The notes under the pieces were generated by a model that saw only the letters and a list, made by a program, of their open reading frames with translations, did no database searches and was not told the origin of the DNA. Shown piece after piece: positions 1-64,000 of a stretch of DNA of 64,000 bases. A program made the translations under genes and the position numbers. Location of the stretch: the NCBI GenBank assembly GCA_963848085.1, contig CAWKCE010000005.1, positions 146,282 to 210,281 of the forward strand, given 5' to 3'. This DNA comes from an uncultured Actinomycetota bacterium (GTDB lineage: Bacteria > Actinomycetota > Actinomycetes > JAHEKZ01). Each line of letters opens with the position of its first letter. Positions within the stretch are counted from its first letter, which is position 1.

Positions 1-995
1 ACGTACCCGGCATCGTCGTCGCCGAAAGCGTCGATGACGGCGCTCGGGTCGAACCCGGGCGGGCTGTCCTTCAGTGCGAGGCCGAGGCCGACCAGCTTGA
101 CCTTCACCTCGTCGATCGACTTGGCACCGAAGTTGCGGATGTCGAGCAGGTCCGCCTCGCTGCGGCCGACGAGCTCGCCGACGGTGTGGATGCCCTCGCG
201 CTTGAGGCAGTTGTACGACCGCACCGTGAGGTCGAGCTCCTCGATCGGCAGCGCCATGTCGGCTGCCATCGCGGCGTCAGCCGGCGACGGGCCCATGTCA
301 ATGCCCTCGGCCTCGACGTTGAGCTCCCGGAACAGGCCGAACAGCTCGACCAGCGTCTTGCCGGCACTCGCCATGGCGTCGCGCGGACGCATCGACGGCT
401 TGGACTCGACGTCGACCACCAGGCGGTCGAAGTCGGTGCGCTGCTCGACGCGGGTGGCCTCCACCTTGTAGCTCACCTTGAGCACCGGCGAGTAGATGGA
501 GTCGACCGGGATCCGGCCGATCTCCTGGCCCGGCTGCTTGTTGAGCTCGGCCCGGACGTAGCCCCGGCCGCGCTCGACCGTGAGCTCCATCTCGAGCTTG
601 CCCTTGCCGTTCAGCGTGGCCAGAACCAGCTCGGGGTTGTGGACCTCGACCCCTGCCGGCGGGGCGATGTCGGCTGCGGTGACAACACCGGGACCCTGCT
701 TGCGCAGGTACATGACGACCGGCTCGTCGTGCTCGGTGCTGACCACCAGCTCCTTGACGTTGAGAACCAGGTCAGTGACGTCTTCTTTCACCCCCGGGAC
801 GGTGGTGAACTCGTGAAGAACCCCGTCGATCCGGATCGAGGTGACGGCGGCACCCGGAATGGACGACAGGAGCGTGCGTCGCAGGGAGTTGCCGAGGGTG
901 TAGCCGAAGCCAGGCTCGAGTGGCTCGAGCACGAACCGCGACCGGAAGTCGCTGATGACATCTTCGGCCAGCATGGGCCGCTGAGCGATGAGCAA
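1..995 (-). CDS. rpoA: DNA-directed RNA polymerase alpha subunit, C-terminus runs off window start; TTG start at 993-995
   Basis: Reverse-strand translation gives [40 protein letters not shown]..., classic RpoA N-terminus; GGAGGA SD upstream; no stop inside window so absent from ORF track. Confidence 0.9.
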
Positions 996-1078
996 GGGAA
1001 TTCCTCCAGTTCCGGGCGCCCGCTATTTGACGCCGTGGACAGGTGCGGCCGTGCGACCGCGGGGCACTGCTGGGGCCG

Positions 1079-1705
1079 CTACTTCGAGTAGAGCTCGACG
1101 ATCAGCTGCTCCTGCACGAGGGTGTCGATCTGCTGCCGGACCGGCAGCGAGTGAACCAGGATGCGCATGCGGTGAGGCATGACCTCCAGCCATGCGGGCA
1201 CGGTGCGCTCGCCCGCCTCGGCGCGTGCCACCACGAACGGCGTCAGCTCGAGCGAGCTCTGCCGCACCTCGACGATGTCGCTGTCGGACACCCGGTAGGA
1301 GGGCACGTCGACCTTGGCGCCGTTCACCTGGATGTGGCCGTGCCGCACGAGCTGGCGGGCCATGTCACGGGACTTGCCGAAGCCGGCCCGGTAGACGACG
1401 TTGTCCAGGCGGCTCTCCAGGATGCGCAGCAGGTTGTCGCCCGTCTTGCCCTTCTTGCCGCTGGCCTCCTCGTAGTAGCCACGGAACTGCCGCTCGAAGA
1501 TGCCGTAGATCTGCTTGGCCTTCTGCTTCTCGCGCAGCTGCAGCAGGTACTCGCTGTCCTTGCTGCGCCCCCGGCCGTGCTGTCCGGGAGGGTAGGGCCG
1601 CATCTCGAACGGGCACTTGGCGGAGTCGCACTTGGAGCCCTTGAGGTACAGCTTGGTCTTGGCGCGCCGACACTTGCGGCAGTCCGCACCGGTATACCTG
1701 GCCAT
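1079..1705 (-). CDS. rpsD: 30S ribosomal protein S4
   Basis: MARYTGADCRKCRR... S4 signature; alpha-operon position. Confidence 0.96.
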   Translation of the reverse strand: MARYTGADCRKCRRAKTKLYLKGSKCDSAKCPFEMRPYPPGQHGRGRSKDSEYLLQLREKQKAKQIYGIFERQFRGYYEEASGKKGKTGDNLLRILESRLDNVVYRAGFGKSRDMARQLVRHGHIQVNGAKVDVPSYRVSDSDIVEVRQSSLELTPFVVARAEAGERTVPAWLEVMPHRMRILVHSLPVRQQIDTLVQEQLIVELYSK

Positions 1706-1735
1706 GATTCTCCTGCTTGCTTCAGTCGGGACGCG

Positions 1736-2137
1736 TCAGACGCGGCGGCGCTTGGGCGGGCGGCAGCCGTTGAACGGCGCTGGGGTGACGTCCTGGATGG
1801 ACCCGACCTCTAGGCCCGCGGCCTGGAGGGCTCGGATCGCCGTCTCACGCCCGGAGCCCGGGCCTTTGACGAAGACGTCGACCTTGCGCATGCCGTGCTC
1901 CTGCGCACGACGGGCGGCGGCCTCCGCAGTCATCTGGGCGGCGAACGGCGTCGACTTACGCGACCCCTTGAAACCCACCTGGCCGGCAGAAGCCCACGAG
2001 ATCACGGCACCACTGGGGTCCGTGATCGACACGATCGTGTTGTTGAACGTGCTCTTGATGTGAGCGTGCCCGTGGGCGACGTTCTTCTTCTCCTTGCGGC
2101 GCGGCTTCTTCGCGCCGGTCTTGCTCTTGGGTGGCAT
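1736..2137 (-). CDS. rpsK: 30S ribosomal protein S11
   Basis: ORF translation matches S11 ([15 protein letters not shown]...). Confidence 0.96.
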
Positions 2138-2215
2138 ACGCTGATTGCTCCTGGAGATCGTCGGTCCGCGACCCGCAGCTGCCGGACCCGGTGTCCGGCG
2201 GCGGACCTGCGGCTA

Positions 2216-2596
2216 CTACTTCTTGGTGACCTTCTTCTTACCGGCCACTGCCTTGCGCGGACCCTTGCGGCCGCGCGCGTTGGTGTGGGTGCGCTGCCCC
2301 CGGACGGGGAGTCCCCGGCGGTGACGCACACCCTCGTAGGAGCCGATCTCGACCTTGCGGCGGATGTCGGCCTGAACCTCGCGACGGAGGTCACCTTCGA
2401 GCTTGTAGTTCTCCTCGATCCAGTCACGGACCTTCACCAGCTGCTCGTCGGTGAGGTCCTTGGAGAGGAGGTCGGGGTCGACTCCGGTGGCGGCCAGTGT
2501 CGCCCGCGAGCGGGTACGGCCGATCCCGAAGATGTAGGTGAGGGCAACTTCCATGCGCTTGTCGCGCGGAAGGTCGACGCCCACGAGGCGTGCCAT
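2216..2596 (-). CDS. rpsM: 30S ribosomal protein S13 (true start internal to ORF-track entry)
   Basis: [14 protein letters not shown]... at Met46 of the 171-aa ORF; 126 aa. Confidence 0.95.
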
Positions 2597-2813
2597 GGTG
2601 CTCCTGGTGTTCGTGTCGAAGGTTTCGCGGCCGTACCGGTCCCACGTGTCTCGCGACGCGCGGGTCCCCGGCCTTCGTCCGGGGGTGGCGTCCCGTAACG
2701 GTCCGTTCCGGCGGAACCGGACAGATCGCACGGGGGTCGGGTACAGCCCTGAGGTCAGTGCTGGTCGTGCTCGTATTCAGTTGTCGACGCTGGCCGTGCG
2801 CACCGAGGTGCGC

Positions 2814-2927
2814 TCAGCCCTGCCGCTGCTTGTGGCGCAAGTTCTCACAGATGACCATGACCCGTCCGTGACGACGAATCACCTTGCACTTGTCGCAGAT
2901 CGCCTTGACGCTCGGCTGGACCTTCAT
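2814..2927 (-). CDS. rpmJ: 50S ribosomal protein L36
   Basis: Hand translation [37 protein letters not shown]; too short for ORF track. Confidence 0.93.
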
Positions 2928-2996
2928 CGTTGACTCCGTGACGTCGGGGTTCTCACGCACCTAGCGTCGCAAGACGCCGGCGTCGGGGGCTGGTGG

Positions 2997-3218
2997 CTAC
3001 TTGTACCGGTAGACGATCCGACCTCGCGTCAGGTCATACGGGCTGAGCTCCACCACCACGCGGTCCTCGGGGAGGATCCGGATGTAGTGCTGGCGCATCT
3101 TCCCGCTGATGTGCGCGAGGACCTTGTGGCCATTGGCGAGCTCGACCCGAAACATTGCGTTGGGCAAAGACTCGACCACGGTGCCCTCGATCTCAATGGC
3201 ACCTTCTTTCTTGGCCAT
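2997..3218 (-). CDS. infA: translation initiation factor IF-1
   Basis: [27 protein letters not shown]... within longer ORF; 73 aa. Confidence 0.95.
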
Positions 3219-3389
3219 GGTTCCTCTCGCACTCCTGCCGGAGTGTCGTGTCGTCGGGTGATCCGGTCCGGCCCTACCGCCGTCGAGCCACCCTGAGCCC
3301 ACGAGGGGCCAGCCGCAGGGCGTGCCGAGACGACGGCGTCGAGCCGACGCGGCAGTCTACGGGAGACAGCCGGGGGAAGGCCAATCCGC

Positions 3390-3512
3390 CGAGTGCCCAC
3401 CCCCAGGACCCCCCAGCACGCCGAGTGCACGCCCGCGCGGCCCCGCCACGACTTTCGGCTCCGGCCGTGCGCACTCGACGGGGCTGGGTGTCCGCGGACT
3501 GTGCACTCGGCG
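3390..3512. repeat. cluster of GCCGAGTGC / GTGCGCACTCGACGGGGCTGGGTGTCC palindromic motifs (REP-like) downstream of TauE-like gene
   Basis: Repeated GCCGAGTGC decamers at ~3393 and ~3428; near-copy of the 32-bp unit found at 4519-4605 occurs at 3466-3493. Confidence 0.5.
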
Positions 3513-4415
3513 TCAGGGGGTCGGGGCCGGGACGGGGGCGGCTGGCGCCTCGGCGCGCTCGCGGCGCTCGCGCCCACGGGCACGGCGGGCCACAACGGCG
3601 GTCCCGGTCACCATCGCCGCAAACCCCGCCCAGCCCAGTCCGGTCGGCACCTGGGTCACCGCCTGCAGGATCACCATCCCGTTGACTAGGAGGATCAGCC
3701 CGCCGACCATCGTGCCCATGGGGGCCTGGGGAAGCCGGCCGGCCAGCCGGGCAGCGATCGGGGCCACCACCATCCCTCCGGCAACCAGACCGAGGACCGG
3801 TACCCAAGGGATGTCCTCGTGCGCGGCGCCGGTGATGAAGCCGAGCGAGGCGGCGGCCGCGACGATGAACTCCGCAGCGTTGACCGAACCGACGACGCGG
3901 CGCGGCTCGTGCCGGGTCACGGTGAGCATCGACGGGGTGACCACCGGACCCCAGCCCCCGCCGCCGGTCGCGTCGACGAAGCCACCGAGGCCACCGATCG
4001 GGACCAGCCACCGCGCCGTGTGCCCGTGCCTGGGCATGGGAATCAGCCGGACCCCAAAGCCGAAGCGGGCGAAGATCACCAGCCCGAAGAAGAACAGCAG
4101 GCCCGCCATCCAGGCCTTGGCCGAGGCCAGGCTGAGCTCGGTGAGCACCACCGCGCCGACGAAGGCGCCGATCGCGCCGGGAAGCGCCAGCCGCCGGACG
4201 ACCGCCCAGTCGACGTTGCCGTGCCGCCAGTGCGCCAGGCCGCTCACCAGGGTCGTGGGGAGCTTGGCGACGTGGGTAGCGGCCGAAGCCGCCACGGGAG
4301 ACACGCCGAAGGCCAGCAGCAGCGTGGCCGACGTGACGCCGAAGCCCATCCCGAGCGTGCCGTCCACCAGCTGCGCGGCACCACCGGCAAGCGCAAAGGC
4401 GAGAAACCACGCCAT
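3513..4415 (-). CDS. TauE/SafE (DUF81) family sulfite/sulfonate exporter-like membrane protein
   Basis: Multi-TM Gly/Ala-rich protein typical of TauE/SafE; ATG at MAWFLAF preceded by GGAAAGAGGA SD. Confidence 0.8.
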   Translation of the reverse strand: MAWFLAFALAGGAAQLVDGTLGMGFGVTSATLLLAFGVSPVAASAATHVAKLPTTLVSGLAHWRHGNVDWAVVRRLALPGAIGAFVGAVVLTELSLASAKAWMAGLLFFFGLVIFARFGFGVRLIPMPRHGHTARWLVPIGGLGGFVDATGGGGWGPVVTPSMLTVTRHEPRRVVGSVNAAEFIVAAAASLGFITGAAHEDIPWVPVLGLVAGGMVVAPIAARLAGRLPQAPMGTMVGGLILLVNGMVILQAVTQVPTGLGWAGFAAMVTGTAVVARRARGRERRERAEAPAAPVPAPTP

Positions 4416-4518
4416 ATTGTCCTCTTTCCCCATCGACTTAGAAGGAAAAATATCAGCGCTACTGCGGTATTGCAATTTCCGAATCTGAATTCAGTCTTCT
4501 GTGCCGACCACGCCGGCG
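4416..4518 (-). promoter_or_regulatory. unusually AT-rich promoter/5'UTR stretch upstream of TauE-like gene
   Basis: Local AT-rich island in a high-GC genome (ttgcaataccgcagtagcgctgatatttttcc); strong SD before ATG. Confidence 0.4.
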
Positions 4519-4605
4519 GACTGCGCACTCGACGGGGCTGGGTGTCCCCCGAGTGCGCACTCGACGGGGCTGGGTGTCCCCCGAGTGCGCACTCGACGGG
4601 CTAGC
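4519..4605. repeat. 2.5 tandem copies of a 32-bp unit containing the 14-bp perfect palindrome CGAGTGCGCACTCG
   Basis: gagtgcgcactcgacggggctgggtgtccccc repeated directly; sits between map stop and TauE promoter. Confidence 0.7.
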
Positions 4606-5425
4606 GGTGGGCGGGGGTGGCGATGCCCATCGCGGCGAACCGCTCGGCGCCGCCGTCGTGGGCGGTCAGCACCCACGGCCCCTCCGGCGTCAGCGCGACG
4701 GTGTGCTCGAAGTGGGCCGCCCAGCCGCCATCCGCGGTGACGACGGTCCATTCGTCGTCCAGGAGGCGCGTCCGGCGGTCGCCCAGGATGACCATGGGCT
4801 CCACCGCGACCGCCATTCCGGCGACCAGGTGCGGGCCGTGGCCGGGCTGGCCGTAGTTCGGCACGCTGGGCTCCATGTGCATCTGGCTTCCGATGCCGTG
4901 CCCGACGTACTCCTCGACGATGCCGTAGTCGCCCCGTGCCCGGACCGTGGTCTCGACGGCGTGGCCGATGTCGCTGACCCGACCCCCCACCGTGGCGCGT
5001 GCCAGCCCCTGCCAGAGGGCATCCTCGGTCACTTCGGCGAGCGCGCGATGCTCATCGGCAACCTCACCCACACAGATCGTGACCGCCGCGTCGCCGTGCC
5101 AGCCGTCGACGATCGCTCCGCAGTCGACCGACACCAGGTCCCCGTCGTTGATCGTCCGGTCGCCGGGGATCCCGTGGACGATCTCCTCGTTCACCGACAC
5201 ACAGATGGTCGCGGGGTACCCGTGGTAGCCCAGGAAGGAGGGGGTGGCGCCGGCGCCCGAGATGGCGGAGGCCGCCAGGGCGTCCAGGTCCCGGGTCGTC
5301 ATCCCCGGACACGCCGACTGCCGCATCAGCTCGAGGGTGTCGGCCACCACCAGTCCGGCGGCCCGCATGCGCTCGACCTCGACGGCCGACTTGATCTCGA
5401 TCCGGTTCCGGCGGCGCAGGACCAC
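4601..5425 (-). CDS. map: methionine aminopeptidase type I (GTG start)
   Basis: MetAP motifs (VCVSVNEEIVHGIP, HGIGSQMHMEP). Confidence 0.93.
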   Translation of the reverse strand: MVLRRRNRIEIKSAVEVERMRAAGLVVADTLELMRQSACPGMTTRDLDALAASAISGAGATPSFLGYHGYPATICVSVNEEIVHGIPGDRTINDGDLVSVDCGAIVDGWHGDAAVTICVGEVADEHRALAEVTEDALWQGLARATVGGRVSDIGHAVETTVRARGDYGIVEEYVGHGIGSQMHMEPSVPNYGQPGHGPHLVAGMAVAVEPMVILGDRRTRLLDDEWTVVTADGGWAAHFEHTVALTPEGPWVLTAHDGGAERFAAMGIATPAHR

Positions 5426-5428
5426 GGC

Positions 5429-5992
5429 TCAGACCCCGAGCGCGGCGAGAACCCTGCTGGTGACCTCGGCCACGCTGCCCTCACCAGCCACGACACGCAG
5501 GAGCCCCACCCCGGCATAGTGCGCAACGATGGGGGCGGTCTCGGCGTCGTAGACGTCGAACCGGTGACGCACGACTTCCTCGGTGTCGTCGGAGCGGCCG
5601 TCTCGGGCCGCCCGCTCGAGAAGTCGCTGCATGACGACCCCACGGTCCACCGCCAACTCGACGACACCGTCGAGGCTCTCCTCACGGTCGGCCAGGACCC
5701 CGTCCAGGTAGGCCACCTGCGCCAGGTTGCGCGGGTATCCGTCCATGAGAAATCCGGGCAGTGCGTCCGGCTGTGCGAGCCGGTCCCGGACCATCGCGTT
5801 GGTCACCTCGTCGGGGACCAGCCGACCGGAGTCCAGGTATCGCTGAGCCTCCCGCCCGAGCTCGGTGCCGCCCGAGACGTTGCTGCGGAAGATCTCGCCG
5901 GTCGAGATGTGAGGCACGCCAAGGCGGCCTGCCACCGCGGTGGCCTGCGTGCCTTTGCCCGCTCCAGGCGGGCCGACCAGTATGAGGCGCAC
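5429..5992 (-). CDS. adk: adenylate kinase
   Basis: P-loop GPPGAGKGTQA; position after secY. Confidence 0.95.
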   Translation of the reverse strand: MRLILVGPPGAGKGTQATAVAGRLGVPHISTGEIFRSNVSGGTELGREAQRYLDSGRLVPDEVTNAMVRDRLAQPDALPGFLMDGYPRNLAQVAYLDGVLADREESLDGVVELAVDRGVVMQRLLERAARDGRSDDTEEVVRHRFDVYDAETAPIVAHYAGVGLLRVVAGEGSVAEVTSRVLAALGV

Positions 5993-7284
5993 TACCGAAG
6001 GAACCCTTCGTAGTTCCGCTGTTGAAGCTGGCTCTCGATCTGCTTGACGGTGTCGAGGCCCACTCCGACCATGATCAGGATGCTCGTCCCGCCAAAGATG
6101 AAGTTCTGGCCCTGCCCCAGGCTCGAGAAGGCCACCACCGGCAGGACTGCAATGGCACCCAGGTAGATGGCGCCGACCGAGGTCAGACGGGTGAGCACGT
6201 AGTCGAGGTACTCCGCGGTCGGCCGGCCGGCGCGGATGCCGGGGATGAAGCCGCCGTACTGCTTCATGTTGTCGGCGACTTCGTCAGGATTGAAGGTGAT
6301 CGCCACGTAGAAGAACGTGAAGAACACGATCAGGCCGAAGAACAACAAGGCGTAGTACGCCCCAGTGCCCCGCACCAGGTGGGTCTCGATCCACTGCGCC
6401 ACCGGGCCGGTGCTGCCCGTGATCGTGGTGAACAAGACCGGGAGGTACATCATCGACGAAGCGAAGATGACGGGGATGACGCCGGCCTGGTTGACCTTGA
6501 GCGGGATGTAGGTCGAGGTTCCGCCGTACATCCGACGACCGACCATCCGCTTGGCGTACTGAACTGGCACCCGCCGCTGTGCCTGCTCCATCAAGACCAC
6601 GAAGGCCACCACGAGGAGACCGATACCGAGAACGACGAACATGATCCAGTCGCCGCGGCTGGCACGGATCACGGTCAGCTGCCCGGGGAAGCCGGCGATG
6701 ATCGACGTGAAGATCAGCAGGGACATGCCGTTGCCGATGCCGCGGTCGGTGATGAGCTCGCCGAGCCACATGATCACGCCGGTACCGGCGCTCATCACCA
6801 TGATCATCGTGGCGATGGTCCACAGGCTCTCGTTCGGGATGATGTCCAGGTTGCAGCCCCGGATGAGGTTGCCGGACCGTGCGAGCGACACGATTCCCGT
6901 GGACTGCAGAACCGCGAGGCCGACGGTGAGGTACCGGGTGTACTGCGTGATCTTGGCTTGGCCGGCCTGACCCTCCTTCTTGAGGGTCTCCAGCCGGGGG
7001 ATCACCACGACGAGCAGCTGCAAGATGATGCTTGCCGTGATGTACGGCATGATCCCGAGCGCGAAGATCGACAGCTGGAGCAGCGCACCACCGCTGAACA
7101 GGTTGATCAGCGCGTAGAGGCTGTCTCCCTGGACCTGCCGGACACACTCCTGGACGGCGGGGTAGTCGACTCCCGGGGTCGGCACGAACGACCCGATCCG
7201 GTAAATGCCGATCATGGCCAGCATGAAGAGCAGCTTCTTCCGCAGGTCAGGCGTACGGAACGCCTGCGCAAACACGGACAGCAC
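5992..7284 (-). CDS. secY: preprotein translocase subunit SecY
   Basis: 10-TM SecY signature; spc operon position. Confidence 0.95.
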   Translation of the reverse strand: MLSVFAQAFRTPDLRKKLLFMLAMIGIYRIGSFVPTPGVDYPAVQECVRQVQGDSLYALINLFSGGALLQLSIFALGIMPYITASIILQLLVVVIPRLETLKKEGQAGQAKITQYTRYLTVGLAVLQSTGIVSLARSGNLIRGCNLDIIPNESLWTIATMIMVMSAGTGVIMWLGELITDRGIGNGMSLLIFTSIIAGFPGQLTVIRASRGDWIMFVVLGIGLLVVAFVVLMEQAQRRVPVQYAKRMVGRRMYGGTSTYIPLKVNQAGVIPVIFASSMMYLPVLFTTITGSTGPVAQWIETHLVRGTGAYYALLFFGLIVFFTFFYVAITFNPDEVADNMKQYGGFIPGIRAGRPTAEYLDYVLTRLTSVGAIYLGAIAVLPVVAFSSLGQGQNFIFGGTSILIMVGVGLDTVKQIESQLQQRNYEGFLR

Positions 7285-7371
7285 GGTTTGCCCTCCAGCT
7301 GGTCGGGAACCCCTCGGACGATACAGCCCGGCAGGGCCGATGGTGCCAGCCAGCCGGGCTACAGCGGACGG

Positions 7372-7815
7372 TTACTCCAGTTCAGTGGCGGTTCCGCCGG
7401 CAGCGAGGATCTTCTCCTTGGCCGAGCCGGAGAAGGCGTGCACCGTGATCTGAAGGGCTGTCTCGACCGACCCCGCACCGAGCACCTTCACGGGCCGGTC
7501 CTTGCGTACGGCGCCCTTGGCGACGAGGTCATCGACGGTGACCTCTCCGCCCTGCGGGTATAGCGCAGCGATCTTGTCCAGGTTCACGACCTGGAACTCG
7601 ACGCGGAAGGGGTTGGTGAAGCCACGCAGCTTGGGCAGCCGCATGTGCATCGGCATCTGCCCGCCCTCGAAGTTTGCCGGCACCTGGTACCGGGCCTTGG
7701 TGCCCTTGGTGCCGCGACCGGCGGTCTTGCCCTTGGAGCCCTCGCCGCGGCCAACCCGGGTCTTCGCCTTGTGGGCGCCGGGGGCGGGACGAAGGTGATG
7801 GACCTTGAGCGTCAT
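7372..7815 (-). CDS. rplO: 50S ribosomal protein L15
   Basis: [24 protein letters not shown]... Confidence 0.95.
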
Positions 7816-7816
7816 G

Positions 7817-7999
7817 TCAGTCGACCTCCTCGACGGTAATCATGTGGGCAACCGTCTGGACCATTCCCCGGATCTCGGGGCGGTCCTCCTTGACGACGAC
7901 GTCGCCGATCCGCTTCAGCCCCAGCGTTCGCAGCGTCTCGCGCTGGCTGTGGGTGCTGCCGACCTTCGACCTCAGCTGGGTGACCTTGAGACGGGACAT
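7817..7999 (-). CDS. rpmD: 50S ribosomal protein L30 (true start internal to ORF)
   Basis: [32 protein letters not shown]..., 60 aa; ATGA overlap with rpsE stop. Confidence 0.93.
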
Positions 8000-8598
8000 C
8001 ACGCAGACATCCCTGCCGCGCGCGCCCGGAGCAGGCCCTCGGGCGCCACTTCCTCGAGCGACTTCCCCCGCCGGGCGGCCACCTCTTCGGGACGCTCCAG
8101 GCCCTTCAGCGCGGCCACGGTCGCGTGCACGATGTTGATCGCGTTCGACGACCCCAGGGACTTGCTGAGGACGTCGTGGACGCCCGCACACTCCAGGACG
8201 GCGCGCACGGGTCCCCCGGCGATGACGCCAGTACCCGGAGATGCCGGCTTGAGCAGCACGACTCCGGCTGCATCCTCCCCCTGGATGGGGTGGGGGATGG
8301 TGCCCTGGATCCGAGGGACCTTGAAGAACTGCTTCTTGGCCTCCTCAACGCCCTTGGCGATCGCCGCCGGAACCTCCTTGGCCTTGCCGTAACCGACCCC
8401 GACGGTGCCGTCGCCATCACCGACCACGACCAGGGCGGTGAAGCTGAACCGCCGACCGCCCTTGACGACCTTGGCGACCCGGTTGATAGCCACCACGCGC
8501 TCGACGTACGGGTTCTTGTCCGCGGCGTCACCGCGACGACCGTCGCGTCGACGGTCGCTGCCACCGGTGCTGCCACGGCGCTGCTGTCCGTTGCTCAT
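7999..8598 (-). CDS. rpsE: 30S ribosomal protein S5
   Basis: S5 signature with N-terminal RG-rich extension. Confidence 0.95.
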
Positions 8599-8631
8599 GA
8601 ACTGATTCCTCTTCTGTGGTTCATCCGGTGG

Positions 8632-9012
8632 TCAGAACGCCAGACCGGCTTCGCGCGCGCCCTCGGCGAGCGCCGCGACGCGGCCGGTGTACTGGTTGCC
8701 GCCCCGGTCGAAGACGATGTCCTCGACCCCGGCCTGCTTGGCTCGGTCGGCCACGAGCTCGCCGACCTTGCGCGCCTGTGCCGTCTTGTCGGCGCCGAGG
8801 GACCGAACGGAGTCCTCCAACGTCGAGGCCGACGCCAGCGTTCGGCCGACGGTGTCATCGACCACCTGGGCGAACATGTGGCGGGTGGAGCGGGTCACGA
8901 CAAGGCGAGGACGCGTTGCCGTGCCGCTGATCTTCTTGCGCACGCGCAGATGACGGCGCGCGCGTGCGGCGCCCTTGCCACTTGCGCGGCGGGACTGAAG
9001 TCCGAGCGACAT
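8632..9012 (-). CDS. rplR: 50S ribosomal protein L18
   Basis: [24 protein letters not shown]... Confidence 0.94.
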
Positions 9013-9014
9013 GA

Positions 9015-9554
9015 CTACTTACCAGCCTTTCCGACCTTGCGACGGACGTGCTCGCCCGCGTACCGAATGCCCTTGCCCTTGTACGGCTCCGGCTTGCGGA
9101 TCTTGCGGATGTTGGCCGCGACCTGACCGACCTGCTGCTTGTCGACCCCGGTCACTGCGAACTTGGTGGGACTCTCCACCGCGAACTGGATGCCCTCCGG
9201 CGCCTTGTAGAGCACCGAGTGGCTGTAGCCGACGGCGAACTCGAGGTCCGAGCCCTTGGACTGGACACGGTAGCCGACGCCGACGATTTCCAGCTTCTTC
9301 TCGTAGCCGTCGGTGACGCCGGTGACCATGTTGGCGATCAGGCTCCGCGTCAGCCCGTGGAGCGAGCGGCTTTCCCGCTCGTCGTCGGGTCGCAGGATCG
9401 TGAGCACACCCTCCTCGTCACGGCTGATGGTGATGGGCTCGGTGATCTCGTGGGCCAGGGTGCCCTTGGGCCCCTTGACGGTCACCAGCTGGCCGTCGAT
9501 GGTGACCTCCACGCCCGAGGGCAGGCTGATGGGAAGGCGTCCGATGCGCGACAT
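9015..9554 (-). CDS. rplF: 50S ribosomal protein L6 (true start internal)
   Basis: [22 protein letters not shown]... 179 aa. Confidence 0.95.
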
Positions 9555-9565
9555 CTCAGCCCCCG

Positions 9566-9970
9566 CTACCAGACGTAGGCGAGGACTTCCCCACCTACGC
9601 CCTTCTTTGCTGCCTGCCGGTCGGTGAGCAGCCCGGAGGACGTGGAGATGATCGCCACACCGAGGCCGCCCAGAACGCGGGGCAGGGAGGTCGACTTCGC
9701 GTACACACGCAGGCCGGGCTTCGAGATTCGCCGGATCCCGGCGATCGAGCGCTCCCGGCTGGGGCCGAACTTCAGGTCGATCACCAGGGTCTGGCCGACG
9801 CCACCTTCGACGTCCTGCACTCGCCAGTCCCTGATGTAGCCCTCCTGCTTGAGGATTTGAGCCACGCCCTGCTTGATCTTGCTCGACGGCATTGCCACTT
9901 CCTCGTGGTACGCCGAGTTCGCGTTGCGCAGACGGGTCAGCATGTCTGCGATCGGGTCGGTCATCGTCAT
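9566..9970 (-). CDS. rpsH: 30S ribosomal protein S8 (true start internal)
   Basis: [17 protein letters not shown]... 134 aa. Confidence 0.95.
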
Positions 9971-10028
9971 GTGTGTTCGACACTCTCTCGCCGCGGTTTC
10001 CGGTCCGGGACCTTCGGCGTAGGGGTTG

Positions 10029-10214
10029 CTACCAGGAGCTCTTGGTGATGCCGGGAAGCTCACCTCGGTGAGCCATGTTGCGCAGGCAGATCCGGCACAG
10101 GCCGAACTTGCGGTACACCGACCGGGGACGGCCGCACACGCTGCATCGCGTGTAGCCACGCACCCCGAACTTCGGCTTGGCTGCCGCTTTGTTGATCAAG
10201 GCCTTCTTCGCCAC
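10029..10214 (-). CDS. rpsN: 30S ribosomal protein S14 type Z (zinc-binding, 61 aa)
   Basis: CxxC...CxxC short S14 (RCSVCGRP...CRICLRNMA). Confidence 0.94.
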
Positions 10215-10216
10215 GC

Positions 10217-10789
10217 TCAGTTCTCCTTGAACGGGAAGCCGAGGGCCTTCAACAGGGCCCGACCCTCGTCATCAGTCTTGGCGGTCGTGACCACCGTGAT
10301 GTCCATGCCCCGGACTCGGTCGATCGAGTCCTGGTCGATCTCGTGGAACATGCTCTGCTCGTTGAGACCAAAGGTGTAGTTGCCGTTGCCGTCGAACTGC
10401 CGCGGAGACAGGCCACGGAAGTCGCGGATCCGGGGAAGCGCGACCGACAGGAGTCGGTCCAGGAACTCCCACATCCGGTCGTTGCGCAGCGTCGTGTGAC
10501 AGCCGATCGGCATCCCCTCGCGCAGCTTGAACTGGGCGATCGACTTGCGAGCCTTGGTGATGGCCGGCTTCTGGCCGGTGATCACCGACAGGTCGCGGAC
10601 GGCGCCCTCGATCAGCTTGGAGTCCCGGGCGGCGTCGCCGACACCCATGTTGACGACGACCTTGGACACCGTCGGGACCTGCATGACGTTGGCGAAGCCG
10701 AACTCCTCGCGCAGGGCGGGCACGATCTCGTCGCGGTAGCGCTGCTTGAGCCTGGGGACGACGGCCTGCTCGGTCGACGTGCTCATCAC
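10217..10789 (-). CDS. rplE: 50S ribosomal protein L5
   Basis: [15 protein letters not shown]... L5. Confidence 0.95.
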
Positions 10790-11118
10790 AGGTCCTCCCC
10801 CGTCCGCTTGGCCACCCGGATCTTCGTGCCGTCCTCGTCGACGCGGTAGCCCACCCGCGTGCCCACCTTCTTGCCGTCGACCTCCACCACCGGCATCACG
10901 TTGGAGACGTGGATCGGTGCCTCCTGAGTGATGATCCCGCCGGTCTTGGCGCCGCGGTTGCTCTGCCCGATCTTGGTGTGCTTCTTGATGACGTTCACAC
11001 CTTCGACGGTGACCCGGTCCAGCTCGGGGAAGGCGGCGATGACCTTGCCGGTCGCCCCCTTGTCCTTGCCCGAGATGACGACGACGGTGTCACCCTTCTT
11101 GACGCGAAGGTTTGCCAT
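10786..11118 (-). CDS. rplX: 50S ribosomal protein L24 (true start internal)
   Basis: [26 protein letters not shown]...; 110 aa. Confidence 0.95.
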
Positions 11119-11120
11119 GG

Positions 11121-11489
11121 TTAGAGCACCTCCGGTGCCAGCGAGATGATCCGCATGAACCGCTTGTCGCGCAGCTCGCGACCGACCGGTCCGAAGATTC
11201 GGGTTCCGCGCGGGTCGCCGCCGTCCTTGATGATGACGGCCGCGTTCTCGTCGAACTTGATGTAGGAACCGTCCGGACGCCGACGCTCCTTGACGGTGCG
11301 CACGACGACAGCCTTGACGACCTCGCCCTTCTTGGCGTTGCCGCCGGGGATGGCGTCCTTCACCGTGGCGACGATGACGTCGCCAATTCCTGCGTAACGA
11401 CGACCGGAGCCGCCGAGAACCCGGATGCACAAGATTTCCTTGGCACCGGTGTTGTCGGCGACCTTGAGTCGCGACTCCTGCTGGATCAC
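11121..11489 (-). CDS. rplN: 50S ribosomal protein L14
   Basis: [19 protein letters not shown]... Confidence 0.96.
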
Positions 11490-11556
11490 GTCAGCTGCTC
11501 CTGGTTTGTCTGCTGGTTCTCGTCCGAGGTGATCCCCGGCGAGCCTGGCGGAACGG

Positions 11557-11847
11557 TTACTTGGCCTTCTCGAGGATCTCGACGATGCGCCAACGCTTGG
11601 TCCGGCTGGCGGGTCGGGTTTCCATCAGGAGGACGCGGTCGCCGACCCCGGCCTCGTTCTTCTCGTCGTGCGCCTTCAGCTTGCTCGTCCGCCGCAGGAC
11701 CTTGCCGTACAGCGGGTGCTTGACGCGGTCCTCAACGGCAACGACGACGGTCTTGTCCATCTTGTCGCTGACGACCAGGCCCTCGCGTGCCTTGCGGGCA
11801 CCGCGGTCCTGACCGTCGGTCGCTTCGGTGTTGCTGGCCTCACTCAT
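11557..11847 (-). CDS. rpsQ: 30S ribosomal protein S17
   Basis: ORF translation matches S17 ([27 protein letters not shown]...). Confidence 0.94.
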
Positions 11848-12080
11848 GCGGCGTCCTCAGGCGTCTCGATGGTGGTGATGCCGAGCTCACGCTCGCGCAG
11901 CACCGTGTAGATGCGTGCGATCTCCTTGCGGACGGCACGCAGCCGGCCGTGGCTCTCGAGCTGCCCCGTGGCAGCCTGGAACCGGAGATTGAACAGCTCT
12001 TCCTTGGCCTCGCGGAGCTTGATGACGAGCTCTTCGTCCTCGAGTCCACGCAGCTCGGTGGCCTTCGTGCCCGTCGGCAT
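11844..12080 (-). CDS. rpmC: 50S ribosomal protein L29
   Basis: [16 protein letters not shown]... L29. Confidence 0.94.
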
Positions 12081-12499
12081 CAGAACTCACCACCCTCACG
12101 CGTGACGAACTTGGTCTTGATCGGCAGCTTGTGCATCGCTCGGGTCATGGCCTCACGCGCCAGGGGCTCGGACACACCCGAGAGCTCGAACATCACCCGG
12201 CCCGGCTTGACGTTGGCGATCCACCACTCGGGCGATCCCTTGCCGGAGCCCATCCGGGTCTCGGCCGGCTTCTTGGTCAGGGGGCGGTCCGGGTAGATGT
12301 TGATCCAGACCTTCCCACCCCGTCGGATGGCGCGCGTGATCGCAATACGCGCCGACTCGATCTGGCGGTTGGTGATGTAGCCGGGCTCCAGTGCCTGGAG
12401 CCCGTAGTCACCGAACGCGACCTTGGTACCACCCTTGGCCGCACCGCGGCGCGAGGGGTGGTGCTGCTTGCGGTGCTTGACCCGCCGAGGGATCAGCAT
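12080..12499 (-). CDS. rplP: 50S ribosomal protein L16
   Basis: [24 protein letters not shown]... Confidence 0.95.
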
Positions 12500-12502
12500 G
12501 GA

Positions 12503-13447
12503 TCAGACCTCCGTCTCGGTCGCGTCGGTCGCCGGAGCCGCCTCAACGACCGGAGCCGCCTCAACAACGGGAGCCGCCTCAACGACCGGAGCCGCCTCAA
12601 CGACCGGAGCCGCCTCAGCAACGGGAGCCGCCTCAACGGGAGCCGCCTCAACGACCGGAGCCGCCTCGACGACCGGAGCCGCCTCGACCACCGACGTGGG
12701 CTCGGTCGTGGCGACCGGACCGGACGCCGGAGCGTCCTCCCTCGCCTTGCGCACCGGCCGGGCCGGCCGGTTCCGCTGCGAGATTCGGGCGGCAGCCGCG
12801 GCCGCCTCCCGCTCGGTGCGACTCCCGGTCACGTCACCCTTGTAGATCCACACCTTCACACCGATGCGGCCGAACGTGGTCCTGGCCTCGTAGAAGCCGT
12901 AGTCGATGTCGGCACGCAGCGTGTGCAGGGGAACCCGGCCCTCGCGGTAGAACTCGGTGCGAGACATCTCGGCGCCGCCCAGCCGCCCACCGACCTGGAC
13001 GCGGATGCCTTTGGCCCCGGCCTTCATGGCCGACTGCATGGCCTTGCGCATCGCGCGTCGGAAGGAGACCCGGCTGCTCAGCTGCTCGGCAACTCCCTGC
13101 GCGACCAGCTGAGCGTCGATCTCCGGGTTCTTCACCTCGAGGATGTTCAGCTGGACCTGCTTGCCGGTCAGCTGCTCGAGGTCTCCACGGATCCGGTCGG
13201 CCTCAGCGCCGCGACGCCCGATGACGATGCCCGGGCGAGCCGTGTGGATGTCGACCCGGACCCGGTCGCGGGTGCGCTCGATGTCGACGCGGCTGATGCC
13301 GGCCCGCTCCATGCCCTTGCTGAGCATGCGTCGGATCTCGACGTCTTCCTTGATGTAGTCCTTGTACAGCTTGTCGGCGTACCACCGGCTCGTGTACTCG
13401 GTGGTGATGCCCAGCCGAAACCCGTGCGGGTTGACCTTCTGACCCAC
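12503..13447 (-). CDS. rpsC: 30S ribosomal protein S3 with ~60-aa Ala/Pro/Val/Glu repeat C-terminal extension
   Basis: S3 core [14 protein letters not shown]...; C-terminus (EAAPVV)n encoded by 18-nt tandem repeats. Confidence 0.93.
12532..12692 (-). repeat. ~8 tandem 18-nt repeats inside rpsC 3' end (gcctcaacgaccggagcc units)
   Basis: Direct visual tandem repetition; in-frame EAAPVV peptide repeats. Confidence 0.8.
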
Positions 13448-13453
13448 TTCAGG

Positions 13454-13822
13454 TCACCCCTTCCTTGAGGTCGGCGCCGTCTGCGACGACACGACGACCG
13501 TGATGTGACTGGTGCGCTTGCGGATACGAAATGCGCGGCCCTGCGCACGCGGCCGGAAACGCTTGAGCGTCGGCCCCTCGTCCACGAAGGCCTCGCTCAC
13601 GACCAGCGTGTCCCGCTGCATGCTGTGGTTGTGCTCGGCATTGGCCAGGGCGCTGTCGAGCACCTTGCCCACGGTCTCGCTCGCCGCCTGGGGCGCAAAG
13701 CGCAGCACGGTCCGCGCCTCGTCAGCGGGCAGCCCTCGGATCAGGTCCACCATTCGGCGGGCCTTCTGGGGCGTGACGCGGACGTACCGCGCAGTGCTGC
13801 GAGCACTGGCCCTGGCATCCAT
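13454..13822 (-). CDS. rplV: 50S ribosomal protein L22
   Basis: ORF translation matches L22 ([34 protein letters not shown]...). Confidence 0.94.
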
Positions 13823-13908
13823 CTGCTTCCTCTTCCTTCGATCTCCTGCTGGAGAGCTTGCGTCGAGCGGGTTGGTGCGTCGTGCTGCGGGCTGCCGAAG
13901 GCAGGCCG

Positions 13909-14190
13909 TCAGCGGCGGCGGCCCTTTCGGTCGTCCTTCTCATGGCCGCGGAAAGTCCTCGTCGGCGCAAACTCACCGAGCTTGTGACCGACCATGGCCT
14001 CGGTGACGAAGACCGGCACATGCTTGCGCCCGTCGTGCACCGCGATCGTGTGACCCAGCATCGACGGCACGATCATCGAGCGCCGTGACCAGGTCTTGAT
14101 GACGTTGCGGGTGCCCTTGTCGTTCTGGTCGTCCACCTTCTTGGTGAGGTGGTCGTCCACGAAAGGACCCTTCTTCAGGCTGCGCGGCAT
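13909..14190 (-). CDS. rpsS: 30S ribosomal protein S19
   Basis: [15 protein letters not shown]... S19. Confidence 0.96.
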
Positions 14191-14203
14191 CGGTGAGGAG
14201 CTC

Positions 14204-15040
<837 letters not shown>

Positions 15041-15071
15041 CGCTACGTGTCCTTGGGATCGAGTGCGCCGG

Positions 15072-15377
15072 TCAGGAGACCGGCCCGCCGAAGATGTCGA
15101 TACGGTCGCCAGCGGCCACGCTCACGATTGCTCGCTTGGTGTCCTTGCGCTTGCCGAACCCGGTACGGGTACGACGGCGCTTTCCCTGACGGTTGATGGT
15201 GTTGACGCCGGTGACGGTGACACCGAAGACCTTCTCGACCGCGATCTTGATCTGGGTCTTGTTGGCCTCGGGGTCGACCAGGAAGGTGTACTTGTTCTCG
15301 TCGAGCAGGCCGTAGCTCTTCTCAGAGATGACCGGCGCGACCAGGACGTCACGGTGGCTGTGCTCCATGCTGCTCAC
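15072..15377 (-). CDS. rplW: 50S ribosomal protein L23
   Basis: S10-operon position; ORF translation matches L23. Confidence 0.93.
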
Positions 15378-16087
15378 GCTGTGGCCTCCTCGGTGCTGGC
15401 TTCCTCGGCCTCCACGGCGGCGGCCTCCGACGAGGTGGCGACCGCTGAGACCGACCCGCCACGGGCGGGACCGGCCACGAACTGCTCGAGGGCCGCCTGC
15501 GTGAAGATGATGTCGTCGGAGACGAGGACGTCGTAGGTGTTGAGCTGGTCGACGGCCAGGACGTGCACCGTCGTGAGGTTGCGCAGCGACTTCCAGGCGG
15601 CTTCGCTGTCGCGGTCCAGAACCACCAGCACATGACGACGGGTCGACAGGCCGGCCAGCAGCGCGGCGGCCGACTTGGTCGACGGAGCGCCGTCCACGGC
15701 GAAGGTGCTGACGACGTGGATCCGACCGTTGCGGGCCCGGTCCGACAGCGCCCCTCGGAGTGCGGCGGCCTTCATCTTCTTCGGCGTCCGCTGGACGTAG
15801 CTGCGCGGGGTGGGTCCGTGGACGACCCCGCCGCCGGCGAACTGGGGGGCCCGGATCGAACCCTGACGGGCGCGACCGGTCCCCTTCTGGCGGTAGGGCT
15901 TGGCCCCTCCCCCGCGGACGTCCCCGCGGGCGAGAGTCGAGTGCGTCCCCTGGCGGGCAGCGGCCAGCTGGGCCACGACCACCTGGTGGATCAGCGGGAT
16001 GTTCACCGGGACGTCAAAGAGCTCCTCGGGAAGCTCGATGGTTCCGGCCGTGCCCCCGGCGGGGCTGACGACGTCGACGGTGCTCAC
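15374..16087 (-). CDS. rplD: 50S ribosomal protein L4
   Basis: [24 protein letters not shown]... L4. Confidence 0.95.
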
Positions 16088-16734
16088 TGGATTACCCCCT
16101 TCGCGGCGGACCGCACCAGCACGAGGCCGCCGATCGAGCCGGGAACGGCGCCCTTGATGAGCAGCAGTCCCTTCTCGGTGTCAACGGCGTGCACGGTGAG
16201 GTTCTGGACGGTCACGCGTGCACCGCCGTGGCGGCCGGCCATCTTCATGCCCTTGAACACCCGGCTGGGCGTCGAACCGGCACCGATGGAACCTGGCTTG
16301 CGGTGGTTGCGCTTCTGGCCGTGCGAGGCCGAGACGCCGTGGAAGCCGTGCCGCTTCATGACCCCGGTGAAGCCCTTGCCCTTGGAGGTTCCGGTCACAT
16401 CGACGACCTGTCCCGGCTCGAAGACGTCCGGTCCGAGCTCTTGTCCGACCTCGTACTCGGTAGCGTCGTCGGTGCGCAGCTCCACCAGGTGGCGGCGCGG
16501 GGTCACCCCCGCCTTGCTGAAGTGGCCGGCATCCGGCTGGTTGACCTTCCGAGGGTCGATGGCGCCGAATCCCAGCTGGACTGCCGAGTAGCCGTCCGTG
16601 CTGGGGGTGCGGACCGAGGTGACGACGCACGGCCCGGCCTTGACCACGGTGACCGGGACGATCTTGCTGTCGTCGTCCCACACCTGGGTCATGCCGAGCT
16701 TCTCGCCCAGGACTCCCTTGACCTGCTTACCCAT
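16084..16734 (-). CDS. rplC: 50S ribosomal protein L3
   Basis: [22 protein letters not shown]... Confidence 0.95.
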
Positions 16735-16749
16735 GACGTCTGCGTCCCT

Positions 16750-17058
16750 CTACAGCTTGATCTCGATGTCGACTCCCGCAGGGAGGTCGAGTCGCATGAG
16801 CGAGTCCACCGTCTTGGGGGTCGGGTCGATGATGTCGATGAGCCGCTTGTGCGTCCGCATCTCGAAATGCTCGCGGCTGTCCTTGTACTTGTGCGGCGAA
16901 CGAATGACGACGAACACGTTCTTCTCCGTCGGCAACGGCACCGGGCCGGCGACCTGCGCACCCGTACGGGTGGCAGTCTCGACGATCTTCCGCGCCGAGC
17001 TGTCGATGACCTCGTGGTCGTAGGCCTTCAGCCGGATGCGGATCTTCTGTCCCGCCAT
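16750..17058 (-). CDS. rpsJ: 30S ribosomal protein S10
   Basis: [27 protein letters not shown]... Confidence 0.96.
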
Positions 17059-17202
17059 GGCGATGTACCGAATCCTTCTCTCGTGTGCCGCGTGTAGCGC
17101 CGACCCCCGAGGTCGGGTGTGTCGCGCCCCTCCGCGAACGCGGCGGGTCGACGAGCAGGTGGACGGGGGTCAGAGCCCGGTCGAGCCGGGCGCTCGGGGG
17201 CG

Positions 17203-17239
17203 GTGCCCGGGGCGATGTCTCGCGACGCGCCCCGGGCAC
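17203..17239 (-). promoter_or_regulatory. perfect 12-bp-stem hairpin (GTGCCCGGGGCG...CGCCCCGGGCAC) in tuf-rpsJ intergenic region; tuf terminator or S10 leader element
   Basis: Inverted repeat seen directly; lies between tuf stop and rpsJ start. Confidence 0.35.
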
Positions 17240-17303
17240 CAGCCCGAGCAACCTGGACAGTATGCCCCAGGAGGGGCTCAGTTGCCGAATCGGGCCGTTC
17301 GGG

Positions 17304-18497
17304 TCAGGCGTTGATCTTGGTGACCCGGCCGGCGCCGACGGTGCGACCACCCTCGCGGATGGCGAACCGCAGCCCGTCCTCCATGGCGATGGGCTGGATC
17401 AGCGCCACCGTCATCTCGGTGTTGTCCCCCGGCATGACCATCTCGGTGCCCTCGGGGAGGGTCACCACACCGGTCACGTCGGTGGTCCGGAAGTAGAACT
17501 GCGGGCGGTAGTTGTTGAAGAACGGCGTGTGACGGCCGCCCTCGTCCTTGGACAGGATGTAGACCTGCGCCTCGAAGTCGGTGTGCGGGGTGGTCGTGCC
17601 CGGCTTGATCACGACCTGGCCGCGCTCGACATCCTCGCGCTTGATACCGCGGATGAGGAGCCCGACGTTCTCGCCGGCCTGGCCCTCGTCCAACAGCTTC
17701 CGGAACATCTCGATGCCGGTCACCGTGGTGCGCGTGCTCTCCGGCTTGATGCCGACGATCTCGACCTCTTCGTTGATCTTGACCACGCCGCGCTCGATAC
17801 GGCCGGTGACGACCGTGCCGCGCCCGGTGATGGTGAAGACGTCCTCGACGGGCATGAGGAACGGCTTCTCGATCTCCCGCTCAGGGGTCGGGATCGCCAC
17901 GTCGACGGCCGCCATCAGCTCGACGATCTTGGCAGCCCACTCAGCGTCGCCCTCGAGCGCCTTCAGCGCCGAGACCTGGATGACCGGGATGTCGTCGCCG
18001 GGGAACTCGTACTCGTTGAGCAGCTCCCGGACCTCGAGCTCGACGAGCTCGAGGATCTCCTCGTCGTCGACCATGTCGGCCTTGTTCAGCGCCACCACGA
18101 TCGCCGGGACGCCGACCTGACGGGCCAGGAGCACGTGCTCCTTGGTCTGCGGCATCGGGCCGTCGGTCGCGGCGACCACCAGGATCGCGCCGTCCATCTG
18201 CGCGGCGCCGGTGATCATGTTCTTGATGTAGTCCGCGTGGCCGGGGCAGTCGACGTGGGCATAGTGCCGGGCGTCAGTCTGGTACTCGACGTGCGCGATG
18301 GAGATCGTGATGCCCCGCTCGCGCTCCTCCGGTGCCTTGTCGATCTGGTCGAACGGCGTGAAGGGGTTGAGGTCGGGATGCTGGTCGTGGAGCACCTTGG
18401 TGATCGCCGCGGTCAACGTGGTCTTGCCGTGGTCGATGTGACCAATGGTGCCGATGTTGACGTGCGGCTTGGTCCGCTCGAACTTCGCCTTCGCCAC
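17304..18497 (-). CDS. tuf: elongation factor Tu (GTG start)
   Basis: [13 protein letters not shown]..., full EF-Tu; GAGGAGG SD. Confidence 0.97.
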
Positions 18498-18583
18498 TGG
18501 GGTCCTCCTCGGGACTTGATCTTCTTACGCCGTTCGACGTACGTCTGGATGGTTGGGAACTGCTGGTCAGGCGTGGCGCGTGA

Positions 18584-20686
18584 TCACTCGCCCCTTGCCT
18601 TAGCGATGATCTCCGTCGCCACGTTCTGCGGTACCTGGGCGTAGGAGTCGAACTGCATCGAGTACGAGGCGCGGCCCTGCGTCTTGCTGCGCAGGTCGCC
18701 CACGTACCCGAACATCTCCGACAACGGCACCATCGCCTTCACGACCCGAGCGCCGGAGCGCTCGTCCATGGACTGGATGTGACCGCGGCGGGAGTTGAGG
18801 TCGCCGATCACTTCGCCCATGAAGTCCTCCGGGGTGATCACCTCGACGGACATCATCGGCTCGAGCAGGACCGGCTTGGCGCGCCGAGCCCCTTCCTTGA
18901 ACGCCATGGACCCGGCGATCTTGAAGGCCAGCTCGGACGAGTCGACGTCGTGGTAGGCGCCGTCCCGCAGAGTCACCTTGACGTCGACGAGCGGGTACCC
19001 GGCCAGGACGCCGTACTCCATGGCATCCTGCGCACCGGCGTCCACGCTCGGGATGTACTCACGGGGGATGCGGCCACCGGTCACGTTGTTCACGAACTCG
19101 TAGCCGCTCTCGGCGCCCTCGCCCAGCGGCTCGATGTCGATCTGCACCTTGGCGAACTGGCCGGACCCGCCGGTCTGCTTCTTGTGGGTGTAGTCGACCT
19201 TCTCGACCTTGGCGGTGATCGTCTCGCGGTAGGCGACCTGCGGTCGCCCCACGTTCGCCTCGACCTTGAACTCACGCTTCATGCGGTCGACCAGCACCTC
19301 GAGGTGCAGCTCCCCCATGCCGCCGATGATGGTCTGCCCGGTCTCTTCGTCGCTGCGGACCTGGAAGGTCGGGTCCTCCTCCGACAGGCGCTGGATCGCC
19401 GTCCCCAGGCGCTCCTGGTCGGCCTTCGACTTCGGCTCGATCGCCACGTGGATGACCGGAGCCGGGAACTTCATCGACTCCAGGATGACCGGCTTGGCGT
19501 TGTCGCAGAGGGTGTCACCGGTCGTGGTGTCCTTCAGCCCCATCACCGCGACGATCTGGCCCGCGGTTGCGCTCGGGCGCTCCTCACGCTTGTTCGCGTG
19601 CATCTGGAAGATCTTGCCGATCCGCTCCTTGCGACCCTTGGTGCTGTTGAGCACCGACGTGCCGGTCTCCAAGGTGCCCGAGTACAGACGAATGTAGGTC
19701 AGCTTGCCCAGGTGAGGGTCGCTCATGATCTTGAAGGCCAGCGCGGAGAACGGCTCGTCGAACTTCGGCTGGCGCTCGACCGGCTCGTCCTCGTTGCCGA
19801 CCGCGTGGCCGGTGATGGCCTCGACGTCGAGCGGCGAGGGGAGGTAGCGGGTCACCGCGTCGAGCATGGGCTGGACGCCCTTGTTCTTGAACGCCGAGCC
19901 ACACAGGACGGGCGTCAGCTTGCCGGCGATCGTCGCCCGCCGGATCGCGGCGATGAGCTGGTCCTCCGAGGGCTCGTTGCCCTCCAGGTACAGCTCCATC
20001 ATCTCGTCATCGTTCTCAGAGATCGTCTCCAGCAGGCGGTCGCGCCAGTCCCGCGCGGCTTCGGTGTGTGTGGCCGGGATGTCGACGACGTCGTACATCT
20101 CGCCCTTTTCGGCCTCAGCGGACCAGACCAGCGCCTTCATTCCGATCAGATCGACGACCCCGGTGAAGTTTGCCTCCGAGCCGATCGGGATCTGCAGCGG
20201 GAGCGGAATGGCGTTGAGGCGGGACACGATCATGTCCACCGTGCGGTGGAACTCCGCGCCGGTGCGGTCCAGCTTGTTGACAAAGCAGATCCGGGGCACG
20301 TTGTACCGGTCCGCCTGGCGCCACACCGTCTCAGACTGCGGCTCCACCCCGGCGACGCCGTCGAACACCGCGACCGCGCCGTCAAGGACGCGCAGCGACC
20401 GCTCGACCTCGACGGTGAAGTCGACGTGACCGGGAGTATCGATGATGTTGATCAGGTGGTCGTCCCACTCGCAGGTGGTGGCAGCCGAGGTGATCGTGAT
20501 GCCCCGCTCCTGCTCCTGGGGCATCCAGTCCATCGTCGCGGCGCCGTCGTGCACCTCGCCGATCTTGTAGTTGATGCCGGTGTAGAACAGGATCCGCTCG
20601 GTGGTGGTCGTCTTGCCCGCGTCGATATGCGCCATGATCCCGATGTTGCGGACCTTGGCGAGGTCGAGCGCGGTGTCAATGGACAC
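18584..20686 (-). CDS. fusA: elongation factor G (GTG start)
   Basis: [20 protein letters not shown]...; 700 aa. Confidence 0.97.
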
Positions 20687-20743
20687 GGTCGAGTTTCTCC
20701 TGAGTGACAGCGGGTCGGTGCGGTCGCCGACGCAGCGGGTGGC

Positions 20744-21214
20744 TTACCAGCGGTAGTGCGCGAAGGCCTTGTTCGACTCGGCCATCTTGTGGGTGTCCTC
20801 GCGACGCTTGACCGAGGCGCCCAGACCGTTGCTCGCGTCGAGCAGCTCGTTCATCAGCCGCTCGGTCATGGTCTTCTCGCGGCGCTGGCGGGCGTACATG
20901 ATCAGCCACCGGATGGCCAGGGTGGTGCTGCGGCCGGGCTTGACCTCGATTGGCACCTGGTAGGTGGCACCGCCGACGCGGCGGCTGCGGACCTCGAGCG
21001 TGGGCTTGACGTTGTCCAGCGCCCGCTTCAGGGTGACGACGGGGTCGGTGCCGGTCTTGGCGCGGCAGCCCTCCAGCGCGTCGTACACGATGTGCTGCGC
21101 GGTCGAGCGCTTGCCGTCAACGAGCACCTTGTTGATCAACGAGGTGACCAAGGTGTTGTGGTAGACCGGGTCGGAGACGACCGGGTGCTTCTGGGCCGGG
21201 CCCTTGCGGGGCAT
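20744..21214 (-). CDS. rpsG: 30S ribosomal protein S7 (true start internal to 353-aa ORF)
   Basis: [29 protein letters not shown]...; 156 aa; overlaps rpsL stop by 1 nt. Confidence 0.95.
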
Positions 21215-21588
21215 TAGCTCTTCTCCTTCTTGGCGCCGTAGCGGCTGCGCGCCTGCTTGCGGTTCTTCACGCCCTGGGTGTCGAGCGCACCGCGGATGAT
21301 CTTGTAGCGGACGCCGGGGAGGTCCTTCACCCGGCCGCCGCGCACGAGCACGATCGAGTGCTCCTGCAGGTTGTGGCCCACGCCGGGGATGTAGGCGGTG
21401 ACCTCGATCCCGCTGGTCAGCCGGACGCGGGCGACCTTCCGAAGCGCCGAGTTCGGCTTCTTGGGCGTGGTCGTGTACACCCGAGTACAGACCCCACGTC
21501 GCTGCGGGCTGCCCTTCAGGGCAGGCGTCTTGGACTTGGCGATCTTGTCGTGGCGGCCCTTGCGGACCAACTGCTGGATCGTGGGCAC
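21214..21588 (-). CDS. rpsL: 30S ribosomal protein S12 (GTG start)
   Basis: (V)[51 protein letters not shown]; 124 aa. Confidence 0.96.
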
Positions 21589-21906
21589 TGCGGTTCGCTT
21601 CCGTCCGTGGTCGGGTGACCGTTCTCGGTCCTGCTGGCGTCGTGCGGCACTGCGGTGGTCCTCGACCCCCGCACTCGGGTGTGTCGTGCGCCCTTCGGCG
21701 TGCGACACCCACCGTAGTGAGCGAGTCGGCTGGCCCGTGCCGCTCCAGGCGCCAGGCCCGCACGCGAGCGCGTGGACCGACATGGTGGCAGGCACGGTGG
21801 CACACTCAGTGACCTGAGTGCGGCCTGGGGAACCCCAGACACCGGGAGGAGCCTACCTAGTCGGCCCGGACCGGTCAAAGCGGGCGCCGCCGGGGCCAGC
21901 GGAGGG

Positions 21907-22341
21907 TCAGGACCCGACCGCCAGACCGGCCAGCAGCGCGAGCACGAACACCACCGCGAGGACCGCCGTCACCAGGTGGACCCAGGCCACTACCCGTGCT
22001 GCGGTGACCAGTCCCGAGCCAGACCGCCACCCGCCGGACTCGGCGATGGACCGCTCGGCCGCGCCGGCCAGGACGAGGGCGACGACCGCCAGCACGACCG
22101 GGATCAGGATCCAGGACCCGATGGCGCAGACCAGGGCCCAGACCGCCGTGGGCTCGGTCCGGGCCAGGGCTACCGGAGATGACCCCACCCCGCCGGGCCC
22201 TGTGGTCCACGCCGGGGGGCGGTCATCCGGGGGAAGGCCCAGCCCGGGGGGGCCGACCGGCTCGGCCGGATCGGGAGGGAGCGACGCCACCGCTCCATCT
22301 TGCCCGATCGGCGGTCCGCCTCGTGGCCGCGACCGACGCAC
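21907..22341 (-). CDS. hypothetical small Pro-rich membrane protein (2 predicted TM helices); start uncertain
   Basis: ORF begins immediately after the rpoC terminator hairpin; hydrophobic segments ALVCAIGSWILIPVVLAVVALVLAG and VVAWVHLVTAVLAVVFVLALLAGL; could be a GC artefact. Confidence 0.3.
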   Translation of the reverse strand: MRRSRPRGGPPIGQDGAVASLPPDPAEPVGPPGLGLPPDDRPPAWTTGPGGVGSSPVALARTEPTAVWALVCAIGSWILIPVVLAVVALVLAGAAERSIAESGGWRSGSGLVTAARVVAWVHLVTAVLAVVFVLALLAGLAVGS

Positions 22342-22350
22342 TGGCCGGGA

Positions 22351-22399
22351 GACGCGAGCGAGGGGCGGCCCCTCACGGGTACCGCCCCTCGCTCGCGTC
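22351..22399 (-). terminator. rpoC terminator: perfect 18-bp inverted repeat GACGCGAGCGAGGGGCGG / CCGCCCCTCGCTCGCGTC
   Basis: Hairpin seen directly, 17 nt downstream of rpoC stop. Confidence 0.55.
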
Positions 22400-22415
22400 C
22401 GTGCCGAACAGATCC

Positions 22416-25400
22416 CTACTGGCGGTACCCGAAGTCGTAGTCCTCCAGCGGAACGGCTTGGCCGGTGGCGGTGCCACCGAACGAGTACTCGAAGTCGTCG
22501 TAGCCGACCATCGAGTACATCGCGGCCTTGGCCTCCTCGGTGGGCTCCACCCGGACGTTGCGGTACCGGGCCAGGCCCGTTCCCGCCGGGATCAGCTTGC
22601 CGATGATCACGTTCTCCTTCAGGCCGAGCAGCGGGTCCGACTTGGCGTGGATCGCCGCGTCGGTGAGCACCCGAGTCGTCTCCTGGAAGGACGCCGCCGA
22701 CAGCCAGGACTCGGTGGCCAGCGACGCCTTGGTGATACCCATGAGCTCGGGACGGCCGGACGCCGGCGCCCCACCCTCGGAGACGATGCGGCGGTTCTCC
22801 CCTTCGAAGCGCGCCCGCTCGACCAGCTCACCCGGGAGCATCTCGGCGTTCCCGGACTCGATGATCGTCACCCGCTTGAGCATCTGGCGGACGATGACCT
22901 CGATGTGCTTGTCGTGGATCGACACACCCTGGCTGCGGTACACCTCCTGGACCTGCGCGGTCAGGTACTCCTGAACCTTGCGCGGCCCCAGGATGCGCAG
23001 CACCTGCTTCGGGTCGACCGCGCCGACCACCAGCTGCTGCCCCACCTCGACCGCGTCGCCCTCGCCGACGAGCAGCCGCGACCGCTTCGAGATCTTGTAG
23101 GGCATCTCGTCGGAGCCGTCGTCCGGAACCACGACCAGCTTGCGCTCCTTGTCCGACTCCTCGACACGGATCCGGCCGTTCGCCTCGGCGATGGGGGCGT
23201 TGCCCTTGGGCGTGCGGGCCTCGAAGAGCTCGACCACACGCGGCAGGCCGTGCGTGATGTCCTCGCCGGCGACACCGCCGGTGTGGAACGTCCGCATGGT
23301 CAGCTGCGTCCCGGGCTCGCCGATGGATTGGGCGGCGATGATCCCGACCGCCTCGCCGACATCGACCAGCTTTCCGGTCGCCAGCGATCGGCCGTAGCAC
23401 ATCGCGCAGATGCCCTGCTTGCTCTCACACGTCAGGACGCTGCGCACCTTGATGTCCGAGATCCCCTTGGCCACCAGATCGTCGATGACCTCGTCGCCGA
23501 GCAACGTGCCGGCCGAAGCCAGCTCCTTGCTGCCCTTCTTGGCCGGCTCGGCCAAGGTGCGCGAGTAGATGCTGGTCTCGACGTTGTCGATCTTGCGCAG
23601 GCCACCGTCGGTGGTCGGCGTGGCGATGGGCAGCAGGAGGCCGCGATCGGTGCCGCAGTCCTCCTCACGGACGATGACGTCCTGGGAGACGTCGACCAGT
23701 CGTCGGGTGAGGTACCCCGAGTCAGCGGTCCGCAGCGCGGTGTCCGCCAAGCCCTTCCGGGCGCCGTGCGTGGAGATGAAGTACTCCAGCACCGACAGAC
23801 CCTCGCGGAAGTTCGACTTGATCGGGCGGGGGATGATCTCGCCCTTCGGGTTGGCCACCAGGCCGCGCATACCGGCAATCTGACGGACCTGCATCATGTT
23901 TCCGCGGGCGCCGGAGTGGACCATCATCCAGATCGGGTTCCCGATGGACTGGACGAAGTTGTCCTCCATCTCCTTGGCGATCTCGTTCGTCGCCTGCGTC
24001 CAGATCTCGATGAGCTCCTGTCGACGCTCGTCGTCGGTGATGAGGCCCTTTTCGTACTGGCTCTGGACCTTCTCCGCCTTGCCCTCGTAGGACTCCATGA
24101 TCGAGCCCTTCCGCGGCGGGGTGACCACGTCGGAGATCGAGATGGTGACCCCGGAGCGGGTCGCCCAGTGGAACCCGGTGTCCTTCAGCGCGTCCAGCGT
24201 CGCAGCGACCTCGACCTTGGGGTAGCGCTCGGCAAGCTCGTTCACGATGGCGGACAAGCGCCGCTTGTCGACGATGTCCTCGACGTACGGGTAGTCGACC
24301 GGAAGGGCCTGGTTGAACAGGGCCCGGCCGAGGGTGGTGTCGAGCAGGATGGGGTCGCCCTCGGTCCAGCCGTCGGGTGCCACCCACCCCAGCGGGGGCA
24401 CCGCGTCGCGAAGGCGCAGCTTGACCTTCGCCTGCAGGGTGACGTGGCCGCCGTCGAAGGCCATCACGCCTTCCTGGACCGATGAGAAGTGGCTCCCCTG
24501 ACCCTTCTCGTCGTCACGCTCGCCGGTCATGAAGAAGATTCCCAGCACCATGTCCTGGGTCGGCGAGGTGATCGGCCGGCCGTGGGCCGGCGACAGGATG
24601 TTGTTGCTGGACAGCATCAGGATTCGCGCCTCGGCCTGCGCCTCAGCGGACAGCGGCAGGTGGACCGCCATCTGGTCACCGTCGAAGTCGGCGTTGAAGG
24701 CGGTGCAGACCAGCGGGTGGATCTGGATGGCCTTGCCCTCGACCAGCTGCGGCTCGAACGCCTGGATGCCGAGACGGTGCAGCGTCGGGGCGCGGTTCAG
24801 CAGGACCGGGTGCTCGGTGATGACCTCTTCGAGCACGTCCCACACGACGGGACGCTGGCGCTCGACCATGCGCTTGGCAGACTTGATGTTCTGCGCGTGG
24901 TTGAGGTCGACCAGCCGCTTCATGACGAAGGGCTTGAACAGCTCCAGCGCCATCTGCTTGGGCAGGCCGCACTGGTGCAGCTTGAGCTGCGGTCCTACCA
25001 CGATGACCGAGCGCCCCGAGTAGTCGACCCGCTTGCCCAGCAGGTTCTGCCGGAACCGGCCCTGCTTGCCCTTGAGCATGTCCGACAGCGACTTCAGAGC
25101 TCGGTTGCCCGGCCCCGTCACCGGGCGACCACGTCGCCCGTTGTCGAACAGCGCGTCCACTGCCTCCTGGAGCATCCGCTTCTCGTTGTTCACGATGATC
25201 TCGGGCGCGCCGAGGTCCAGCAGCCGCTTCAGCCGGTTGTTCCGGTTGATGACGCGTCGGTACAGGTCGTTGAGGTCCGAGGTGGCGAAACGTCCGCCGT
25301 CGAGCTGAACCATCGGACGAAGGTCCGGCGGGATCACCGGGACGGCGTCCAGGACCATGCCCATGGGGCTGTTCCGGGTGTTGAGGAACGCCGAGACGAC

Positions 25401-26291
25401 CTTGAGCCGCTTCAGCGCACGAGTCTTCTTCTGGCCCTTGCCGGTGGCGATGATCTCGCGGAGCCGCTCGGCCTCGCCCTCGAGACCGAAGCTCTCCAGG
25501 CGGTCCTTGATCGCCTTGGCCCCCATGCCGCCCTTGAAGTACATGCCGAACCGGTCCCGCATCTCGCGGTACAGCAGCTCGTCACCTTCGAGGTCTTGGA
25601 CCTTCAGCCCCTTGAAGCGGTCCCAGACCGAGTTGAGCCGGTCGATCTGGAGGTCGGCCCGCTTGCGGATCTGCGTCATCTCGCGCTCCGCAGACTCGCG
25701 CACCTTCCGGCGTGCGTCGGCCTTCGCGCCCTCGGCCTCGAGGGCAGCCAGGTCGGCCTCCAGCTTCTGCTGGCGCGCCTCGACGTCGGAGTCGCGCTTC
25801 TTCTCCATCTTCTGCCGCTCGAGACCGATCTTGTTCTCCAGCGACGGCAGGTCGCGGTGACGCCCGTCCTCGTCCACCCAGGTGATCATGTAGGCGGCGA
25901 AGTAGATGACCTTCTCGAGGTCCTTCGGGGCCAGGTCCAGCAGGTACCCGAGCCGGCTCGGCACGCCCTTGAAGTACCAGATGTGGGTGACCGGCGCGGC
26001 CAGCTCGATGTGGCCCATCCGCTCGCGGCGCACCTTGGCGCGCGTGACCTCGACCCCGCAGCGCTCGCAGATGATGCCCTTGAAGCGGACCCGCTTGTAC
26101 TTGCCGCAGTAGCACTCCCAGTCGCGAGTCGGGCCGAAGATCTTCTCGCAGAAGAGGCCGTCCTTCTCGGGCTTCAGGGTGCGGTAGTTGATGGTCTCCG
26201 GCTTCTTGACCTCGCCGTGGGACCACTGACGGATGTCGTCAGCAGTAGCGAGGCCGATGCGCAGCTCGTCGAAGTAGTTGACGTCAAGCAC
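22416..26291 (-). CDS. rpoC: DNA-directed RNA polymerase beta' subunit (GTG start)
   Basis: [12 protein letters not shown] catalytic motif; 1291 aa. Confidence 0.97.
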
Positions 26292-26355
26292 TGGGTGTCA
26301 GTCCTTTGGGTAGTTGGACGTCGTGTGGTCTGTCGTGGCCTTGGCGGGGATGCCG

Positions 26356-29300
26356 TCAGACCTCTTCGACACTGCTCGGCTCACGCCGGGACAGGTCGAT
26401 TCCGAGTTCCTCCGCAGCACGGAAGACTTCGTCGTCGGTGTCTCGCATCTCGATGGACATGCCGTCGCTGGACAGCACCTCCACGTTGAGGCACAGCGAC
26501 TGCATCTCCTTGATCAGCACCTTGAACGACTCCGGGATGCCGGGCTCGGGGATGTTCTCGCCCTTGACGATGGCCTCGTACACCTTCACGCGGCCAAGGA
26601 CGTCGTCGGACTTGATAGTGAGCAGCTCCTGCAGCGCGTACGCAGCGCCGTAGGCCTCCAGCGCCCAGACCTCCATCTCGCCGAACCGCTGACCGCCGAA
26701 CTGCGCCTTACCGCCCAGCGGCTGCTGGGTGATCATCGAGTACGGACCGGTGGACCTGGCGTGGATCTTGTCGTCCACCAGGTGCAGCAGCTTCAGGATG
26801 TAGATGTAGCCCACCGAGATCTCGGCCGGGAACGGCTCCCCGGAGCGGCCGTCGAACATCCGTGCCTTGCCGGAGTCCCCGATGAGGTTCGTGCCGTCGC
26901 GGTTCGGCTTGGTCGATCCGAGGAGCCCGGTGATCTCGTGCTCACGGGCACCGTCGAACACCGGTGTCGCCACCGGGGTTCCCGGGGCGCCGTCCTGGGC
27001 CTCCTTGGACAGTCCGGCCGCCCACTCCGGCGACCCCTTGATCGTCCACCCGGACTTGGCCACCCAGCCAAGGTGCGTCTCGAGCACCTGGCCGACGTTC
27101 ATCCGGCCCGGGACGCCGAGGGGGTTGAGGACGATGTCCACCGGAGTGCCGTCCTCGAGGAACGGCATGTCCTCCTCGGGGAGGATCTTGGCGATCACGC
27201 CCTTGTTGCCGTGGCGACCGGCGAGCTTGTCGCCCTCGGTGATCTTGCGCTTCTGAGCGACGTAGACCCGAACCAGCTCATTGACACCCGGCGGCAGCTC
27301 GTCGCCGTTGTCGCGCTCGAACACGCGAACGCCGATGATCACGCCGGACTCCCCGTGGGGAACCTTCAGCGAGGTGTCGCGCACCTCGCGGGCCTTCTCG
27401 CCGAAGATGGCGCGCAGCAGGCGCTCCTCGGGCGTGAGCTCGGTCTCGCCCTTCGGCGTGACCTTGCCGACCAGGATGTCGCCGGGGCGGACCTCAGCGC
27501 CGATCCGGATGATCCCGCGCTCGTCGAGGTCCGCCAGGACCTCCTCGGAGACGTTCGGGATATCCCGCGTGATCTCCTCCGGCCCGAGCTTGGTGTCGCG
27601 GGCGTCGACCTCGTGCTCCTCGATGTGGATCGAGGACAGGACGTCGTCCTTGACCAGCCGCTCGGACAGGATGATCGCGTCCTCGTAGTTGTGGCCCTCC
27701 CATGACATGAACGCCACCAGCAGGTTCTTGCCAAGAGCGATCTCACCGCTCTCGGTGCTGGGGCCGTCAGCGATGACCTGACCGTCGACGACGCGGGCAC
27801 CCTCGACCACGATCGGCTTCTGGTTGTAGGACGTGCCCTGGTTCGACCGGGTGAACTTGGCGACCCGGTACGTGCGGTGGGCACCGTCGTCCTGCTCGAT
27901 CGTGATGTGGTCAGCGGCGACCTCGCTGACAACTCCGGCGCCGTCGGCCCGGATCACGTCTCCGGCGTCGAACGCGGCCCGGTACTCCATGCCGGTCCCG
28001 ACCAGCGGGGCCTCCGGCCGGAGCAGGGGCACGGCCTGCCGCTGCATGTTGGACCCCATCAGCGCGCGGTTGGCGTCATCGTGCTCGAGGAACGGGATCA
28101 ACGCCGTCGCCACGGACCAGATCTGCCGCGGCGAGACGTCCATGTAGTCGACCTCGTCGGGGTGGACGTAGTCGACGTCGCCGCCCTTGGTCCGGACGAG
28201 GACACGGTCCTCGGAGAACCGGCCACCGGCCTCCAGGGGAGCGTTGGCCTGCGCGATGACGTGCAAGTCCTCCTCGTCGGCGGTGAGGTAGTCGATCTTG
28301 TCGGTGACCTTGCCCTTGACCACCTTGCGGTACGGCGTCTCGATGAAGCCGAACGCGTTGACGCGGCCGTAGGTGGACAGCGACCCGATCAGTCCGATGT
28401 TCGGACCTTCTGGGGTCTCGATCGGGCACATGCGGCCGTAGTGGGACGGGTGCACGTCGCGCACCTCGAAGCCAGCCCGCTCACGCGACAGGCCGCCCGG
28501 GCCGAGCGCCGACAGTCGACGCTTGTGAGTCAACCCCGCCAGCGGGTTCGTCTGGTCCATGAACTGCGACAGCTGGCTGGTGCCGAAGAACTCCTTGATC
28601 GACGCCACGACCGGCCGGATGTTGATCAGCGTCTGCGGCGTGATCGCCTCGACGTCCTGGGTCGTCATCCGCTCCCGGACGACGCGCTCCATGCGGGCCA
28701 GGCCGGTGCGCACCTGGTTCTGGATGAGCTCGCCGACAGTCCTCAGCCGGCGGTTGCCGAAGTGGTCGATGTCGTCGACCTCGACGCGCACCGTTCCGGT
28801 CGTGGAAACGAAGTCGGTGTCGCCGGCGTGCAGCGCCACGATGTACTTGATGGTGGCCACGACGTCGTCGAGCGTGAGAACCGACTGCTCGAGCGGCAGG
28901 TCCAGTGCCAGCTTCTTGTCGACCTTGTACCGGCCCACCTTGGCGAGGTCGTAGCGCTTGGTGTTGAAGTACAGGTTGTCCAGCAGCGTCTGGGCCGCCT
29001 CACGGGTGGGGGGCTCGCCCGGGCGCAGCTTGCGGTAGATGTCGAGCAGCGCCTCGTCCTGCGTGGTGGTGTTGTCCTTCTCCAGCGTCTGGCGCATGGA
29101 CTCGTACTGGCCGAACTCCTCGAGGATCTTGGCGTCGTCCCAGCCCAGAGCCTTCAGCAGGACGGTGACGTTCTGCTTGCGCTTGCGGTCGACGCGGACG
29201 CTGACGATGTCCTTCTTGTCGATCTCGAACTCGAGCCAGGCCCCGCGTGACGGGATGACCTTGGCCGTGTAGATGTCCTTGTCCGAGGTCTTGTCGACGG

Positions 29301-29841
29301 TCCGCTCGAAGTACACGCCTGGGGACCGAACCAGCTGGGACACCACGACTCGCTCGGTGCCGTTGATGATGAAGGTGCCCTTGTTCGTCATCAACGGGAA
29401 GTCGCCCATGAAGACCGTCTGGGACTTGATCTCCCCGGTCTCGTTGTTCATGAACTCCGCGGTGACGAACAGCGGGGCCGCGTACGTGAAGTCGCGGTCC
29501 TTGCACTCCTCGACCGAGTTCTTCGCCGGCTCGAACCGATGGTCGCGGAAGCTGAGGGACATGGTCCCCTGGAAGTCCTCGATGGGGCTGATCTCCTCGA
29601 AGATCTCCTCCAGCCCGGACTTGTTCGGGACCGACAGCCCGCTGGCCTCGGCGTCCTCGACACGGGACCGCCAGCCGTCGTTCCCGAGCAGCCAGTCGAA
29701 GCTGTCGACCTGCAGGGCCAGGAGGTCCGGAACCGGCAGCGGCTCCCGGATCTTGGCAAAGCTCACCCTTGCTCGGATCGGATCCGGTGCTACGGGGGTG
29801 GTGCTCTTCGAGGACTTGGCGTCGTTACGCGAGGGGGCCAA
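26356..29841 (-). CDS. rpoB: DNA-directed RNA polymerase beta subunit; TTG start giving 1161 aa; ORF-track 1230-aa version is over-extended
   Basis: N-terminus (L)[53 protein letters not shown] is Streptomyces-like; GGAAGGA SD 6 nt upstream. Confidence 0.93.
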
Positions 29842-30143
29842 GAGGCGTCCTTCCGGGCTCGAATACCGCGCGCAGCCAGATGACCCACGCTGAGCGACCA
29901 CGCAGGCGCGGGGGGCGGGGGGCAGGGGCGGCGCAAAGCGACAGCATAGCGACACAGCGCCGCAAGAGTCCAGCCGGCACCCGCGTCGCACGCAGGGCCG
30001 CCCGAACCCGGACCCGGGAAGGATGACCGCTGTGAGCGGGCAGGTCAAGGACCTGGCCGCATTCTGTGACCCAATCGGGTCTCGCCTCAGGCGCCTGGGG
30101 CGCCCCGAGCCAGCGCTCGGGCAGGCCGCCGGGACCAGCCGCG

Positions 30144-30177
30144 CGACGGCGGCCGCCCCGTAGGGGTCGGCCGCCGT
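30144..30177 (-). terminator. rplL-rpoB intergenic hairpin (GACGGCGGCCG...CGGCCGCCGTC), probable attenuator/terminator
   Basis: 11-15 bp stem ~20 nt downstream of rplL stop, in the 354-bp rplL-rpoB spacer. Confidence 0.5.
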
Positions 30178-30195
30178 CGACGTGCTCGAGCGCTG

Positions 30196-30573
30196 CTACT
30201 TCAGGGTGACCGTGGCGCCGGCGGCCTCGAGAGCTGCCTTCGCCTTCTCGGCGGCGTCCTTGTCGACCTTCTCCAGCACCGCCTTGGGGGTGCCCTCCAC
30301 CAGGTCCTTGGCCTCCTTCAGGCCGAGGCTGGTGAGCGAGCGCACCTCCTTGATGACCTGGATCTTCTTGTCGCCGGCGGCCTCGAGGACGACGTCGAAC
30401 TCGTCCTGCTCGGCGGCGGCCTCCGCCGCAGGCGCAGCCGCTGCGGCTACTGCGACAGGTGCGGCCGCAGTGACATCGAACGTGTCCTCGAACTGCTTCA
30501 CGAACTCGGAGAGCTCGATCAGCGTCATTTCCTTGAACGCGTCCAGCAGCTCGTCGGTGCTCAGCTTCGCCAT
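30196..30573 (-). CDS. rplL: 50S ribosomal protein L7/L12
   Basis: [32 protein letters not shown]... Confidence 0.96.
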
Positions 30574-30633
30574 GGGTCGGCGTCCTTCCTGGTGGGCGGC
30601 CCCGGAGGGCCAGTGGGTTGGTCTCCGGGCCGG

Positions 30634-31392
30634 TCAGCCCTCGGGGGTCTCCTCGGCGGCCTCGGCGGGGGTCTCCACCGCGGCCTCGTGGGTCACATCT
30701 GCCTCAGCGACCGGCTCGGCCGGCGCCTCGTTGGGGGTGTCGTCGCTCTGCTCGGCCGGCGCCTGGTCGACGTCGGCGGCGGCCTCCGCGGGGGTCTCCG
30801 GCGTCGCCTCATCGGTCACGACTGCCTCGGCGGCCGGCTCGGCCGGCACCCCGGCACCGCCGGCGAGGATCGTCGGGTCCTCCTGGGCCTTGGCCTGCAG
30901 CGCACCCAGAACCCGAGCGGTCTGGGCGAGTGGCGCGCTGAACAGCGAGGCGGCGTTGGACAGCGACGCCTTCATCGCTCCGGCGAGCTTGGCGAGCAGG
31001 ACCTCACGCGACTCCAGGTCCGCCATCTGCTTGATCTGCTCGGGGGTGACCGCCTCGCCGTCGAGGACGCCGCCCTTGATCACCAACATCGGGTGGTCCT
31101 TGGCGAAGTCCCGCAGACCCTTGGCCGTCTCCACCGGGTCGCCGGTGATGAACGCAATCGCCGACGGTCCCGCGAGGAGCTCGTCCAGGCTGCCGTAGCC
31201 CGCTTCGGCGGCGGCCCGCTTGGTGAGGGTGTTCTTCACCACCGAGTAGGACGCGTTCCCGCTCAACGCGCGCCGCAGCTCGGTGATCTGCTTCACGGTG
31301 AGCCCGCGGTACTCGGTGAGGACGGCGCCGCTCGAGCTGCGGAACCGCTCCGCGATCTCCGCGACGGCAGCCACTCTGGTCTCCCGCGCCAT
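30634..31392 (-). CDS. rplJ: 50S ribosomal protein L10 with ~70-aa acidic Ala/Glu/Pro/Thr C-terminal extension
   Basis: [35 protein letters not shown]...; tail has an internal DNA duplication. Confidence 0.9.
30640..30900 (-). repeat. internal imperfect tandem duplication (~70 nt units) encoding the L10 acidic tail
   Basis: gcctcggcgggggtctccaccgcggcctcgtgggtcac... / gcctccgcgggggtctccggcgtcgcctcatcggtcac... repeated. Confidence 0.6.
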
Positions 31393-31636
31393 CGTTCTCC
31401 TTCGTCCACAGGTACTGGTCAACCGACCCGGAGACGAAACACGCCCCGACGCAGGAGCGCGGGGCGGCTCGCGGCGTGACTTGCCGCGGACTGCTCACTC
31501 ACCTGCGCGGGTCGCCCACATCCGGGGCCTTCGGCTGCCCGGGTGGGCAGCGACCAGCGGTCTTCGGTCGTTGGCGAGGGTACGCGCCCACCACCGGACC
31601 GGTCAAAACGACCGACGTCAGCCGGAGACGACGAGG
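31393..31636 (-). promoter_or_regulatory. rplJ 5' leader (candidate L10(L12)4 autoregulatory leader)
   Basis: 244-nt non-coding spacer between rplA and rplJ; L10 leader is conserved at this position in bacteria (established knowledge; structure not verified here). Confidence 0.3.
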
Positions 31637-32350
31637 TCAGCCCTCGTCGTCGACGGACAGCTTGCGTGCCCGGTTCGGGTCCAGCGGGATTCCGGGACCC
31701 ATCGTCGTCGACATGACGATCCGCTTGATGTAGCGGCCCTTGGCCGACGACGGCTTCAACCGGAGGACCTCGTCGAGCACCGCGGCGTAGTTCTCCGCCA
31801 GCTGCACGTCGTCGAAGGACGTCTTGCCGATCACCAGGTGCAGGTTCGAGTGCCGGTCGACCCGGAACTCGATCTTGCCGCCCTTGATGTCCTCGACCGC
31901 CTTGGTGACGTCCATGGTCACGGTGCCGGTCTTGGGGTTGGGCATCAGGCCACGCGGGCCGAGCACCTTGCCCAGGCGACCGACCTTGCCCATGAGGTCC
32001 GGCGTGGCAACCGCGGAGTCGAAGTCGGTGAACCCGCCAGCGACCTTCTCGATCAGGTCGTCGGAGCCCACCAGGTCGGCCCCGGCGGCCCGCGCCTCGT
32101 CCGCCTTCTCGCCGGTGGCGAACACCAGCACCCGGGCGGTCTTTCCGGTGCCGTGGGGAAGATTCACCGTTCCGCGGACCATCTGGTCCGCCTTCCGGGG
32201 GTCGACACCGAGGCGCATCGAGACCTCGACGGTCGCCGGGACCTTCATCGGGGAGGTCTCCTTGGCCAGGCGCACTGCCTCCATGGGGGCGTACATGGTG
32301 TCCGGCGAGATCTTCTCGGCGCCGGCTCGGTAGCTCTTGCTGCGCTGCAT
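31637..32350 (-). CDS. rplA: 50S ribosomal protein L1
   Basis: ORF translation matches L1 ([29 protein letters not shown]..., [18 protein letters not shown]...). Confidence 0.95.
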
Positions 32351-32456
32351 CTTCTGACTCCTTGGTCATCGTGCCTGCGGTCAGTCGTGGTGTGCGGGCC
32401 GCGCCGGCCCTCCCACGTGCGGCCGTCGGCCGCGGGGTGGTGCTTGGTCGTGCTGG

Positions 32457-32891
32457 TCAGTCGCGGACGGTGACGCCCATCGACCGAGCAGTACCGGCGA
32501 TGATCTTCTCCGCCGCGTCGAGGTCGTTGGCATTGAGGTCAGCCATCTTCTGCTCGGCGATCGAGCGCACCTGGTCCCGGCTGAGCGAGCCGACCTTGAC
32601 CTTGTGCGGCTCGCCCGAGCCCTTGTCCAGGCCCGCGGCCTTGAGGATCAGCTTCGCCGCCGGCGGCGTCTTGGTGATGAAGGTGAAGGAACGGTCCTCG
32701 TAGACCGTGATCTCCACCGGGATGACGTTGCCGCGCTGCGACTCGGTCGCAGCGTTGTACGCCTTGCAGAACTCCATGATGTTCACGCCGTGCTGGCCGA
32801 GGGCCGGTCCCACCGGCGGGGCTGGGTTGGCCGCGCCCGCCTGGATCTGGAGCTTGATCAGGCCGGCGACCTTCTTGGACTTGGGGGGCAT
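32457..32891 (-). CDS. rplK: 50S ribosomal protein L11
   Basis: [43 protein letters not shown]... Confidence 0.96.
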
Positions 32892-32943
32892 TTCGGTTCG
32901 GGTCCTTCGTTGGTAGGGCGGCGTCGACCTGGCCGGCGACGCG

Positions 32944-33789
32944 TCAGAGCTTCTGGACTTGGTCGAACGAGAGCTCGACCGGGGTCTCCCGGCCGAAGAT
33001 GGAGACCAGGACCTTCAGCTTCTGCTGGTCGGCGTTGATCTCGTTGATGCTTGCGGGCAGCGTGGCGAAGGCGCCGTCGATGACGGTGACCGACTCCCCC
33101 ACCTCGAAGTCCACGATCTGGACCTCGCCGGGTGCGGTGACCCCCGGGGTCTTGGCCCGCTCCGGCTCGGTGAACAAGATGGTGAGCACCTCGTCGGTGG
33201 TCAGCGGGGTCGGCTGGTGGGCGTGACCCACGAAACCGGTCACACCGGGGGTGTGCCGGACCGCGGACCAGGACTCGTCGGTGAGGTCCATGCGGACCAG
33301 GACGTATCCGGGGAACTTGTTGCGCTTGATGTGCTTGCGCTGCCCGGACTTGATCTCGACGACCTCCTCCTGGGGCACCTGGACATCGTGGATCCAGTCC
33401 TCCAGGTTCAGCGACGACCGCCGGGTCTCCAGGTTGTGCTTCACCCGGTTCTCATATCCGGCGTAGGAGTGCACGACGTACCAGTCGCCCGGCAGCGTCA
33501 GCAGATGGTCGCGGAACTCGCCGCGCGGGTCCTCTTCGTCCTCGTCGTCCTCGTCGGACTCGGTGGTGTCGGCCTCCGCGGCCGGTGCCTCGGGAGCCTC
33601 ACCCTCGGTGACGTCGCCGTCGTCGGCCACGGTGGCCCCACCCTCGGTCGCAGCGCCGTCGTCGGCCACGGTGGCGTCAGCGTCCGCGACGGCATCCGCG
33701 GCGCCGTCGTCAGCCACGACGACCTCGACGTCAGTCACGTCGACTGTGGTGGCCTCGGCTGCGGCGCTGCCGGGTTCGGTGTCGGACAC
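32944..33789 (-). CDS. nusG: transcription termination/antitermination factor NusG with acidic N-terminal extension (GTG start)
   Basis: NGN domain [15 protein letters not shown] and KOW domain; GGGAGA SD. Confidence 0.93.
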
Positions 33790-33825
33790 GGTGTTGATCT
33801 CCCAAGTGGACGGGGGGTCGGGCGG

Positions 33826-34080
33826 TCAGCCGCCGAAGACCCAGGACACGACGCGGGCGACGCCGAGGTCGAACAGCAGGACAGCACCAGCGAACAGCCC
33901 CACGAAGATGATGACCACCGTGGTGTAGGTGATCAGTTCGCTCCGGGTCGGCCAGACGACCTTGCGCAGCTCGGCCACGACCTGGCGGTAGAACAGCCCG
34001 ATCCTGGCGATCGGGCCCTTTCGACCCGAATCGGGACGGCCGTGCTCCGGCGTCGCGGTGGAGCCCCGCGGCTCGGTCAT
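33826..34080 (-). CDS. secE: preprotein translocase subunit SecE (true start internal to 193-aa ORF)
   Basis: MTEPRGS...[43 protein letters not shown]; 84 aa. Confidence 0.9.
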
Positions 34081-34154
34081 GGCCTCACCCGATCTGTGTC
34101 GTGGGCCTGGTGACCCGATCGTCGACTTCACCCGGCCGGGCGTCGTCGCGGACG

Positions 34155-34227
34155 CAGGGCAGGAGGGACTCGAACCCCCAACCACCGGTTTTGGAGACCG
34201 GGACTCTGCCAGTTGAGCTACTGCCCT
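34155..34227 (-). tRNA. tRNA-Trp (anticodon CCA)
   Basis: AGGGCAGTAGCTCAACTGGCAGAGTCCCGGTCTCCAAAACCGGTGGTTGGGGGTTCGAGTCCCTCCTGCCCTG cloverleaf; canonical position upstream of secE. Confidence 0.9.
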
Positions 34228-34391
34228 GTGGCTGCCCCGAGTCCCGACCCCGCGGGCCCGGGGCGGGCATGCCGAGTCGGGTGGTTCGAAGCCACCGTCG
34301 TCGGAGTGTACGGGGTGGGTCCGCCGGGCGTCGAACCGTGGCCGGCCCCGACCGGAAACCCGGGCGCGACGCCGCCGCCCGGTTTGGCAGG

Positions 34392-35609
34392 ATGCCAGAC
34401 ATGTCATCGCCCCCCAGCCTGTCCGCCCGCGTCGCCGGGATCGCCGAGTCCGCCACCCTGGCGGTCGACGCCAAGGCCAAGGCGCTGCAGGCCGCCGGGC
34501 GCCCGGTCATCGGCTTCGGCGCCGGCGAGCCCGACTTCCCGACCCCGGGGTACATCGTGGAGGCCGCCGCGGCCGCTGCCCACGACCCCCGCTGGCACCG
34601 CTACACACCCGCCGCGGGGATCCCGGCGCTTCGGGAGGCGATTGCGGCCAAGACGCTGCGCGACTCCGGGCTGGCCGTCGGCGCCGACCAGGTCCTGGTC
34701 ACCAACGGCGGCAAACACGCCATCTTCAACGCCGTCGCCGCACTGGTGGACCCCGGCGACGAGGTCATCATCCAGGCGCCGTACTGGGTCACCTACCCGG
34801 AGGTGGTCCGGATCTTCGGCGGGGTGCCGGTGCCCGTGGTCACCGACGAGTCCAGTGGGTACCTCGCGACCGTCGAGCAGCTCGAGGCCGCCCGGACACC
34901 GCGCACCACGATGCTGATCTTCGTCTCACCGTCGAACCCGACGGGGGCCGTCTACCCGCCGGACCAGGTCGCCGCCATCGGGCGCTGGGCCGCGGAGCAC
35001 GGGCTGTGGGTTCTCACCGACGAGATCTACGAGCACCTCGTCTACGGGGAAGCTCAGTTCTCGTCACTCCCGGTTCTGGTGCCGGAGGCCGCCGAGCGGT
35101 GCATCGTGGTGAACGGCGTGGCCAAGACGTTCGCCATGACCGGCTGGCGGGTCGGTTGGATGATCGGCCCCAAGGCCGTGGTCAAGGGTGCCGCCAACCT
35201 GCAGTCCCACGCCACGTCGAACGTGAGCAACGTCTCCCAGGTGGCAGCGCTGACCGCGGTGACCGGCTCGTTGGACGCGGTGGCTGACATGCGGGTGGCG
35301 TTCGACCGGCGCCGACGGGCCATCGTGGCCATGCTGAACGCCATCGACGGTGTGACGTGCCCGGAGCCACAAGGGGCCTTCTACGCCTACCCGTCGGTGA
35401 AGGGGGTCCTCGGGCGCACCATCCGGGGCCGCACGCCTACGTCGTCGGCCGAGCTCGCCGACCTCGTGCTGGACGAGGCCGAGGTGGCAGTGGTCCCCGG
35501 TGAGGCCTTCGGCACGCCCGGCTACCTGCGGATGTCGTACGCGCTGGGCGACGACGACATCGCCGAGGGCGTCGGCCGCCTCGCGGCGCTCCTCGCCGAG
35601 TCCACCTGA
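34392..35609 (+). CDS. pyridoxal-phosphate-dependent aminotransferase, class I (aspartate aminotransferase-like); alternative ATG at 34401
   Basis: [35 protein letters not shown] motifs. Confidence 0.9.
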
Positions 35610-35616
35610 CCCCTAC

Positions 35617-35710
35617 CGCCGAGTGCGCACTCGCCGGACACCTTTCGTCGCCGAGTGTGCACCCGCAGGACACCTTTCGTCGCCGAGTGCACCGTGGCAG
35701 AGTGCGACCC
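35617..35710. repeat. three copies of a CGCCGAGTG(C/T)GCAC motif including the perfect palindrome CGAGTGCGCACTCG and direct repeat GGACACCTTTCGTCGCCGAGTG x2
   Basis: Seen directly in the convergent intergenic region between the aminotransferase and dsrE-like gene; same palindrome as at 4519-4605. Confidence 0.65.
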
Positions 35711-35798
35711 CGGTCGCAGGGCTCCCCCACGGAGGGCGACCGGGGCCGCGGCCCGCCCACCGGCTGCCAGTCGTCAGCCGCTGGACGGAGCTTGCGGG

Positions 35799-36329
35799 CT
35801 AGATGAACAGCAGCTGGGCGCCGTCGGTCATCTCGATGAAGTCCGAGGCGTTGATGATCGCCTCGACTCCGTCGTAGAGGTCCTCCTCGGTCAGCTTGTT
35901 CATGTCCGCGGACATCCGGCAGGCCCACAGGTGGCCGCCGGACGCCACGATCTGCTCGAGGAAGTCAGGAACCTCGGGAATCCCGAGGTCGACGAGCTGC
36001 TGCTTCATCATCTTGGTCGCCATGGCCTGCATGCCGGGGACGGGCGCGAGCGCCTGCGGCACCCGGACATCACCGATGGGCATGTGCATGGCGGTGTTGC
36101 CGACCGGGCTGAACTTCAGGTCGTGCATCCGGGACTTGGTGATCATGTCGAAGCCCCAGAACGTGAAGAACAGGTGCGTCTCAATGCCCTCGCCGAGAGC
36201 GGCGTTGCCCAGCACGAGTGCCGGGTAGGCCATGTCGAGGTTGCCCTTGCTGCAGATGATGGCGAGCTTGCGGTCGGTCTCCTCGTCGTCAAACGAGGGG
36301 ATCAGGGGGGTGTCGGTCTGCGTGGTCAT
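35799..36329 (-). CDS. DsrE/DsrF-like sulfur-relay family protein
   Basis: Small protein matching the DsrE/DsrF fold family; clustered with tusE/dsrC-like, DUF1641 and sqr. Confidence 0.65.
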   Translation of the reverse strand: MTTQTDTPLIPSFDDEETDRKLAIICSKGNLDMAYPALVLGNAALGEGIETHLFFTFWGFDMITKSRMHDLKFSPVGNTAMHMPIGDVRVPQALAPVPGMQAMATKMMKQQLVDLGIPEVPDFLEQIVASGGHLWACRMSADMNKLTEEDLYDGVEAIINASDFIEMTDGAQLLFI

Positions 36330-36357
36330 CGTGTCTTCTCCTCAGGATTGGTCGCGC

Positions 36358-36672
36358 TCACACGCAGCCGTGGGGCTTCGGGACACCCGCGATGTACGAC
36401 ATCTTCTTTGCGGGCTTCTTGGGGAACAGGGTGAACAGCTTCTTGGTGTCGACCCCGCCGGCGGTAGAGACCCGGCGAATGGTGGGCGTCTCGCCCTGCG
36501 CCTGGTAGTCCTCCCGGACGAACTTGATGACCTTCCAGTGGTCATCGGTCAGGTCGATGGCGATGTTTGCGGCGAGGACCTTCGCCAGGTCCTCATCCCA
36601 CTCGGCGTACTCGGTCATGAAGCCCTCGTCGTCGACGTGGATGTCGCGGCCGTTGATCGTGGTGACTGGCAT
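36358..36672 (-). CDS. TusE/DsrC-family sulfur-transfer protein (true start internal to 306-aa ORF)
   Basis: C-terminus ...YIAGVPKPHGCV matches the DsrC/TusE conserved C-terminal Cys motif; 104 aa. Confidence 0.7.
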   Translation of the reverse strand: MPVTTINGRDIHVDDEGFMTEYAEWDEDLAKVLAANIAIDLTDDHWKVIKFVREDYQAQGETPTIRRVSTAGGVDTKKLFTLFPKKPAKKMSYIAGVPKPHGCV

Positions 36673-36677
36673 CGTGC

Positions 36678-37388
36678 TTACCTTCCTTCGTGGGGTGAGT
36701 GCGAGTCGGCAGGCTTGTCCTCGCCGACCGAGCGAAGCATGGTCAGTGCGCGGCCGAGGCCGCGGCGGGTCTGCGGGTCGCGCATCTGCTTGAACAGCGC
36801 CAGCAGCGACGGCGGTTCGACGTGTTCGTCCTCGACCTCCTGCACGGTGACGGCGGTGCGCTGCAGGAGAGTCATGACCTCCGGCTGCGTCATCTCTTTG
36901 ACCGTGTTGAGGATCAAGACGACGTTGTCGCCGAGCGCCTCGACGTCCTCCTCCGTGAACGACGTCACGACGCGGTCGACAATCCCGGCGCCGCTGCGGG
37001 CGAACGCGAAGTAGCCCTTGTCGTCGAAGTCCTGGAGCGTGGCGGTGAGCGTGGCCATGGCCGGCGTCGCCAGCGGGATGACCTCGCTGCTCAGGTCGCT
37101 GAGCGACTGGAGCTGGGCGAGAAGGGCTTCCATCGTCGGGAGGGCACGCGCCATCGTGCGTCCGAAGCGGGCCAGGTCCTCGACGGTGACGTCGTCGCTG
37201 AGGTCCTCGAGCTCGCGGCTCACCGCAGCGAACGCCTCCGACGTGACCGGAGCCATGTCCTGCACGAGCTCCCCCCACCGCTCGCGCTGCTCGCGCTCGC
37301 GACGAAGCTCGTCCGCCATGACCTGAATCTGGGCGGTGAGGATGTCGAGCCGCTCGTCGGTCGTCACCGAAGTCGTGACGGTGGTCAT
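36678..37388 (-). CDS. DUF1641 domain protein (commonly paired with sulfide:quinone oxidoreductase)
   Basis: Glu/Leu-rich alpha-helical protein; gene context with sqr. Confidence 0.6.
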   Translation of the reverse strand: MTTVTTSVTTDERLDILTAQIQVMADELRREREQRERWGELVQDMAPVTSEAFAAVSRELEDLSDDVTVEDLARFGRTMARALPTMEALLAQLQSLSDLSSEVIPLATPAMATLTATLQDFDDKGYFAFARSGAGIVDRVVTSFTEEDVEALGDNVVLILNTVKEMTQPEVMTLLQRTAVTVQEVEDEHVEPPSLLALFKQMRDPQTRRGLGRALTMLRSVGEDKPADSHSPHEGR

Positions 37389-38632
37389 GACTCCGTGTCC
37401 TCGGGAATCTCTTTGCCGGCCATGGACATCAGGGCCGGAAGCGGAAGCTCCTTGCCCGGGAGCAGCACGTTCCAGTAGATCCAGCGGAACATGAGCTTGC
37501 CCCAGTGGTTGAGCTCGGTCTCCTTGAGCAGGCTGAATGGACCGATGCCCGGGAGCGGGTACTTGCCAGGCATGGGCTCGGTGTCGTAGTTGAAGTCGAT
37601 GAGCATGCCCTTGCCGTCGCCAGACTCGATGAAGCAGTTGGCGTGGCCGTCGAACCTCTGATCCATCGCCAGTCCGTCGATGTGACGCACGAAGTTGTGG
37701 GCGAAGATGTCGACGGCGAAGTGGGCGACCGAACCCGCCTTGGAGGCCGGGATGTTCGACGCGTCCCCGATGGCGAAGATGTTGTCGTGCTGGGTCGACA
37801 GGAAGGTCTCCTTGTCCACCTTGACGTAGTTGAGATCGTCGCCCAGGCCGGACCGGGCGACGAAGTCGGCGCCCATGTTGAGCGGGATGGTCACCAGGAG
37901 GTCGAACGGGACCTCGCGCTCGTCGTATGAGACGACGGTCTTCGCCTCAGGGTCGATGCGCTCAACCATGAAGTCGGACTCGAGCTCGACCTTGCGCTCA
38001 TCGAGCATCCCGCCGAGGTACCGGGACGCGATCGGCTTGGTGAACGCACCCGGGAGGGGGGTGACGTACACGATCTCCACCTGGTCGCGGATCCCGTGCT
38101 CACGGAAGAAGGAGTCGGCGAGGAACGTGAACTCCAGCGGAGCTACCGGGCACTTGATGGGCATGTCGACGATGTGGACGACCAGCCGGCCGCCCTCCCA
38201 CGTCTTCAGCTTCTCGCCGAGCGCGGTGGCACCCTCGAACGTGTAGAACTCGTGGATGCTCTTGCCCCACTCGCCCTCGTCCATGCCAGGAGTCTCGGCC
38301 GGCCGCGGCGTGGTCCCGCTGGCGATCACCAGCTGGTCATACAAGAGCTCTGTGCCGTCGGCCAGGACGACCTTGTTCTCGTCAGCGACGACACGGTCGA
38401 TCTCGCCGTGCAGGAGGTCGACGCCCTCGGGGATGAACCGCTTGGTGGGCTTGACCACCTCATCCGGCCGGTAGGCGCCGAACGGGATGAACAGATAGCC
38501 CGGCTGGTAGTAGTGGACGTCGCGCTGGTCGACCACGGTGATCTGCCACTCGTCGCGTGGCAGCCGGGGACGCAGCTTGTTGACGACCATGGTGCCGGCG
38601 GTTCCGCCGCCGAGTACGAGCAGGCGCTTCAT
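37385..38632 (-). CDS. sqr: sulfide:quinone oxidoreductase / FAD-dependent pyridine nucleotide-disulfide oxidoreductase
   Basis: MKRLLVLGGGTAGTMVVNKL Rossmann motif and SQR-like sequence; true start is Met71 of the ORF-track entry. Confidence 0.8.
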   Translation of the reverse strand: MKRLLVLGGGTAGTMVVNKLRPRLPRDEWQITVVDQRDVHYYQPGYLFIPFGAYRPDEVVKPTKRFIPEGVDLLHGEIDRVVADENKVVLADGTELLYDQLVIASGTTPRPAETPGMDEGEWGKSIHEFYTFEGATALGEKLKTWEGGRLVVHIVDMPIKCPVAPLEFTFLADSFFREHGIRDQVEIVYVTPLPGAFTKPIASRYLGGMLDERKVELESDFMVERIDPEAKTVVSYDEREVPFDLLVTIPLNMGADFVARSGLGDDLNYVKVDKETFLSTQHDNIFAIGDASNIPASKAGSVAHFAVDIFAHNFVRHIDGLAMDQRFDGHANCFIESGDGKGMLIDFNYDTEPMPGKYPLPGIGPFSLLKETELNHWGKLMFRWIYWNVLLPGKELPLPALMSMAGKEIPEDTES

Positions 38633-38811
38633 GCAGCCCTCCCAGTCGCTGTGCTCCCACCAGGACCGGAATCCGTGGGGGATGTCCTGGGGACCACAGT
38701 AGGTGCTCCACCGTATACCCCCCAGGGCATCTGGTCCTCGCTCCCCCGGGCCTTTGGTCCCCTCTCCGGTCCGGCGCCCCCCGGCGCGCCCGCCTGGCAA
38801 GATCTCCAGCC

Positions 38812-39855
38812 GTGACGCCCACCGGTCGGGACCTTCAGACACTGCCCAAGTCCCACCTGCACCTGCACTTCACCGGCGCCATGCGTCACCGCACGCTGAT
38901 TGAGCTGGCGCAGGCGCACGGTGTCCACCTTCCGGAGCCGCTCCGGTTGGAGCGGCTCCCACACCTTCACGCCACCGACGAGCGCGGCTGGTTCCGATTC
39001 CAGCGGCTGTACGACGTCGCCAGGTCCGTGCTGCGGGAGCCGGCTGACCTGCGTCGGCTGGTCCACGAGGTGGCTGAGGACGAGGTGGCCGACGGGTCGC
39101 GCTGGCTCGAGATCCAGATCGACCCCTCTGGTTACGCCGCCCAGTTCGACGGGCTGACGGCGACCCTGGAGATCGTGCTGGACGCCGCGCGAACGGCCAG
39201 TCTGGCCTCCGGCGTCGGTATCGGGGTGATCGTCGGGGCCAACCGGACGCGTCACCCGTTGGACGCCCGGACGCTCGCCCGGCTGGCCGCCCGATACGTG
39301 GACGACGGCGTCGTCGGCTTCGGCCTGGCCAACGACGAGCGGCACGGCCCCCCCGAGGACTTCGCCCGGGCCTTCCGGATCGCCCGCGAGGCCGGCCTGG
39401 CCTCCGTACCGCACGCCGGCGAGCTCGCCGGCGCCCCCAGCGTGCGCTCCGCCTTGGCGTCGCTGGCCGCGACGCGCATTGGACACGGCGTCCGCAGCGT
39501 CGAGGACCCGGAGGTCGTCGCGGAGCTGGCGTCGCACGGCGTGACGCTGGAGGTGTGCCCGGGGTCGAACATCGGGATGGGCGTCTACGAGCAGGCGGCG
39601 GACGTACCGCTCCGTCAGCTGTTCGACGCGGGGGTGCCGATCGCCTTGGGCGCGGACGACCCGCTGCTGTTCGGCTCCCGACTCGTCGACCAGTACCGCG
39701 TGGCGCGAGACGTGCACGGCTTCGACGACGCCGAGCTGGCCGAGCTGGCGCGGATGTCGGTCCGTGGCTCGATGGCCCCCGCCCCACTCCAAGACCAGCT
39801 TCTCGCCGACATCGACGCCTGGCTCACCACCCCCGCCGCCCCCACCACCCCTTAG
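38812..39855 (+). CDS. add: adenosine deaminase
   Basis: PKSHLHLHFTGAM matches the PKxELHxHLDG signature; metal-binding His/Asp later. Confidence 0.85.
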   Translation: MTPTGRDLQTLPKSHLHLHFTGAMRHRTLIELAQAHGVHLPEPLRLERLPHLHATDERGWFRFQRLYDVARSVLREPADLRRLVHEVAEDEVADGSRWLEIQIDPSGYAAQFDGLTATLEIVLDAARTASLASGVGIGVIVGANRTRHPLDARTLARLAARYVDDGVVGFGLANDERHGPPEDFARAFRIAREAGLASVPHAGELAGAPSVRSALASLAATRIGHGVRSVEDPEVVAELASHGVTLEVCPGSNIGMGVYEQAADVPLRQLFDAGVPIALGADDPLLFGSRLVDQYRVARDVHGFDDAELAELARMSVRGSMAPAPLQDQLLADIDAWLTTPAAPTTP

Positions 39856-39980
39856 GCGCATTGACGCACTGCACCGCCTCTAGCGGCGAAACAACGCACA
39901 CTGCGGCACGCCTCCCCCGGCGCTGATCGTCATCGTGCGGGGAAACGCCGCTAGGTCCGGGGCAGTGCGTCAATGTGCCG
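39855..39980. ncRNA. candidate structured element: nested inverted repeats (outer 16 bp GCATTGACGCACTGC/GCAGTGCGTCAATG, inner 9 bp CTAGCGGCG/CGCCGCTAG) around a ~55-nt loop
   Basis: Seen directly in the add-murB convergent spacer; no known family assigned. Confidence 0.3.
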
Positions 39981-40016
39981 GGGAGGGGGTGGTGAGGCTC
40001 GGCGCCGGGGAGGGCG

Positions 40017-40087
40017 GTCAGAGCTGGGAGGGGGTGGGGGTCAGAGCTGGGAGGGGGTGGGGGTCAGAGCGGGGGGAGGAGGGTGGG
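40017..40087. repeat. G-rich tandem repeat (23-mer GTCAGAGCTGGGAGGGGGTGGGG x ~2.5) with G-quadruplex potential
   Basis: Direct tandem repetition; GGGG tracts on + strand; overlaps murB stop region. Confidence 0.6.
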
Positions 40088-41110
40088 TTCGGGGGTCAGG
40101 TGGATGGCGAAGTGGGCGTGGACCGCCGCCTGGACGGCCTGCGCCAGGGTGACGACGTCCGACGTCGTCGCGCCGCCCCGGTTGGTCACGGCCAGCGGGT
40201 GCTTGGTCGACAACGTGGCCCGACCCCCCGTCAGCCCGCCGCCCCAGCCCCGTCCCATCCCGGACCGCTCGATCAGCCACGCCGCCGAGGTCTTGACCCG
40301 CCCGTCATCCTGCCCCCAGCGAGGCGCCTCTGCGGGCAGCAGGTCCGCGGCGGCGGCTGACAGCACCGGGTTGGTGAAGAACGAGCCGGCGCTCCACGTG
40401 TCGTGGTCGGCCGGGTCCAGCACCATCCCCTTCGACCGGCGGAGCTCGAGAACCGCCTCCCGCACGGCCGGCAGCGGAGCCGACGCACCCTGTTCGACGC
40501 CGAGCACCCGGGCCAGCTCGGCGTAGCGAATCGGCGTGCCCGCCGCTGCCGTCCGCAGCCGCAGCTCGACCGACACCACGACGAACCGGTCCGGTTCCTG
40601 CTTGAACCGGCTGGTGCGGTAGCCGAACCCGCACGTGTCGGCCGGCAGCGTGACCCGCAGGCCGCTGCCGCGGTCCAGAGCGTCGACCGACACCATCGTG
40701 TCGGCCACCTCCTGGCCGTAGGCGCCGACGTTCTGGATCGGCGTCGCCCCGACGAGCCCCGGGATCCCCGACAGCGCCTCGATGCCCGCCCAGCCCTCGC
40801 CGACCGCCCGCGACACGACGGCGTCCCACGTCTCGCCCGCAGCCAGCCGGAGCCGTACCTCACCGTCGGCGGACGCCGCCACGTCAACGCCCCGCCAGGC
40901 CACCCGGAGCACCGTCCCCGGGAAGCCGGCGTCCCCGACGACGAGGTTCGACCCGCCCCCGAGAACGAGTACCGGCTCCCCGTCAGCGGCCGCCTCGGCC
41001 AGCAGCGCCGTCAGCTCCGCCGGCTCGGTCACGTCCACCAGACGCCGGGCCGGCCCGCCGACGCGCAGGGTGGTCAGGTCTGCGAGCGGAACCTCGCGAC
41101 GTTCAGTCAC
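40064..41110 (-). CDS. murB: UDP-N-acetylenolpyruvoylglucosamine reductase; start approximate (GTG near 41110); 493-aa ORF-track entry over-extended
   Basis: FAD-binding domain LTTLRVGGPARRLVDVTEPAELTALL...VLVLGGGSNLVV and MurB C-terminal domain. Confidence 0.8.
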   Translation of the reverse strand: MTERREVPLADLTTLRVGGPARRLVDVTEPAELTALLAEAAADGEPVLVLGGGSNLVVGDAGFPGTVLRVAWRGVDVAASADGEVRLRLAAGETWDAVVSRAVGEGWAGIEALSGIPGLVGATPIQNVGAYGQEVADTMVSVDALDRGSGLRVTLPADTCGFGYRTSRFKQEPDRFVVVSVELRLRTAAAGTPIRYAELARVLGVEQGASAPLPAVREAVLELRRSKGMVLDPADHDTWSAGSFFTNPVLSAAAADLLPAEAPRWGQDDGRVKTSAAWLIERSGMGRGWGGGLTGGRATLSTKHPLAVTNRGGATTSDVVTLAQAVQAAVHAHFAIHLTPEPTLLPPL

Positions 41111-41120
41111 CTCCCGCGCC

Positions 41121-42062
41121 CTAGGTCCGCGGGGCGAGCAGCTCGTCGTGGCCACGGAACCGCTGCAGCAGCCGGTCGTAGGTCCGGCGCGACTCCCGGT
41201 CCCGGTAGGTCGGGTCCGAGTCGTGGTACCCGCGGTGCCGTTCCTGGTGGACCGGCAGCTCCCCGGCCGGCACGACGAGCCGCCCGCCAGCCTCGCGCAG
41301 CGCGAGCGACAGCTCCATGTCCGCGTTGCGGTAGAAGCGCGCCTTGGGGTGGGGGCCGCCGACCGCGAGCAGCGCGTCCCGCCGCACCGCCATGAGGTAG
41401 CCGAGCAGCGCATCCACCTCCCCGGTGCCGGCATCCACGAAGGACCGCCAGTTGTCGTCCAGGTCCACGTTGGTGCCGCGCCACCCGGCGGCGACGACCC
41501 CGGGCTCGGCCAGCGCCTCGAGCAGCGGTGTGACGGCGTCGCCATCGAGCACGCTGGACGGGTCCATGAGGACGTGGGTCGCCGCAGTGTCCAGCCGCAT
41601 CAACGCCTGGCGCGCCGGCCCCCAGCCAGCCTGCTGGGGGGTAGCGGCCACGTGCCACTCCTCGACCCGTCCCGGGTGCTCAGTTGCCAGGTCGTGCAGC
41701 GCCCGCCCCGCCCCGTCGACGTCACCCAGGTCCAGCCCGATCACGACGACGTCGGGCGGCGCGTGGGCCAGGAGCGCCGCCACGCACCGCACCAGGTCCT
41801 CCGGCCAGCCCTCGACGAGCAGCCCGACCGAGCAGCGACGCGTGTCCGGCTCGGCTGACCGGTCCGGCAGGTCGGCCAGCCCCCGGAGCACGTCGAACGG
41901 CGGCCGCGGAGCCAATGTGTAGCCGTCCGGCACGTCGGCCACGACCCAGCCGAGGTTCGCGATCTCGTCCCGGAGCACGTCGGCGGAGGCGAAGTCGCGC
42001 GCCGCCCTCGCTTCGGACCGACGGTCCGCCAGCTCCACGACCTCGCTCGGGGGTTCCGTCAC
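41121..42062 (-). CDS. hypothetical protein, possibly glycosyltransferase family 2-like
   Basis: ORF with weak GT-A-like features (LMDPSS..D); no confident family. Confidence 0.35.
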   Translation of the reverse strand: MTEPPSEVVELADRRSEARAARDFASADVLRDEIANLGWVVADVPDGYTLAPRPPFDVLRGLADLPDRSAEPDTRRCSVGLLVEGWPEDLVRCVAALLAHAPPDVVVIGLDLGDVDGAGRALHDLATEHPGRVEEWHVAATPQQAGWGPARQALMRLDTAATHVLMDPSSVLDGDAVTPLLEALAEPGVVAAGWRGTNVDLDDNWRSFVDAGTGEVDALLGYLMAVRRDALLAVGGPHPKARFYRNADMELSLALREAGGRLVVPAGELPVHQERHRGYHDSDPTYRDRESRRTYDRLLQRFRGHDELLAPRT

Positions 42063-42487
42063 GACAGCTGCACCAGCACCCGCGCCATCCCCAGCACCTT
42101 GTCGCCGGCGCAGGTGGCTGTCAGCTCCACCCGGGCCCGCCGGTCGTCCAGCAGCTCGGTGACCTTCGCGGACACGTCCAGCAGGGCCCCGACGGCGTCG
42201 TCGGGAACCGGCACCGGCCGGGTGAACCGCACGCTGTACTCCAGGACGGCGGCCGGGTCCGCGACCCAGTCGGTGACCACGCGGGCAGCCATCGCCATCG
42301 TGAGCATCCCGTGGGCGATGACGTCGGGCAGGCCGACCGACTGCGCGACCCGCTGGTTCCAGTGGATGACGTTGAAGTCGCCGGACGCGCCCGCGTACCG
42401 GACGAGGTCAGCGCGGGTGACCGGGAAGGACGCCGGGGGGAGCTCGGTACCCACAGCGACGTCGGCGTGCGCTACGGCAGCGGCCAC
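42059..42487 (-). CDS. MaoC-like (R)-specific enoyl-CoA hydratase/dehydratase (HadB-like)
   Basis: Hot-dog fold motif; paired MaoC genes downstream of rpmG as in other actinobacteria. Confidence 0.7.
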   Translation of the reverse strand: MAAAVAHADVAVGTELPPASFPVTRADLVRYAGASGDFNVIHWNQRVAQSVGLPDVIAHGMLTMAMAARVVTDWVADPAAVLEYSVRFTRPVPVPDDAVGALLDVSAKVTELLDDRRARVELTATCAGDKVLGMARVLVQLS

Positions 42488-42490
42488 CGG

Positions 42491-42943
42491 TCAGCCCTCC
42501 GACTCGACGGCACGGGCGACCAGCGTGGCGCGCACGGTGGCCACGGGCTCGCCGTCGGCCCCGGAGACGTCCGACCGGATGGCGAGAATGTCGTTGCCGG
42601 CGACCGTGCGGGCCGAGTCGACCGTGGCAACCACACTGAGCATGTCCCCGGCCGTGATGGGCCGGTGCAGCAGGAACTTCTGGTCGCCGTGCACCACGCG
42701 GGAGAAGTCCAGCCCCAGCTCAGGGTCGTCGATCACCGCCTTCTGCGGCTCCCGGGTGACGACCACGGCGAACGTCGGCGGCGCCACCACGTCGGCATGG
42801 CCGAGGGCGCGGGCGGCTTGGGCGTCGCGGTAGGCCGGGTTGGGGTCGCCGATCGCGTCGGCAAACTCGCGGATCTTCTCCCGCCCCACCTCGTATGTGG
42901 CCGGGGGGTAGGCGGCGCCCACCTTCTCCAGGTTCAGTGCCAT
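42491..42943 (-). CDS. MaoC-like dehydratase subunit (HadA-like)
   Basis: Hot-dog fold; adjacent to partner. Confidence 0.65.
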   Translation of the reverse strand: MALNLEKVGAAYPPATYEVGREKIREFADAIGDPNPAYRDAQAARALGHADVVAPPTFAVVVTREPQKAVIDDPELGLDFSRVVHGDQKFLLHRPITAGDMLSVVATVDSARTVAGNDILAIRSDVSGADGEPVATVRATLVARAVESEG

Positions 42944-43756
42944 CTACCCCATCCCTCCGAACTGGCCGCCGGTGACCGGGATGGTCACCCCGGAGACGAA
43001 GTCGCTGTCGGGCGAGGCGAGGAACGCGTGCACGTTGGCGACATCCTCCGGCTGGCCGAACCGCCCCAGCGCGATCATCCCGCGGATTGACCGACGGATC
43101 TCCTCGGGGATGCCGAGCGGGTCGGTCTCGGACTTGGGGGCGGTCAGCCGCGTCTCCACGAAGCCTGGGGCCACGGCGTTCACGTTGATGCCGAACGGTC
43201 CCAGCTCCTGTGCCAGGGTCTTGGTCAGCGCGATCAGCGCACCCTTGGCGGCGGTGTAGTTCGCCTGCCCCGGGTTGCCGGTCAGCGCGGCGACCGACGC
43301 GGTGAAGATGACCTTCCGGTGGTGGGAGGGGGCACCGTCGCGCTCGATCTCGGCCTTGGCGACGTCGCGCAGGAAGGGCAGCGCTGCCTGGGTGGTGTTC
43401 CACGCGGTCCGCAGGTTGGCGTCCAGCACGGATTCGAGGCCGGCCAGGTCCATCCGGTGGAACATCCGGTCGCGGGTGGTCCCGGCGTTGTTGACCACGA
43501 TGTCCAGCCGCCCGAAGTGCTCAATGGCGGTGGCCACGAGGGCCCCGGCGACCGATGGATCCGACGTCGAGCCGACGTGGGTAGCCGCGCGCCCTCCTGC
43601 CTCGGCGACCGCGGCGGCAGTCTCCGCGAGCGGCTCCGGGTCAAGGTCGTTCAGCGCGAGCAGGGCACCATCCGCGGCCAGCCGCCGGGCGGTGGCGCGC
43701 CCGATCCCCCGACCCGCGCCGGTGACCAGTGCAACCCGTCCGTCCAGGACGCCCAT
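42944..43756 (-). CDS. short-chain dehydrogenase/reductase (3-oxoacyl-ACP reductase-like)
   Basis: VTGAGRGIGRA cofactor motif, YxxxK. Confidence 0.8.
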   Translation of the reverse strand: MGVLDGRVALVTGAGRGIGRATARRLAADGALLALNDLDPEPLAETAAAVAEAGGRAATHVGSTSDPSVAGALVATAIEHFGRLDIVVNNAGTTRDRMFHRMDLAGLESVLDANLRTAWNTTQAALPFLRDVAKAEIERDGAPSHHRKVIFTASVAALTGNPGQANYTAAKGALIALTKTLAQELGPFGINVNAVAPGFVETRLTAPKSETDPLGIPEEIRRSIRGMIALGRFGQPEDVANVHAFLASPDSDFVSGVTIPVTGGQFGGMG

Positions 43757-43811
43757 GAACCGCCCTTCGTCGCTCGGAACCGCCGACCGCGCTCACGCGC
43801 GACCGGCTGGG

Positions 43812-43976
43812 TCAGCGGGTCTCGCGGTGCTCGGTGTGCTTGCCGCAGTTCGGGCAGAACTTCTGCAGCGCGATCCGGTCGGGGTCGTTGCGGCGGTTCT
43901 TGCGCGTGATGTAGTTGCGGTGCTTGCAGTCAGCGCACGCCATGGTGATCTTCGGGCGAACGTCGTTCTTGGCCAC
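43812..43976 (-). CDS. rpmG: 50S ribosomal protein L33 (GTG start)
   Basis: Hand translation (V)[53 protein letters not shown]. Confidence 0.9.
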
Positions 43977-44041
43977 CGGGTGCTCCCTGCTCGTTGGTAC
44001 TGCTGGTCGTTACTGCGGGTCGTTCTGGTCGGACGTCGAGG

Positions 44042-44118
44042 TGGTAGCGGAGGCCGGATTTGAACCGGCGACACAGCGATTATGAGCCGCTTGCTCTGCC
44101 AGGCTGAGCTACTCCGCC
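44042..44118 (-). tRNA. tRNA-Met (anticodon CAT; elongator or Ile2-lysidine type), CCA encoded
   Basis: GGCGGAGTAGCTCAGCCTGGCAGAGCAAGCGGCTCATAATCGCTGTGTCGCCGGTTCAAATCCGGCCTCCGCTACCA. Confidence 0.85.
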
Positions 44119-44171
44119 TGCCGAACCGGGCTCCGACCGCCTCGACGACGGCCGGGGACACCGGCCCCCAG

Positions 44172-44244
44172 AGCCCCAATACGGAATCGAACCGTAGACC
44201 TTCTCCTTACCATGGAGACGCTCTGCCGTCTGAGCTATTGGGGC
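44172..44244 (-). tRNA. tRNA-Thr (anticodon GGT)
   Basis: GCCCCAATAGCTCAGACGGCAGAGCGTCTCCATGGTAAGGAGAAGGTCTACGGTTCGATTCCGTATTGGGGCT. Confidence 0.85.
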
Positions 44245-44376
44245 GCGCTCGTGACAAGCCCCGCAAGGGTACACAGCAGGCATCCGGACCAGGTAATCGG
44301 TCGGCTGGGGCGGAGCCCCTGCCGTCTGCGGCCGGAACGCGCCGGACCCCCGGCACCAGGCCGGGGGTCCGAGGGG

Positions 44377-44458
44377 TGGCAGGTGTTGGATTCGAACCAA
44401 CGTAGGCTGAGCCGACGGATTTACAGTCCGCTCCCTTTGGCCACTCGGGCAACCTGCC
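44377..44458 (-). tRNA. tRNA-Tyr (anticodon GTA) with long variable arm
   Basis: GGCAGGTTGCCCGAGTGGCCAAAGGGAGCGGACTGTAAATCCGTCGGCTCAGCCTACGTTGGTTCGAATCCAACACCTGCCA. Confidence 0.85.
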
Positions 44459-44529
44459 TGGATTGCCATGACGGCGGTTGGCAGGATAGCGCAGCGCAAC
44501 TGCCCCCAGCCCCCCACCCGGAGGACCTC

Positions 44530-45021
44530 ATGGCCGACTCCTCGTTCGACATCGTGAGCAACGTCGACCGGCAGGAAGTGGACAACGCCCTCAACCAGGC
44601 CGCGAAGGAGATCTCGCAGCGGTTCGACTTCAAGAACACCGGGGCGTCGATCGCCTGGCAAGGCGAAATGGGCGTGGAGATCCGAGCCAACTCCGAGGAG
44701 CGGGCCAAGGCAGTGCTCGACCTGTTCCAGGACAAGCTGGTCAAGCGCAAGGTGTCGTTGAAGCACCTGGACGCCGGCGAGCCGCAGTCCAGCGGCAAGG
44801 AGTACCGGATCGCTGCGACGCTGACGCAGGGAATCTCGCAGGAGAACGCCAAGAAGATCGGCAAGATGATCCGCGACGAAGGCCCCAAGGGCGTCAAGGC
44901 CCAGATCCAGGGCGACGAGCTGCGGGTGTCGAGCAAGAAGCGGGACGACCTTCAGGCAGTGATCGCGCTGCTCAAGGGCAAGGACCTCGACGTCGCCCTG
45001 CAGTTCGTCAACTACCGGTAG
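44530..45021 (+). CDS. yajQ: YajQ family nucleotide-binding protein (UPF0234)
   Basis: [37 protein letters not shown]...; true start internal to ORF-track entry. Confidence 0.85.
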
Positions 45022-45039
45022 TCGACCGAGCCCGCCGCG

Positions 45040-46038
45040 ATGCCGCCGCCTCCCGACCCGTTTGTCGAGCACTCGCTGCGGACATCGCTGTTCTTCCCGC
45101 AGAGCCGACTGTTCGTCGCAGGCAACCCCAAGGCGGCCGGCACGAGCCTGCGCTGGTGGCTTCTGGAGGCCCACGGCGTGGACGTCGCTGCCGCCACCCA
45201 GGAGAGCCTGTGGGGTGAGTCCGCTCCGTTCCAAGCGGTCTGGGACGGCGCGGTGGACCTGCGGTTCACCTGGGACCGACTGTCCGACGTGGAGCGGGAG
45301 GACGCCCTGACCGCCACGGACGTGGTCACCGTCCAGCCAGTACGCCACCCGGTCACCCGTGCGTTCTCGGCCTGGGCCGGCAAGTACCTGACCGCCGAGC
45401 CGTACTACGTCGAGCGGCTGCCGTCGGGATTCGCCGCCCTGCCGGACAGTGTCGAGTCGGAGGAGCAGATTCGCGATCTGTTCACCGACTTCGTCACCGC
45501 TCTCGCCGGCCACGTCGTGGGCGGCGACTCATGGAGCGACATTGACGTCCACTTCTGGCCGCAAGCCCGACTGCTCGCCCGCCCGGCGGCGGGACAGACC
45601 CTGGTGCTCCGCCAGGAACAGCTCGCCGCGGGTCTGCGGCTCGTCGAGGCCCAGCTTCGGGAGCACGGCGTCGACGTCGAGCCGATGCCCCATGTGAACG
45701 AGAACGTGGTCTCGTACCGCGCCGACCTGGTCGACCCGGCCGCCGTCGAGCTGCTCGCGTCGCTGTACTCCGACGACTTCGAAGCCTGGGACTACCCGAC
45801 AACTGCCCCGCAGAAGCACGGGCGTCCCGTCGACCTGGACTGGCTCAACGACGTACGCGGCCGCAACCGCCGCTACGGCGTGGTGCACCGGGCCGCCACG
45901 GCCGAGCGTCACCGTGCCGAGCGCGCGGAACACGAGCTGGCCGCGGCCCGACGCCGGGAGACCGAGCTGACCGCCAGCCACTCGTGGCGGGTGACCCGCC
46001 CGCTGCGTTGGGCGTCGGAGCGGGCCAGACGGCGCTGA
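45040..46038 (+). CDS. hypothetical protein, possible sulfotransferase-family (PAPS-binding P-loop-like NPKAAGTS)
   Basis: 5'-PSB-like motif only; weak. Confidence 0.35.
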   Translation: MPPPPDPFVEHSLRTSLFFPQSRLFVAGNPKAAGTSLRWWLLEAHGVDVAAATQESLWGESAPFQAVWDGAVDLRFTWDRLSDVEREDALTATDVVTVQPVRHPVTRAFSAWAGKYLTAEPYYVERLPSGFAALPDSVESEEQIRDLFTDFVTALAGHVVGGDSWSDIDVHFWPQARLLARPAAGQTLVLRQEQLAAGLRLVEAQLREHGVDVEPMPHVNENVVSYRADLVDPAAVELLASLYSDDFEAWDYPTTAPQKHGRPVDLDWLNDVRGRNRRYGVVHRAATAERHRAERAEHELAAARRRETELTASHSWRVTRPLRWASERARRR

Positions 46039-46054
46039 CTTCGCCCCATTCGGA

Positions 46055-46915
46055 TCAGCGGTAGCCGGCCATCTCCTCGAGCCTCGCCACCCGGTCGGAG
46101 ATCGGGGGGTGCGTGGAGAACAGGTTCGCCATCCCGCCGACCCGGAACGGGTTGGCGATCATCAACGCGCTCGCGGTCTCCAGCTCGGGTGACGGCGCGA
46201 GCGGGGCGGCCTGCGTGCCCTGCTCCAGCTTGCGCAGGGCGCTCGCCAGCGCCATCGGGTCGCCCGTGATCGTGGCCCCCGTCTGGTCGGCCTGGTACTC
46301 CCGCGAGCGGCTGATCGCGAACTGCAGCAGCCCGGCCGCCACCGGCCCGAGGATCATGAGCAGCAGGGCCCCCAGCGGGTTGCCACGTCCTCCGCCGCGT
46401 CCACCCATGGGGATCAGCCACGCGAAGTTGGCCACGAAGACGATCACCGAGGCGAGTGTGGCCGCCACCGACGCGATGAGGATGTCGCGGTTGTAGACGT
46501 GCGCGAGCTCGTGAGCCAGCACGCCCTTCAGCTCACGGTCGTCGAGCAGCTGCAGGATGCCCTCCGTGCAGCAGACCGCTGCGTTCTGCGGGTTGCGACC
46601 GGTGGCAAAGGCGTTGGGGGCCATCGTCGGCGAGATGTACAGAGCAGGCATCGGCTGGTTCTGCCCCACGGCGAGGTTCTGGACCACCCGGTACATCGTG
46701 GGCTGCTCGGCCTCGGTCACCGGTCGCGCGTGCATGGCGCGCAGCGCGAGCTTGCCCGAGTTCCAGTAGGAGTACCCGTTCATCGCCAACGCGATCACGA
46801 GCGCGATGACCAGGCCGGTGCTGCCACCGAGCCACGCGCCGATGCCCAGGATGAGGGCGGACAGCCCGCCGAGGAGGACGGCCGTCTTCAGCCCGTTGAA
46901 GTAGTTGCGCTGCAT
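46055..46915 (-). CDS. htpX: zinc metalloprotease HtpX (M48); start Met at MQRNYFNGLKT, alternative TTG at 46945
   Basis: HELAHVYNRD HExxH motif and TM topology. Confidence 0.88.
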   Translation of the reverse strand: MQRNYFNGLKTAVLLGGLSALILGIGAWLGGSTGLVIALVIALAMNGYSYWNSGKLALRAMHARPVTEAEQPTMYRVVQNLAVGQNQPMPALYISPTMAPNAFATGRNPQNAAVCCTEGILQLLDDRELKGVLAHELAHVYNRDILIASVAATLASVIVFVANFAWLIPMGGRGGGRGNPLGALLLMILGPVAAGLLQFAISRSREYQADQTGATITGDPMALASALRKLEQGTQAAPLAPSPELETASALMIANPFRVGGMANLFSTHPPISDRVARLEEMAGYR

Positions 46916-47025
46916 CCCTTGGTTATAACCCGTCGACGGCTCCAAGTGCCAATGGGAACCGGCCAGGAAGACCGCCCTCGCTCGGACCTGGCGTCACGGC
47001 CACCATCAGCGCTCCCGGCGCGACC

Positions 47026-47949
47026 CTAGGGTTCGTGACCGATCCGATCGCTCGATCTGGGCGCTGCGTCGGGGATGCGGCGCCCCTCAAAGACGCCGAG
47101 CGCTCCCATGGCCCCGATCACGAGCACCGCACCCAGGGCCTGCCGAGCACCTAGCTTCTCGCCCAGAAGCAGCCCACTGAAGATGAGTCCGAACACCGGT
47201 ACCAACGTGAGGAACATGCCGGCGTGTGCCGCCGATGTGCGTCGAAGTCCCGCGACGTAGAAGAGGAAGGCGACGCCGTAGTAGAGGCCTCCGCCCAGAA
47301 TGGCGCTCAGCGTCTGTCCAGCAGTGGGAGTGTGCCAAGGCAGACGGATGGCACCGTCAACGGCCGCCACTGCCACGGCGAACGTCAGTGCTGCCACCTG
47401 CTGGACGAACACAACGCTGAGCGTCCCGTCGGCCAGGTGCATGCGGCGCAACAGAATCGAGTACAGCGCACACGCGAAGACGGCCGCGAATGTCAGAAGG
47501 ACGCCCGCGAGCGAGGTTGCGCTAGCAGGGCCCCCAACAATCAGGGTCACCCCCAGCATTGCCCCTGCCAGGCAGACGACCGCATATCCCGCGATGGTCT
47601 CGCGTAGGAAGATGAATGCCATCAGCACGATCAGGACCGGTTCCGTGGCCCAGATGATCACCGAGACTGAGGCGTCGATCCGCGCTAGCCCCAGCAGCCC
47701 GAGCGCGTAGGCGACTCCCGGGTTGAGTACGCCGAGCCACGCGATGCGAGCCGGCTGGTGCATCCCACGCAGGCTGGTCTTCGAGACCGAGACAAACCCC
47801 AGGAGCAGGAGAACGCTGACCAGCAACTGAAACGGAAGAAGCACGGTCGCGTCGTAGCCGCCAAGTGCGTACTTGCTGAGGACCGTGCCCAAGCCCCAAG
47901 AAGCGGCAGCTGCGATCAGGAAGGCGTGGTTTGTTCGTGCCTGGGACAT
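47026..47949 (-). CDS. EamA/DMT-family transporter
   Basis: 10-TM hydrophobic profile, two EamA-like halves; AGGAG SD. Confidence 0.75.
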   Translation of the reverse strand: MSQARTNHAFLIAAAASWGLGTVLSKYALGGYDATVLLPFQLLVSVLLLLGFVSVSKTSLRGMHQPARIAWLGVLNPGVAYALGLLGLARIDASVSVIIWATEPVLIVLMAFIFLRETIAGYAVVCLAGAMLGVTLIVGGPASATSLAGVLLTFAAVFACALYSILLRRMHLADGTLSVVFVQQVAALTFAVAVAAVDGAIRLPWHTPTAGQTLSAILGGGLYYGVAFLFYVAGLRRTSAAHAGMFLTLVPVFGLIFSGLLLGEKLGARQALGAVLVIGAMGALGVFEGRRIPDAAPRSSDRIGHEP

Positions 47950-48159
47950 GAGACTCCTGCGAGAAGAAGGGCGCGGCGCATCTGCTTGCCCTTAGTCAGC
48001 GCAGTCATCGCAGCAGTCGTACCCGGGCAGGCGCGGTCGACGGCCATCGCTCCGGTACATGTCTCGAACTGTAGGCCGGCACCCACCGGCAGGGAAGGGT
48101 GGACGTTCCTTGTCAGTCAGCCAAGCCGCGATCCCCGAGGGACCTTTGACGGCGGCTCA

Positions 48160-48385
48160 CTGCTATCCCCGGATGTCTGCACGTGGCTCAGGACAGACAT
48201 GCAGCGCCGCAGCCCGGCGCTGTCGGGCATTGACTGGGGCGCTCGATAACCCGGGACGATCACGAGCCTCCGTCGGCCGGCCGCCGCTGGCGAGACAGGT
48301 GAGGAGCGTGGGGTTACCCGCCCCGGTGCACCGCCCAGCGCTGTGTGAGGGCGAGGCGCACATAACGGCACCTCGGTTCGCTCGG
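48160..48385 (+). repeat. degenerate/composite copy of the 48-64 kb repeat family (conserved boxes GGATGTCT..., GTGGGGTT..., GCGCACATAACGGCACCTCGGTTCG; 5' module rearranged)
   Basis: Alignment by eye to copies at 50066, 52621 etc. Confidence 0.6.
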
Positions 48386-48393
48386 TGGCTCAT

Positions 48394-49383
48394 TCAGTCG
48401 GGGCCGCACGAGACCAGGATCTTGCCCGAACGTCCCCCGCGTGCTGCGTGCGCCACGGCCTCCTTGATTCTGCTCAGTGGGTAGACCTCCTCGACCTCTA
48501 CGGACAGGGCACCCTCGGCGAGCATTGACGCGAGCATCCGATACAACGTCGCGATCTCATCCGGCGGCGTCTCCGCGAACCAGCGGCGCAGCCAGAAGCC
48601 GGTCAAGGTCACGCCCCGGAAGATCAACTCGCGGCCGTCGATCATCGACGACTGGCCACTCAGGATGCCGTAGTTCACCACGGTGCCACCATCGGTCAAG
48701 CAATGCGCCAGGCTCTGGGTAGCCGCCCCACCAACCGCGTCGAGGGCGAGCGGCACGACTCCGTCGCCGATCACATCGCGGACGCGAGCAGCAAGTTCTG
48801 GACCATCGAGGACCACTACGTCGGCCCCGCCAGCACTTAGCGGCTCGATGAGTTGCGGCCTGCGGACCACGTTGATGCTCTTCATGCCGATCTCGCGGGC
48901 GAGCTCGGTGACCAGGCGCCCGACTCCGGAGTTTGCGGCGTTCTGCACCACCCAATGACCGGGCTCTGGAGCGACGAAATGGTGGAGCAACAGATAGGCG
49001 GTGGGCGGGTTGACCCTCAGCATGGCGAGTTGGCGAGGGTCGACTCCGCTGGGCAAGGCAAACACGGAGGCGGCGTTGCAGACCACACGTTCCCGCCAGG
49101 CGCCGGGACCGGGCAGCAACACCCGATCCCCGGCTTCCACGTGTGTCACGCCCGGGCCGACCATCGCCACAACCCCGACTCCTTCTGTGCCCACGACCAT
49201 CGGAAGGGCTGGGGGCGTCGCGCCGTAGTTCCCTGCCAAGTTCTCCAGGTCAGCGGGATTGATCGGGAACAGCTCCGCCTCGATCAGCACCTCACCGGCA
49301 CCCGGCCCACCCGGATCGGGCCGCTCGACAAGCTCGATCACCTCGTCAGCTCTGCCAAACCTCGACAACTGAGCAACCAGCAT
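48394..49383 (-). CDS. zinc-type alcohol dehydrogenase / quinone oxidoreductase (MDR superfamily); ATG start with GAGGGAG SD
   Basis: MDR fold with nucleotide-binding segment VVQNAANSGVG. Confidence 0.8.
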   Translation of the reverse strand: MLVAQLSRFGRADEVIELVERPDPGGPGAGEVLIEAELFPINPADLENLAGNYGATPPALPMVVGTEGVGVVAMVGPGVTHVEAGDRVLLPGPGAWRERVVCNAASVFALPSGVDPRQLAMLRVNPPTAYLLLHHFVAPEPGHWVVQNAANSGVGRLVTELAREIGMKSINVVRRPQLIEPLSAGGADVVVLDGPELAARVRDVIGDGVVPLALDAVGGAATQSLAHCLTDGGTVVNYGILSGQSSMIDGRELIFRGVTLTGFWLRRWFAETPPDEIATLYRMLASMLAEGALSVEVEEVYPLSRIKEAVAHAARGGRSGKILVSCGPD

Positions 49384-49592
49384 GGGCAGCTCCCTCGAAA
49401 CCGACACGCACGGACAAACTCGATCATGCCCCTGCGGCCCCCACAGGAAAGCCGGATCGCACCTATGCGCGGGTCGTCACCTCAGCGGCGGTCCGGCGGG
49501 TCATCCTGCCCGACAAAGCAGGTCCGAATGCCGGTCGACCCCCAGGAAGGCGATCGAGAACGGCACTTCGGTCCGCGGTGGACGGGTGGTGC

Positions 49593-50057
49593 TCAGTCCA
49601 CGACGCTCGGGTTGTCGTCTGGGTTAAACACCGCGATCTCGTCGGCGTTGAGGTCGCACTCTTCTGGGAGGTCGAGGGTGACATCGGCTGAGTCGGGCCG
49701 GGAGTAGCCACCTGTGCCCTTCACCGTCTGCCCCTCGGCGACCAGCGCGCCGGACGGCAGGCGCACCGAGAGCGGGTCGTCGTCCACGAGCTCAGTGCCG
49801 CTGGGCCAGATCGCCGCGACCACCCGGTCCGGTGCATCTGGAGATGCCAGGCCGACGCATCCGTTCTTCACGGTCAGCGTGCCGGCGATCAGCGCATCTA
49901 CGCCTCCTCGGGGCAGCAGGGAGCCGTCATGGACGAGCAGGGTGGCGCTCCCCTGCGTCGTAACCGACTGCCCGCCGCCGCATCCGCTCACCGACGCACT
50001 CAGCACCAGAGCGACGATCACCGGTCCGATGGTCCTCTTGACCTGGATAGCCCCCAC
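49593..50057 (-). CDS. hypothetical lipoprotein (GTG start; signal peptide with VSGC lipobox)
   Basis: N-terminal KRTIGPVIVALVLSASVSGC. Confidence 0.55.
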   Translation of the reverse strand: MGAIQVKRTIGPVIVALVLSASVSGCGGGQSVTTQGSATLLVHDGSLLPRGGVDALIAGTLTVKNGCVGLASPDAPDRVVAAIWPSGTELVDDDPLSVRLPSGALVAEGQTVKGTGGYSRPDSADVTLDLPEECDLNADEIAVFNPDDNPSVVD

Positions 50058-50065
50058 GCGATTCA

Positions 50066-50197
50066 GAATGCCGGATATCGCGCGGATCCGGGACCGGAGC
50101 CAGGGGGTGTCTTAACGATGTGTGGGGTTGCCGGCCTGCGTGCACCGCCCAGACGCTGTGTGAGGGCGAGGCGCACATAGCGGCACTTCGGTTCGGT
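50066..50197 (+). repeat. repeat family copy 1 (reference copy): 5' hairpin CCGGAT-N7-ATCCGG, box GAGCCAGGGGGTGTCTTAACGATGTGTGGGGTT, GC-rich variable centre, 3' box GCGCACATAGCGGCACTTCGGTTCGG
   Basis: Seen directly; non-coding (reading frames not conserved between copies). Confidence 0.85.
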
Positions 50198-50280
50198 CGA
50201 CCGCCGGCTCGTCAGAGGAAATGATCTCCGTTAATGGACACTCACGTCGTAGCAGTTCTGGGGAGGCCCGCTGGTCGGAG

Positions 50281-51300
50281 CTATCTGGTGGGCTGCAGCC
50301 GGACGTGCGTCGCGCCAGTCAGGCCCGGCCCCACCCTCCCGTCGAGCTCGACCCGGACCGCTTCGCGGCCGGTCGCTGAGTCCTGCGTCGCGTAGATCGC
50401 GGTCCCATCGGGCGCCCAGCTGGGCTGCCACACGTGCACGCCCCGGTCGACCGACGTCAGCTGGCGCCCCTCGGAGCCGTCCGGGGCCACGGTCCACAGG
50501 TCCCAGGTGTCGGCCCAGTCCGGCTGGTCGGCGGCGTACTGGACGGTCTCGACGCTGTAGACGATCGCGGATCCGTCGGGACTCCAGTCCGGGTAGTAGG
50601 CGTAGTCCTTGTAGTCGGTGAGCACCGTGGGCTTGCCGCCTGCCAGCGCAACGACGGCGATCGCGGACCCGGTCTCGTCCCCGTTGGCGTCGAAGCGGTC
50701 AATGCCGTAGACGAGCTGCTTGCCATCCGGTGACCACCTCGCGACGTCGACCAAGCGAGGCGAGGAGTCCTGGACGACCTGGCTCATCGTCCCCGACTGC
50801 AGGTCGAGGACCTCGATCGAGGAGGACTTAGGCGGTCCGTCGCGACCGGGTACGTACTGCGTGAACAGGATGCTGAGGCCGTCTGGAGACCACGCCGGGT
50901 AGTCGCAGTCCGAGCAGTCGTGCACGCGCTTCGCTGCAGTACCGTCGGGCGCCATGACCCACAGGCCGGACTTCTGGTCGGCGAAGACGACCCTCGTACC
51001 GTCGGGGGACCAGTCGGGGTGGAAGCCCTGAGCCACCCCTTCGGGGAGCACGTCGCGAGATCCACTCCCGTCGTTGCCCGCGAAGGTCACGCTGTCTCCA
51101 CCCTGAGATCCTTGCCACTGGTACACGAGCAGTGCCCCGGTTGGTACAACCCCGCCGGAGGAGCCCGACTGCGCGGGTGATGAATTCCCGCTTGGCGAGC
51201 CCGGACTCGTGGGCGCGACGGAGCCTCCCGAAGAGCACCCGACCACGACGGCCGCCGTCGCCGCCGCCGCACACGCCAACAGCCTGAGTCGTCGAACCAT
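50281..51300 (-). CDS. TolB-like beta-propeller lipoprotein (PD40/WD40-like repeats)
   Basis: Repeated WSPDG / PDWSPDG blades; lipoprotein signal AAVVVGCSSG; GGAGGG SD. Confidence 0.7.
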   Translation of the reverse strand: MVRRLRLLACAAAATAAVVVGCSSGGSVAPTSPGSPSGNSSPAQSGSSGGVVPTGALLVYQWQGSQGGDSVTFAGNDGSGSRDVLPEGVAQGFHPDWSPDGTRVVFADQKSGLWVMAPDGTAAKRVHDCSDCDYPAWSPDGLSILFTQYVPGRDGPPKSSSIEVLDLQSGTMSQVVQDSSPRLVDVARWSPDGKQLVYGIDRFDANGDETGSAIAVVALAGGKPTVLTDYKDYAYYPDWSPDGSAIVYSVETVQYAADQPDWADTWDLWTVAPDGSEGRQLTSVDRGVHVWQPSWAPDGTAIYATQDSATGREAVRVELDGRVGPGLTGATHVRLQPTR

Positions 51301-51379
51301 CGCGTCGCCCTCCATGGTGGTGCGCGCCCCAGTGGGCGCACGCCCTACCTGGTTTGAGGCACGACCCAGCGCCGAGGTT

Positions 51380-52306
51380 TCACGCCCTCACGGACGAGAT
51401 GCGGCCGGTGTAGGAGAGCGGGAGCTGATGGATGAGCTCCTCGTGGATCCGAGCGGCCACTCCTCCAACGTCAGGCACGGAGGTCTCGCGCAAGCGCAGC
51501 CGCAGACGGTCGCCGTCGCGATGCACGTCGTACGAGGTGTCACTCGGTGGATCTGGCACCTGGTGATGTGTGAGCACGGTCCCGATCAGCTGGTGCGCGC
51601 CGTTGTCGAAATGCTCGCCTGCGGCGGTGCCGAACCAGAAGGCTCCGTTGGCCACCTCGAGCACCCAGCGGGTCTTGCCGCGCGGCATGTGTTCCAGGAT
51701 CGCTTCGGTCTGGTCGCTGAAACGGTGCTCGCGCATCCACGCTGCGCACCAATCCGGCCCGACCAGCTCCTCGCTGACCCAGCGACCCGACATATCCCCG
51801 AGCCGCGACGCCAGTGCGATCCGAGCCCGCCGCAGCCACGTCTTCACAGTGGCCTCGGGGACTCCCAGCTCTCGGGCCACCTGCGCGACCGGGAGGTCCG
51901 CGAGGTAGTGGAGCTTCACCGCGGCGGCGTGCCTCGTCGGCAACGCCGCGATCGCGCGTAGAAGGTCGTCGTCGACAGGGCTCAGGAAGCTGTACGTCTG
52001 ACGCCCGGCCTCCGCTTCGGCCTCCCGAGGCACTCGCCGCGCCTCGCGCTGTGTCGTGCGCCAGGCCAAGCGCGTCGCCACCATCGTGATCCACGCCAGA
52101 GGCTCGTCGCACCTGGCGACGTCGGACCAACGGCGCGCGGCGATCGCATAAGCCTCCTGGACGACGTCGTCCGCCTGCTCTCGGCAGATCGGGCGCAAAG
52201 ACCGGACCAGCCGCGCCGCGTCGGAGGCGTACAGCTGGCCTAGGTCCGGTGGTTGGTCTGCCACCCCGCCATTGTCGGGCCTCTCCGCCGGCGAGCGAAA
52301 GCGCAT
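51380..52306 (-). CDS. ECF-type sigma-70 factor with ~150-aa C-terminal extension; start uncertain
   Basis: Region 2 (DVVQEAYAIAARRW) and region 4 HTH (LPVAQVARELGVPEATVKTWLRRARIAL) followed by extra domain. Confidence 0.7.
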   Translation of the reverse strand: MRFRSPAERPDNGGVADQPPDLGQLYASDAARLVRSLRPICREQADDVVQEAYAIAARRWSDVARCDEPLAWITMVATRLAWRTTQREARRVPREAEAEAGRQTYSFLSPVDDDLLRAIAALPTRHAAAVKLHYLADLPVAQVARELGVPEATVKTWLRRARIALASRLGDMSGRWVSEELVGPDWCAAWMREHRFSDQTEAILEHMPRGKTRWVLEVANGAFWFGTAAGEHFDNGAHQLIGTVLTHHQVPDPPSDTSYDVHRDGDRLRLRLRETSVPDVGGVAARIHEELIHQLPLSYTGRISSVRA

Positions 52307-52620
52307 TGAAGCGCTGAGCCGGAACGTATGACGGCTCCAGCCGAGCGGGGGGAGAGTCCTACCGGTACTACTCGGGTAGCCGGATGACGGAGTGTCAGCA
52401 TGTCGGCCGCGTGGCCGACGAGTTCTCGACGGCCACGCCAAGTCTGACGGCATCGAGCCGCAGTCGCGCTGGCCCCTGCTGGCCGGCCACTGCGGCCAGG
52501 GGCGCTGACCGGCTGCCTAACCGCAGAGACATCACAGAGCGGGACGCAGCTACCGACCGTCTTGGTGCCGCTCACCTGGTGCTCCGACTGCTCCGCCCGC
52601 GTCGGTGCAGTTGAGCAGCC

Positions 52621-52766
52621 TAATGCCGGATCTTGGGCGGATCCGGGACGACGAGCCAGGGGATGTCTTCACGATGTGTGGCGTTACCCGCCCCGGTGCA
52701 CCGCCTCGGGGCATCGCCCAGGCGCTCCGCGAAGGCGCGGGGCATAACGGCACATCTGCGCGTCGC
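52621..52766 (+). repeat. repeat family copy 2 (longer variable centre)
   Basis: taatgCCGGATcttgggcGGATCCGGGAC...GAGCCAGGGGATGTCTTCACGATGTGTGGCGTT...GGCATAACGGCACATCTGCG. Confidence 0.85.
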
Positions 52767-52794
52767 CCGGGGTCCGGACACGTAGCCTGCGGGC

Positions 52795-53148
52795 ATGGAG
52801 AGGACCTCCGACGCCGTAGACGAGTACATGGCGAGCCTGGAAGGCGATGCGCACACGATCGCTCAGGAAGTTCGGCAGATCATCCAACGTGCAGCACCTG
52901 GGATCCACGAGACGCTGCGCTACCAGATGCCGTGCTTCGCGATCGACGGGCAGTACCTGGTCTACCTAGGGGCGTGGAAGAAGCACCTCGGCCTCTATCC
53001 GATCCCGACCCTCGACGGCGAGCTCGAGCGCGATCTCGCGCCCTACCGTGCCGCCACAGACACCGTTCGCTTCCCCTACCGCCAGGCGATCCCCTACGAC
53101 CTCATCGAACGACTCGTCGCGGCACTTGTGGATCGGATACGTGACTGA
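52795..53148 (+). CDS. DUF1801 (YdhG-like) family protein
   Basis: LRYQMPCFAIDGQYLVYLGAWKKHLGLYP motif. Confidence 0.7.
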   Translation: MERTSDAVDEYMASLEGDAHTIAQEVRQIIQRAAPGIHETLRYQMPCFAIDGQYLVYLGAWKKHLGLYPIPTLDGELERDLAPYRAATDTVRFPYRQAIPYDLIERLVAALVDRIRD

Positions 53149-53317
53149 CCGCCAGCCCTGAGACCGAGTGCGTCTGTCGGGCGGGCACGAATGCAGAGCC
53201 GTCTGTCCAGAATCGAGGCAGAACGGCACGTCTGTTCGCGCAGCCATGCGGTCTGCACCGGCCCAGTTGTAGCCTGCGCGAGAGGCCGTCGGGTCGTCAG
53301 GGCTCGACCAGTCCTTG

Positions 53318-53590
53318 ATGGAGGGTTCTGTGGCGATCAAGGTCGTTGTCGAGTTCCAGGCCGAGCCGGGTGCACGCGCGGAACTCATGAGTCTGCTCGC
53401 GAGCATCTCAGCGACACATCAGCCGACAACCCCCGGATTTATCGGCAGCTCGGTGTATGAGGTGCTGGACAACCCTGACGGCGTCATCGAGATCGCCGAG
53501 TGGGAGTCAGCGGAGGCGCAGGCCGCCGCTGCCGAACAAGCGATGGGTCTGGGGGTCGGACCCTCCCCCTACGCGCCGTACCGGGAGTAA
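53318..53590 (+). CDS. antibiotic-biosynthesis-monooxygenase (ABM) domain protein
   Basis: ~90-aa ferredoxin-like ABM pattern (IKVVVEFQAEPGARAEL...VIEIAEWESAEAQAA). Confidence 0.65.
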   Translation: MEGSVAIKVVVEFQAEPGARAELMSLLASISATHQPTTPGFIGSSVYEVLDNPDGVIEIAEWESAEAQAAAAEQAMGLGVGPSPYAPYRE

Positions 53591-53592
53591 CC

Positions 53593-54357
53593 ATGAACAA
53601 AACTCTGCTGATCACCACCGCAGCCGCATCGGTGCTGGCAGTCGCCGGCTGCACGTCCAGCGCCAGTGACAACGCCGCACCCGCCTCACCGGCGGCGGCC
53701 CCCACCACGCAATCGCCGAGCCCAGCTGCTGTCGACGTGCCCAACTGCCCGAATCCTCATGGCGGCAGTTGCCTCGGGACGCTCGAACCGGGCGAGTACC
53801 AGACCACCACCTTCGCGCCGCAGCTGACCTACACCGTTCCAGCGGGGTGGACCAACCTGGAGGACCTACCGGGCAACTTCCTGCTCGAGGACGTGAAAGA
53901 CCCCCAGCCGGACAATGCTCTCGGCGGCAGCTACTTCGGCATATACACCAACGTCTACGCGGCTGCGATCGCCTGCAAGGAAACCTCACAGAAGGGCGTC
54001 GGCATCAAGCCCAAGGAGTTGGTCGCCTGGTACCAGTCCGTGCCCGGGCTCATCGTTTCCACGCCCAAGAAGGTGTCCGTCGGCGGACTCCGCGGACTCC
54101 AAGTCGACCTATCCGCCAAGCCGAAAGAGGAACCGTGCACCTTCGACGGGTACGCAGCGGTACCACTCATCATCGGCGACGGTGTCTCCCAGGTGCATCA
54201 CGTCGTAGGCAAGGGGCAAGACGTCCGGTTGGTCATCTTGGGCTGGAACGACGGCAACGTGACCCTGGAGATCACCAACGTGGACAAGCAACACAGCGCC
54301 AAGGACTACCGAGCCCAGGTCCAGCCGATCATCGACTCGATGGAGTTCAAAGCCTGA
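53593..54357 (+). CDS. hypothetical lipoprotein (signal + AGC lipobox); true start internal to ORF-track entry
   Basis: MNKTLLITTAAASVLAVAGCTSS...; GGGAG SD. Confidence 0.6.
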   Translation: MNKTLLITTAAASVLAVAGCTSSASDNAAPASPAAAPTTQSPSPAAVDVPNCPNPHGGSCLGTLEPGEYQTTTFAPQLTYTVPAGWTNLEDLPGNFLLEDVKDPQPDNALGGSYFGIYTNVYAAAIACKETSQKGVGIKPKELVAWYQSVPGLIVSTPKKVSVGGLRGLQVDLSAKPKEEPCTFDGYAAVPLIIGDGVSQVHHVVGKGQDVRLVILGWNDGNVTLEITNVDKQHSAKDYRAQVQPIIDSMEFKA

Positions 54358-54540
54358 CCACAGGCTGGAGCGGAGCCCGGCCCGGGCCCGGAGCGAGCGA
54401 GCCACGGACCGGACCCGCGCACGGCCTGTAGACCCAACGGCCCATGCCTTGCCGTCCCCCTTGTCGGCGTAGGTTGCGGTGGCCAGTCGGTCGGCGAAGC
54501 GGTGCCCAGTCACGCGCACACTTTGCCAGTGCCAGCCGCG

Positions 54541-54677
54541 CATACTGCCGGATATTGCGAGCAAACGGGACGGGGGCCCAGGGGGTGTCTTAATGATGTG
54601 TGGGGTTCGCCGCCCCGGTGGCCCCGCCCCCAAGCTCCGTGTGGTAGGAGCGCACATAACGGCACCTCTGTTCGGGC
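54541..54677 (+). repeat. repeat family copy 3
   Basis: catactgCCGGATattgcgag...CCCAGGGGGTGTCTTAATGATGTGTGGGGTT...GCGCACATAACGGCACCTCTGTTCGGG. Confidence 0.85.
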
Positions 54678-54771
54678 TCGGACTGAAGAGACGACCTGAT
54701 CCTGGCGGCACCCAGCGGTGGGTCCGCCCTGCTAGAGGGCCGGTCCCTCGGCGCTCGTTCATGCATGACTG

Positions 54772-55443
54772 TTAGGTCGGCGTGTCCCCGAACCGCGTCC
54801 AGTGCCCTTCGGAGACCACGTCGGAGGAACCGTCGACGACCCTGATGGCCGTCTGTTCGTCGATGGCATAAGCCGGGATACCGATGTCGGCGGCCCAGCG
54901 CTCTGCGTCGGCCTGACTGTTCTCCGGGAAGGCGTCCAGGTGCGGGAAGATCGAGAAGTCGACGACTCCCAAGGTGCGGTCGTCCAGGGCTGCTGGCCAC
55001 TCCACGAAGTCCGTTCCGATCCGGGGTGTCATCACCATGCTGCCGGCGCTCACACCCACCCAGACCGTGTCGAGTAGCGACGGCAGTAGCTCGGCGAGGC
55101 CGGACTCCTTCATCCAATGGCACAGGTACGTCGCGTCACCACCGTCGACCAGGAGTGCGTCGGCCTCCCGAACCCAGGGAACCCATCGCTCCGCCCCGAT
55201 GGTGGGAAGCGCGGTCAACTCGAGGACTCCGAGCGATGCCCAGCCCAGGCCTGACAGGTGGTCCCATCCGGGATCGGCGGCCACGAAGCCCCGCACCGAG
55301 GTCGGACCACACATCGGGTGGCCCCATTGCCCGGTGGGGATGCAGAGGGCGTGGCACTCGGTGATCGGCTTGCCGAGAAGCTGCACGAGCGCTGAGTGGA
55401 TGCTTGGGTTCGTGACTCCGCCCGACGTCAGCAGCAGCCGCAT
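54772..55443 (-). CDS. peptidase E (S51) / class-I glutamine amidotransferase-like family protein
   Basis: MRLLLTSGG... and GVSAGSMV nucleophile elbow; GGGAGG SD. Confidence 0.65.
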   Translation of the reverse strand: MRLLLTSGGVTNPSIHSALVQLLGKPITECHALCIPTGQWGHPMCGPTSVRGFVAADPGWDHLSGLGWASLGVLELTALPTIGAERWVPWVREADALLVDGGDATYLCHWMKESGLAELLPSLLDTVWVGVSAGSMVMTPRIGTDFVEWPAALDDRTLGVVDFSIFPHLDAFPENSQADAERWAADIGIPAYAIDEQTAIRVVDGSSDVVSEGHWTRFGDTPT

Positions 55444-55627
55444 GGGGCCTCCCAATTCGTCTCAGGCTGAAGGTAACCATTGCCAGTCAATCTCATGAGT
55501 CACATCAGCCGAACGCGACGGGCCGGTCGCTCGTCAGCAGGCGATCCAGATCGGCACTTCGGCTTCGCCCCGCCAATCCCCAGAGGGAACACCCGTCCTG
55601 CTGGGCTGAGGGCGGCGGGTCGCGGAC

Positions 55628-56212
55628 TCAGGTGGTGCGGCGGTAGCGGATGTGGGTGGTCAATGGTGAGTGCAGCACCTCGGCGGGCTCAAAGCCGAAG
55701 GACGCCACCCCGTCGAAGATGCGCTCGCCCGAACCGAGCAGGACGGGCGCGATGTCGAGGGTGAGTTCATCGATCACGCCGGCGATCAACGCCTGTCGGA
55801 CGGTCGAGGCTCCACCGGCGATGTCCACTCCGTTGCCGCCAGCCGCCTCACGCGCTGCGGAGTAGGCCGCGGCGAAGCCCTCTGTGACGAAGTGGAACGT
55901 CGTCCCTCCGTCCATCTGAATCGAATCTTGGCGGTGATGGGTCAATACGAAGACGGGCGCGTGGTACGGCGGCTCGGGGCCCCACCAACCAGACCAGGCC
56001 TCGTCCCAGTCCCCGCGAATCGGGCCGAACATGTTCCTGCCCATTACATACGCACCTCGGGGGCGCATGAGCCACTCGTTCGCGACCTTGTCCGCGTCGT
56101 TGGCACGCGGGTCGCCGATATGCCAGCCATGCAGCTCCCGCCCCCGCTTTCCCAGGGGCTCCTCCCGGCTCTGATCCGGCCCAGCGACGAACCCGTCAAG
56201 CGCGATCGACAT
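55628..56212 (-). CDS. dihydrofolate reductase-like protein (RibD C-terminal domain family)
   Basis: MSIALDGFVAGPD... and GGASTVRQALIAGVIDELTLDIAPVLLGSGERIFDG signature. Confidence 0.75.
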   Translation of the reverse strand: MSIALDGFVAGPDQSREEPLGKRGRELHGWHIGDPRANDADKVANEWLMRPRGAYVMGRNMFGPIRGDWDEAWSGWWGPEPPYHAPVFVLTHHRQDSIQMDGGTTFHFVTEGFAAAYSAAREAAGGNGVDIAGGASTVRQALIAGVIDELTLDIAPVLLGSGERIFDGVASFGFEPAEVLHSPLTTHIRYRRTT

Positions 56213-56404
56213 ATGGCAAGTGGTGTCCGACACCAAGTGCTCCCAAGCAGTTGCGAAGTGGAAGAAGTCGCCCGGACGATATCGGGCGGCATCTTCCGGG
56301 GCCACCGAACGCGAATGCCGGAGTGGCTGTGCACCCGACGTCCCCTATCGGCAGCTGCCGATCGCGCTCCTCGGCGTTGGATGGCACCGCGCTCGACGTT
56401 GTAG

Positions 56405-56758
56405 TCAGTCGGCCTCAAGGTGCCCGAAGCGGCGAACCTCCTGGGGCCAGCCGCAGGCCTCCGCGATCTTTCCCGCCCACATCGTGGCAGCCTCGTCATC
56501 AGCCACGTCCACCACGGTAAACCCGCCCAAGATCTCCTTGGTCTCCACGAACGGTCCGTTGGTGATCACCAAGGTGCCGCTGGTGGTGTCGGCGCTGTAG
56601 ACCGGGCCGTCCTGCTCCAGCCCACCGGCGAAGAGGTACGCGCCAGCAGCCTTGATCTCGTCCACCACCGCCTCGGCGAGCGGTCCGCGCGCGCGGAACC
56701 ACTCCTCGGTGTGGTCGCCCACCCACTGCTGGTTGAAGTAGATGAGGTACTCGGCCAT
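56405..56758 (-). CDS. YciI-like (YCII-related) domain protein
   Basis: MAEYLIYFN...GPLAEAVVDEIKAAGAYLFAGGL...GGFTVVDV pattern. Confidence 0.65.
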   Translation of the reverse strand: MAEYLIYFNQQWVGDHTEEWFRARGPLAEAVVDEIKAAGAYLFAGGLEQDGPVYSADTTSGTLVITNGPFVETKEILGGFTVVDVADDEAATMWAGKIAEACGWPQEVRRFGHLEAD

Positions 56759-56913
56759 GACCACTCCTTCTCCTCCGGGGACCCAATGGCCCGCGTCGCC
56801 TACCCTACGAACGGCAACAGGCGAATCCGACTCGGTCACACCAGAGCGAACACCGGGCATCGGCCTGGCAACGGCGAGTCCTCCCGCTCATCGGCATGAG
56901 CGCCGCCGGAGGC

Positions 56914-56990
56914 CGCGCATACTGCCGGTGATCTCAACCGGTCGATGCAACACCCTCGTTGTTTGGGGGTCGTGTCGTCGGGAGGTTGGG
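56914..56990 (+). repeat. relic partial copy of the repeat family (shares 15-mer CGCGCATACTGCCGG with copy 3)
   Basis: Seen directly; rest diverged. Confidence 0.4.
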
Positions 56991-57120
56991 ATGGTCAGGT
57001 TGTCGGTGGAGGAGAAGGCGGAGATTCGGAAGTTGGCGGGGGCGTAGCGGCCCAATGGCTCGGCGCGTCGCAGCTATAGAGTCACAACCCACGAGTCGTG
57101 CGAGGCGAAGGAGACTTGCG

Positions 57121-57591
57121 GTGGAGATCAAGGAACTCGGGCACCTGGTTCTCTACGTGCGCGACCTCAAGGCGTCGGTGCACTTCTACCGCGACGTCCT
57201 GGGCTGGCGACCGATCCTCGGCGGAGACGACGACGAACCGCTGCCGTTTCCGGCCGCCGCCTTCAACGCGCCGTCCAACCGCACCCACCACGAGCTGCTG
57301 CTCATCGAGGTCGGCAAGGACGCCACTGCGATCCCGCACGGCCGACGCGTGGGTCTGTACCACTTCGGCCTCAAGGTCGGCGACAGCGACGACGAGCTGC
57401 GCGAGGCACTCGCCACACTGCAGGAGAACGACGTTACGATCCTCGGTTCCAGCGACCACACGGTGACGCACAGCCTCTACATCGCCGACCCCGACGGCAA
57501 CGAGGTCGAGCTGTTCATCGACGTCCCCGGCGTCGACTGGAAGAACGACCCGGCGCTCATCGCCGCCCCGGTCAAGCCCCTCGTGCTCTGA
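57121..57591 (+). CDS. VOC/glyoxalase-family protein (GTG start, AAGGAGA SD)
   Basis: (V)EIKELGHLVLYVRDLKASVHFYRDVLGW...HHELLLIEV...GLYHFGLKV pattern. Confidence 0.75.
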   Translation: MEIKELGHLVLYVRDLKASVHFYRDVLGWRPILGGDDDEPLPFPAAAFNAPSNRTHHELLLIEVGKDATAIPHGRRVGLYHFGLKVGDSDDELREALATLQENDVTILGSSDHTVTHSLYIADPDGNEVELFIDVPGVDWKNDPALIAAPVKPLVL

Positions 57592-57709
57592 ACGAGCCCG
57601 CTGATCCTGACAAGGACGTCTATCCTTCCAACGCCGGGCGCTAACTCCCCGCGACGGTCAGTGGGCGCCGATCCCGAGCGGGCCGCCAGTGTGACGGATC
57701 AATGAGCGC

Positions 57710-57843
57710 GAATGCCGGATATTTGGCGGCCCCGGGACCACGAGCCAGGGGATGCCTTAACGATGTGTGGGTTTGCCGGCCCAGGCGCCCCGCCCAGGCG
57801 CTCCGCGAGGGCGGGGCGCCGACAACGACACGTCGGTTCGGGT
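57710..57843 (+). repeat. repeat family copy 4
   Basis: GAATGCCGGATatttggcGGCCCCGGGACcacGAGCCAGGGGATGCCTTAACGATGTGTGGGTTT...CGGTTCGGG. Confidence 0.85.
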
Positions 57844-58381
57844 TGGGCCTGCCGTGACACCCGGTTTCAGCTCGGGCCGTGCCACCGGACTTCAGCCACT
57901 TCCGACCGGGACGCTCTTGAGACCAGCGGACCGGACGACTGGTGTATGCCCAGGTCGTCGGCGGTGACCCGTCACCCAAGGGCGCCGAGCAGACCGAGTC
58001 GGCAAGCCCCGGTGCTCCTCATGCCGACATTCGCCCGAGGCTGACCTTGCGTACAACAGGTCAGTCGGCCGCAAGGCGCCAGGGTTCGCCCGCCGACGCT
58101 CATCGTCCGCCAGGCGCTTCGTCGCGACCGGGTCAACGACGCTAGGACCGGCGAAACGGTCATACAACGAGCGACGGCCACCAAACAGGCACAGGCGCCA
58201 TCCCAAGGCCTCCCCCGCAACCCCACACCAGTTGGTCCTTCTCGGCTTCCCGCCTCCGGGGCATTCCCTCTGGACACCCGAGACGCTAGACAGCCTGACC
58301 CGGCGCTATCCGGCTCTCGACATCGAGCCGTGGCTGGCCGCTGCGCCCTTGGACTGATCACGGCCACGCACTGAGGGCGAG

Positions 58382-59113
58382 TTACGACTCCAGCTCCCAC
58401 AGCTTGCGGTAGTAGGCGATCCGTTCCTCGTCCGGTTCGATTCCGTAGGACTCGAAGAACTCACCTTGATGGCCTTCACCGAAGTTCCAGTCGAGGCTCA
58501 AGGAGGCGATGGCCAGGTCCGCCCATCGGTCGCCCACCGCCAAGTCACCGAAGTCGACGTTGCCCGTCCACTCCCCGGAGGACGAGATCAGCGTGTTGGG
58601 TGCACACGCGTCCCCGTGGACAACCACCGGCTCATCCACTGGGGGGCGGGGGCCGATCGATGGAGGCGTGCGACCGACCCAGACCTCCGATGTCCAGCCG
58701 GCTGGGAAATCATCGGTGGGGATCGAATGAATAGATCGAAGGCCCACGGCGATGGCCCGGATCGCCTCCGGCCGACGGGCGCGCCAGTTGTCTCCGACAG
58801 CGTGCTCGCCGGGCAGCGCCTCGGTGACAAGCCACTGGGCCGCCTCGTCCCCGCCGAAGTCGAGCACCCGCGGAGCCGGATGGCGCTTCGAGATCCACTC
58901 GAGCCGCACCTTCTCTCGCCCCAGATCAACACCGGCCGACCGCGGATACCACTTCACATACGTATCGCCGGCACAGAAGGTCAGACCGCCAAGTTCGCTG
59001 CGCCAGATGAGGTCCTTGGGACGCGCCCCGGCTAGCTGGACCACGATGTCCGGCACGGGATCATCCCCCAGGGAGTGAAGGGCATCCAGGTCCGAGAGGT
59101 CGCTTCCCGTCAT
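58382..59113 (-). CDS. aminoglycoside phosphotransferase (APH family, APH(3')-like); alternative TTG start at 59146
   Basis: VVHGDACAPNTLI and VDFGDLAVGDRWADLAIA motifs (Brenner and DFG-like). Confidence 0.8.
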   Translation of the reverse strand: MTGSDLSDLDALHSLGDDPVPDIVVQLAGARPKDLIWRSELGGLTFCAGDTYVKWYPRSAGVDLGREKVRLEWISKRHPAPRVLDFGGDEAAQWLVTEALPGEHAVGDNWRARRPEAIRAIAVGLRSIHSIPTDDFPAGWTSEVWVGRTPPSIGPRPPVDEPVVVHGDACAPNTLISSSGEWTGNVDFGDLAVGDRWADLAIASLSLDWNFGEGHQGEFFESYGIEPDEERIAYYRKLWELES

Positions 59114-59317
59114 GGCATCAGGTTCCCCGTCGCGCGGGCGTTTCAACTATTCCCGCCCGCTGGCCTTGCGAGCAGCGACCTCGACGCGGACGTGGTACGC
59201 CTTCCACCGACAGGCCAGCCGGCCTGTCGGGTCGCCGGGACCGAAGGCCTGCCCATGCCCACGGACCCGACACAAGACGGTCAGGTGCGCCGATAATCGG
59301 ACCCACGTGACGGCGGT

Positions 59318-60025
59318 TCAGTTCTTCGTCGCAGGGGACTGGGCGACGCATACGACTCCGGTGTTGCCGTCCTGGTCGGCGATCACGGTGAGCGACGGCG
59401 CGTCGCTGTCATCGACGACCGTCCCACCCGCGGCGACGGCCGCGGCGATTCGTTGCTCGGCCACCTCGGGCGCCACATAGACCTCGACGTGGAACCGCTG
59501 ACGCGGGGTCTCGTGCTCGTCGGCGTCCCCGAACCACAGGTTCGGTACCCGACCCGTGGCGTCCCGGATCTCGTCGCTGGGGGACCCGTGGCCCTGGGCT
59601 CCGGCGTTCCCGGTCAGCAGGGCGGCCCACACCGGGGCGATGGTCGCGGAGTGCGCCGTGTCGAGGCCGAGCTCGATGACGCTGACCGAGGCGGGGTCGG
59701 CGTCGACCTTGTGCTCGGCGGCGATCTCGGTGATCCGTCGCGCGAGGTCGACGTCCTGCTGGGTCACCCATTCGACGACGTGTTCGGTGCCCTCGTCGTC
59801 GCGGTAGATGGCGTCGGCGCTGACCAGCTTGAGGTCGACGTACCCGTCGCCGATCGCCACGCTCGGGTGGTGTCCGAGCGCGTCGCCCGCCTCGCCTACC
59901 GTGGCGACGAACCGTGCGCCGGTGCCGAAGTCGTCGACCAGGTAGCGGGCATGCAGTCCCTGTGCCAGCTTGCGCCAGTCGGTCAGCTTGGCCTCGGCGA
60001 TCTCCTCGCCCTTCAGCATGTCCAT
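59318..60025 (-). CDS. fusion protein: pterin-4a-carbinolamine dehydratase (PCD/DCoH) domain + VOC/glyoxalase-like domain
   Basis: N-terminal ...LTDWRKL...GDALGHHPSVAIGDGYVDLKLVS (E-x-HHP-like motif); C-terminal glyoxalase-like half. Confidence 0.6.
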   Translation of the reverse strand: MDMLKGEEIAEAKLTDWRKLAQGLHARYLVDDFGTGARFVATVGEAGDALGHHPSVAIGDGYVDLKLVSADAIYRDDEGTEHVVEWVTQQDVDLARRITEIAAEHKVDADPASVSVIELGLDTAHSATIAPVWAALLTGNAGAQGHGSPSDEIRDATGRVPNLWFGDADEHETPRQRFHVEVYVAPEVAEQRIAAAVAAGGTVVDDSDAPSLTVIADQDGNTGVVCVAQSPATKN

Positions 60026-60182
60026 GTTCGGGGACCCTAACTGTGATTCAGCCGAAGCGGGGCTGGGTGCGCCGCGGGGCCCTGACTGCGCGTCAGCTGC
60101 GCTTTGCGTCGATCGCTCGGTCGACGATGTTCCCTCCGGAATATCGCCACGTCCAAATCCCGCCCGACCACCGGCGATGCCT

Positions 60183-60295
60183 CATGCCGGATACTGCGCG
60201 GATCCGGGACCGGGCCAGGGGATGTCTTGACGATGTGTGGGGTTAGCCGCCCCGATGCTCTGTGAGGGGGCGCACATATCGGCACTTCAGCGCAG
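60183..60295 (+). repeat. repeat family copy 5 (shortest)
   Basis: catgCCGGATactgcgcGGATCCGGGACcGGGCCAGGGGATGTCTTGACGATGTGTGGGGTT...GCGCACATATCGGCACTTCAGCG. Confidence 0.85.
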
Positions 60296-60367
60296 GTCCT
60301 CTGACCGTCCGGTGTGCCCTCATTGAGTGTCCATGCTGGTGTGCCTGACACGAGGTCGCTGGTTGCC

Positions 60368-61690
60368 CTATGCCGTCGGGTCGACGACGTGTCCGACGAA
60401 GACCGGCGTTTGAGTGGGTTCGTGGACCACTGCCCAGGCGTACGGCCGGTCTACTCCCATCGTCTTCGTGGTGATGGGACCTGAGACAAGCATTCCGATA
60501 CCGGTGACGGCGGCAGCTTCGGACCCTTCCTCGTCGACGGTGATGTTCGCGCGATGAACTGCCTGGCTGACCGTCACTCCGGGAGCAATACCGGTGAGGT
60601 CACCCAGACTGCTGAGACCCAGCGCGCTCAGCGCACTCAGCAGCTCCAAGTCCGTGCCGGTGTCCCAGCGAGGCAGGGTGAGGTCCACCGCTTGGGTCGC
60701 GTCGGCCGCTACCGGGGCGGTGGCGACCGGCAACAGAGCGTTCAGGGCGGGCAGGTCGCGCACCACGGTTCGCGGGAGCACGACGCGCATGGTCAGCTCG
60801 TCGCCGACGTACGGCAGGGTGATCCGTTGCCACCGGTCGTTCTCGGTGTACCGGACTGGCTCGGTCGTCTGGCGCATCATCTGTGCCTGCACTGACGAGC
60901 CGGCGGAGGTTGTGAAGAGTCCGGTTGTGGTGGCTGAGGCGGAGAACTGGGTGACCCAGGTGGCCTTGAGGTAGACGGCGTTGGCGAGCACCATCAGCGT
61001 GTTGGGGTCGAGCTGGTCGAAGAGTCTCTTGATCCGGCCGTGAGTCTGCTTCGTCACCCAGGCGTTGATGGTCTCTGTCGCTGCCGGGGAGCCGAAGTCC
61101 ACACTGTCTGGGTGCGCTCCGTACTGGGCAGCGAGCAGGTCGAGGAATGGCTGTTCGACCGAAGGTCCGAATCCGTCAGCCACGAACAGCCCGTTGGCGA
61201 CCGCGACCACGGGGGTCGGGGCCGGCTGCTCGCTCGGTGGCGGTGGCGGGGTCACCAGGTGCGCCGTGAGTGCGTTCAGAGCCTGGTGCGGTGAACCTTC
61301 GGCGCGGTTGCTCGGCGGAAAACCAAACACAGCGTCGATCTGGGTGGCAGTCTCCCCGCGACTTCCCGCGCGCAACATCCCGAAGGCCACCGCGATCGAC
61401 AGCGGCGACACGGTGAAGTTGGCTGACGGTGCGGCAGCAAGAGCGTGCAGATGCGAGGCAAACGCGTCCATCCCCGCCACAACTTCGGGCAGGTCGGGCG
61501 CTTCGGACAGCGAGACGACGGCTCTGTCGACCTGGGACACCCTGATCGGCCCCGCTGGTCCACCTCCACCCGGGGCCGCTGACTGGGAACACCCCACCAG
61601 GGCCGGCGCCGCCCCGACTGCGAGGAGACCGAGCATCGTGAGCATGGTCCGACGAGAGAGCAGTTCGGCCGAGCGGTCAACCGGTTGCAT
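60368..61690 (-). CDS. serpin-family serine protease inhibitor with Tat-like/lipoprotein signal; true start internal to 482-aa ORF
   Basis: NAVYLKATWVTQF..., RCL-like C-terminal region; N-terminal SRRTMLTMLGLLAVGAAPALVGC. Confidence 0.7.
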   Translation of the reverse strand: MQPVDRSAELLSRRTMLTMLGLLAVGAAPALVGCSQSAAPGGGGPAGPIRVSQVDRAVVSLSEAPDLPEVVAGMDAFASHLHALAAAPSANFTVSPLSIAVAFGMLRAGSRGETATQIDAVFGFPPSNRAEGSPHQALNALTAHLVTPPPPPSEQPAPTPVVAVANGLFVADGFGPSVEQPFLDLLAAQYGAHPDSVDFGSPAATETINAWVTKQTHGRIKRLFDQLDPNTLMVLANAVYLKATWVTQFSASATTTGLFTTSAGSSVQAQMMRQTTEPVRYTENDRWQRITLPYVGDELTMRVVLPRTVVRDLPALNALLPVATAPVAADATQAVDLTLPRWDTGTDLELLSALSALGLSSLGDLTGIAPGVTVSQAVHRANITVDEEGSEAAAVTGIGMLVSGPITTKTMGVDRPYAWAVVHEPTQTPVFVGHVVDPTA

Positions 61691-61872
61691 CAAGAACGGC
61701 CACCTTCCCCTACTCCACCTACGACGACTGGGCGACCTCGCCCGTTCCTCGACGCCGCAAGTACCTCCCGACATGCGGAAACACAGCCGACCTCCGCCAC
61801 TCGGTGGCGGCAGCACAGTGGTGGCGTGTCAACAATCGGTGCCAACTGTCGCACGCGCCGCCCAGGCAAACC

Positions 61873-61993
61873 GAATGCCGGATGCCGGGCTGTTCCGGGG
61901 AGAAGCGAGTCAGGGGACGGATGGGCGATGTGTGGGGTCGCCCGCCAGGTGCTCTACGAGGCCGGCGAGGCACACATGACGGCGCATCTGCAC
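61873..61993 (+). repeat. repeat family copy 6 (more diverged)
   Basis: GAATGCCGGATgccgggctgTTCCGGGGAgaagcGAGTCAGGGGAcGGATGGGCGATGTGTGGGGTcg...GCACACATGACGGCGCATCTGC. Confidence 0.8.
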
Positions 61994-62019
61994 CGGGTCC
62001 GATCCAGATCCGAGTTGCG

Positions 62020-62481
62020 CTAGTCCTCGATGACATCCAGACCCTGCTCTCGGAGCAGTGCCAAGCGATCGAGCATGCCCTTCAGCACTTCCGGGGAGTG
62101 CCCCTCCCACTTCTCCACCTCGCTGACTACCAGCAGCGGATGGCGGGTGCGGTAGGACTGTGTGATGTTGCCGGGGAACTTCTTGTTCGTCACGTTGGGG
62201 TCGTCCTCGAAGGGGCCGGTGGGCCTGACGACATAGATGTAGCCCCGCTCTCCGGTACCCGCGCGAGCAGTCGCCAGCTCCGCCCCCCATGCCGCGGTGT
62301 CCACGAGCGCGGTGAAGTAGATGTTGTTCGACACCCTGCCTTCGTGGAAGTTGGAGCCGTAACCGGGCAGGAGCTCTTCTCCGACCGTGAGCGCGGATTT
62401 CGTTCCGTGGTAGAAGGGTCCCTCGATGTGGTCGCAGTTCTCGTAGGTAACCGGAATGTGCGTGCTTCTGGGTTCTTCCAC
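62020..62481 (-). CDS. arr: NAD(+)--rifampin ADP-ribosyltransferase (Arr); GTG start; the 317-aa ORF-track entry is over-extended
   Basis: EGPFYHGTKSALTVGEELLPGYGSNFHEGRVSNNIYFTALVDTAAWGAELA...GYIYVVRPTGPFEDDPNVTNKKFPGNITQSYRTRHPLLVVSEVEKWEGH matches the Arr family along its length; GAGAGGA SD. Confidence 0.85.
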   Translation of the reverse strand: MEEPRSTHIPVTYENCDHIEGPFYHGTKSALTVGEELLPGYGSNFHEGRVSNNIYFTALVDTAAWGAELATARAGTGERGYIYVVRPTGPFEDDPNVTNKKFPGNITQSYRTRHPLLVVSEVEKWEGHSPEVLKGMLDRLALLREQGLDVIED

Positions 62482-62665
62482 ACGTGTCCTCTCGAATTCA
62501 TCCGACGCTCTGGGTGGCACCCGAATCTGGCGGCTATCACCTACGGCCGGGTCGGCAGGCGCGAACGATACAACGCCCCTCAAGGGAAGCACGCCAGACA
62601 TTCCTTGGCCCGGGTCCCGAAGGACCCATGACCCTCGTCCGCCCAACCCTGGAATAGTCCCTGTC

Positions 62666-62965
62666 ATGGGCGACCCGCCGGAACTTCGCCACAGCGGACA
62701 CTGGAGGATCGCTGTTTGGGCCCTTCGAGTGGGGTACGTCGGGCTGGCCGTCGCCATTGCCGGCCTCATCGTGACGTCGTTGGGATACACGCCGTGGGTG
62801 CTGGCCGTTGGGGTGATCATTTGGCTCGCCGCCGCAGCCGTCACGTTGGCGGGGTTCTTCTGGTCCCGGCACGAGCTTCCCGAGCCACGACCTGGGTTCT
62901 GGTCGATGCGGTTCATGCTCGTCCACGACACGGTCCACGCCCAGTCGCCGTCCCAGCGGTCCTGA
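62666..62965 (+). CDS. hypothetical small membrane protein (2 TM helices)
   Basis: MGDPPELRHSGHWRIAVWALRVGYVGLAVAIAGLIVTSLGYTPWVLAVGVIIWLAAAAV... Confidence 0.4.
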   Translation: MGDPPELRHSGHWRIAVWALRVGYVGLAVAIAGLIVTSLGYTPWVLAVGVIIWLAAAAVTLAGFFWSRHELPEPRPGFWSMRFMLVHDTVHAQSPSQRS

Positions 62966-63070
62966 CAGCCCATTCCTCGGCCGCTGCGTCCGCCGTACGC
63001 CAGTCTCCCGACTCGTCCACCGACCCGGATGTGCCACCACCGATCGGCTTCGAAGGGTGCCCCGTATCAC

Positions 63071-63190
63071 TGGAAATTGGGGACTTCCGGGACTCACGAG
63101 TCAGGAGATGTCCTCGCGACCTGTGGGGTTCCCCGCCCACCGCCCGGGCGCTCCGCGAGCTACGGGGAACACATACCCGCACATCTTGCG
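63071..63190 (+). repeat. repeat family copy 7 (5' hairpin module diverged)
   Basis: ...TTCCGGGACtcacGAGTCAGGAGATGTCctcGCGAcctGTGGGGTTcc...ACACATAcccGCACatcttgcg. Confidence 0.75.
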
Positions 63191-63267
63191 CGCCTCACCG
63201 GCAGGCCACGTACCTCGGGGGCCTGGTCAGTAGTGCGTTCGCGGCGTGACGGCCGTAGATTCCCAGG

Positions 63268-63621
63268 ATGGGCCTGGAATGGGAGCAAGTGGTCGTGGAC
63301 GCCGCAGACCCGGTGATGTTGGGCCGGTGGTGGGCTAACGCCCTCGGATGGGTCGTGGTGAACGACGCGCCGGAAGAGTTCGAGATACAACCCGCGGCGG
63401 ATCGGCTGCCCGGACTGATCTTCGAACCAGTCGGAGAGGCGAAGGGCGGCAAGAACCGTCTTCACTTGGACTTCCGGCCCGACGACCAGCAGGCCGAAGT
63501 CGCGCGCCTCCTGGGCCTCGGCGCTCGGCACGCGGACGTCGGCCAGGGACAGCAGTCCTGGGTCGTGCTGGCAGATCCCGAAGGCAACGAGTTCTGTGTG
63601 CTGTCATCCAAACGCACGTAG
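63268..63621 (+). CDS. VOC/glyoxalase-family protein (bleomycin-resistance/glyoxalase I-like fold)
   Basis: MGLEWEQVVVDAADPVMLGRWWANALGW...RLHLDF...VVLADPEGNEFCV. Confidence 0.7.
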   Translation: MGLEWEQVVVDAADPVMLGRWWANALGWVVVNDAPEEFEIQPAADRLPGLIFEPVGEAKGGKNRLHLDFRPDDQQAEVARLLGLGARHADVGQGQQSWVVLADPEGNEFCVLSSKRT

Positions 63622-63709
63622 CCACCTCAGCCTCCGTCCATGCTCGGTAGGCGACGGCAGCCAATCCAACTGGGGGCAGTCCGGGCTGTCCGGCACCCGA
63701 GCGATCGTC

Positions 63710-63835
63710 CCGGATGTTGGCCGGCTCCGGGACCCACGAGTCAGGGATGTCCCAGCGATGCGTGAGGTTGGCTGGTGAAGGGACGCCCCTCCAATTGGAG
63801 AGCCAGTCGCGTGCGCACAGAACGGCACTGCGGGG
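63710..63835 (+). repeat. repeat family copy 8
   Basis: CCGGATgttggccGGCTCCGGGACccacGAGTCAGGGATGTCccagCGATGcGTGAGGTT...GCGCACAGAACGGCACTGCGGGG. Confidence 0.8.
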
Positions 63836-63893
63836 CGGTCAGTTTGGACCAGCTGAAGGCGGTCTGGCTCTGGCCGGGGCCGGTCTCGTTCGA

Positions 63894-64000
63894 TCAGACA
63901 AGTGGGTCGAACATGATCTCCCGGACCTCCTGCGCACAGCGGCACGCGACGGCGAACTTGGCAGCCCACTCCAGCGCATCCTCGCGCGAGGGCACGTCGA
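63894..64000 (-). CDS. YciI-like domain protein, C-terminal fragment (gene runs off window end)
   Basis: C-terminus ...EDALEWAAKFAVACRCAQEVREIMFDPLV resembles C-terminus of the YciI-like protein at 56405-56758 (...EAATMWAGKIAEACGWPQEVRRF...). Confidence 0.45.
   Translation of the reverse strand, partial: DVPSREDALEWAAKFAVACRCAQEVREIMFDPLV

Follow-up and report, generated by a model that had tools for sequence, protein, structure and literature searches.

What is the short non-coding element that recurs, always in the same orientation, between the accessory genes of this chromosomal locus, and does it mark the boundaries at which those genes are exchanged? The element at 50066-50197 of the window (the whole stretch of 64,000 nucleotides analysed here) is one copy, c50, of a repeat family whose members measure about 110-140 nt. 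As argued below, the best explanation is that the repeat is a lineage-restricted recombination site, distinct from the attC sites of integrons, which delimits exchangeable cassettes and is acted upon by a recombinase encoded elsewhere; the probability of this reading is put at roughly 55%.

The array and its repeat

To the left of the array lie the ribosomal-protein and rpoBC operons and four tRNA genes, followed by genes for YajQ, a sulfotransferase, an M48 peptidase and an EamA transporter. To its right, beyond a copy (c10) situated just past the window end, after a YCII gene, other assemblies of the same organism carry genes for a cupin, two P-loop proteins, MST/DinB, two VOC proteins, RidA and a methyltransferase, and then the nuo operon. 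From the array start at 48.2 kb, the GC content drops from 0.72-0.75 to 0.65-0.68. The GC skew on the plus strand is slightly negative throughout 40001-64000, which fits the minus strand being the leading one.

Ten intergenic copies, all in one orientation, lie at 48.2-63.8 kb of the window, nine of them found with an nhmmer profile (c48, c50, c52, c54, c57, c60, c61, c63 and c9, all nine on the plus strand) and the tenth being the mini-copy c49. The box ii pattern CAGGGGNTGNCTTNANGATGTGTGG occurs five times against an expectation of 0.01, and the orientation is identical in 26 of 26 copies when those of related arrays are included. The segments between the repeats (48391..63703) carry one to four genes each, in either orientation, with 13 of the 18 genes on the minus strand. 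They comprise ADH, followed by c49 and a lipoprotein; a PD40 propeller with an ECF sigma factor; DUF1801 with a 285-aa secreted protein; an S51 peptidase, RibD_C, YCII and a glyoxalase; a 142-aa protein, APH and a pterin dehydratase/VOC protein; a serpin; the rifampin ADP-ribosyltransferase Arr with a 99-aa ORF; and Glyoxalase_6. Repeats occupy convergent, tandem and divergent intergenic regions without ever changing orientation, which argues against a role as promoter, leader, terminator or cis-regulatory element. No promoter or terminator consensus coincided with the copies, and sigma-70/ECF promoter and intrinsic terminator readings were rejected.

The layout of the family is a 5' inverted repeat CCGGAT-N9-ATCCGG, a box ii GAGCCAGGGGATGTCTTAACGATGTGTGGGGTT, a GC-rich centre and a box iv GCGCACATAACGGCAC. 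All of these are found in c50, so that the four-part architecture described in the first-pass annotation is borne out: the hairpin arms lie at 50071-50076 (CCGGAT) and 50086-50091 (ATCCGG), box ii at 50097-50129 including its core TGGGGTT (50123-50129), the variable centre at 50130-50170, and box iv, GCGCACATAGCGGCAC, at 50171-50186 with CGGCAC at 50181-50186, before a tail TTCGGTTCGG at 50187-50196. The view that the element is non-coding was likewise correct, given that indels disrupt every reading frame; small ORFs starting from the conserved ATG of AATGCC or ACGATG were considered and rejected because neither frame nor length is conserved. The 5' hairpin was described as a conserved 6-bp stem around a 7-nt loop that differs in each copy. 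The arms are present as described, but the loop measures 9 nt and, far from being hypervariable, has a consensus, ATTGGGCGG; the stem is broken in c54 and in two copies at recent junctions, which read AAACGG for ATCCGG.

Conservation is strongest in three blocks, namely TGGGGTT at the end of box ii, CGGCAC in box iv and CAGGGG at the start of box ii. The first two flank the centre, which varies in sequence and in length (about 25-65 nt). Box ii holds two direct GATGT motifs and box iv the inverted motifs CACAT...ACATC, so that GATGT(C)...GATGTG to the left of the centre and CACAT...ACATC to its right form nested inverted repeats. Beyond CGGCAC comes a short tail, of two types, which moves with the cassette to its right.

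The individual copies depart from this layout to differing degrees. The first, c48 (48225..48390, plus strand), adjoins the core gene EamA and has its core TGGGGTT at 48309-48315 and CGGCAC at 48366-48371; its 5' half is degenerate, with a box ii lacking TGTCTTAAC and an insertion of 30 nt, and its orthologue in the sister species (8590-8718 of L003) is degenerate too. Its centre is 93% identical to that of c50. A reading of c48 as a clean 3' half-site was rejected, as it is a full copy that has decayed. Just to its left, a box-ii-like fragment GGATGTCTGCACG (48168..48206, plus strand) lies within a perfect inverted repeat, ATGTCTG-N15-CAGACAT; the fragment is probably the remnant of a further copy, or the inverted repeat may be a separate binding site for the same factor. 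The mini-copy c49 (49525..49568, plus strand) keeps only the two repeat ends in its 44 nt, GAATGCCGG...CCCCAGGAAGGCGATCGAG AACGGCACT. The remaining copies, all on the plus strand, are full elements. Copy c52 (52622..52760) has its core, TGGCGTT, at 52679-52685, CGGCAC at 52748-52753 and a tail of type B, ATCTGCGCG, and c54 (54544..54680) has a broken 5' hairpin, its core at 54601-54607 and CGGCAC at 54660-54665. In c57 (57711..57846) the core reads TGGGTTT (57768-57774) and the box iv block CGACAC (57826-57831), and c60 (60181..60290) has a short centre between its core at 60238-60244 and CGGCAC at 60280-60285. They are followed by c61 (61876..61996; core TGGGGTC, 61933-61939), c63 (63067..63195; core 63124-63130) and the diverged c9 (63704..63840; core TGAGGTT, 63763-63769; CGGCAC, 63823-63828).

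Pairing of ATGTG in box ii with CACAT in box iv, as claimed, is possible. Folded as single-stranded DNA, the part from box ii to box iv gave z-scores of +0.19 to -2.6 against shuffled sequences in seven copies, with means of -1.4 on the plus and -1.2 on the minus strand. This 3' part folds somewhat better than shuffles, and it shares with attC sites the form of an imperfect palindrome with a variable terminal part that can fold as single-stranded DNA. The covariation expected in both stems turned out to be weak. With a model comprising the 5' hairpin, both stems and a centre helix, 68.7% of cells in a 17-copy alignment were paired against 66.6% in shuffles. Pairs with changes on both sides numbered 12 against 6.9 expected, a figure reached by 9 of 500 shuffles and weak by the tool's own calibration. 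RNAalifold returned no compensated helix of note, and mean base-pair probabilities across the copies did not exceed 0.42. Some copies can be drawn with two short stems separated by a 6x6 internal loop, CTTAAC/AACGGC, in a register that varies from copy to copy and with weak covariation. Overall, the 3' palindrome is real, and the support for selection on one specific fold is weak.

These folding results bear directly on the idea that the repeat is a structured small RNA gene, for instance one resembling Y RNAs, or a cis-regulatory RNA. The G-T pairs of the stems fall on the plus strand, one compensatory change is seen in the 5' hairpin of c63, and c54 (54573-54683) gives a full-length though weak match to YrlA (22.6 bits, E = 0.0072 in a 181-nt search), in an alignment that displays T-arm-like and D-arm-like hairpins. 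The Y RNA-like YrlA family (RF02553) is expected to neighbour an rsr (Ro) gene. However, its gathering score of 69 is far above 22.6, c50 and the other copies gave no match, no Ro/TROVE gene was found and no Rfam family matched at gathering thresholds; the resemblance of c54 was judged to be chance. Moreover, the whole element folds as RNA no better than shuffles on either strand (z about 0), the best model leaves 31% of cells unpaired, no promoter or terminator consensus accompanies the copies, and these stand in every intergenic context. An RNA gene is, on this evidence, very improbable.

Strain differences and switch points

Four array variants from two species were compared, three of them in assemblies of the same species and one in a sister species. 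The same-species assemblies are 98-100% identical in the DNA they share and yet have different genes between the repeats. One contig (ERZ25039499 contig_38246, which is both L027 and L038) is 98.9% identical to the window over 40820-48371, 100% over 48306-49568 and 98.4% over 63107-64000. Between the last two stretches, the 13.5 kb of the window are replaced by 5.8 kb of different single-gene cassettes, including three acetyltransferases, HIT and DUF4386 among others, each followed by a repeat, and c48 is separated from the ADH gene by two extra genes. Two more cassettes appear in a third assembly, L039 (98.3% identical). Short-read contigs obtained from other samples confirmed the gene arrangement of the window itself. 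The sister species L003 has the same flanks, with proteins about 83-97% identical to those of the window (on the left, the sulfotransferase 83%, M48 97% and EamA 82%); its array shares the serpin gene (86% DNA identity), and the genes between its repeats are otherwise unrelated to those of the window. To the right of the last clear repeat, gene content differs as well (8462-9281 of L027, reverse complement, against 2266-3564 of L007): the two P-loop genes of the window lineage, of 198 and 173 aa, are replaced in L027 by 820 nt with a copy of the 5' half of the repeat, and a paralogue 78% identical to the 173-aa gene lies inside the array of L027.

The positions at which the variants switch from one sequence to another are central to the interpretation. 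Of five informative switch points, four coincide with one or other of two short blocks already named, TGGGGTT (box ii end) and CGGCAC (box iv). In the first event (position X1), the window reads decayed 5' arm, GCGTGGGGTT, centre 48 and ADH, and L038 reads the same 5' arm, GCGTGGGGTT, a different centre (x), DUF3500, glyoxalase, a 5' arm like that of c57, GCGTGGGGTT, centre 48 and ADH. A unit of 2.4 kb is thus present in one and absent from the other, with GCGTGGGGTT on both of its sides and the crossover within those 10 nt. The second event, also at X1, separates L039 from L038: centre x and all that follows rightward is shared, everything leftward is unrelated, and the switch occurs at G|TGGGGTT. 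In the third (position X2), the extra unit of L039 relative to L038 consists of a tail, genes for a 79-aa protein, HAAS and PadR, a 5' arm and a centre, and the crossover lies within the 16-nt GCGCACATAACGGCAC. The likeness between the window and L027 ends just after ...AACGGCACTT of c49 (event 4) and resumes at 63107, exactly at |GATGTCC in box ii of c63 (event 5). No nucleotides were added or lost at the junctions of events 1-3. What events 1 and 3 added or removed was a single gene segment together with one complete repeat, and the same probably holds for event 2. The junctions of DUF3500 and glyoxalase recur in two independent assemblies, L038 and L039. The 5' half of c57 moves with the glyoxalase gene on its left and is found at another array position in these same two assemblies (91.5% identity).

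The array, the content differences among strains and the positions of the switch points are direct observations, and they support the idea underlying the first-pass annotation, namely that a non-coding imperfect palindrome marks cassette boundaries in a co-oriented array. The mechanism which we favour is that the repeat serves as the recombination site bounding cassettes in a chromosomal array placed between the EamA/M48/tRNA side and the cupin-to-nuo side of the core genome. Such a site would consist of a 5' arm (box ii with an optional hairpin), a variable GC-rich centre of about 45-65 nt and a 3' arm (box iv), and a circular intermediate carrying one repeat would recombine with a repeat already in the array, on one side or the other of the centre, that is at TGGGGTT (X1) or at GCGCACATAACGGCAC (X2). 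A circular one-repeat unit recombining in this manner reproduces events 1-3 exactly. The exchanges would be made by a dedicated site-specific recombinase encoded elsewhere in the genome. By analogy with integron attC and CTX-phi attP, where one strand of a folded site is exchanged and replication completes the process, a single strand might be exchanged at one edge of the non-homologous centre, or within the folded hairpin, with replication completing the product; exchange of a single strand at one edge would explain the two alternative crossover points, which flank the long centre and adjoin inverted copies of one short motif.

Several observations count against a site-specific reaction. The window and both flanks yielded no recombinase, crossovers map to two positions, and two further switches lie at outer box edges, that of box ii in c63 and that of box iv in c49. 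Several switch positions within conserved blocks are also expected from homologous recombination. The repeats could then be passive and have spread for some other reason, for example as insulators or as scars of old mobile elements. Their homology would serve recombination that is RecA-dependent or needs only short homology, as well as gene conversion, both inside the array and with DNA acquired from related strains, and no dedicated recombinase would exist. In agreement with this, the switch points lie where identity runs longest, in box ii and box iv, at two positions at least and perhaps four; the strains are about 1% diverged, which leaves time for rare events; the lack of a recombinase gene nearby is as expected; and the near-identity of the centres of c48 and c50 is matched by that of a whole c54-type repeat. 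The latter, at 54544-54665 of the window and 4542-4691 of L039 (reverse complement), is about 97% identical and lies between different genes in the two strains, which points to gene conversion among repeats. Since its similarity begins exactly at TGCCGGAT, the pair suggests either conversion of the whole repeat or a third junction, located at the repeat's 5' end.

On the other hand, exchanges confined to 10 and 16 identical bases are short for RecA-dependent recombination. The invariant short blocks around a centre of free length look more like selected protein-binding sites than like the homogenisation left by conversion, and the common orientation of every copy also speaks against passive homology, which further leaves unexplained how unrelated genes in both species came to be flanked by repeats. 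Passive repeats are, on balance, less likely, and are the main rival reading. Site-specific cassette exchange is preferred. The cassette reading itself has to accommodate segments of up to four genes in mixed orientation, the weak covariation for any fold, and the fact that Arr and Glyoxalase_6, adjacent cassettes here, are neighbours with no repeat between them in an unrelated actinomycete.

This last fact could also be taken to favour insertion of the repeat as a non-autonomous transposon, MITE-like or IS200/IS605-like, into the intergenic DNA of the island with a transposase encoded elsewhere. The repeat is a discrete unit of about 130 nt with short complementary ends (TGCCG...CGGCA) inside which GATGT.../...ACATC are nested, the c54-type copy occurs in two contexts with similarity from a sharply defined start, and strand-specific transposition of a single strand would fit the uniform orientation. 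Like MITEs and REP/BIME elements, it is short, non-coding, palindromic and intergenic, with nested inverted repeats. Unlike them, it is found in one array and in one orientation, and change proceeds by replacement of whole segments: terminal inverted repeats and dispersed copies in both orientations were not seen, the end complementarity extends over merely 5 nt and is broken in c63, no target-site duplications occur at the copy ends, and no copies were found beyond the array. What differs among strains is whole gene segments with a repeat, never bare repeats. Transposition of the repeat is accordingly improbable.

Relation to integron and Xer sites

The first-pass annotation had proposed that the repeat resembles attC, with TCTTAAC and GTTCGG as R''- and R'-like cores. 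In an attC site, the inverse complementary cores R'' (RYYYAAC) and R' (GTTRRRY) lie at the ends and the boundary is at the G|TT of R', extrahelical bases and an unpaired central spacer impose the choice of strand, and in a complete integron intI, attI and Pc adjoin the cassettes. A RYYYAAC...GTTRRRY pair 45-135 nt apart was found in 0 of 21 copies on either strand, even when one mismatch per box and 5 of 7 complementary positions were allowed, apart from a single relaxed match in one degenerate copy, L3a. The heptamer before GATGTG has one to five mismatches to RYYYAAC, GTTCGG belongs to only one of the two tail types, and the two proposed cores occur in a minority of copies and do not pair with one another. 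Nor are TTAAC and GTTCGG the boxes of exchange, since the crossovers map to TGGGGTT and CGGCAC. There is no single fixed G|TT boundary; the exchanges occur in GCGTGGGGTT and GCGCACATAACGGCAC, about 55-70 nt apart. With no core pair, no conserved TCTTAAC or GTTCGG, weak covariation and no integrase found, membership of the attC family is not sustained.

Integron arrays nevertheless are the closest system in function, both the sedentary chromosomal ones with homogeneous repeats, as in Vibrio cholerae, and CALIN. As in these, non-coding sites of 110-140 nt in one orientation stand between small accessory genes at a fixed locus, the middle of each imperfectly palindromic site varies, content differs in close strains, genes are gained or lost together with one site, and the cargo includes genes of resistance type. 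In contrast to attC, the repeat lacks the RYYYAAC/GTTRRRY cores, has two crossover positions at the edges of its centre where attC has one at G|TT, and carries an extra 5' arm with a hairpin of its own; in contrast to integron arrays, a segment can contain as many as four genes of mixed orientation, and no intI, attI or Pc adjoins either array end. A true CALIN with divergent attC sites and its integrase elsewhere in the genome would account for the co-oriented palindromes between small genes and for the variable content. The absence of the R''/R' pair from every copy, crossovers away from a 3'-end G|TT, multi-gene segments of mixed orientation and the lack of intI in the window and flanks make it scarcely credible. 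IntegronFinder surveys, moreover, found no complete integron in Actinobacteria (PMC4889954, PMC9024848).

A recombinase encoded away from its sites, as site-specific exchange at this array would entail, is familiar from modules moved by Xer recombinases, and dif-like sites with upstream accessory sequences, on which the XerC/XerD of the host move modules as in IMEX, Acinetobacter pdif or cer/psi, were considered. A host-encoded recombinase would explain the lack of a local gene. Like Xer-dependent modules, the cassettes comprise one to four genes bounded by short sites, and like cer/psi the repeat has about 100 nt of conserved sequence on the side of the XerC arm; exchange of a single strand beside a non-homologous centre, as proposed above, would recall CTX-phi. 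The left arm of box iv, GGCGCACATAA, with the 6-nt CGGCAC resembles a XerC arm and central region, agreeing with the Frankia dif arm at 7 of 11 positions, the X2 crossover interval includes this 6-nt block, and the right arm gives a 9/11 palindrome in two copies.

In true dif sites, however, the XerD arm is the conserved one, and here it is the right, XerD-type arm that is not conserved; the dif-like reading of box iv was rejected because of this. A dif site of 28-30 bp, with a XerC arm, a centre of 6-8 bp and the conserved XerD arm TTATGTnAAnT, was not recovered: across the copies, 4-8 of the 11 left-arm positions and 2-6 of the 11 right-arm positions agree with Frankia dif (PMC3025954), and the arms have a mean palindromy of 4.65 of 11, compared with 2.9 for controls. 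TGGGGTT, a second crossover block with no dif-like form, accounts for half of the exchanges mapped. All sites are direct repeats where pdif sites alternate in orientation, and the locus is not at the replication terminus. Xer-mediated movement is thus very improbable. Domains of recombinases or integrases were sought in every ORF of 44-64 kb and selected ORFs of 1-44 kb, in about 10 kb of right flank up to the nuo operon, in the 7-kb left flank of L038 and among the unannotated cassette proteins, and none was found in any of these.

Distribution, cargo and neighbouring sequence

The repeat family was found only in this lineage. The box ii pattern had no match in 185,579 species genomes or in viral contigs, and a blastn search with c50 against plasmids and phages returned none. 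A scan of metagenomes retrieved only the array copies of the same organism (L001, L002) and of the one sister species, and metagenomes containing this organism yielded no copies outside the array. Contigs with EamA homologues of up to 68% identity (L004, L005, L015-L020) show neither synteny nor repeats, and those with Glyoxalase_6 homologues (L024-L026) carry no repeat. On L024 (ENA ERZ25039527 contig_13560, 9376-10366), which comes from an unrelated actinomycete, the homologues of Arr and Glyoxalase_6 (82% and 85% DNA identity) lie next to each other in divergent orientation, with 168 nt between them; in the window the 99-aa ORF and c63 separate the two genes.

The cargo of the array consists of small accessory genes, among them Arr, APH, VOC, acetyltransferases, YCII and HIT. 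Two cassette genes encode a predicted Arr-ms rifampin ADP-ribosyltransferase (62020-62481) and a predicted APH-family phosphotransferase (58382-59146), and several proteins resembling VOC/bleomycin-resistance proteins are also encoded in the cassettes. A full-text search of the literature found no account of such an array. We put forward tentatively, at somewhat less than even odds, that the array represents a new kind of integron-like gene capture in Actinomycetota, in which cassettes would circularise and re-insert at a non-attC site of about 130 nt. A remote recombinase would exchange a single strand beside the long non-homologous centre, on either side, or in a folded hairpin, which would give the two crossover points; the cargo includes Arr and APH. 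Its importance would lie in a chromosomal array of an uncultured actinomycete that behaves as a cassette platform although its site fails the sequence criteria of attC. If a dedicated recombinase is at work, it would constitute an independent solution to cassette capture in this phylum, the one that makes most antibiotics, with a cargo that already includes a rifampin ADP-ribosyltransferase and an aminoglycoside phosphotransferase. Searches based on attC miss arrays of this type; the site described here could be leveraged as a search model for further arrays and as a recombination tool.

Two other repeats of the window deserve mention. Nine tandem units of 18 nt, similar to GCCTCAACGACCGGAGCC, lie at 12504-12711 inside a minus-strand ORF (12503-13447) of the ribosomal-protein region, and probably encode a repetitive low-complexity protein segment. 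Finally, a second and unrelated intergenic repeat family, CGCCGAGTGCGCACTCGACGGGGCTGGGTGTCC, is present at 3387-3512, 4521-4598 and 35617-35692, in tandem as well as dispersed copies.

Follow-up and report, generated by a model that had tools for sequence, protein, structure and literature searches.

This locus raises the question of whether an aminoglycoside phosphotransferase (APH)-like gene and its neighbour, which joins a pterin-4a-carbinolamine dehydratase (PCD)-like domain to a glyoxalase (VOC) domain, work together as a resistance module, and of what the repeats around them are. The DNA analysed was a stretch of 64,000 nucleotides (the window), and the repeat array is chromosomal, in a MAG of an uncultured 'Actinomycetes bacterium'. 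The two genes are fairly ordinary; what is unusual is the array that surrounds them. The coordinates of the features are given in Table 1.

Table 1. Features of the repeat array and of the slot that holds the kinase and PCD-VOC genes
Feature	Position	Strand	Details
Repeat-delimited cassette array	48288..64000	+	Reaches ~64.4 kb on L086
Long repeat copies (approximate starts)	48288 (partial), 50058, 52613, 54535, 57702, 60174, 61867, 63059, 63699	+	
Partial long copy	window-equivalent ~64348 on L086	+	
Short/degenerate repeat forms	49524-49575, 53188-53240, 55530-55565, 56306-56365, 56915-57052	+	
Long repeat, left bound of the module	57702..57846	+	nhmmer E=2.9e-33; left motif AATGCCGG at 57711, right motif AACGACAC at 57824-57831
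Spacer between repeat and APH stop, apparently non-coding	57847..58381		No gene-like GC3 in any frame; junk-like ORFs only
APH(3')-like phosphotransferase CDS	58382..59113	-	243 aa; start ATG at 59113
GGGGAA ribosome-binding-site-like (Shine-Dalgarno-like) element	59123..59128	-	9 nt upstream of ATG 59113; read from the sequence
Perfect 10-bp stem with 4-nt loop	59207..59230		CCGACAGGCC-AGCC-GGCCTGTCGG; between PCD-VOC stop and APH start; no T-run after it
Horizontally shared PCD-VOC unit	59311..60059	-	ORF plus ~35 nt upstream and ~7 nt downstream; from nucleotide identity
Pterin_4a (PCD-like) + Glyoxalase_6 (VOC) two-domain protein	59318..60025	-	235 aa; Pfam
Long repeat, right bound of the module	60174..60298	+	nhmmer E=6.1e-28; left motif CATGCCGG at 60183, right motif ATCGGCAC at 60278-60285

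Two genes in one slot of the array

The mechanical ORF of the kinase gene (58382..59146, minus strand, 254 aa) extends to a TTG at 59146. Translation almost certainly begins with the ATG at 59113 instead, since close homologs are nearly all 243 aa long, DNA similarity to 80 related loci is limited to 58367-59115 and a Shine-Dalgarno-like element precedes this codon. The ORF contains both HGDACAPN (the HGDxxxxN motif) and VDFGDLAVGDR, which confirms an earlier sequence-only reading that the APH catalytic motifs are intact, and the HMM search suggested there placed the product far over the cutoff of Pfam APH (PF01636; E=9.5e-21, 75.1 bits against 23.2). Residues K54, E67, H166-G-D168...N173 and D187-F-G are invariant across a 42-sequence alignment of the subfamily, and the catalytic residues line up with their equivalents in NPTII and APH(3')-IIb. 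In such enzymes the Lys54/Glu67 pair anchors ATP and D187FG provides a Mg2+ ligand. The kinase is thus predicted to be catalytically competent, with a eukaryotic-protein-kinase-like fold.

That both genes lie in one repeat-bounded module (between the copies at 57702-57846 and 60174-60298) was borne out, but no copy follows directly upon the APH stop, from which the repeat is separated by 536 nt. A hidden gene in this spacer was considered and rejected, GC3 signal being absent; the spacer may be a decayed cassette.

The PCD-VOC ORF is a single uninterrupted frame, in which Pterin_4a (PF01329) covers residues 4-101 (E=8.4e-11, 42.3 bits against 26) and Glyoxalase_6 (PF18029) residues 120-222 (E=3.6e-12, 47.3 bits against 23.6). 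The search matched 4,344 homologs; among the matches listed nearly all are 235 aa long, and all 120 have the two domains and are 84-97% identical. The two domains do belong to one gene and are not an artefact of ORF calling, but the architecture, which had been called unusual, is standard in Actinomycetes. The 90% cluster of PCD-VOC counts 271 members, including Terrabacter and Arthrobacter, and the EF-Tu of the host genome is the sole member of its own 90% cluster. Judged from these homologs, PCD-VOC is among the commonest and most uniform small proteins of Actinomycetes.

At the nucleotide level, the PCD-VOC unit is 97.5% identical to its copy in locus L081, 95.8% to that in L082, 92.2% to that in Catellatospora (L096), 89.4% to that in Ornithinimicrobium (L095) and 88.0% to that in Agromyces (L097), and the flanks are unrelated among these five loci. 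The dS of PCD-VOC to these copies is 0.06-0.35 (0.12 to Catellatospora), and that of syntenic genes of the closest relative (L085) is 0.30-1.0. Taken together, DNA identity of 88-97%, unrelated flanks and the low dS indicate that a promoter-plus-ORF unit spread recently and horizontally between actinobacterial orders. No PCD-VOC match was found on PLSDB plasmids. A TAGGGT -10-like hexamer lies at 60034-60039; as it is only 8 nt ahead of the PCD-VOC ATG, the gene is probably expressed from this promoter of its own as a leaderless mRNA. Its low synonymous divergence, and a uniformity over actinobacterial orders that exceeds that of EF-Tu, mark PCD-VOC as a recently swept mobile gene and make it a good target for function discovery.

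The hairpin between the two genes was not called by the terminator scan because the scan requires a T-run; we infer that it is a U-tract-less terminator. Co-transcription of APH and PCD-VOC is possible on sequence alone. PCD-VOC adjoined APH in none of the 80 APH loci and in none of five PCD-VOC loci, the contexts of the latter being all unlike one another. The two had been described as paired, which finds no support in view of this lack of adjacency, the hairpin between them and their different transfer histories. The module is missing from the syntenic relative L085 and present in a same-species metagenome contig (L084, 99.1% identity), which gives it accessory status. Since no adjacency was shared across the 80 and five loci, we regard the genes as co-residents rather than a functional pair: probably, they are two independent, self-sufficient, horizontally acquired accessory genes that came by chance into one slot of a hypervariable repeat-delimited array and do not work together. 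That they form a functional two-gene unit or operon is very improbable, because their common orientation, 204-nt distance and shared slot, and the presence in two Klenkia genomes of a Glyoxalase_6-only gene 270-1100 nt downstream of the APH homolog, stand against the lack of adjacency in 78 of the 80 APH loci and all five PCD-VOC loci, the own promoter and 750-bp mobile unit of PCD-VOC, the perfect hairpin and separate RBS in between, and the frequency of Glyoxalase_6 genes in these genomes (at least four within 16 kb here), from which the Klenkia adjacency is expected by chance.

Family and substrate of the kinase

By HMM, PDB sequence and fold, the nearest relatives of the kinase are APH(3') and APH(3'') enzymes and not homoserine kinase. 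Its AF2 model (pLDDT 91.8) has the bilobal APH fold: in a Foldseek search of the PDB the top 46 matches were all APH(3')/APH(3''), the best being APH(3')-IIb/Ia/IIa/IIIa (probability 1.0, TM 0.69-0.73). Identity is 22-28% to solved APH structures and 28-33% to plasmid-borne APH(3')-Ia, APH(3')-IIb and APH(3'')-Ib. The kinase itself was not found on PLSDB plasmids, where its best relative is 44% identical. It scores 146.2 bits against the NCBIfam APH(3') equivalog model NF033068, whose curated cutoff is 205, and far under the cutoffs of all NCBIfam APH subclass models.

Alignment with NPTII showed that ~27 residues of helical insertion are missing between kinase positions 137 and 160, where the AF2 model shows one short helix (138-142) instead of an insertion of two helices. 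The missing segment is the location of the NPTII acidic loop DQDDLDEEHQ. In addition, R226/D227/E230/D261 of NPTII are replaced by L/S/W/W, E262 alone being kept. We take the D/E-rich 154-163 loop, D227, E230 and D261/E262 to be the aminoglycoside-binding residues of NPTII (1ND4), so that the acidic helical-insertion loop and acidic pocket of APH(3') enzymes are lacking here. The gene had also been read as a second resistance-type gene in the array. Its nearest relatives are indeed resistance enzymes, but resistance is unproven at this score, identity and deletion.

The subfamily to which the kinase belongs is large, environmental and very uniform in length (243 aa), and occurs in Actinomycetota, Chloroflexota and Deinococcota at 65-80% identity across phyla. 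Many Trp residues are invariant in the 42-sequence alignment. The kinase is ~72% identical to its counterparts in Chloroflexia MAGs as against 62-64% for Klenkia of the same class, an incongruence with taxonomy that counts as evidence of horizontal transfer. None of the subfamily matches bears an experimentally based name, and a literature search found no paper on this subfamily. Across the 80 APH loci there were no conserved neighbours, and the recurrent neighbour clusters were generic (ABC ATPases, histidine kinases, ArsR).

Given the sub-cutoff score, the missing insertion and the lack of experimentally based names among the subfamily matches, only the label of APH(3')-like kinase is warranted; by its sequence the protein belongs to the APH(3')/APH(3'') lineage, its substrate and resistance role being unproven. 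It would move the gamma-phosphate of ATP or GTP onto a hydroxyl group of a small molecule and thereby inactivate or modify that molecule. The substrate is most likely an aminoglycoside or aminocyclitol-type antibiotic, and may differ from kanamycin or neomycin, given that the acidic helical-insertion loop is missing from the subfamily, whose invariant Trp-rich pocket is its own.

APH-fold enzymes with metabolic roles, such as maltokinases and glucosamine kinases, are known in Actinobacteria. An ordinary-metabolite kinase, acting on a sugar, an amino-sugar or another hydroxylated small molecule, is accordingly a possible, if rather unlikely, identity of this protein. The shortfall from the curated APH(3') cutoff, the loss of the NPTII-type loop with the four replaced residues and the invariant Trp residues would fit it. 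An equally good explanation of the constant length and high identity in three phyla would be a conserved function unrelated to antibiotics. One report describes APH-fold glucosamine kinases in Actinobacteria (PMC6520443). Against a metabolite kinase speak the absence of a conserved pathway neighbourhood among the 80 loci, a patchy and taxonomy-incongruent distribution typical of accessory or resistance genes, the position of resistance APHs as nearest relatives at every level of comparison, and the presence in the same island of a bona fide Arr rifampin ADP-ribosyltransferase. In either case the assignment matters beyond this locus: automated pipelines name thousands of 243-aa proteins 'kanamycin kinase' or 'aminoglycoside 3'-phosphotransferase', resistome surveys should be cautious with a subfamily that is labelled as resistance yet scores under the curated cutoff and has no aminoglycoside-binding loop, and knowledge of the substrate would lead to the re-annotation of a very large environmental family across three phyla.

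Nature of the repeat array

Nine copies of the direct repeat were found in the window by nhmmer (E 2e-20 to 9e-36). Every one of them is on the + strand and lies at 48288 or later, and the search gave no copy in the first 48 kb. The whole array, which extends from 48.3 to 64.4 kb, holds at least 10 long (~135 nt) and five short (~55 nt) copies, all on the + strand. Between 48.3 and 57.8 kb a long or short form is present in nearly all intergenic gaps, and five of the nine long copies in the window have the stop codon of a minus-strand gene 14-92 nt beyond their right end. The 8-mer AATGCCGG occurs six times in the window, every time on the + strand and within the array. The right-end 17-mer has nine matches against 3.0 expected (maximum 7 in 100 shuffles), eight of them on the + strand in the array. 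The copies are 60-85% identical to each other, so the repeats are old and drifting.

The array was compared with one related array (L085) and one strain variant (L084). In L085 the flanks are conserved and the cassettes are entirely different, and its similarity to the window ends right after AACGGCAC. Cassettes common to both arrays were sought and rejected, two ADH genes being merely distant paralogs. The strain variant, 99.1% identical over 3.28 kb, departs from the window to the left of position 57048, just past the AACGGCAC of a short form, and its mismatches are concentrated in the first ~80 nt right of the junction. EamA homologs (P0464 and P0432) stood in non-syntenic contexts and were uninformative on the array.

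A metagenome scan found the repeat in the same species and one relative only. With nhmmer, no copy turned up beside the APH homologs (80 GTDB loci) and none in L081 and L082, two of the PCD-VOC loci, and a 22-mer scan of viral contigs gave no match. A loose regex of two motifs, run on all loci, gave background noise only, and self-BLAST of every APH-homolog locus revealed no systematic repeat arrays.

Several roles for the repeat were set aside. A known RNA family was rejected, as Rfam searches at gathering thresholds (whole window) and at E<=1 (57.6-60.4 kb) returned four tRNAs only. The RNAalifold consensus is weak (-10.3 kcal/mol for the + strand, with compensation in 3 of 20 pairs) and single copies fold no more stably than shuffles (z about 0, range -2.3 to +0.9), and no claim is made for a structured RNA or ssDNA role. 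A small ORF, suggested by the conserved ATGCCGGAT that resembles Met-Pro-Asp, was rejected because indels break the frame between copies.

It is quite conceivable, though we hold this only tentatively, that we are dealing with passive intergenic elements, specific to the lineage and of the REP, MITE or terminator-insulator type, that built up in a recombination-prone accessory island. The variation of the array and the arrival of APH and PCD-VOC would then be due to ordinary homologous recombination and illegitimate insertion. The GC-rich central hairpin of the repeat, typical of U-tract-less terminators, is consistent with this, as are the drift of the copies, the lack of a nearby recombinase and the APH and PCD-VOC unit boundaries, which do not match the repeats. 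Less easily explained are the extreme clustering of the copies, within the window, in strictly one orientation, the non-homologous junctions at the same motif in two independent comparisons, and the copy ends themselves, on which no end-to-end inverted repeat and no flank duplication were evident when they were read.

We consider it unlikely that the module represents one cassette in a gene-capture array of an undescribed kind, integron-like but without an integrase, in which the ~135-nt repeats and ~55-nt short forms would be recombination sites. Promoter-bearing cassettes in either orientation would be exchanged there by a trans-acting recombinase: encoded elsewhere, it would insert, excise or swap self-promoted cassettes at the ...AACGGCAC junction. 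The left end of the putative site would be GAATGCCGG, to which long forms add CCGGAT-N7-ATCCGG; its right end would close with CATAACGGCAC at the junction. That all 10 long copies share one orientation and are packed into 16 kb, the remaining 48 kb being free of them, points in this direction, and so do the strand-biased 8-mer and 17-mer, the repeats in nearly all gaps, the closeness of right ends to minus-strand stop codons, and the breakpoints after AACGGCAC in both L085 and L084. However, no recombinase or transposase was found in the array or close to it (4 kb on the left, 2.8 kb on the right), and no recombinase domain in the ORFs of 44-64 kb or 3.2 kb past the window on L086 and L087. 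Read by eye, the aligned copies have neither attC-like R''/R' boxes nor a global palindrome; the candidate AAC/GTT triplets are not conserved and stand in the wrong order, with a local 6-7-bp hairpin only, and folding is no better than for shuffled sequences. The case draws on one related array and one strain variant, and the ~80-nt mismatch cluster of the latter equally fits homologous recombination or gene conversion. Moreover, there is no repeat between APH and PCD-VOC, and elsewhere the mobile PCD-VOC unit ends at its own promoter and stop codon and not at repeats.

Comparison with known systems

The kinase resembles APH(3')-IIa (NPTII), -IIb, -Ia and -IIIa in its bilobal fold, the catalytic loop HGDAC(L/A)PN, the DFG-like aspartate, the ATP-binding Lys/Glu pair and the C-terminal YYR/FYR helix. 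It differs in length (243 aa against ~264 aa), in the absence of the insertion residues with the acidic loop and in the replacement of several acidic substrate-binding positions. The fold and motifs are also like those of the APH(3'') streptomycin phosphotransferases (APH(3'')-Ia/Ib/Id), which appear among the Foldseek matches as 6fuc and 6fux and form the second-best NCBIfam family; the score of 76.8 bits, however, is under the APH(3') level and far short of the APH(3'') cutoff of 325 bits.

The N-terminal 100 residues of PCD-VOC pass the Pfam model of PCD/DCoH proteins (PhhB, COG2154) and have the HHP catalytic dyad at GHHPSV. They fall under every NCBIfam PCD equivalog cutoff (NF002017, 44.1 against 80 bits), and an insertion of ~12 residues (IYRDDEGTEHVVEW) stands where the third catalytic His would be expected. 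The PCD catalytic signature reportedly includes this third His at a canonical spacing; the insertion would alter the spacing to the aromatic residue and third His of that signature. PCD-VOC further differs from PCD/DCoH in its fusion to VOC and in having no phenylalanine hydroxylase or Moco genes nearby. Its C-terminal 105 residues match PF18029 and share the DQDGN motif typical of the strands of VOC/Glyoxalase_6 proteins, which include bleomycin- and fosfomycin-resistance types, but an invariant Cys226 comes after this motif, at a position that is presumably a metal-binding Glu in other VOC proteins. A profile search of PDB sequences found no relative, a literature search found no paper on the fusion, and the AF2 model is poor (pLDDT 52). 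As a guess, PCD-VOC would be a small-molecule-binding or detoxifying VOC protein for which the PCD-like domain would act as an oligomerisation or ligand module.

The array as a whole is similar to sedentary chromosomal integrons and CALIN in being a chromosomal array of co-oriented 55-135-nt repeats with mostly single-gene cassettes of accessory or resistance type, and in a cassette content that varies between relatives while the flanks are conserved. Unlike integrons, it has no intI nearby, and its repeats lack the attC R''/L''/L'/R' palindrome with RYYYAAC and GTTRRRY boxes; its cassettes also differ in carrying their own promoters and standing in both orientations. Complete integrons have been reported absent from the actinomycete clade (PMC4889954), and a site-specific cassette platform, if true, would be a gene-capture system in a phylum from which integrons are reported to be absent.

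The APH-like kinase and its pocket

The sequence-only reading placed an APH-family gene at 58382-59146 (table). The gene itself stands, but it most probably begins at the ATG at 59113 and encodes a protein of 243 aa. Nearly all APH homologs, of which there are more than 2,500, have this length, and nucleotide similarity with 80 related loci starts at 59113-59115 and stops at 58367-58388. This ATG is preceded, at a distance of 9 nt, by a GGGGAA element. Family membership held as well: Pfam, NCBIfam, PDB and Foldseek best matches were all of the APH(3') type. Among the NCBIfam models, APH(3') came first with 146 bits, under its curated cutoff of 205, followed by APH(3'') with 77 bits, and the PDB sequence search returned APH(3')-IIb, -VIII, -IIa and -Ia as top matches. 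An AlphaFold2 model built from 42 homologs was confident (pLDDT 91.8), and its top 46 Foldseek matches were all APH(3') or APH(3'') structures (best TM 0.69-0.73, 22-28% identity). Best matches were checked for homoserine or other non-resistance kinases and proved instead to be APH(3')/APH(3''). The subfamily shows no variation at Lys54, Glu67 and the DFG-like Asp187 or in the HGDACAPN loop. The protein is thus an APH(3')-like kinase, and the short subfamily to which it belongs is large and uncharacterised. Clustering of the whole family at 50% gives 1,928 clusters with E<=1e-3, short and long forms both included.

Compared with NPTII (APH(3')-IIa), the kinase is 28% identical, lacks about 27 residues of the helical insertion (between query positions 137 and 160), where NPTII has its acidic DQDDLDEEHQ loop, and has L, S, W and W in place of R226, D227, E230 and D261. 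In APH(3')-IIa these four residues take part in aminoglycoside binding. The predicted structure has a single short helix at the site of the two-helix insertion of NPTII. The replaced positions S204, S206, D208, W209, N210 and W239 are invariant across the subfamily, which therefore has its own conserved pocket. In PLSDB plasmids, the nearest relatives (on a Streptomyces and a Mycobacterium intracellulare plasmid) are 44% identical to the kinase; for APH(3')-Ia, APH(3')-IIb and APH(3'')-Ib the figure is 28-33%. A resistance role is plausible but unproven.

Close relatives (62-74% identity) were found among Acidimicrobiia, Geodermatophilaceae, Nanopelagicales, Mycobacteriales and Microbacterium, and also in Chloroflexia, Limnocylindria, Anaerolineaceae, a Saccharimonadales MAG and Truepera. 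Identity is discordant with taxonomy, Chloroflexia proteins reaching about 72% and those of Klenkia, from the class of the window organism, 62-64%; horizontal transfer over time is therefore indicated. All-against-all ORF clustering within 4 kb at the 80 loci found no conserved neighbour, the only recurrent clusters being generic ABC ATPases, histidine kinases and ArsR. At one locus (L005, a Nanopelagicales MAG), the APH homolog (10001-10708) lies between the arms of an 88-nt inverted repeat (9096-9183 and 11223-11310, 88.6% identical), of which the other APH loci showed no counterpart.

Coordinates of features in the window, and loci sharing the PCD-VOC unit
Feature	Window coordinates	Strand	Remark
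EF-Tu (HUW15791.1)	17304-18497	-	sole member of its 90%-identity cluster, ~15 billion proteins
Short/degenerate repeat forms	49524-49575, 53188-53240, 55530-55565, 56306-56365, 56915-57052		in intergenic gaps
Non-coding stretch, 536 nt	57847-58381		between repeat and APH stop; no coding signal
APH ORF, mechanical	58382-59146	-	Pfam APH E=9.5e-21
Perfect 10-bp hairpin	59207-59230		between PCD-VOC and APH
PCD-VOC ORF	59318-60025	-	one frame; Pterin_4a residues 4-101, Glyoxalase_6 residues 120-222
Match, L081 (metagenome contig)	59311-60059		97.5% nt identity
Match, L082 (metagenome contig)	59311-60059		95.8% nt identity
Match, L096 (Catellatospora sichuanensis)	59311-60059		92.2% nt identity
Match, L095 (Ornithinimicrobium avium)	59311-60059		89.4% nt identity
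Match, L097 (Agromyces)	59311-60059		88.0% nt identity
Bacterial serpin, full-length, one array cassette	60368-61816	-	Pfam E=6.7e-78
Arr-type NAD+-rifampin ADP-ribosyltransferase	62020-62481	-	NCBIfam NF033144 177 bits, cutoff 130

A common fusion protein, recently spread

The neighbouring PCD-VOC fusion is genuine, both Pfam domains lying in one frame. Its architecture had been called unusual, a view the homologs contradict: PCD-VOC is a very common actinobacterial protein with 4,344 homologs, and all 120 of those listed carry both domains. The listed ones are 84-97% identical, nearly all of them 235 aa long, and belong to Cryobacterium, Agromyces, Leifsonia, Catellatospora, Longispora, Jiangella, Ornithinimicrobium and Acidimicrobiales MAGs. 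The 90% cluster has 271 members, including Terrabacter and Arthrobacter proteins. PCD-VOC scored below each of the PCD equivalog cutoffs in NCBIfam. Its HHP dyad is preserved, and an insertion occupies the expected place of the third catalytic His. No PDB sequence was matched in a profile search, and the AlphaFold2 model was poor.

What is odd about PCD-VOC is its recent spread between orders as a promoter-plus-ORF unit. DNA matching to five loci is confined to one interval (table); outside it nothing matches, and the surroundings differ at every locus. The shared 35 nt upstream include TAGGGT, 8 nt before the ATG, which fits a putative actinobacterial -10 hexamer and would make the mRNA leaderless. 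With L082 left out, PCD-VOC gave dS of 0.06-0.35 and dN/dS of 0.2-0.55 (Nei-Gojobori), compared with dS of 1.0 (EamA) and 0.30 (serpin C-terminus) for syntenic genes of L085, the closest available relative. The passage of PCD-VOC between actinobacterial orders is therefore much younger than the split of those lineages. The window, with a G+C content of 64-75%, also contains rpoB/rpoC, fusA, tuf and a tRNA cluster. Its lineage is poorly sampled, as its EF-Tu is alone in its cluster; in contrast, that of PCD-VOC holds 270 other sequences from several actinobacterial families.

In O. avium (L095, CP031229.1), PCD-VOC has three tyrosine integrase genes around it (L095:1886-9217). These point to an integrative island as one means of the spread. 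A conserved gene without Pfam match lies directly 3' of PCD-VOC in three loci (L082:10987-11364, L095:6765-7355 and L097:6702-7295), encoding about 196 aa in L095 and L097 and 125 aa as called on L082. The window lacks it and has APH downstream instead. No PCD-VOC match was found in PLSDB plasmids.

Two co-residents of one slot in a repeat-delimited array

Both genes do lie in one repeat-bounded module, a slot from about 57832 to 60182. That they form a pair, as the sequence-only reading proposed, was not borne out: they are adjacent at none of the 80 APH loci and none of the five PCD-VOC loci. The APH RBS, like the hairpin, lies between the two genes. A Glyoxalase_6-only gene occurs near an APH homolog at just two of the 80 loci, both Klenkia (L074:11832-12248 and L075:10998-11414), 270-1100 nt downstream; its identity to the VOC half of PCD-VOC is 36%, and the proximity is probably coincidence because such domains are so common. 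APH and PCD-VOC are thus co-residents of a single slot, within an array that is hypervariable and delimited by repeats.

Nine long repeat copies were found with a copy profile (nhmmer), all on the plus strand and from 48288 onward. A same-strain contig (L086, 99.97% identical) reaches 3.2 kb beyond the window and adds one partial copy and none after it; cupin, DinB/MST and glyoxalase genes come next. The short forms (about 55 nt) retain just the two ends, GAATGCCGG ... AACGGCAC, and break up the multi-gene modules, mostly into cassettes of one gene. There are six occurrences of the 8-mer AATGCCGG, always on the plus strand of the array and elsewhere in the window on neither strand. The right-end 17-mer has nine matches, eight of them on the plus strand in the array, against 3.0 expected and a maximum of 7 in 100 shuffles. 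A typical cassette has a single gene in either orientation with space for its own promoter, and the stop codon of a minus-strand gene often abuts the right end of the repeat. The APH/PCD-VOC slot is atypical because it has two genes, a long non-coding stretch and no internal repeat. This stretch is possibly what is left of a decayed cassette; about 25 nt from the APH stop there is a degenerate right-end-like motif, ATCACGGCCAC.

Small detoxification-type families abound in the array (54772-57591, and 63268-64232 as extended on L086): peptidase S51, RibD_C, two YCII and three further VOC/Glyoxalase genes, with the cupin and DinB/MST genes just beyond. For the bona fide Arr gene the call on L086 gives 153 aa; the mechanical ORF extends to 62973.

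Array turnover and the nature of the repeat

Metagenome contigs matching a repeat 25-mer came only from the same species (L083 and L084) and one relative (L085). L085 is 84-87% identical to the window and collinear over 40075-48079 and again at the serpin (60334-60838), whose 3' end is the conserved right flank of both. Between these flanks L085 has 3.3 kb and the window 12 kb, with different genes; the L085 interior holds a lipoprotein-like gene, another ADH, a DsrE-like gene and three repeat copies. At the first copies, similarity ends directly after AACGGCAC, followed by a different gene's stop codon in each. L084 matches the window at 99.1% identity over 3.28 kb and diverges totally left of 57048, again directly after a short-form AACGGCAC; upstream of the VOC gene (56959-57591) it has a different, clean short-form repeat (L084:1-60, window 56950-57052). 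This amounts to a strain-level rearrangement at a repeat end. Both junctions suggest recombination at or beside AACGGCAC. Homologous exchange is a possible alternative, since mismatches are concentrated in the first ~80 nt to the right of the L084 junction.

In the left part of each long copy (50071-50092 and equivalents), CCGGAT(A/C)-N7-GATCCGG forms 6-7-bp inverted arms around a 7-9-nt spacer, and the copy at 63097 preserves arm pairing via a compensatory change. Short forms are without these arms. By analogy, the motif resembles a recombinase core-type site; no recombinase was found in the array or its immediate flanks. The repeat has no Rfam match, its thermodynamic stability is unremarkable and its covariation weak. 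A peptide-coding role was rejected, as no conserved peptide is encoded.

The most novel of the possible readings, that the array represents a new cassette-capture system, seems rather unlikely. Complete integrons are reported to be absent from Actinobacteria (PMC4889954), and the array repeat differs from integron attC sites in having neither attC-like boxes nor a global palindrome.

Follow-up and report, generated by a model that had tools for sequence, protein, structure and literature searches.

An arr gene within a repeat-punctuated, variable gene array of an uncultured actinomycete

The Arr family of NAD+-dependent rifamycin ADP-ribosyltransferases includes Arr-ms of Mycolicibacterium smegmatis and the integron-borne ARR-2. 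Both arr-2 and arr-3 are well-known integron cassettes. Two further modular arrangements are relevant here: integrase-less islets accrete in tandem at att sites, and the pdif modules of Acinetobacter plasmids are bounded by recombinase sites (pdif sites are 28 bp, in alternating orientation).

The arr gene considered here encodes a protein with the family, length class and His/Tyr/Asp positions of Arr-ms and ARR-2, and the same predicted chemistry, NAD+-dependent rifamycin ADP-ribosylation. Its setting differs: it is not integron-borne as ARR-2 is, and it also lies outside the mycobacterial chromosomal context. The gene was found in a stretch of 64 kb (hereafter the window, which means that DNA at its full length). 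The host is an uncultured soil actinomycete, and the gene is chromosomal; over its C-terminal 500 residues, RpoB is at most 88% identical to that of named organisms (a Mycobacteriales MAG and Streptosporangiaceae). By itself the gene is a fresh member of an already known family and adds little. The interest lies in its context: blocks of unrelated genes separated by a repeated non-coding element, in an array whose content differs between sister species.

The arr gene and its divergent partner

Four features make up the arr module and its control region:

62020 to 62481, minus strand: arr coding sequence, 153 aa, GTG start, TAG stop (PF12120, NF033144, PDB alignments, metagenome gene calls)
62487 to 62493, minus strand: Shine-Dalgarno-like GAGAGGA, 5 nt upstream of the arr GTG (sequence reading)
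62482 to 62665, no strand assigned: divergent intergenic region between arr and the 99-aa ORF, 184 nt, presumably with both promoters
62666 to 62965, plus strand: divergent 99-aa gene, predicted two-helix membrane protein, the second gene of the arr module (called in 8 metagenome contigs)

The minus-strand gene almost certainly encodes an Arr-family NAD+-rifamycin ADP-ribosyltransferase, as an earlier, sequence-only reading of this DNA had proposed. The profile search that the reading had suggested returned a match to PF12120 (Arr-ms) across the entire profile (positions 1–99 of 99; 136.4 bits against a gathering cut-off of 25; E 4e-40). The NCBIfam equivalog NF033144 (rifampin_ARR) scores 179.9 bits, against a curated cut-off of 130. 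Gap-free alignments give 58% identity over 146 aa with the solved ARR-2 (9iba), and 54% with Arr-ms (2hw2); the corresponding bit scores are 191 for the cassette-borne enzyme and 142 for Arr-ms. In the 2HW2 alignment, His25, Tyr55 and Asp94 fall opposite His19, Tyr49 and Asp84 of Arr-ms, which are reportedly catalytic.

The same reading had placed the true gene, of about 153 aa, at a GTG preceded by GAGAGGA, within a 317-aa ORF. Three observations agree with this placement: the sequence itself (GTG at 62481–62479); an identical 153-aa product called by gene callers on three independent metagenome contigs; and homologues of 153–160 aa, colinear with this Arr from residue 1. Upstream of this start, the 317-aa ORF matches no family and overlaps a conserved gene on the opposite strand. 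The arr gene is genuine and looks ordinary, with GC (0.62) and GC3 (0.83) similar to those of its neighbours, and its product is probably active. Near relatives number in the thousands in soil metagenomes.

RpoB is encoded about 32 kb from arr, within the window. Its resistance-determining region keeps the equivalents of Asp516, His526 and Ser531. The polymerase is thus of the rifamycin-sensitive type, so an enzyme that inactivates rifamycins would make sense in this cell, and it is reasonable to predict that a carrier of the gene inactivates these drugs. The genome may also carry, elsewhere, a second arr or a further rifamycin determinant.

The arr gene had also been described as a single-gene module. 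That description fails, for the conserved divergent 99-aa ORF lies between arr and the next repeat copy, which begins 574 nt from the arr start (63055–63188). The module consists of two genes, arr and its divergent partner, followed by a repeat element 21 nt past the arr stop. Homologues of the partner fall into 147 cluster representatives (91 at E ≤1e-10); adjacency to arr was not found in other arr loci. The shared 184-nt region contains the palindrome GGGTCCTTCGGGACCC (6+4+6) at 62612–62627, and has no match to a sigma-70 consensus upstream of arr. A rifamycin-associated element (RAE), a 19-bp inverted repeat upstream of the gene, marks RAE-regulated resistance genes of actinomycetes and has been described for mycobacterial arr. 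Comparison of 84 arr upstream regions gave no motif common to this gene and the 83 others: no shared 9-mer, and no long palindrome.

Co-oriented repeats and the integron question

A profile was built from the repeat copies and used in an nhmmer search of the 64 kb; repeat finding and multiple alignment agree with the result. Nine copies of about 140 nt each occupy the interval from 48246 to 63840, all on one strand and all intergenic (E 1e-22 to 1e-39). No copy was found by the same search in positions 1–48000, which hold core genes including rpoBC and ribosomal-protein genes. The core pattern of the repeat has seven matches in the window, against none in 100 shuffles. The copies, 60–90% alike, and the serpin gene that forms the next module in the arr direction are as follows:

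48246 to 48389, plus strand: repeat copy, terminal and half-degenerate, adjoining the conserved EamA flank (nhmmer E 2.5e-22)
50055 to 50199, plus strand: repeat copy (nhmmer E 3e-39)
52611 to 52763, plus strand: repeat copy (nhmmer E 1e-34)
54533 to 54683, plus strand: repeat copy (nhmmer E 3e-34)
57697 to 57848, plus strand: repeat copy (nhmmer E 1.5e-36)
60169 to 60297, plus strand: repeat copy, 70 nt past the serpin stop (nhmmer E 1e-31)
60368 to 61690, minus strand: serpin gene (Pfam Serpin; orthologues 86% and 81% identical)
61864 to 61998, plus strand: repeat copy directly downstream of arr, between arr and serpin (nhmmer E 1e-24; alignments)
63055 to 63188, plus strand: repeat copy bounding the arr module on its far side (nhmmer E 1e-28)
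63694 to 63840, plus strand: repeat copy, last in the window (nhmmer E 6e-26)

A partial copy follows about 400 nt past the window end (contig L001, 2784–2860; nhmmer E 5e-6). In the orientation of arr, the repeat consensus reads GTGCCGTTATGTGCGCCCCGCCC...GGGCGG...GGCAACCCCACACATCGTTAAGACATCCCCTGG...GTCCCGGATCCGCCCAATATCCGGCATT. The terminal copy at 48246–48389 retains well only one arm, GCACCGCCC..GAGGGCG..CACATAACGGCAC. An earlier claim that a repeat lies close downstream of arr holds in substance, and the repeat belongs to a real co-oriented family. Copy 61864–61998 begins 21 nt, not 27 bp, beyond the final base of the arr stop codon, a difference of boundary choice; and the copy then numbered six is the seventh here, unless the degenerate copy at 48246 is overlooked, in which case it is the sixth.

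The array extends for at least 16 kb. It begins past a tRNA cluster (44042–44458) and four conserved genes, the last of them EamA. Blocks of one to four genes, in both orientations, lie between the repeats: 13 of the 18 array genes run in the arr direction and five on the opposite strand. In addition to the arr module, the blocks comprise a zinc-ADH with a lipoprotein gene; PD40 with an ECF sigma factor gene; DUF1801 with a lipoprotein gene; S51 peptidase, RibD_C, YCII and glyoxalase genes together; an APH(3')-like kinase with a pterin-dehydratase/glyoxalase fusion; the serpin; and a VOC protein. (The ORF at 57972–58400 was judged non-coding, being Arg/Cys-rich and without a family match.) GC3 is 0.82 in array genes versus 0.91 in adjacent core genes, a gap that expression level alone could explain.

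Superficially, this arrangement resembles an integron or integrase-less CALIN array: co-oriented repeats of similar size punctuate unrelated accessory and resistance-type genes, and the element sits, as attC does, close behind the last gene of a block in the arr direction. A classical integron would make the repeats attC sites and arr a promoterless cassette inserted by IntI. The spacing of the repeat downstream of arr would fit, as would the slightly closer relationship of this Arr to ARR-2 than to Arr-ms. An attC site is defined by R'' (RYYYAAC) and R' (GTTRRRY) cores that end an imperfect palindrome of 57–141 nt. Such cores occur in none of the nine repeats, on either strand, and the repeats are not long imperfect palindromes. 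RNA and DNA folding of the repeats produced local hairpins only, with non-significant z-scores (−2.0 to +0.7), and alifold detected no covariation in this repeat family or in a related one from a second array (described below). With neither covariation nor significant folding energy, an attC-like structured single-strand site is therefore not supported. Nor was any integrase, or any other recombinase domain, found among the GC3-supported ORFs of 44–64 kb or the genes called in the next 3.6 kb (contig L001); no IntI, attI or Pc was seen there, and the head of the array may lie farther out. Blocks hold up to four genes in mixed orientation with their own upstream regions, and arr itself has its 184-nt upstream region and a ribosome-binding site. 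Complete integrons, moreover, are not known in Actinobacteria (PMC4889954, PMC9024848). The array is not an integron, and the classical cassette account is barely credible.

Other identities for the repeat were considered. A coding reading was rejected, as indels among the aligned copies break frame. Comparison by eye with tRNA fragments, dif/Xer sites and DnaA boxes gave only five or six bases in common. An ECF-type promoter (GGGAT-N18-GTT, plus strand) was dropped because the genes downstream often face the other way. Searches with Rfam families, on this array and on the second one, returned none for the repeats even at E ≤5, only tRNAs and one chance YrlA match.

Outside the window, the repeat core had no match in one genome per species from 185,579 species, and neither repeat family was found in viral contigs. 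In a metagenome collection, a degenerate core pattern yielded six true loci among the 120 matches listed (L115, L127, L131, L150, L177 and L205).

Turnover between sister genomes, and a second array

One of these loci permits a direct comparison. Contig L205, together with a 99.7%-identical counterpart (L219), derives from a sister species whose core proteins are 75–97% identical to those of the window. Both contigs are colinear with window positions 40100–47980 (tRNAs, DUF520, sulfotransferase, M48 peptidase, EamA) and again with the serpin gene, whose product is 86% identical. The interval from EamA to serpin measures 3.5 kb in the sister species and contains three different genes (lipoprotein, zinc-ADH and DsrE), along with one complete repeat copy and two partial ones; in the window it measures 12.4 kb and contains six repeat copies and about 13 other genes. 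The zinc-ADH of the sister species lies on the opposite strand and is just 26% identical to its namesake in the window. In both species, the repeat next to EamA is a half copy that retains the same arm.

Upstream of serpin, the sister species carries an ABM gene and a gene of 211 aa; repeat and arr are both absent there. Homology covers serpin and about 130–170 nt of upstream sequence, and ends about 40 nt short of the repeat downstream of arr. Breakpoints between the species lie about 40–60 nt off the repeat ends, near but not exact. A third species (serpin 81% identical) has yet other genes, and an IS21, upstream of serpin; in more distant species, serpin is kept within a core whiB-ponA...crp-nth neighbourhood. 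Near-identical strains from several samples all have the gene order of the window; the array is therefore stable over short time scales, and no rearrangement has been caught directly.

Blocks have turned over between the sister genomes, then, and the flanks have been kept. Content that varies among close relatives between conserved flanks is a further likeness to integron arrays. We regard the region as quite probably a variable array with repeats at its block junctions. Of the original cassette interpretation, the looser part, block turnover with repeats at the junctions, is supported; the integron mechanism, which would call for attC cores, an integrase and a single-gene module, is not.

The closest Arr in the databases (P0123) has 87% identity by BLAST (89% when the trimmed alignment is used). 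This protein too is encoded inside an array, on contigs L004–L007. In that array an element about 175 nt long, present in at least 10 co-oriented copies, bounds arr and entirely different cargo (cation efflux, hydrolase, isochorismatase, hemerythrins, TetR, cupin, methyltransferase and S8 peptidase). The two elements are homologous: four common blocks, GTGCCGTTAT, CAACCCCRCACATCG, TCGTYAAGAC and CAATATCCGGCA, are arranged identically in both, in order and in orientation relative to arr, and the longer element has about 60 extra central bases. One of its copies stops 6 nt short of the arr ATG, and that ATG lacks a ribosome-binding site. In this second array, an IS30-like element has inserted precisely into the 3' end of one copy, whereas contigs 99.9% identical do not have it; an IS110-family gene directly adjoins another copy at the 5' end. 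This placement suggests that the element ends behave like sites recognised by transposition machinery. Such targeting of the repeats by IS elements is shared with integrons, and recalls the IS1111-attC elements.

Neighbour joining of 84 Arr sequences places the window Arr and P0123 as sisters. Neither repeat, nor any comparable array, was found in 80 arr loci from named genomes, which include Geodermatophilus, Modestobacter, Blastococcus, Frankia, Tessaracoccus, Ilumatobacter, and Acidimicrobiia and Coriobacteriia MAGs; the Arr proteins of these loci are 68–83% identical to the window Arr. By its sequence, the protein belongs with chromosomal actinobacterial Arr proteins (68–89% identity) and is no recent import from Proteobacteria.

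Could arr instead be an ancient chromosomal gene, inherited vertically in conserved synteny? The sequence-only reading had named this as the outcome that would count against it. All of the closest relatives are indeed from Actinomycetota, and GC and GC3 match the neighbouring genes. However, the neighbours of arr differ at every related locus inspected, so synteny is not conserved; the sister species lacks arr at this position; and identity is flat at about 72–83% over Actinomycetes, Acidimicrobiia and Coriobacteriia, without tracking taxonomy. Vertical descent in conserved synteny is highly improbable.

What the elements might do

These observations suggest a model with two parts. Arr would transfer ADP-ribose from NAD+ onto rifamycins, and so protect an RNA polymerase of the sensitive type. 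The non-coding elements of about 140 nt, constant in orientation, separate blocks of one to four unrelated genes and would serve as sites where blocks are gained or lost as block-plus-element units. Exchange might follow either of two routes. A recombinase encoded elsewhere could recognise the element, in the way that genomic islands accumulate in tandem at an att site; or homologous recombination could occur between element copies. We lean modestly towards this whole account, an active arr in a block array with the elements as exchange sites, as the best explanation. Gain and loss by recombination at the elements would be the most economical mechanism, and one that we infer only, because no recombinase was found. 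That the repeats themselves are recombination sites is a tentative proposal, a shade short of an even call. Blocks of such varied size, with genes facing both ways, would be equally at home in a generic variable region and in a cassette system. Also counting against the model are the species breakpoints, near the repeat ends but not at them, and the uniform gene order of near-identical strains.

Accretion at att sites and the pdif modules offer close parallels. In each case direct repeats stand at every junction, and the blocks vary in size and orientation. As in att-site islets, full units are internal, a half unit lies at the array edge by the conserved flank, and a tRNA cluster (44042–44458) is nearby. 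The correspondence is imperfect, as no integrase or Xer-type site was recognised in the window array. Moreover, the partial copies at both ends of the array keep the same arm, which a simple attL/attR model does not predict.

The elements might alternatively be selfish and non-autonomous (MITE, REP or PATE-like), having colonised an otherwise variable region where arr is a neighbour by chance. Like MITE and REP sequences, they are short and non-coding and exist in many diverged copies, the 60–90% likeness being what an old burst would leave. Their ends are imperfectly complementary over 8 bp (TGCCG..TAT / ATA.CGGCA), with 79% of cells paired versus 19–44% in slid controls; no compensatory changes were found at these ends. 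The IS30-like element and the IS110-family gene at copy ends in the second array also fit. Against this, the copies are strictly co-oriented (9/9 in the window, where the chance for nine is 0.004 if orientation were random, and at least 10/10 in the second array). No target-site duplications were found at the copies. The repeats are confined, within the 64 kb, to the variable array, and are absent from the 48 kb of adjacent core DNA and from the 80 other actinobacterial loci. Furthermore, the genes between repeats are replaced, not merely interrupted, between sister species, and half copies stand at the array edge in both. A selfish or regulatory repeat is the main rival, and it is weakened by the co-orientation, the absence from adjacent DNA and the gene replacement; a selfish origin now seems unlikely.

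The regulatory form of this rival would make the repeat a cis-acting expression element kept for its usefulness: a terminator or insulator, perhaps an outward promoter, or a small-RNA gene. At six junctions, read in the arr direction, the element begins 5–90 nt past the stop of the preceding gene. Its 5' half holds a GC-rich hairpin, with a perfect 12-bp stem in the copy at 57697–57848, and in two species only this half has been retained beside the gene that ends the array. The copy of the second array that ends just before the arr ATG is compatible with a leaderless transcript from the element end. These points are offset by the absence of covariation and of significant folding z-scores, and by the lack of an Rfam family. 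The copies that flank arr have neither a sigma-70-like promoter nor a U-tract terminator, and at four or five junctions the neighbouring genes are oriented wrongly for a terminator or promoter role. A purely regulatory role also leaves unexplained both a co-orientation that is independent of gene direction and the position of the elements at indel boundaries. As the sole reason for the repeats, it is distinctly unlikely. Under the recombination-site model, the GC-rich hairpin half might nonetheless also terminate transcription of the preceding gene.

A bolder version of that model is that the elements, of about 140–175 nt, are the recombination sites of an undescribed Actinomycetota gene-capture system, a functional analogue of the integron. 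Such a system would share with integrons a trans-acting recombinase, module-plus-site units and a chromosomal array, but would use a different site and probably a different enzyme. This version is speculative and somewhat unlikely; the array may represent a gene-capture site of a novel kind.

Many resistance genes are believed to have their reservoir in actinomycetes, although these bacteria lack integrons, and the movement of small accessory genes within their chromosomes is poorly understood. Here, two lineages carry an oriented, conserved element at gene-block junctions, with sister arr genes in both arrays. If the element is a recombination site, it would provide a route by which resistance and detoxification genes are assembled and shuffled in the phylum that produces rifamycins, as well as a sequence tag for finding such cargo in metagenomes. 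If the capture system is real, it would trade arr, APH-like kinases and VOC/glyoxalase genes among soil actinomycetes.

Insertion sequences at the ends of the repeats

Contig L004, a metagenome contig from a second lineage, carries a homologous ~175-nt repeat. One of its repeat copies is interrupted by an IS30-like element, whose transposase domains are HTH_38 and rve:

L004 4644-5858: IS30-like element, inverted repeats GGTGATCTCAA/TTGAGATCACC

The element lies precisely within the 3' end of the repeat copy, between ATTCGG on one side and GGCAGTATG on the other. Comparison of L004 with L131 and L115, metagenome loci with true matches to the repeat core, provides 99.9%-identical contigs that lack the insertion, with a junction overlap of 3 bp. 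Another L004 repeat, at about 2283-2372, terminates in the identical IS30-like inverted repeat. The repeat end appears to be a target of the element.

An IS110-family (DEDD) transposase gene is also present in L004 (148-1311); it stops ~10 nt short of a full repeat copy, on that copy's 5' side. The left part of this element is missing, as the contig ends there. This arrangement reflects either an insertion of the element at the edge of the repeat or a relationship between the repeat and the end of the IS.

Array cargo, and repeats of the core region

The array contains many cargo genes of resistance or detoxification type:

58382-59146, minus strand: resistance/detoxification-type gene
56959-57591, plus strand: resistance/detoxification-type gene
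59318-60025, minus strand: resistance/detoxification-type gene
63268-63621, plus strand: resistance/detoxification-type gene

Among them, an APH(3')-like kinase scores 146 bits, under the NCBIfam cut-off of 205. Three proteins have the VOC/glyoxalase fold, one of them fused to a pterin-4a-carbinolamine dehydratase domain. From the APH stop to the next repeat, ~530 nt (57849-58381) hold a sole ORF (57972-58400), which is Arg/Cys-rich and has no family match; the interval probably is non-coding DNA or a decayed gene.

The serpin gene, perhaps with the neighboring DsrE gene, seems to have shifted from a core site into the array, because its orthologues in the more distant relatives L221 and L222 (69-71% identity) lie within a conserved whiB-ponA...crp-nth neighborhood, with a DsrE gene close by, whereas in the sister species (L219) serpin and DsrE adjoin one another within the array.

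Two further kinds of repeat occur in the core region. Within the ribosomal-protein region, an ORF on the minus strand (12503-13453) contains nine tandem 18-nt units (GAGCCGCCTCAACGACCG-like; 12504-12711), forming a 6-aa repeat within a housekeeping-region protein. A CCGAGTGCGCACTCGACGGGGCTGGGTGTCC-like intergenic family, unrelated to the array repeat, occupies three places, partly in tandem with 32-nt spacing:

3386-3512: CCGAGTGCGCACTCGACGGGGCTGGGTGTCC-like repeat
4521-4598: CCGAGTGCGCACTCGACGGGGCTGGGTGTCC-like repeat
35616-35698: CCGAGTGCGCACTCGACGGGGCTGGGTGTCC-like repeat

The arr gene, its drug target, and ARR-2

Between arr and the divergent 99-aa ORF, a predicted membrane-protein gene, lies a perfect 6-4-6 palindrome, GGGTCCTTCGGGACCC (62612-62627). 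It could be an operator, and has no counterpart at other arr loci.

The gene for RpoB, the rifamycin target, is just 32 kb from arr (26356-30195, minus strand). Its rifampicin-resistance region is wild type at the D516, H526, and S531 equivalents, and differs from that of M. tuberculosis by N518T and S522A.

The actinobacterial Arr protein (62020-62481) aligns without gaps to integron-cassette ARR-2, and both share an N-terminal extension. Because it scores higher with ARR-2 (191 bits) than with mycobacterial Arr-ms (142 bits), the arr-2 lineage may derive from an environmental actinomycete gene of this kind.
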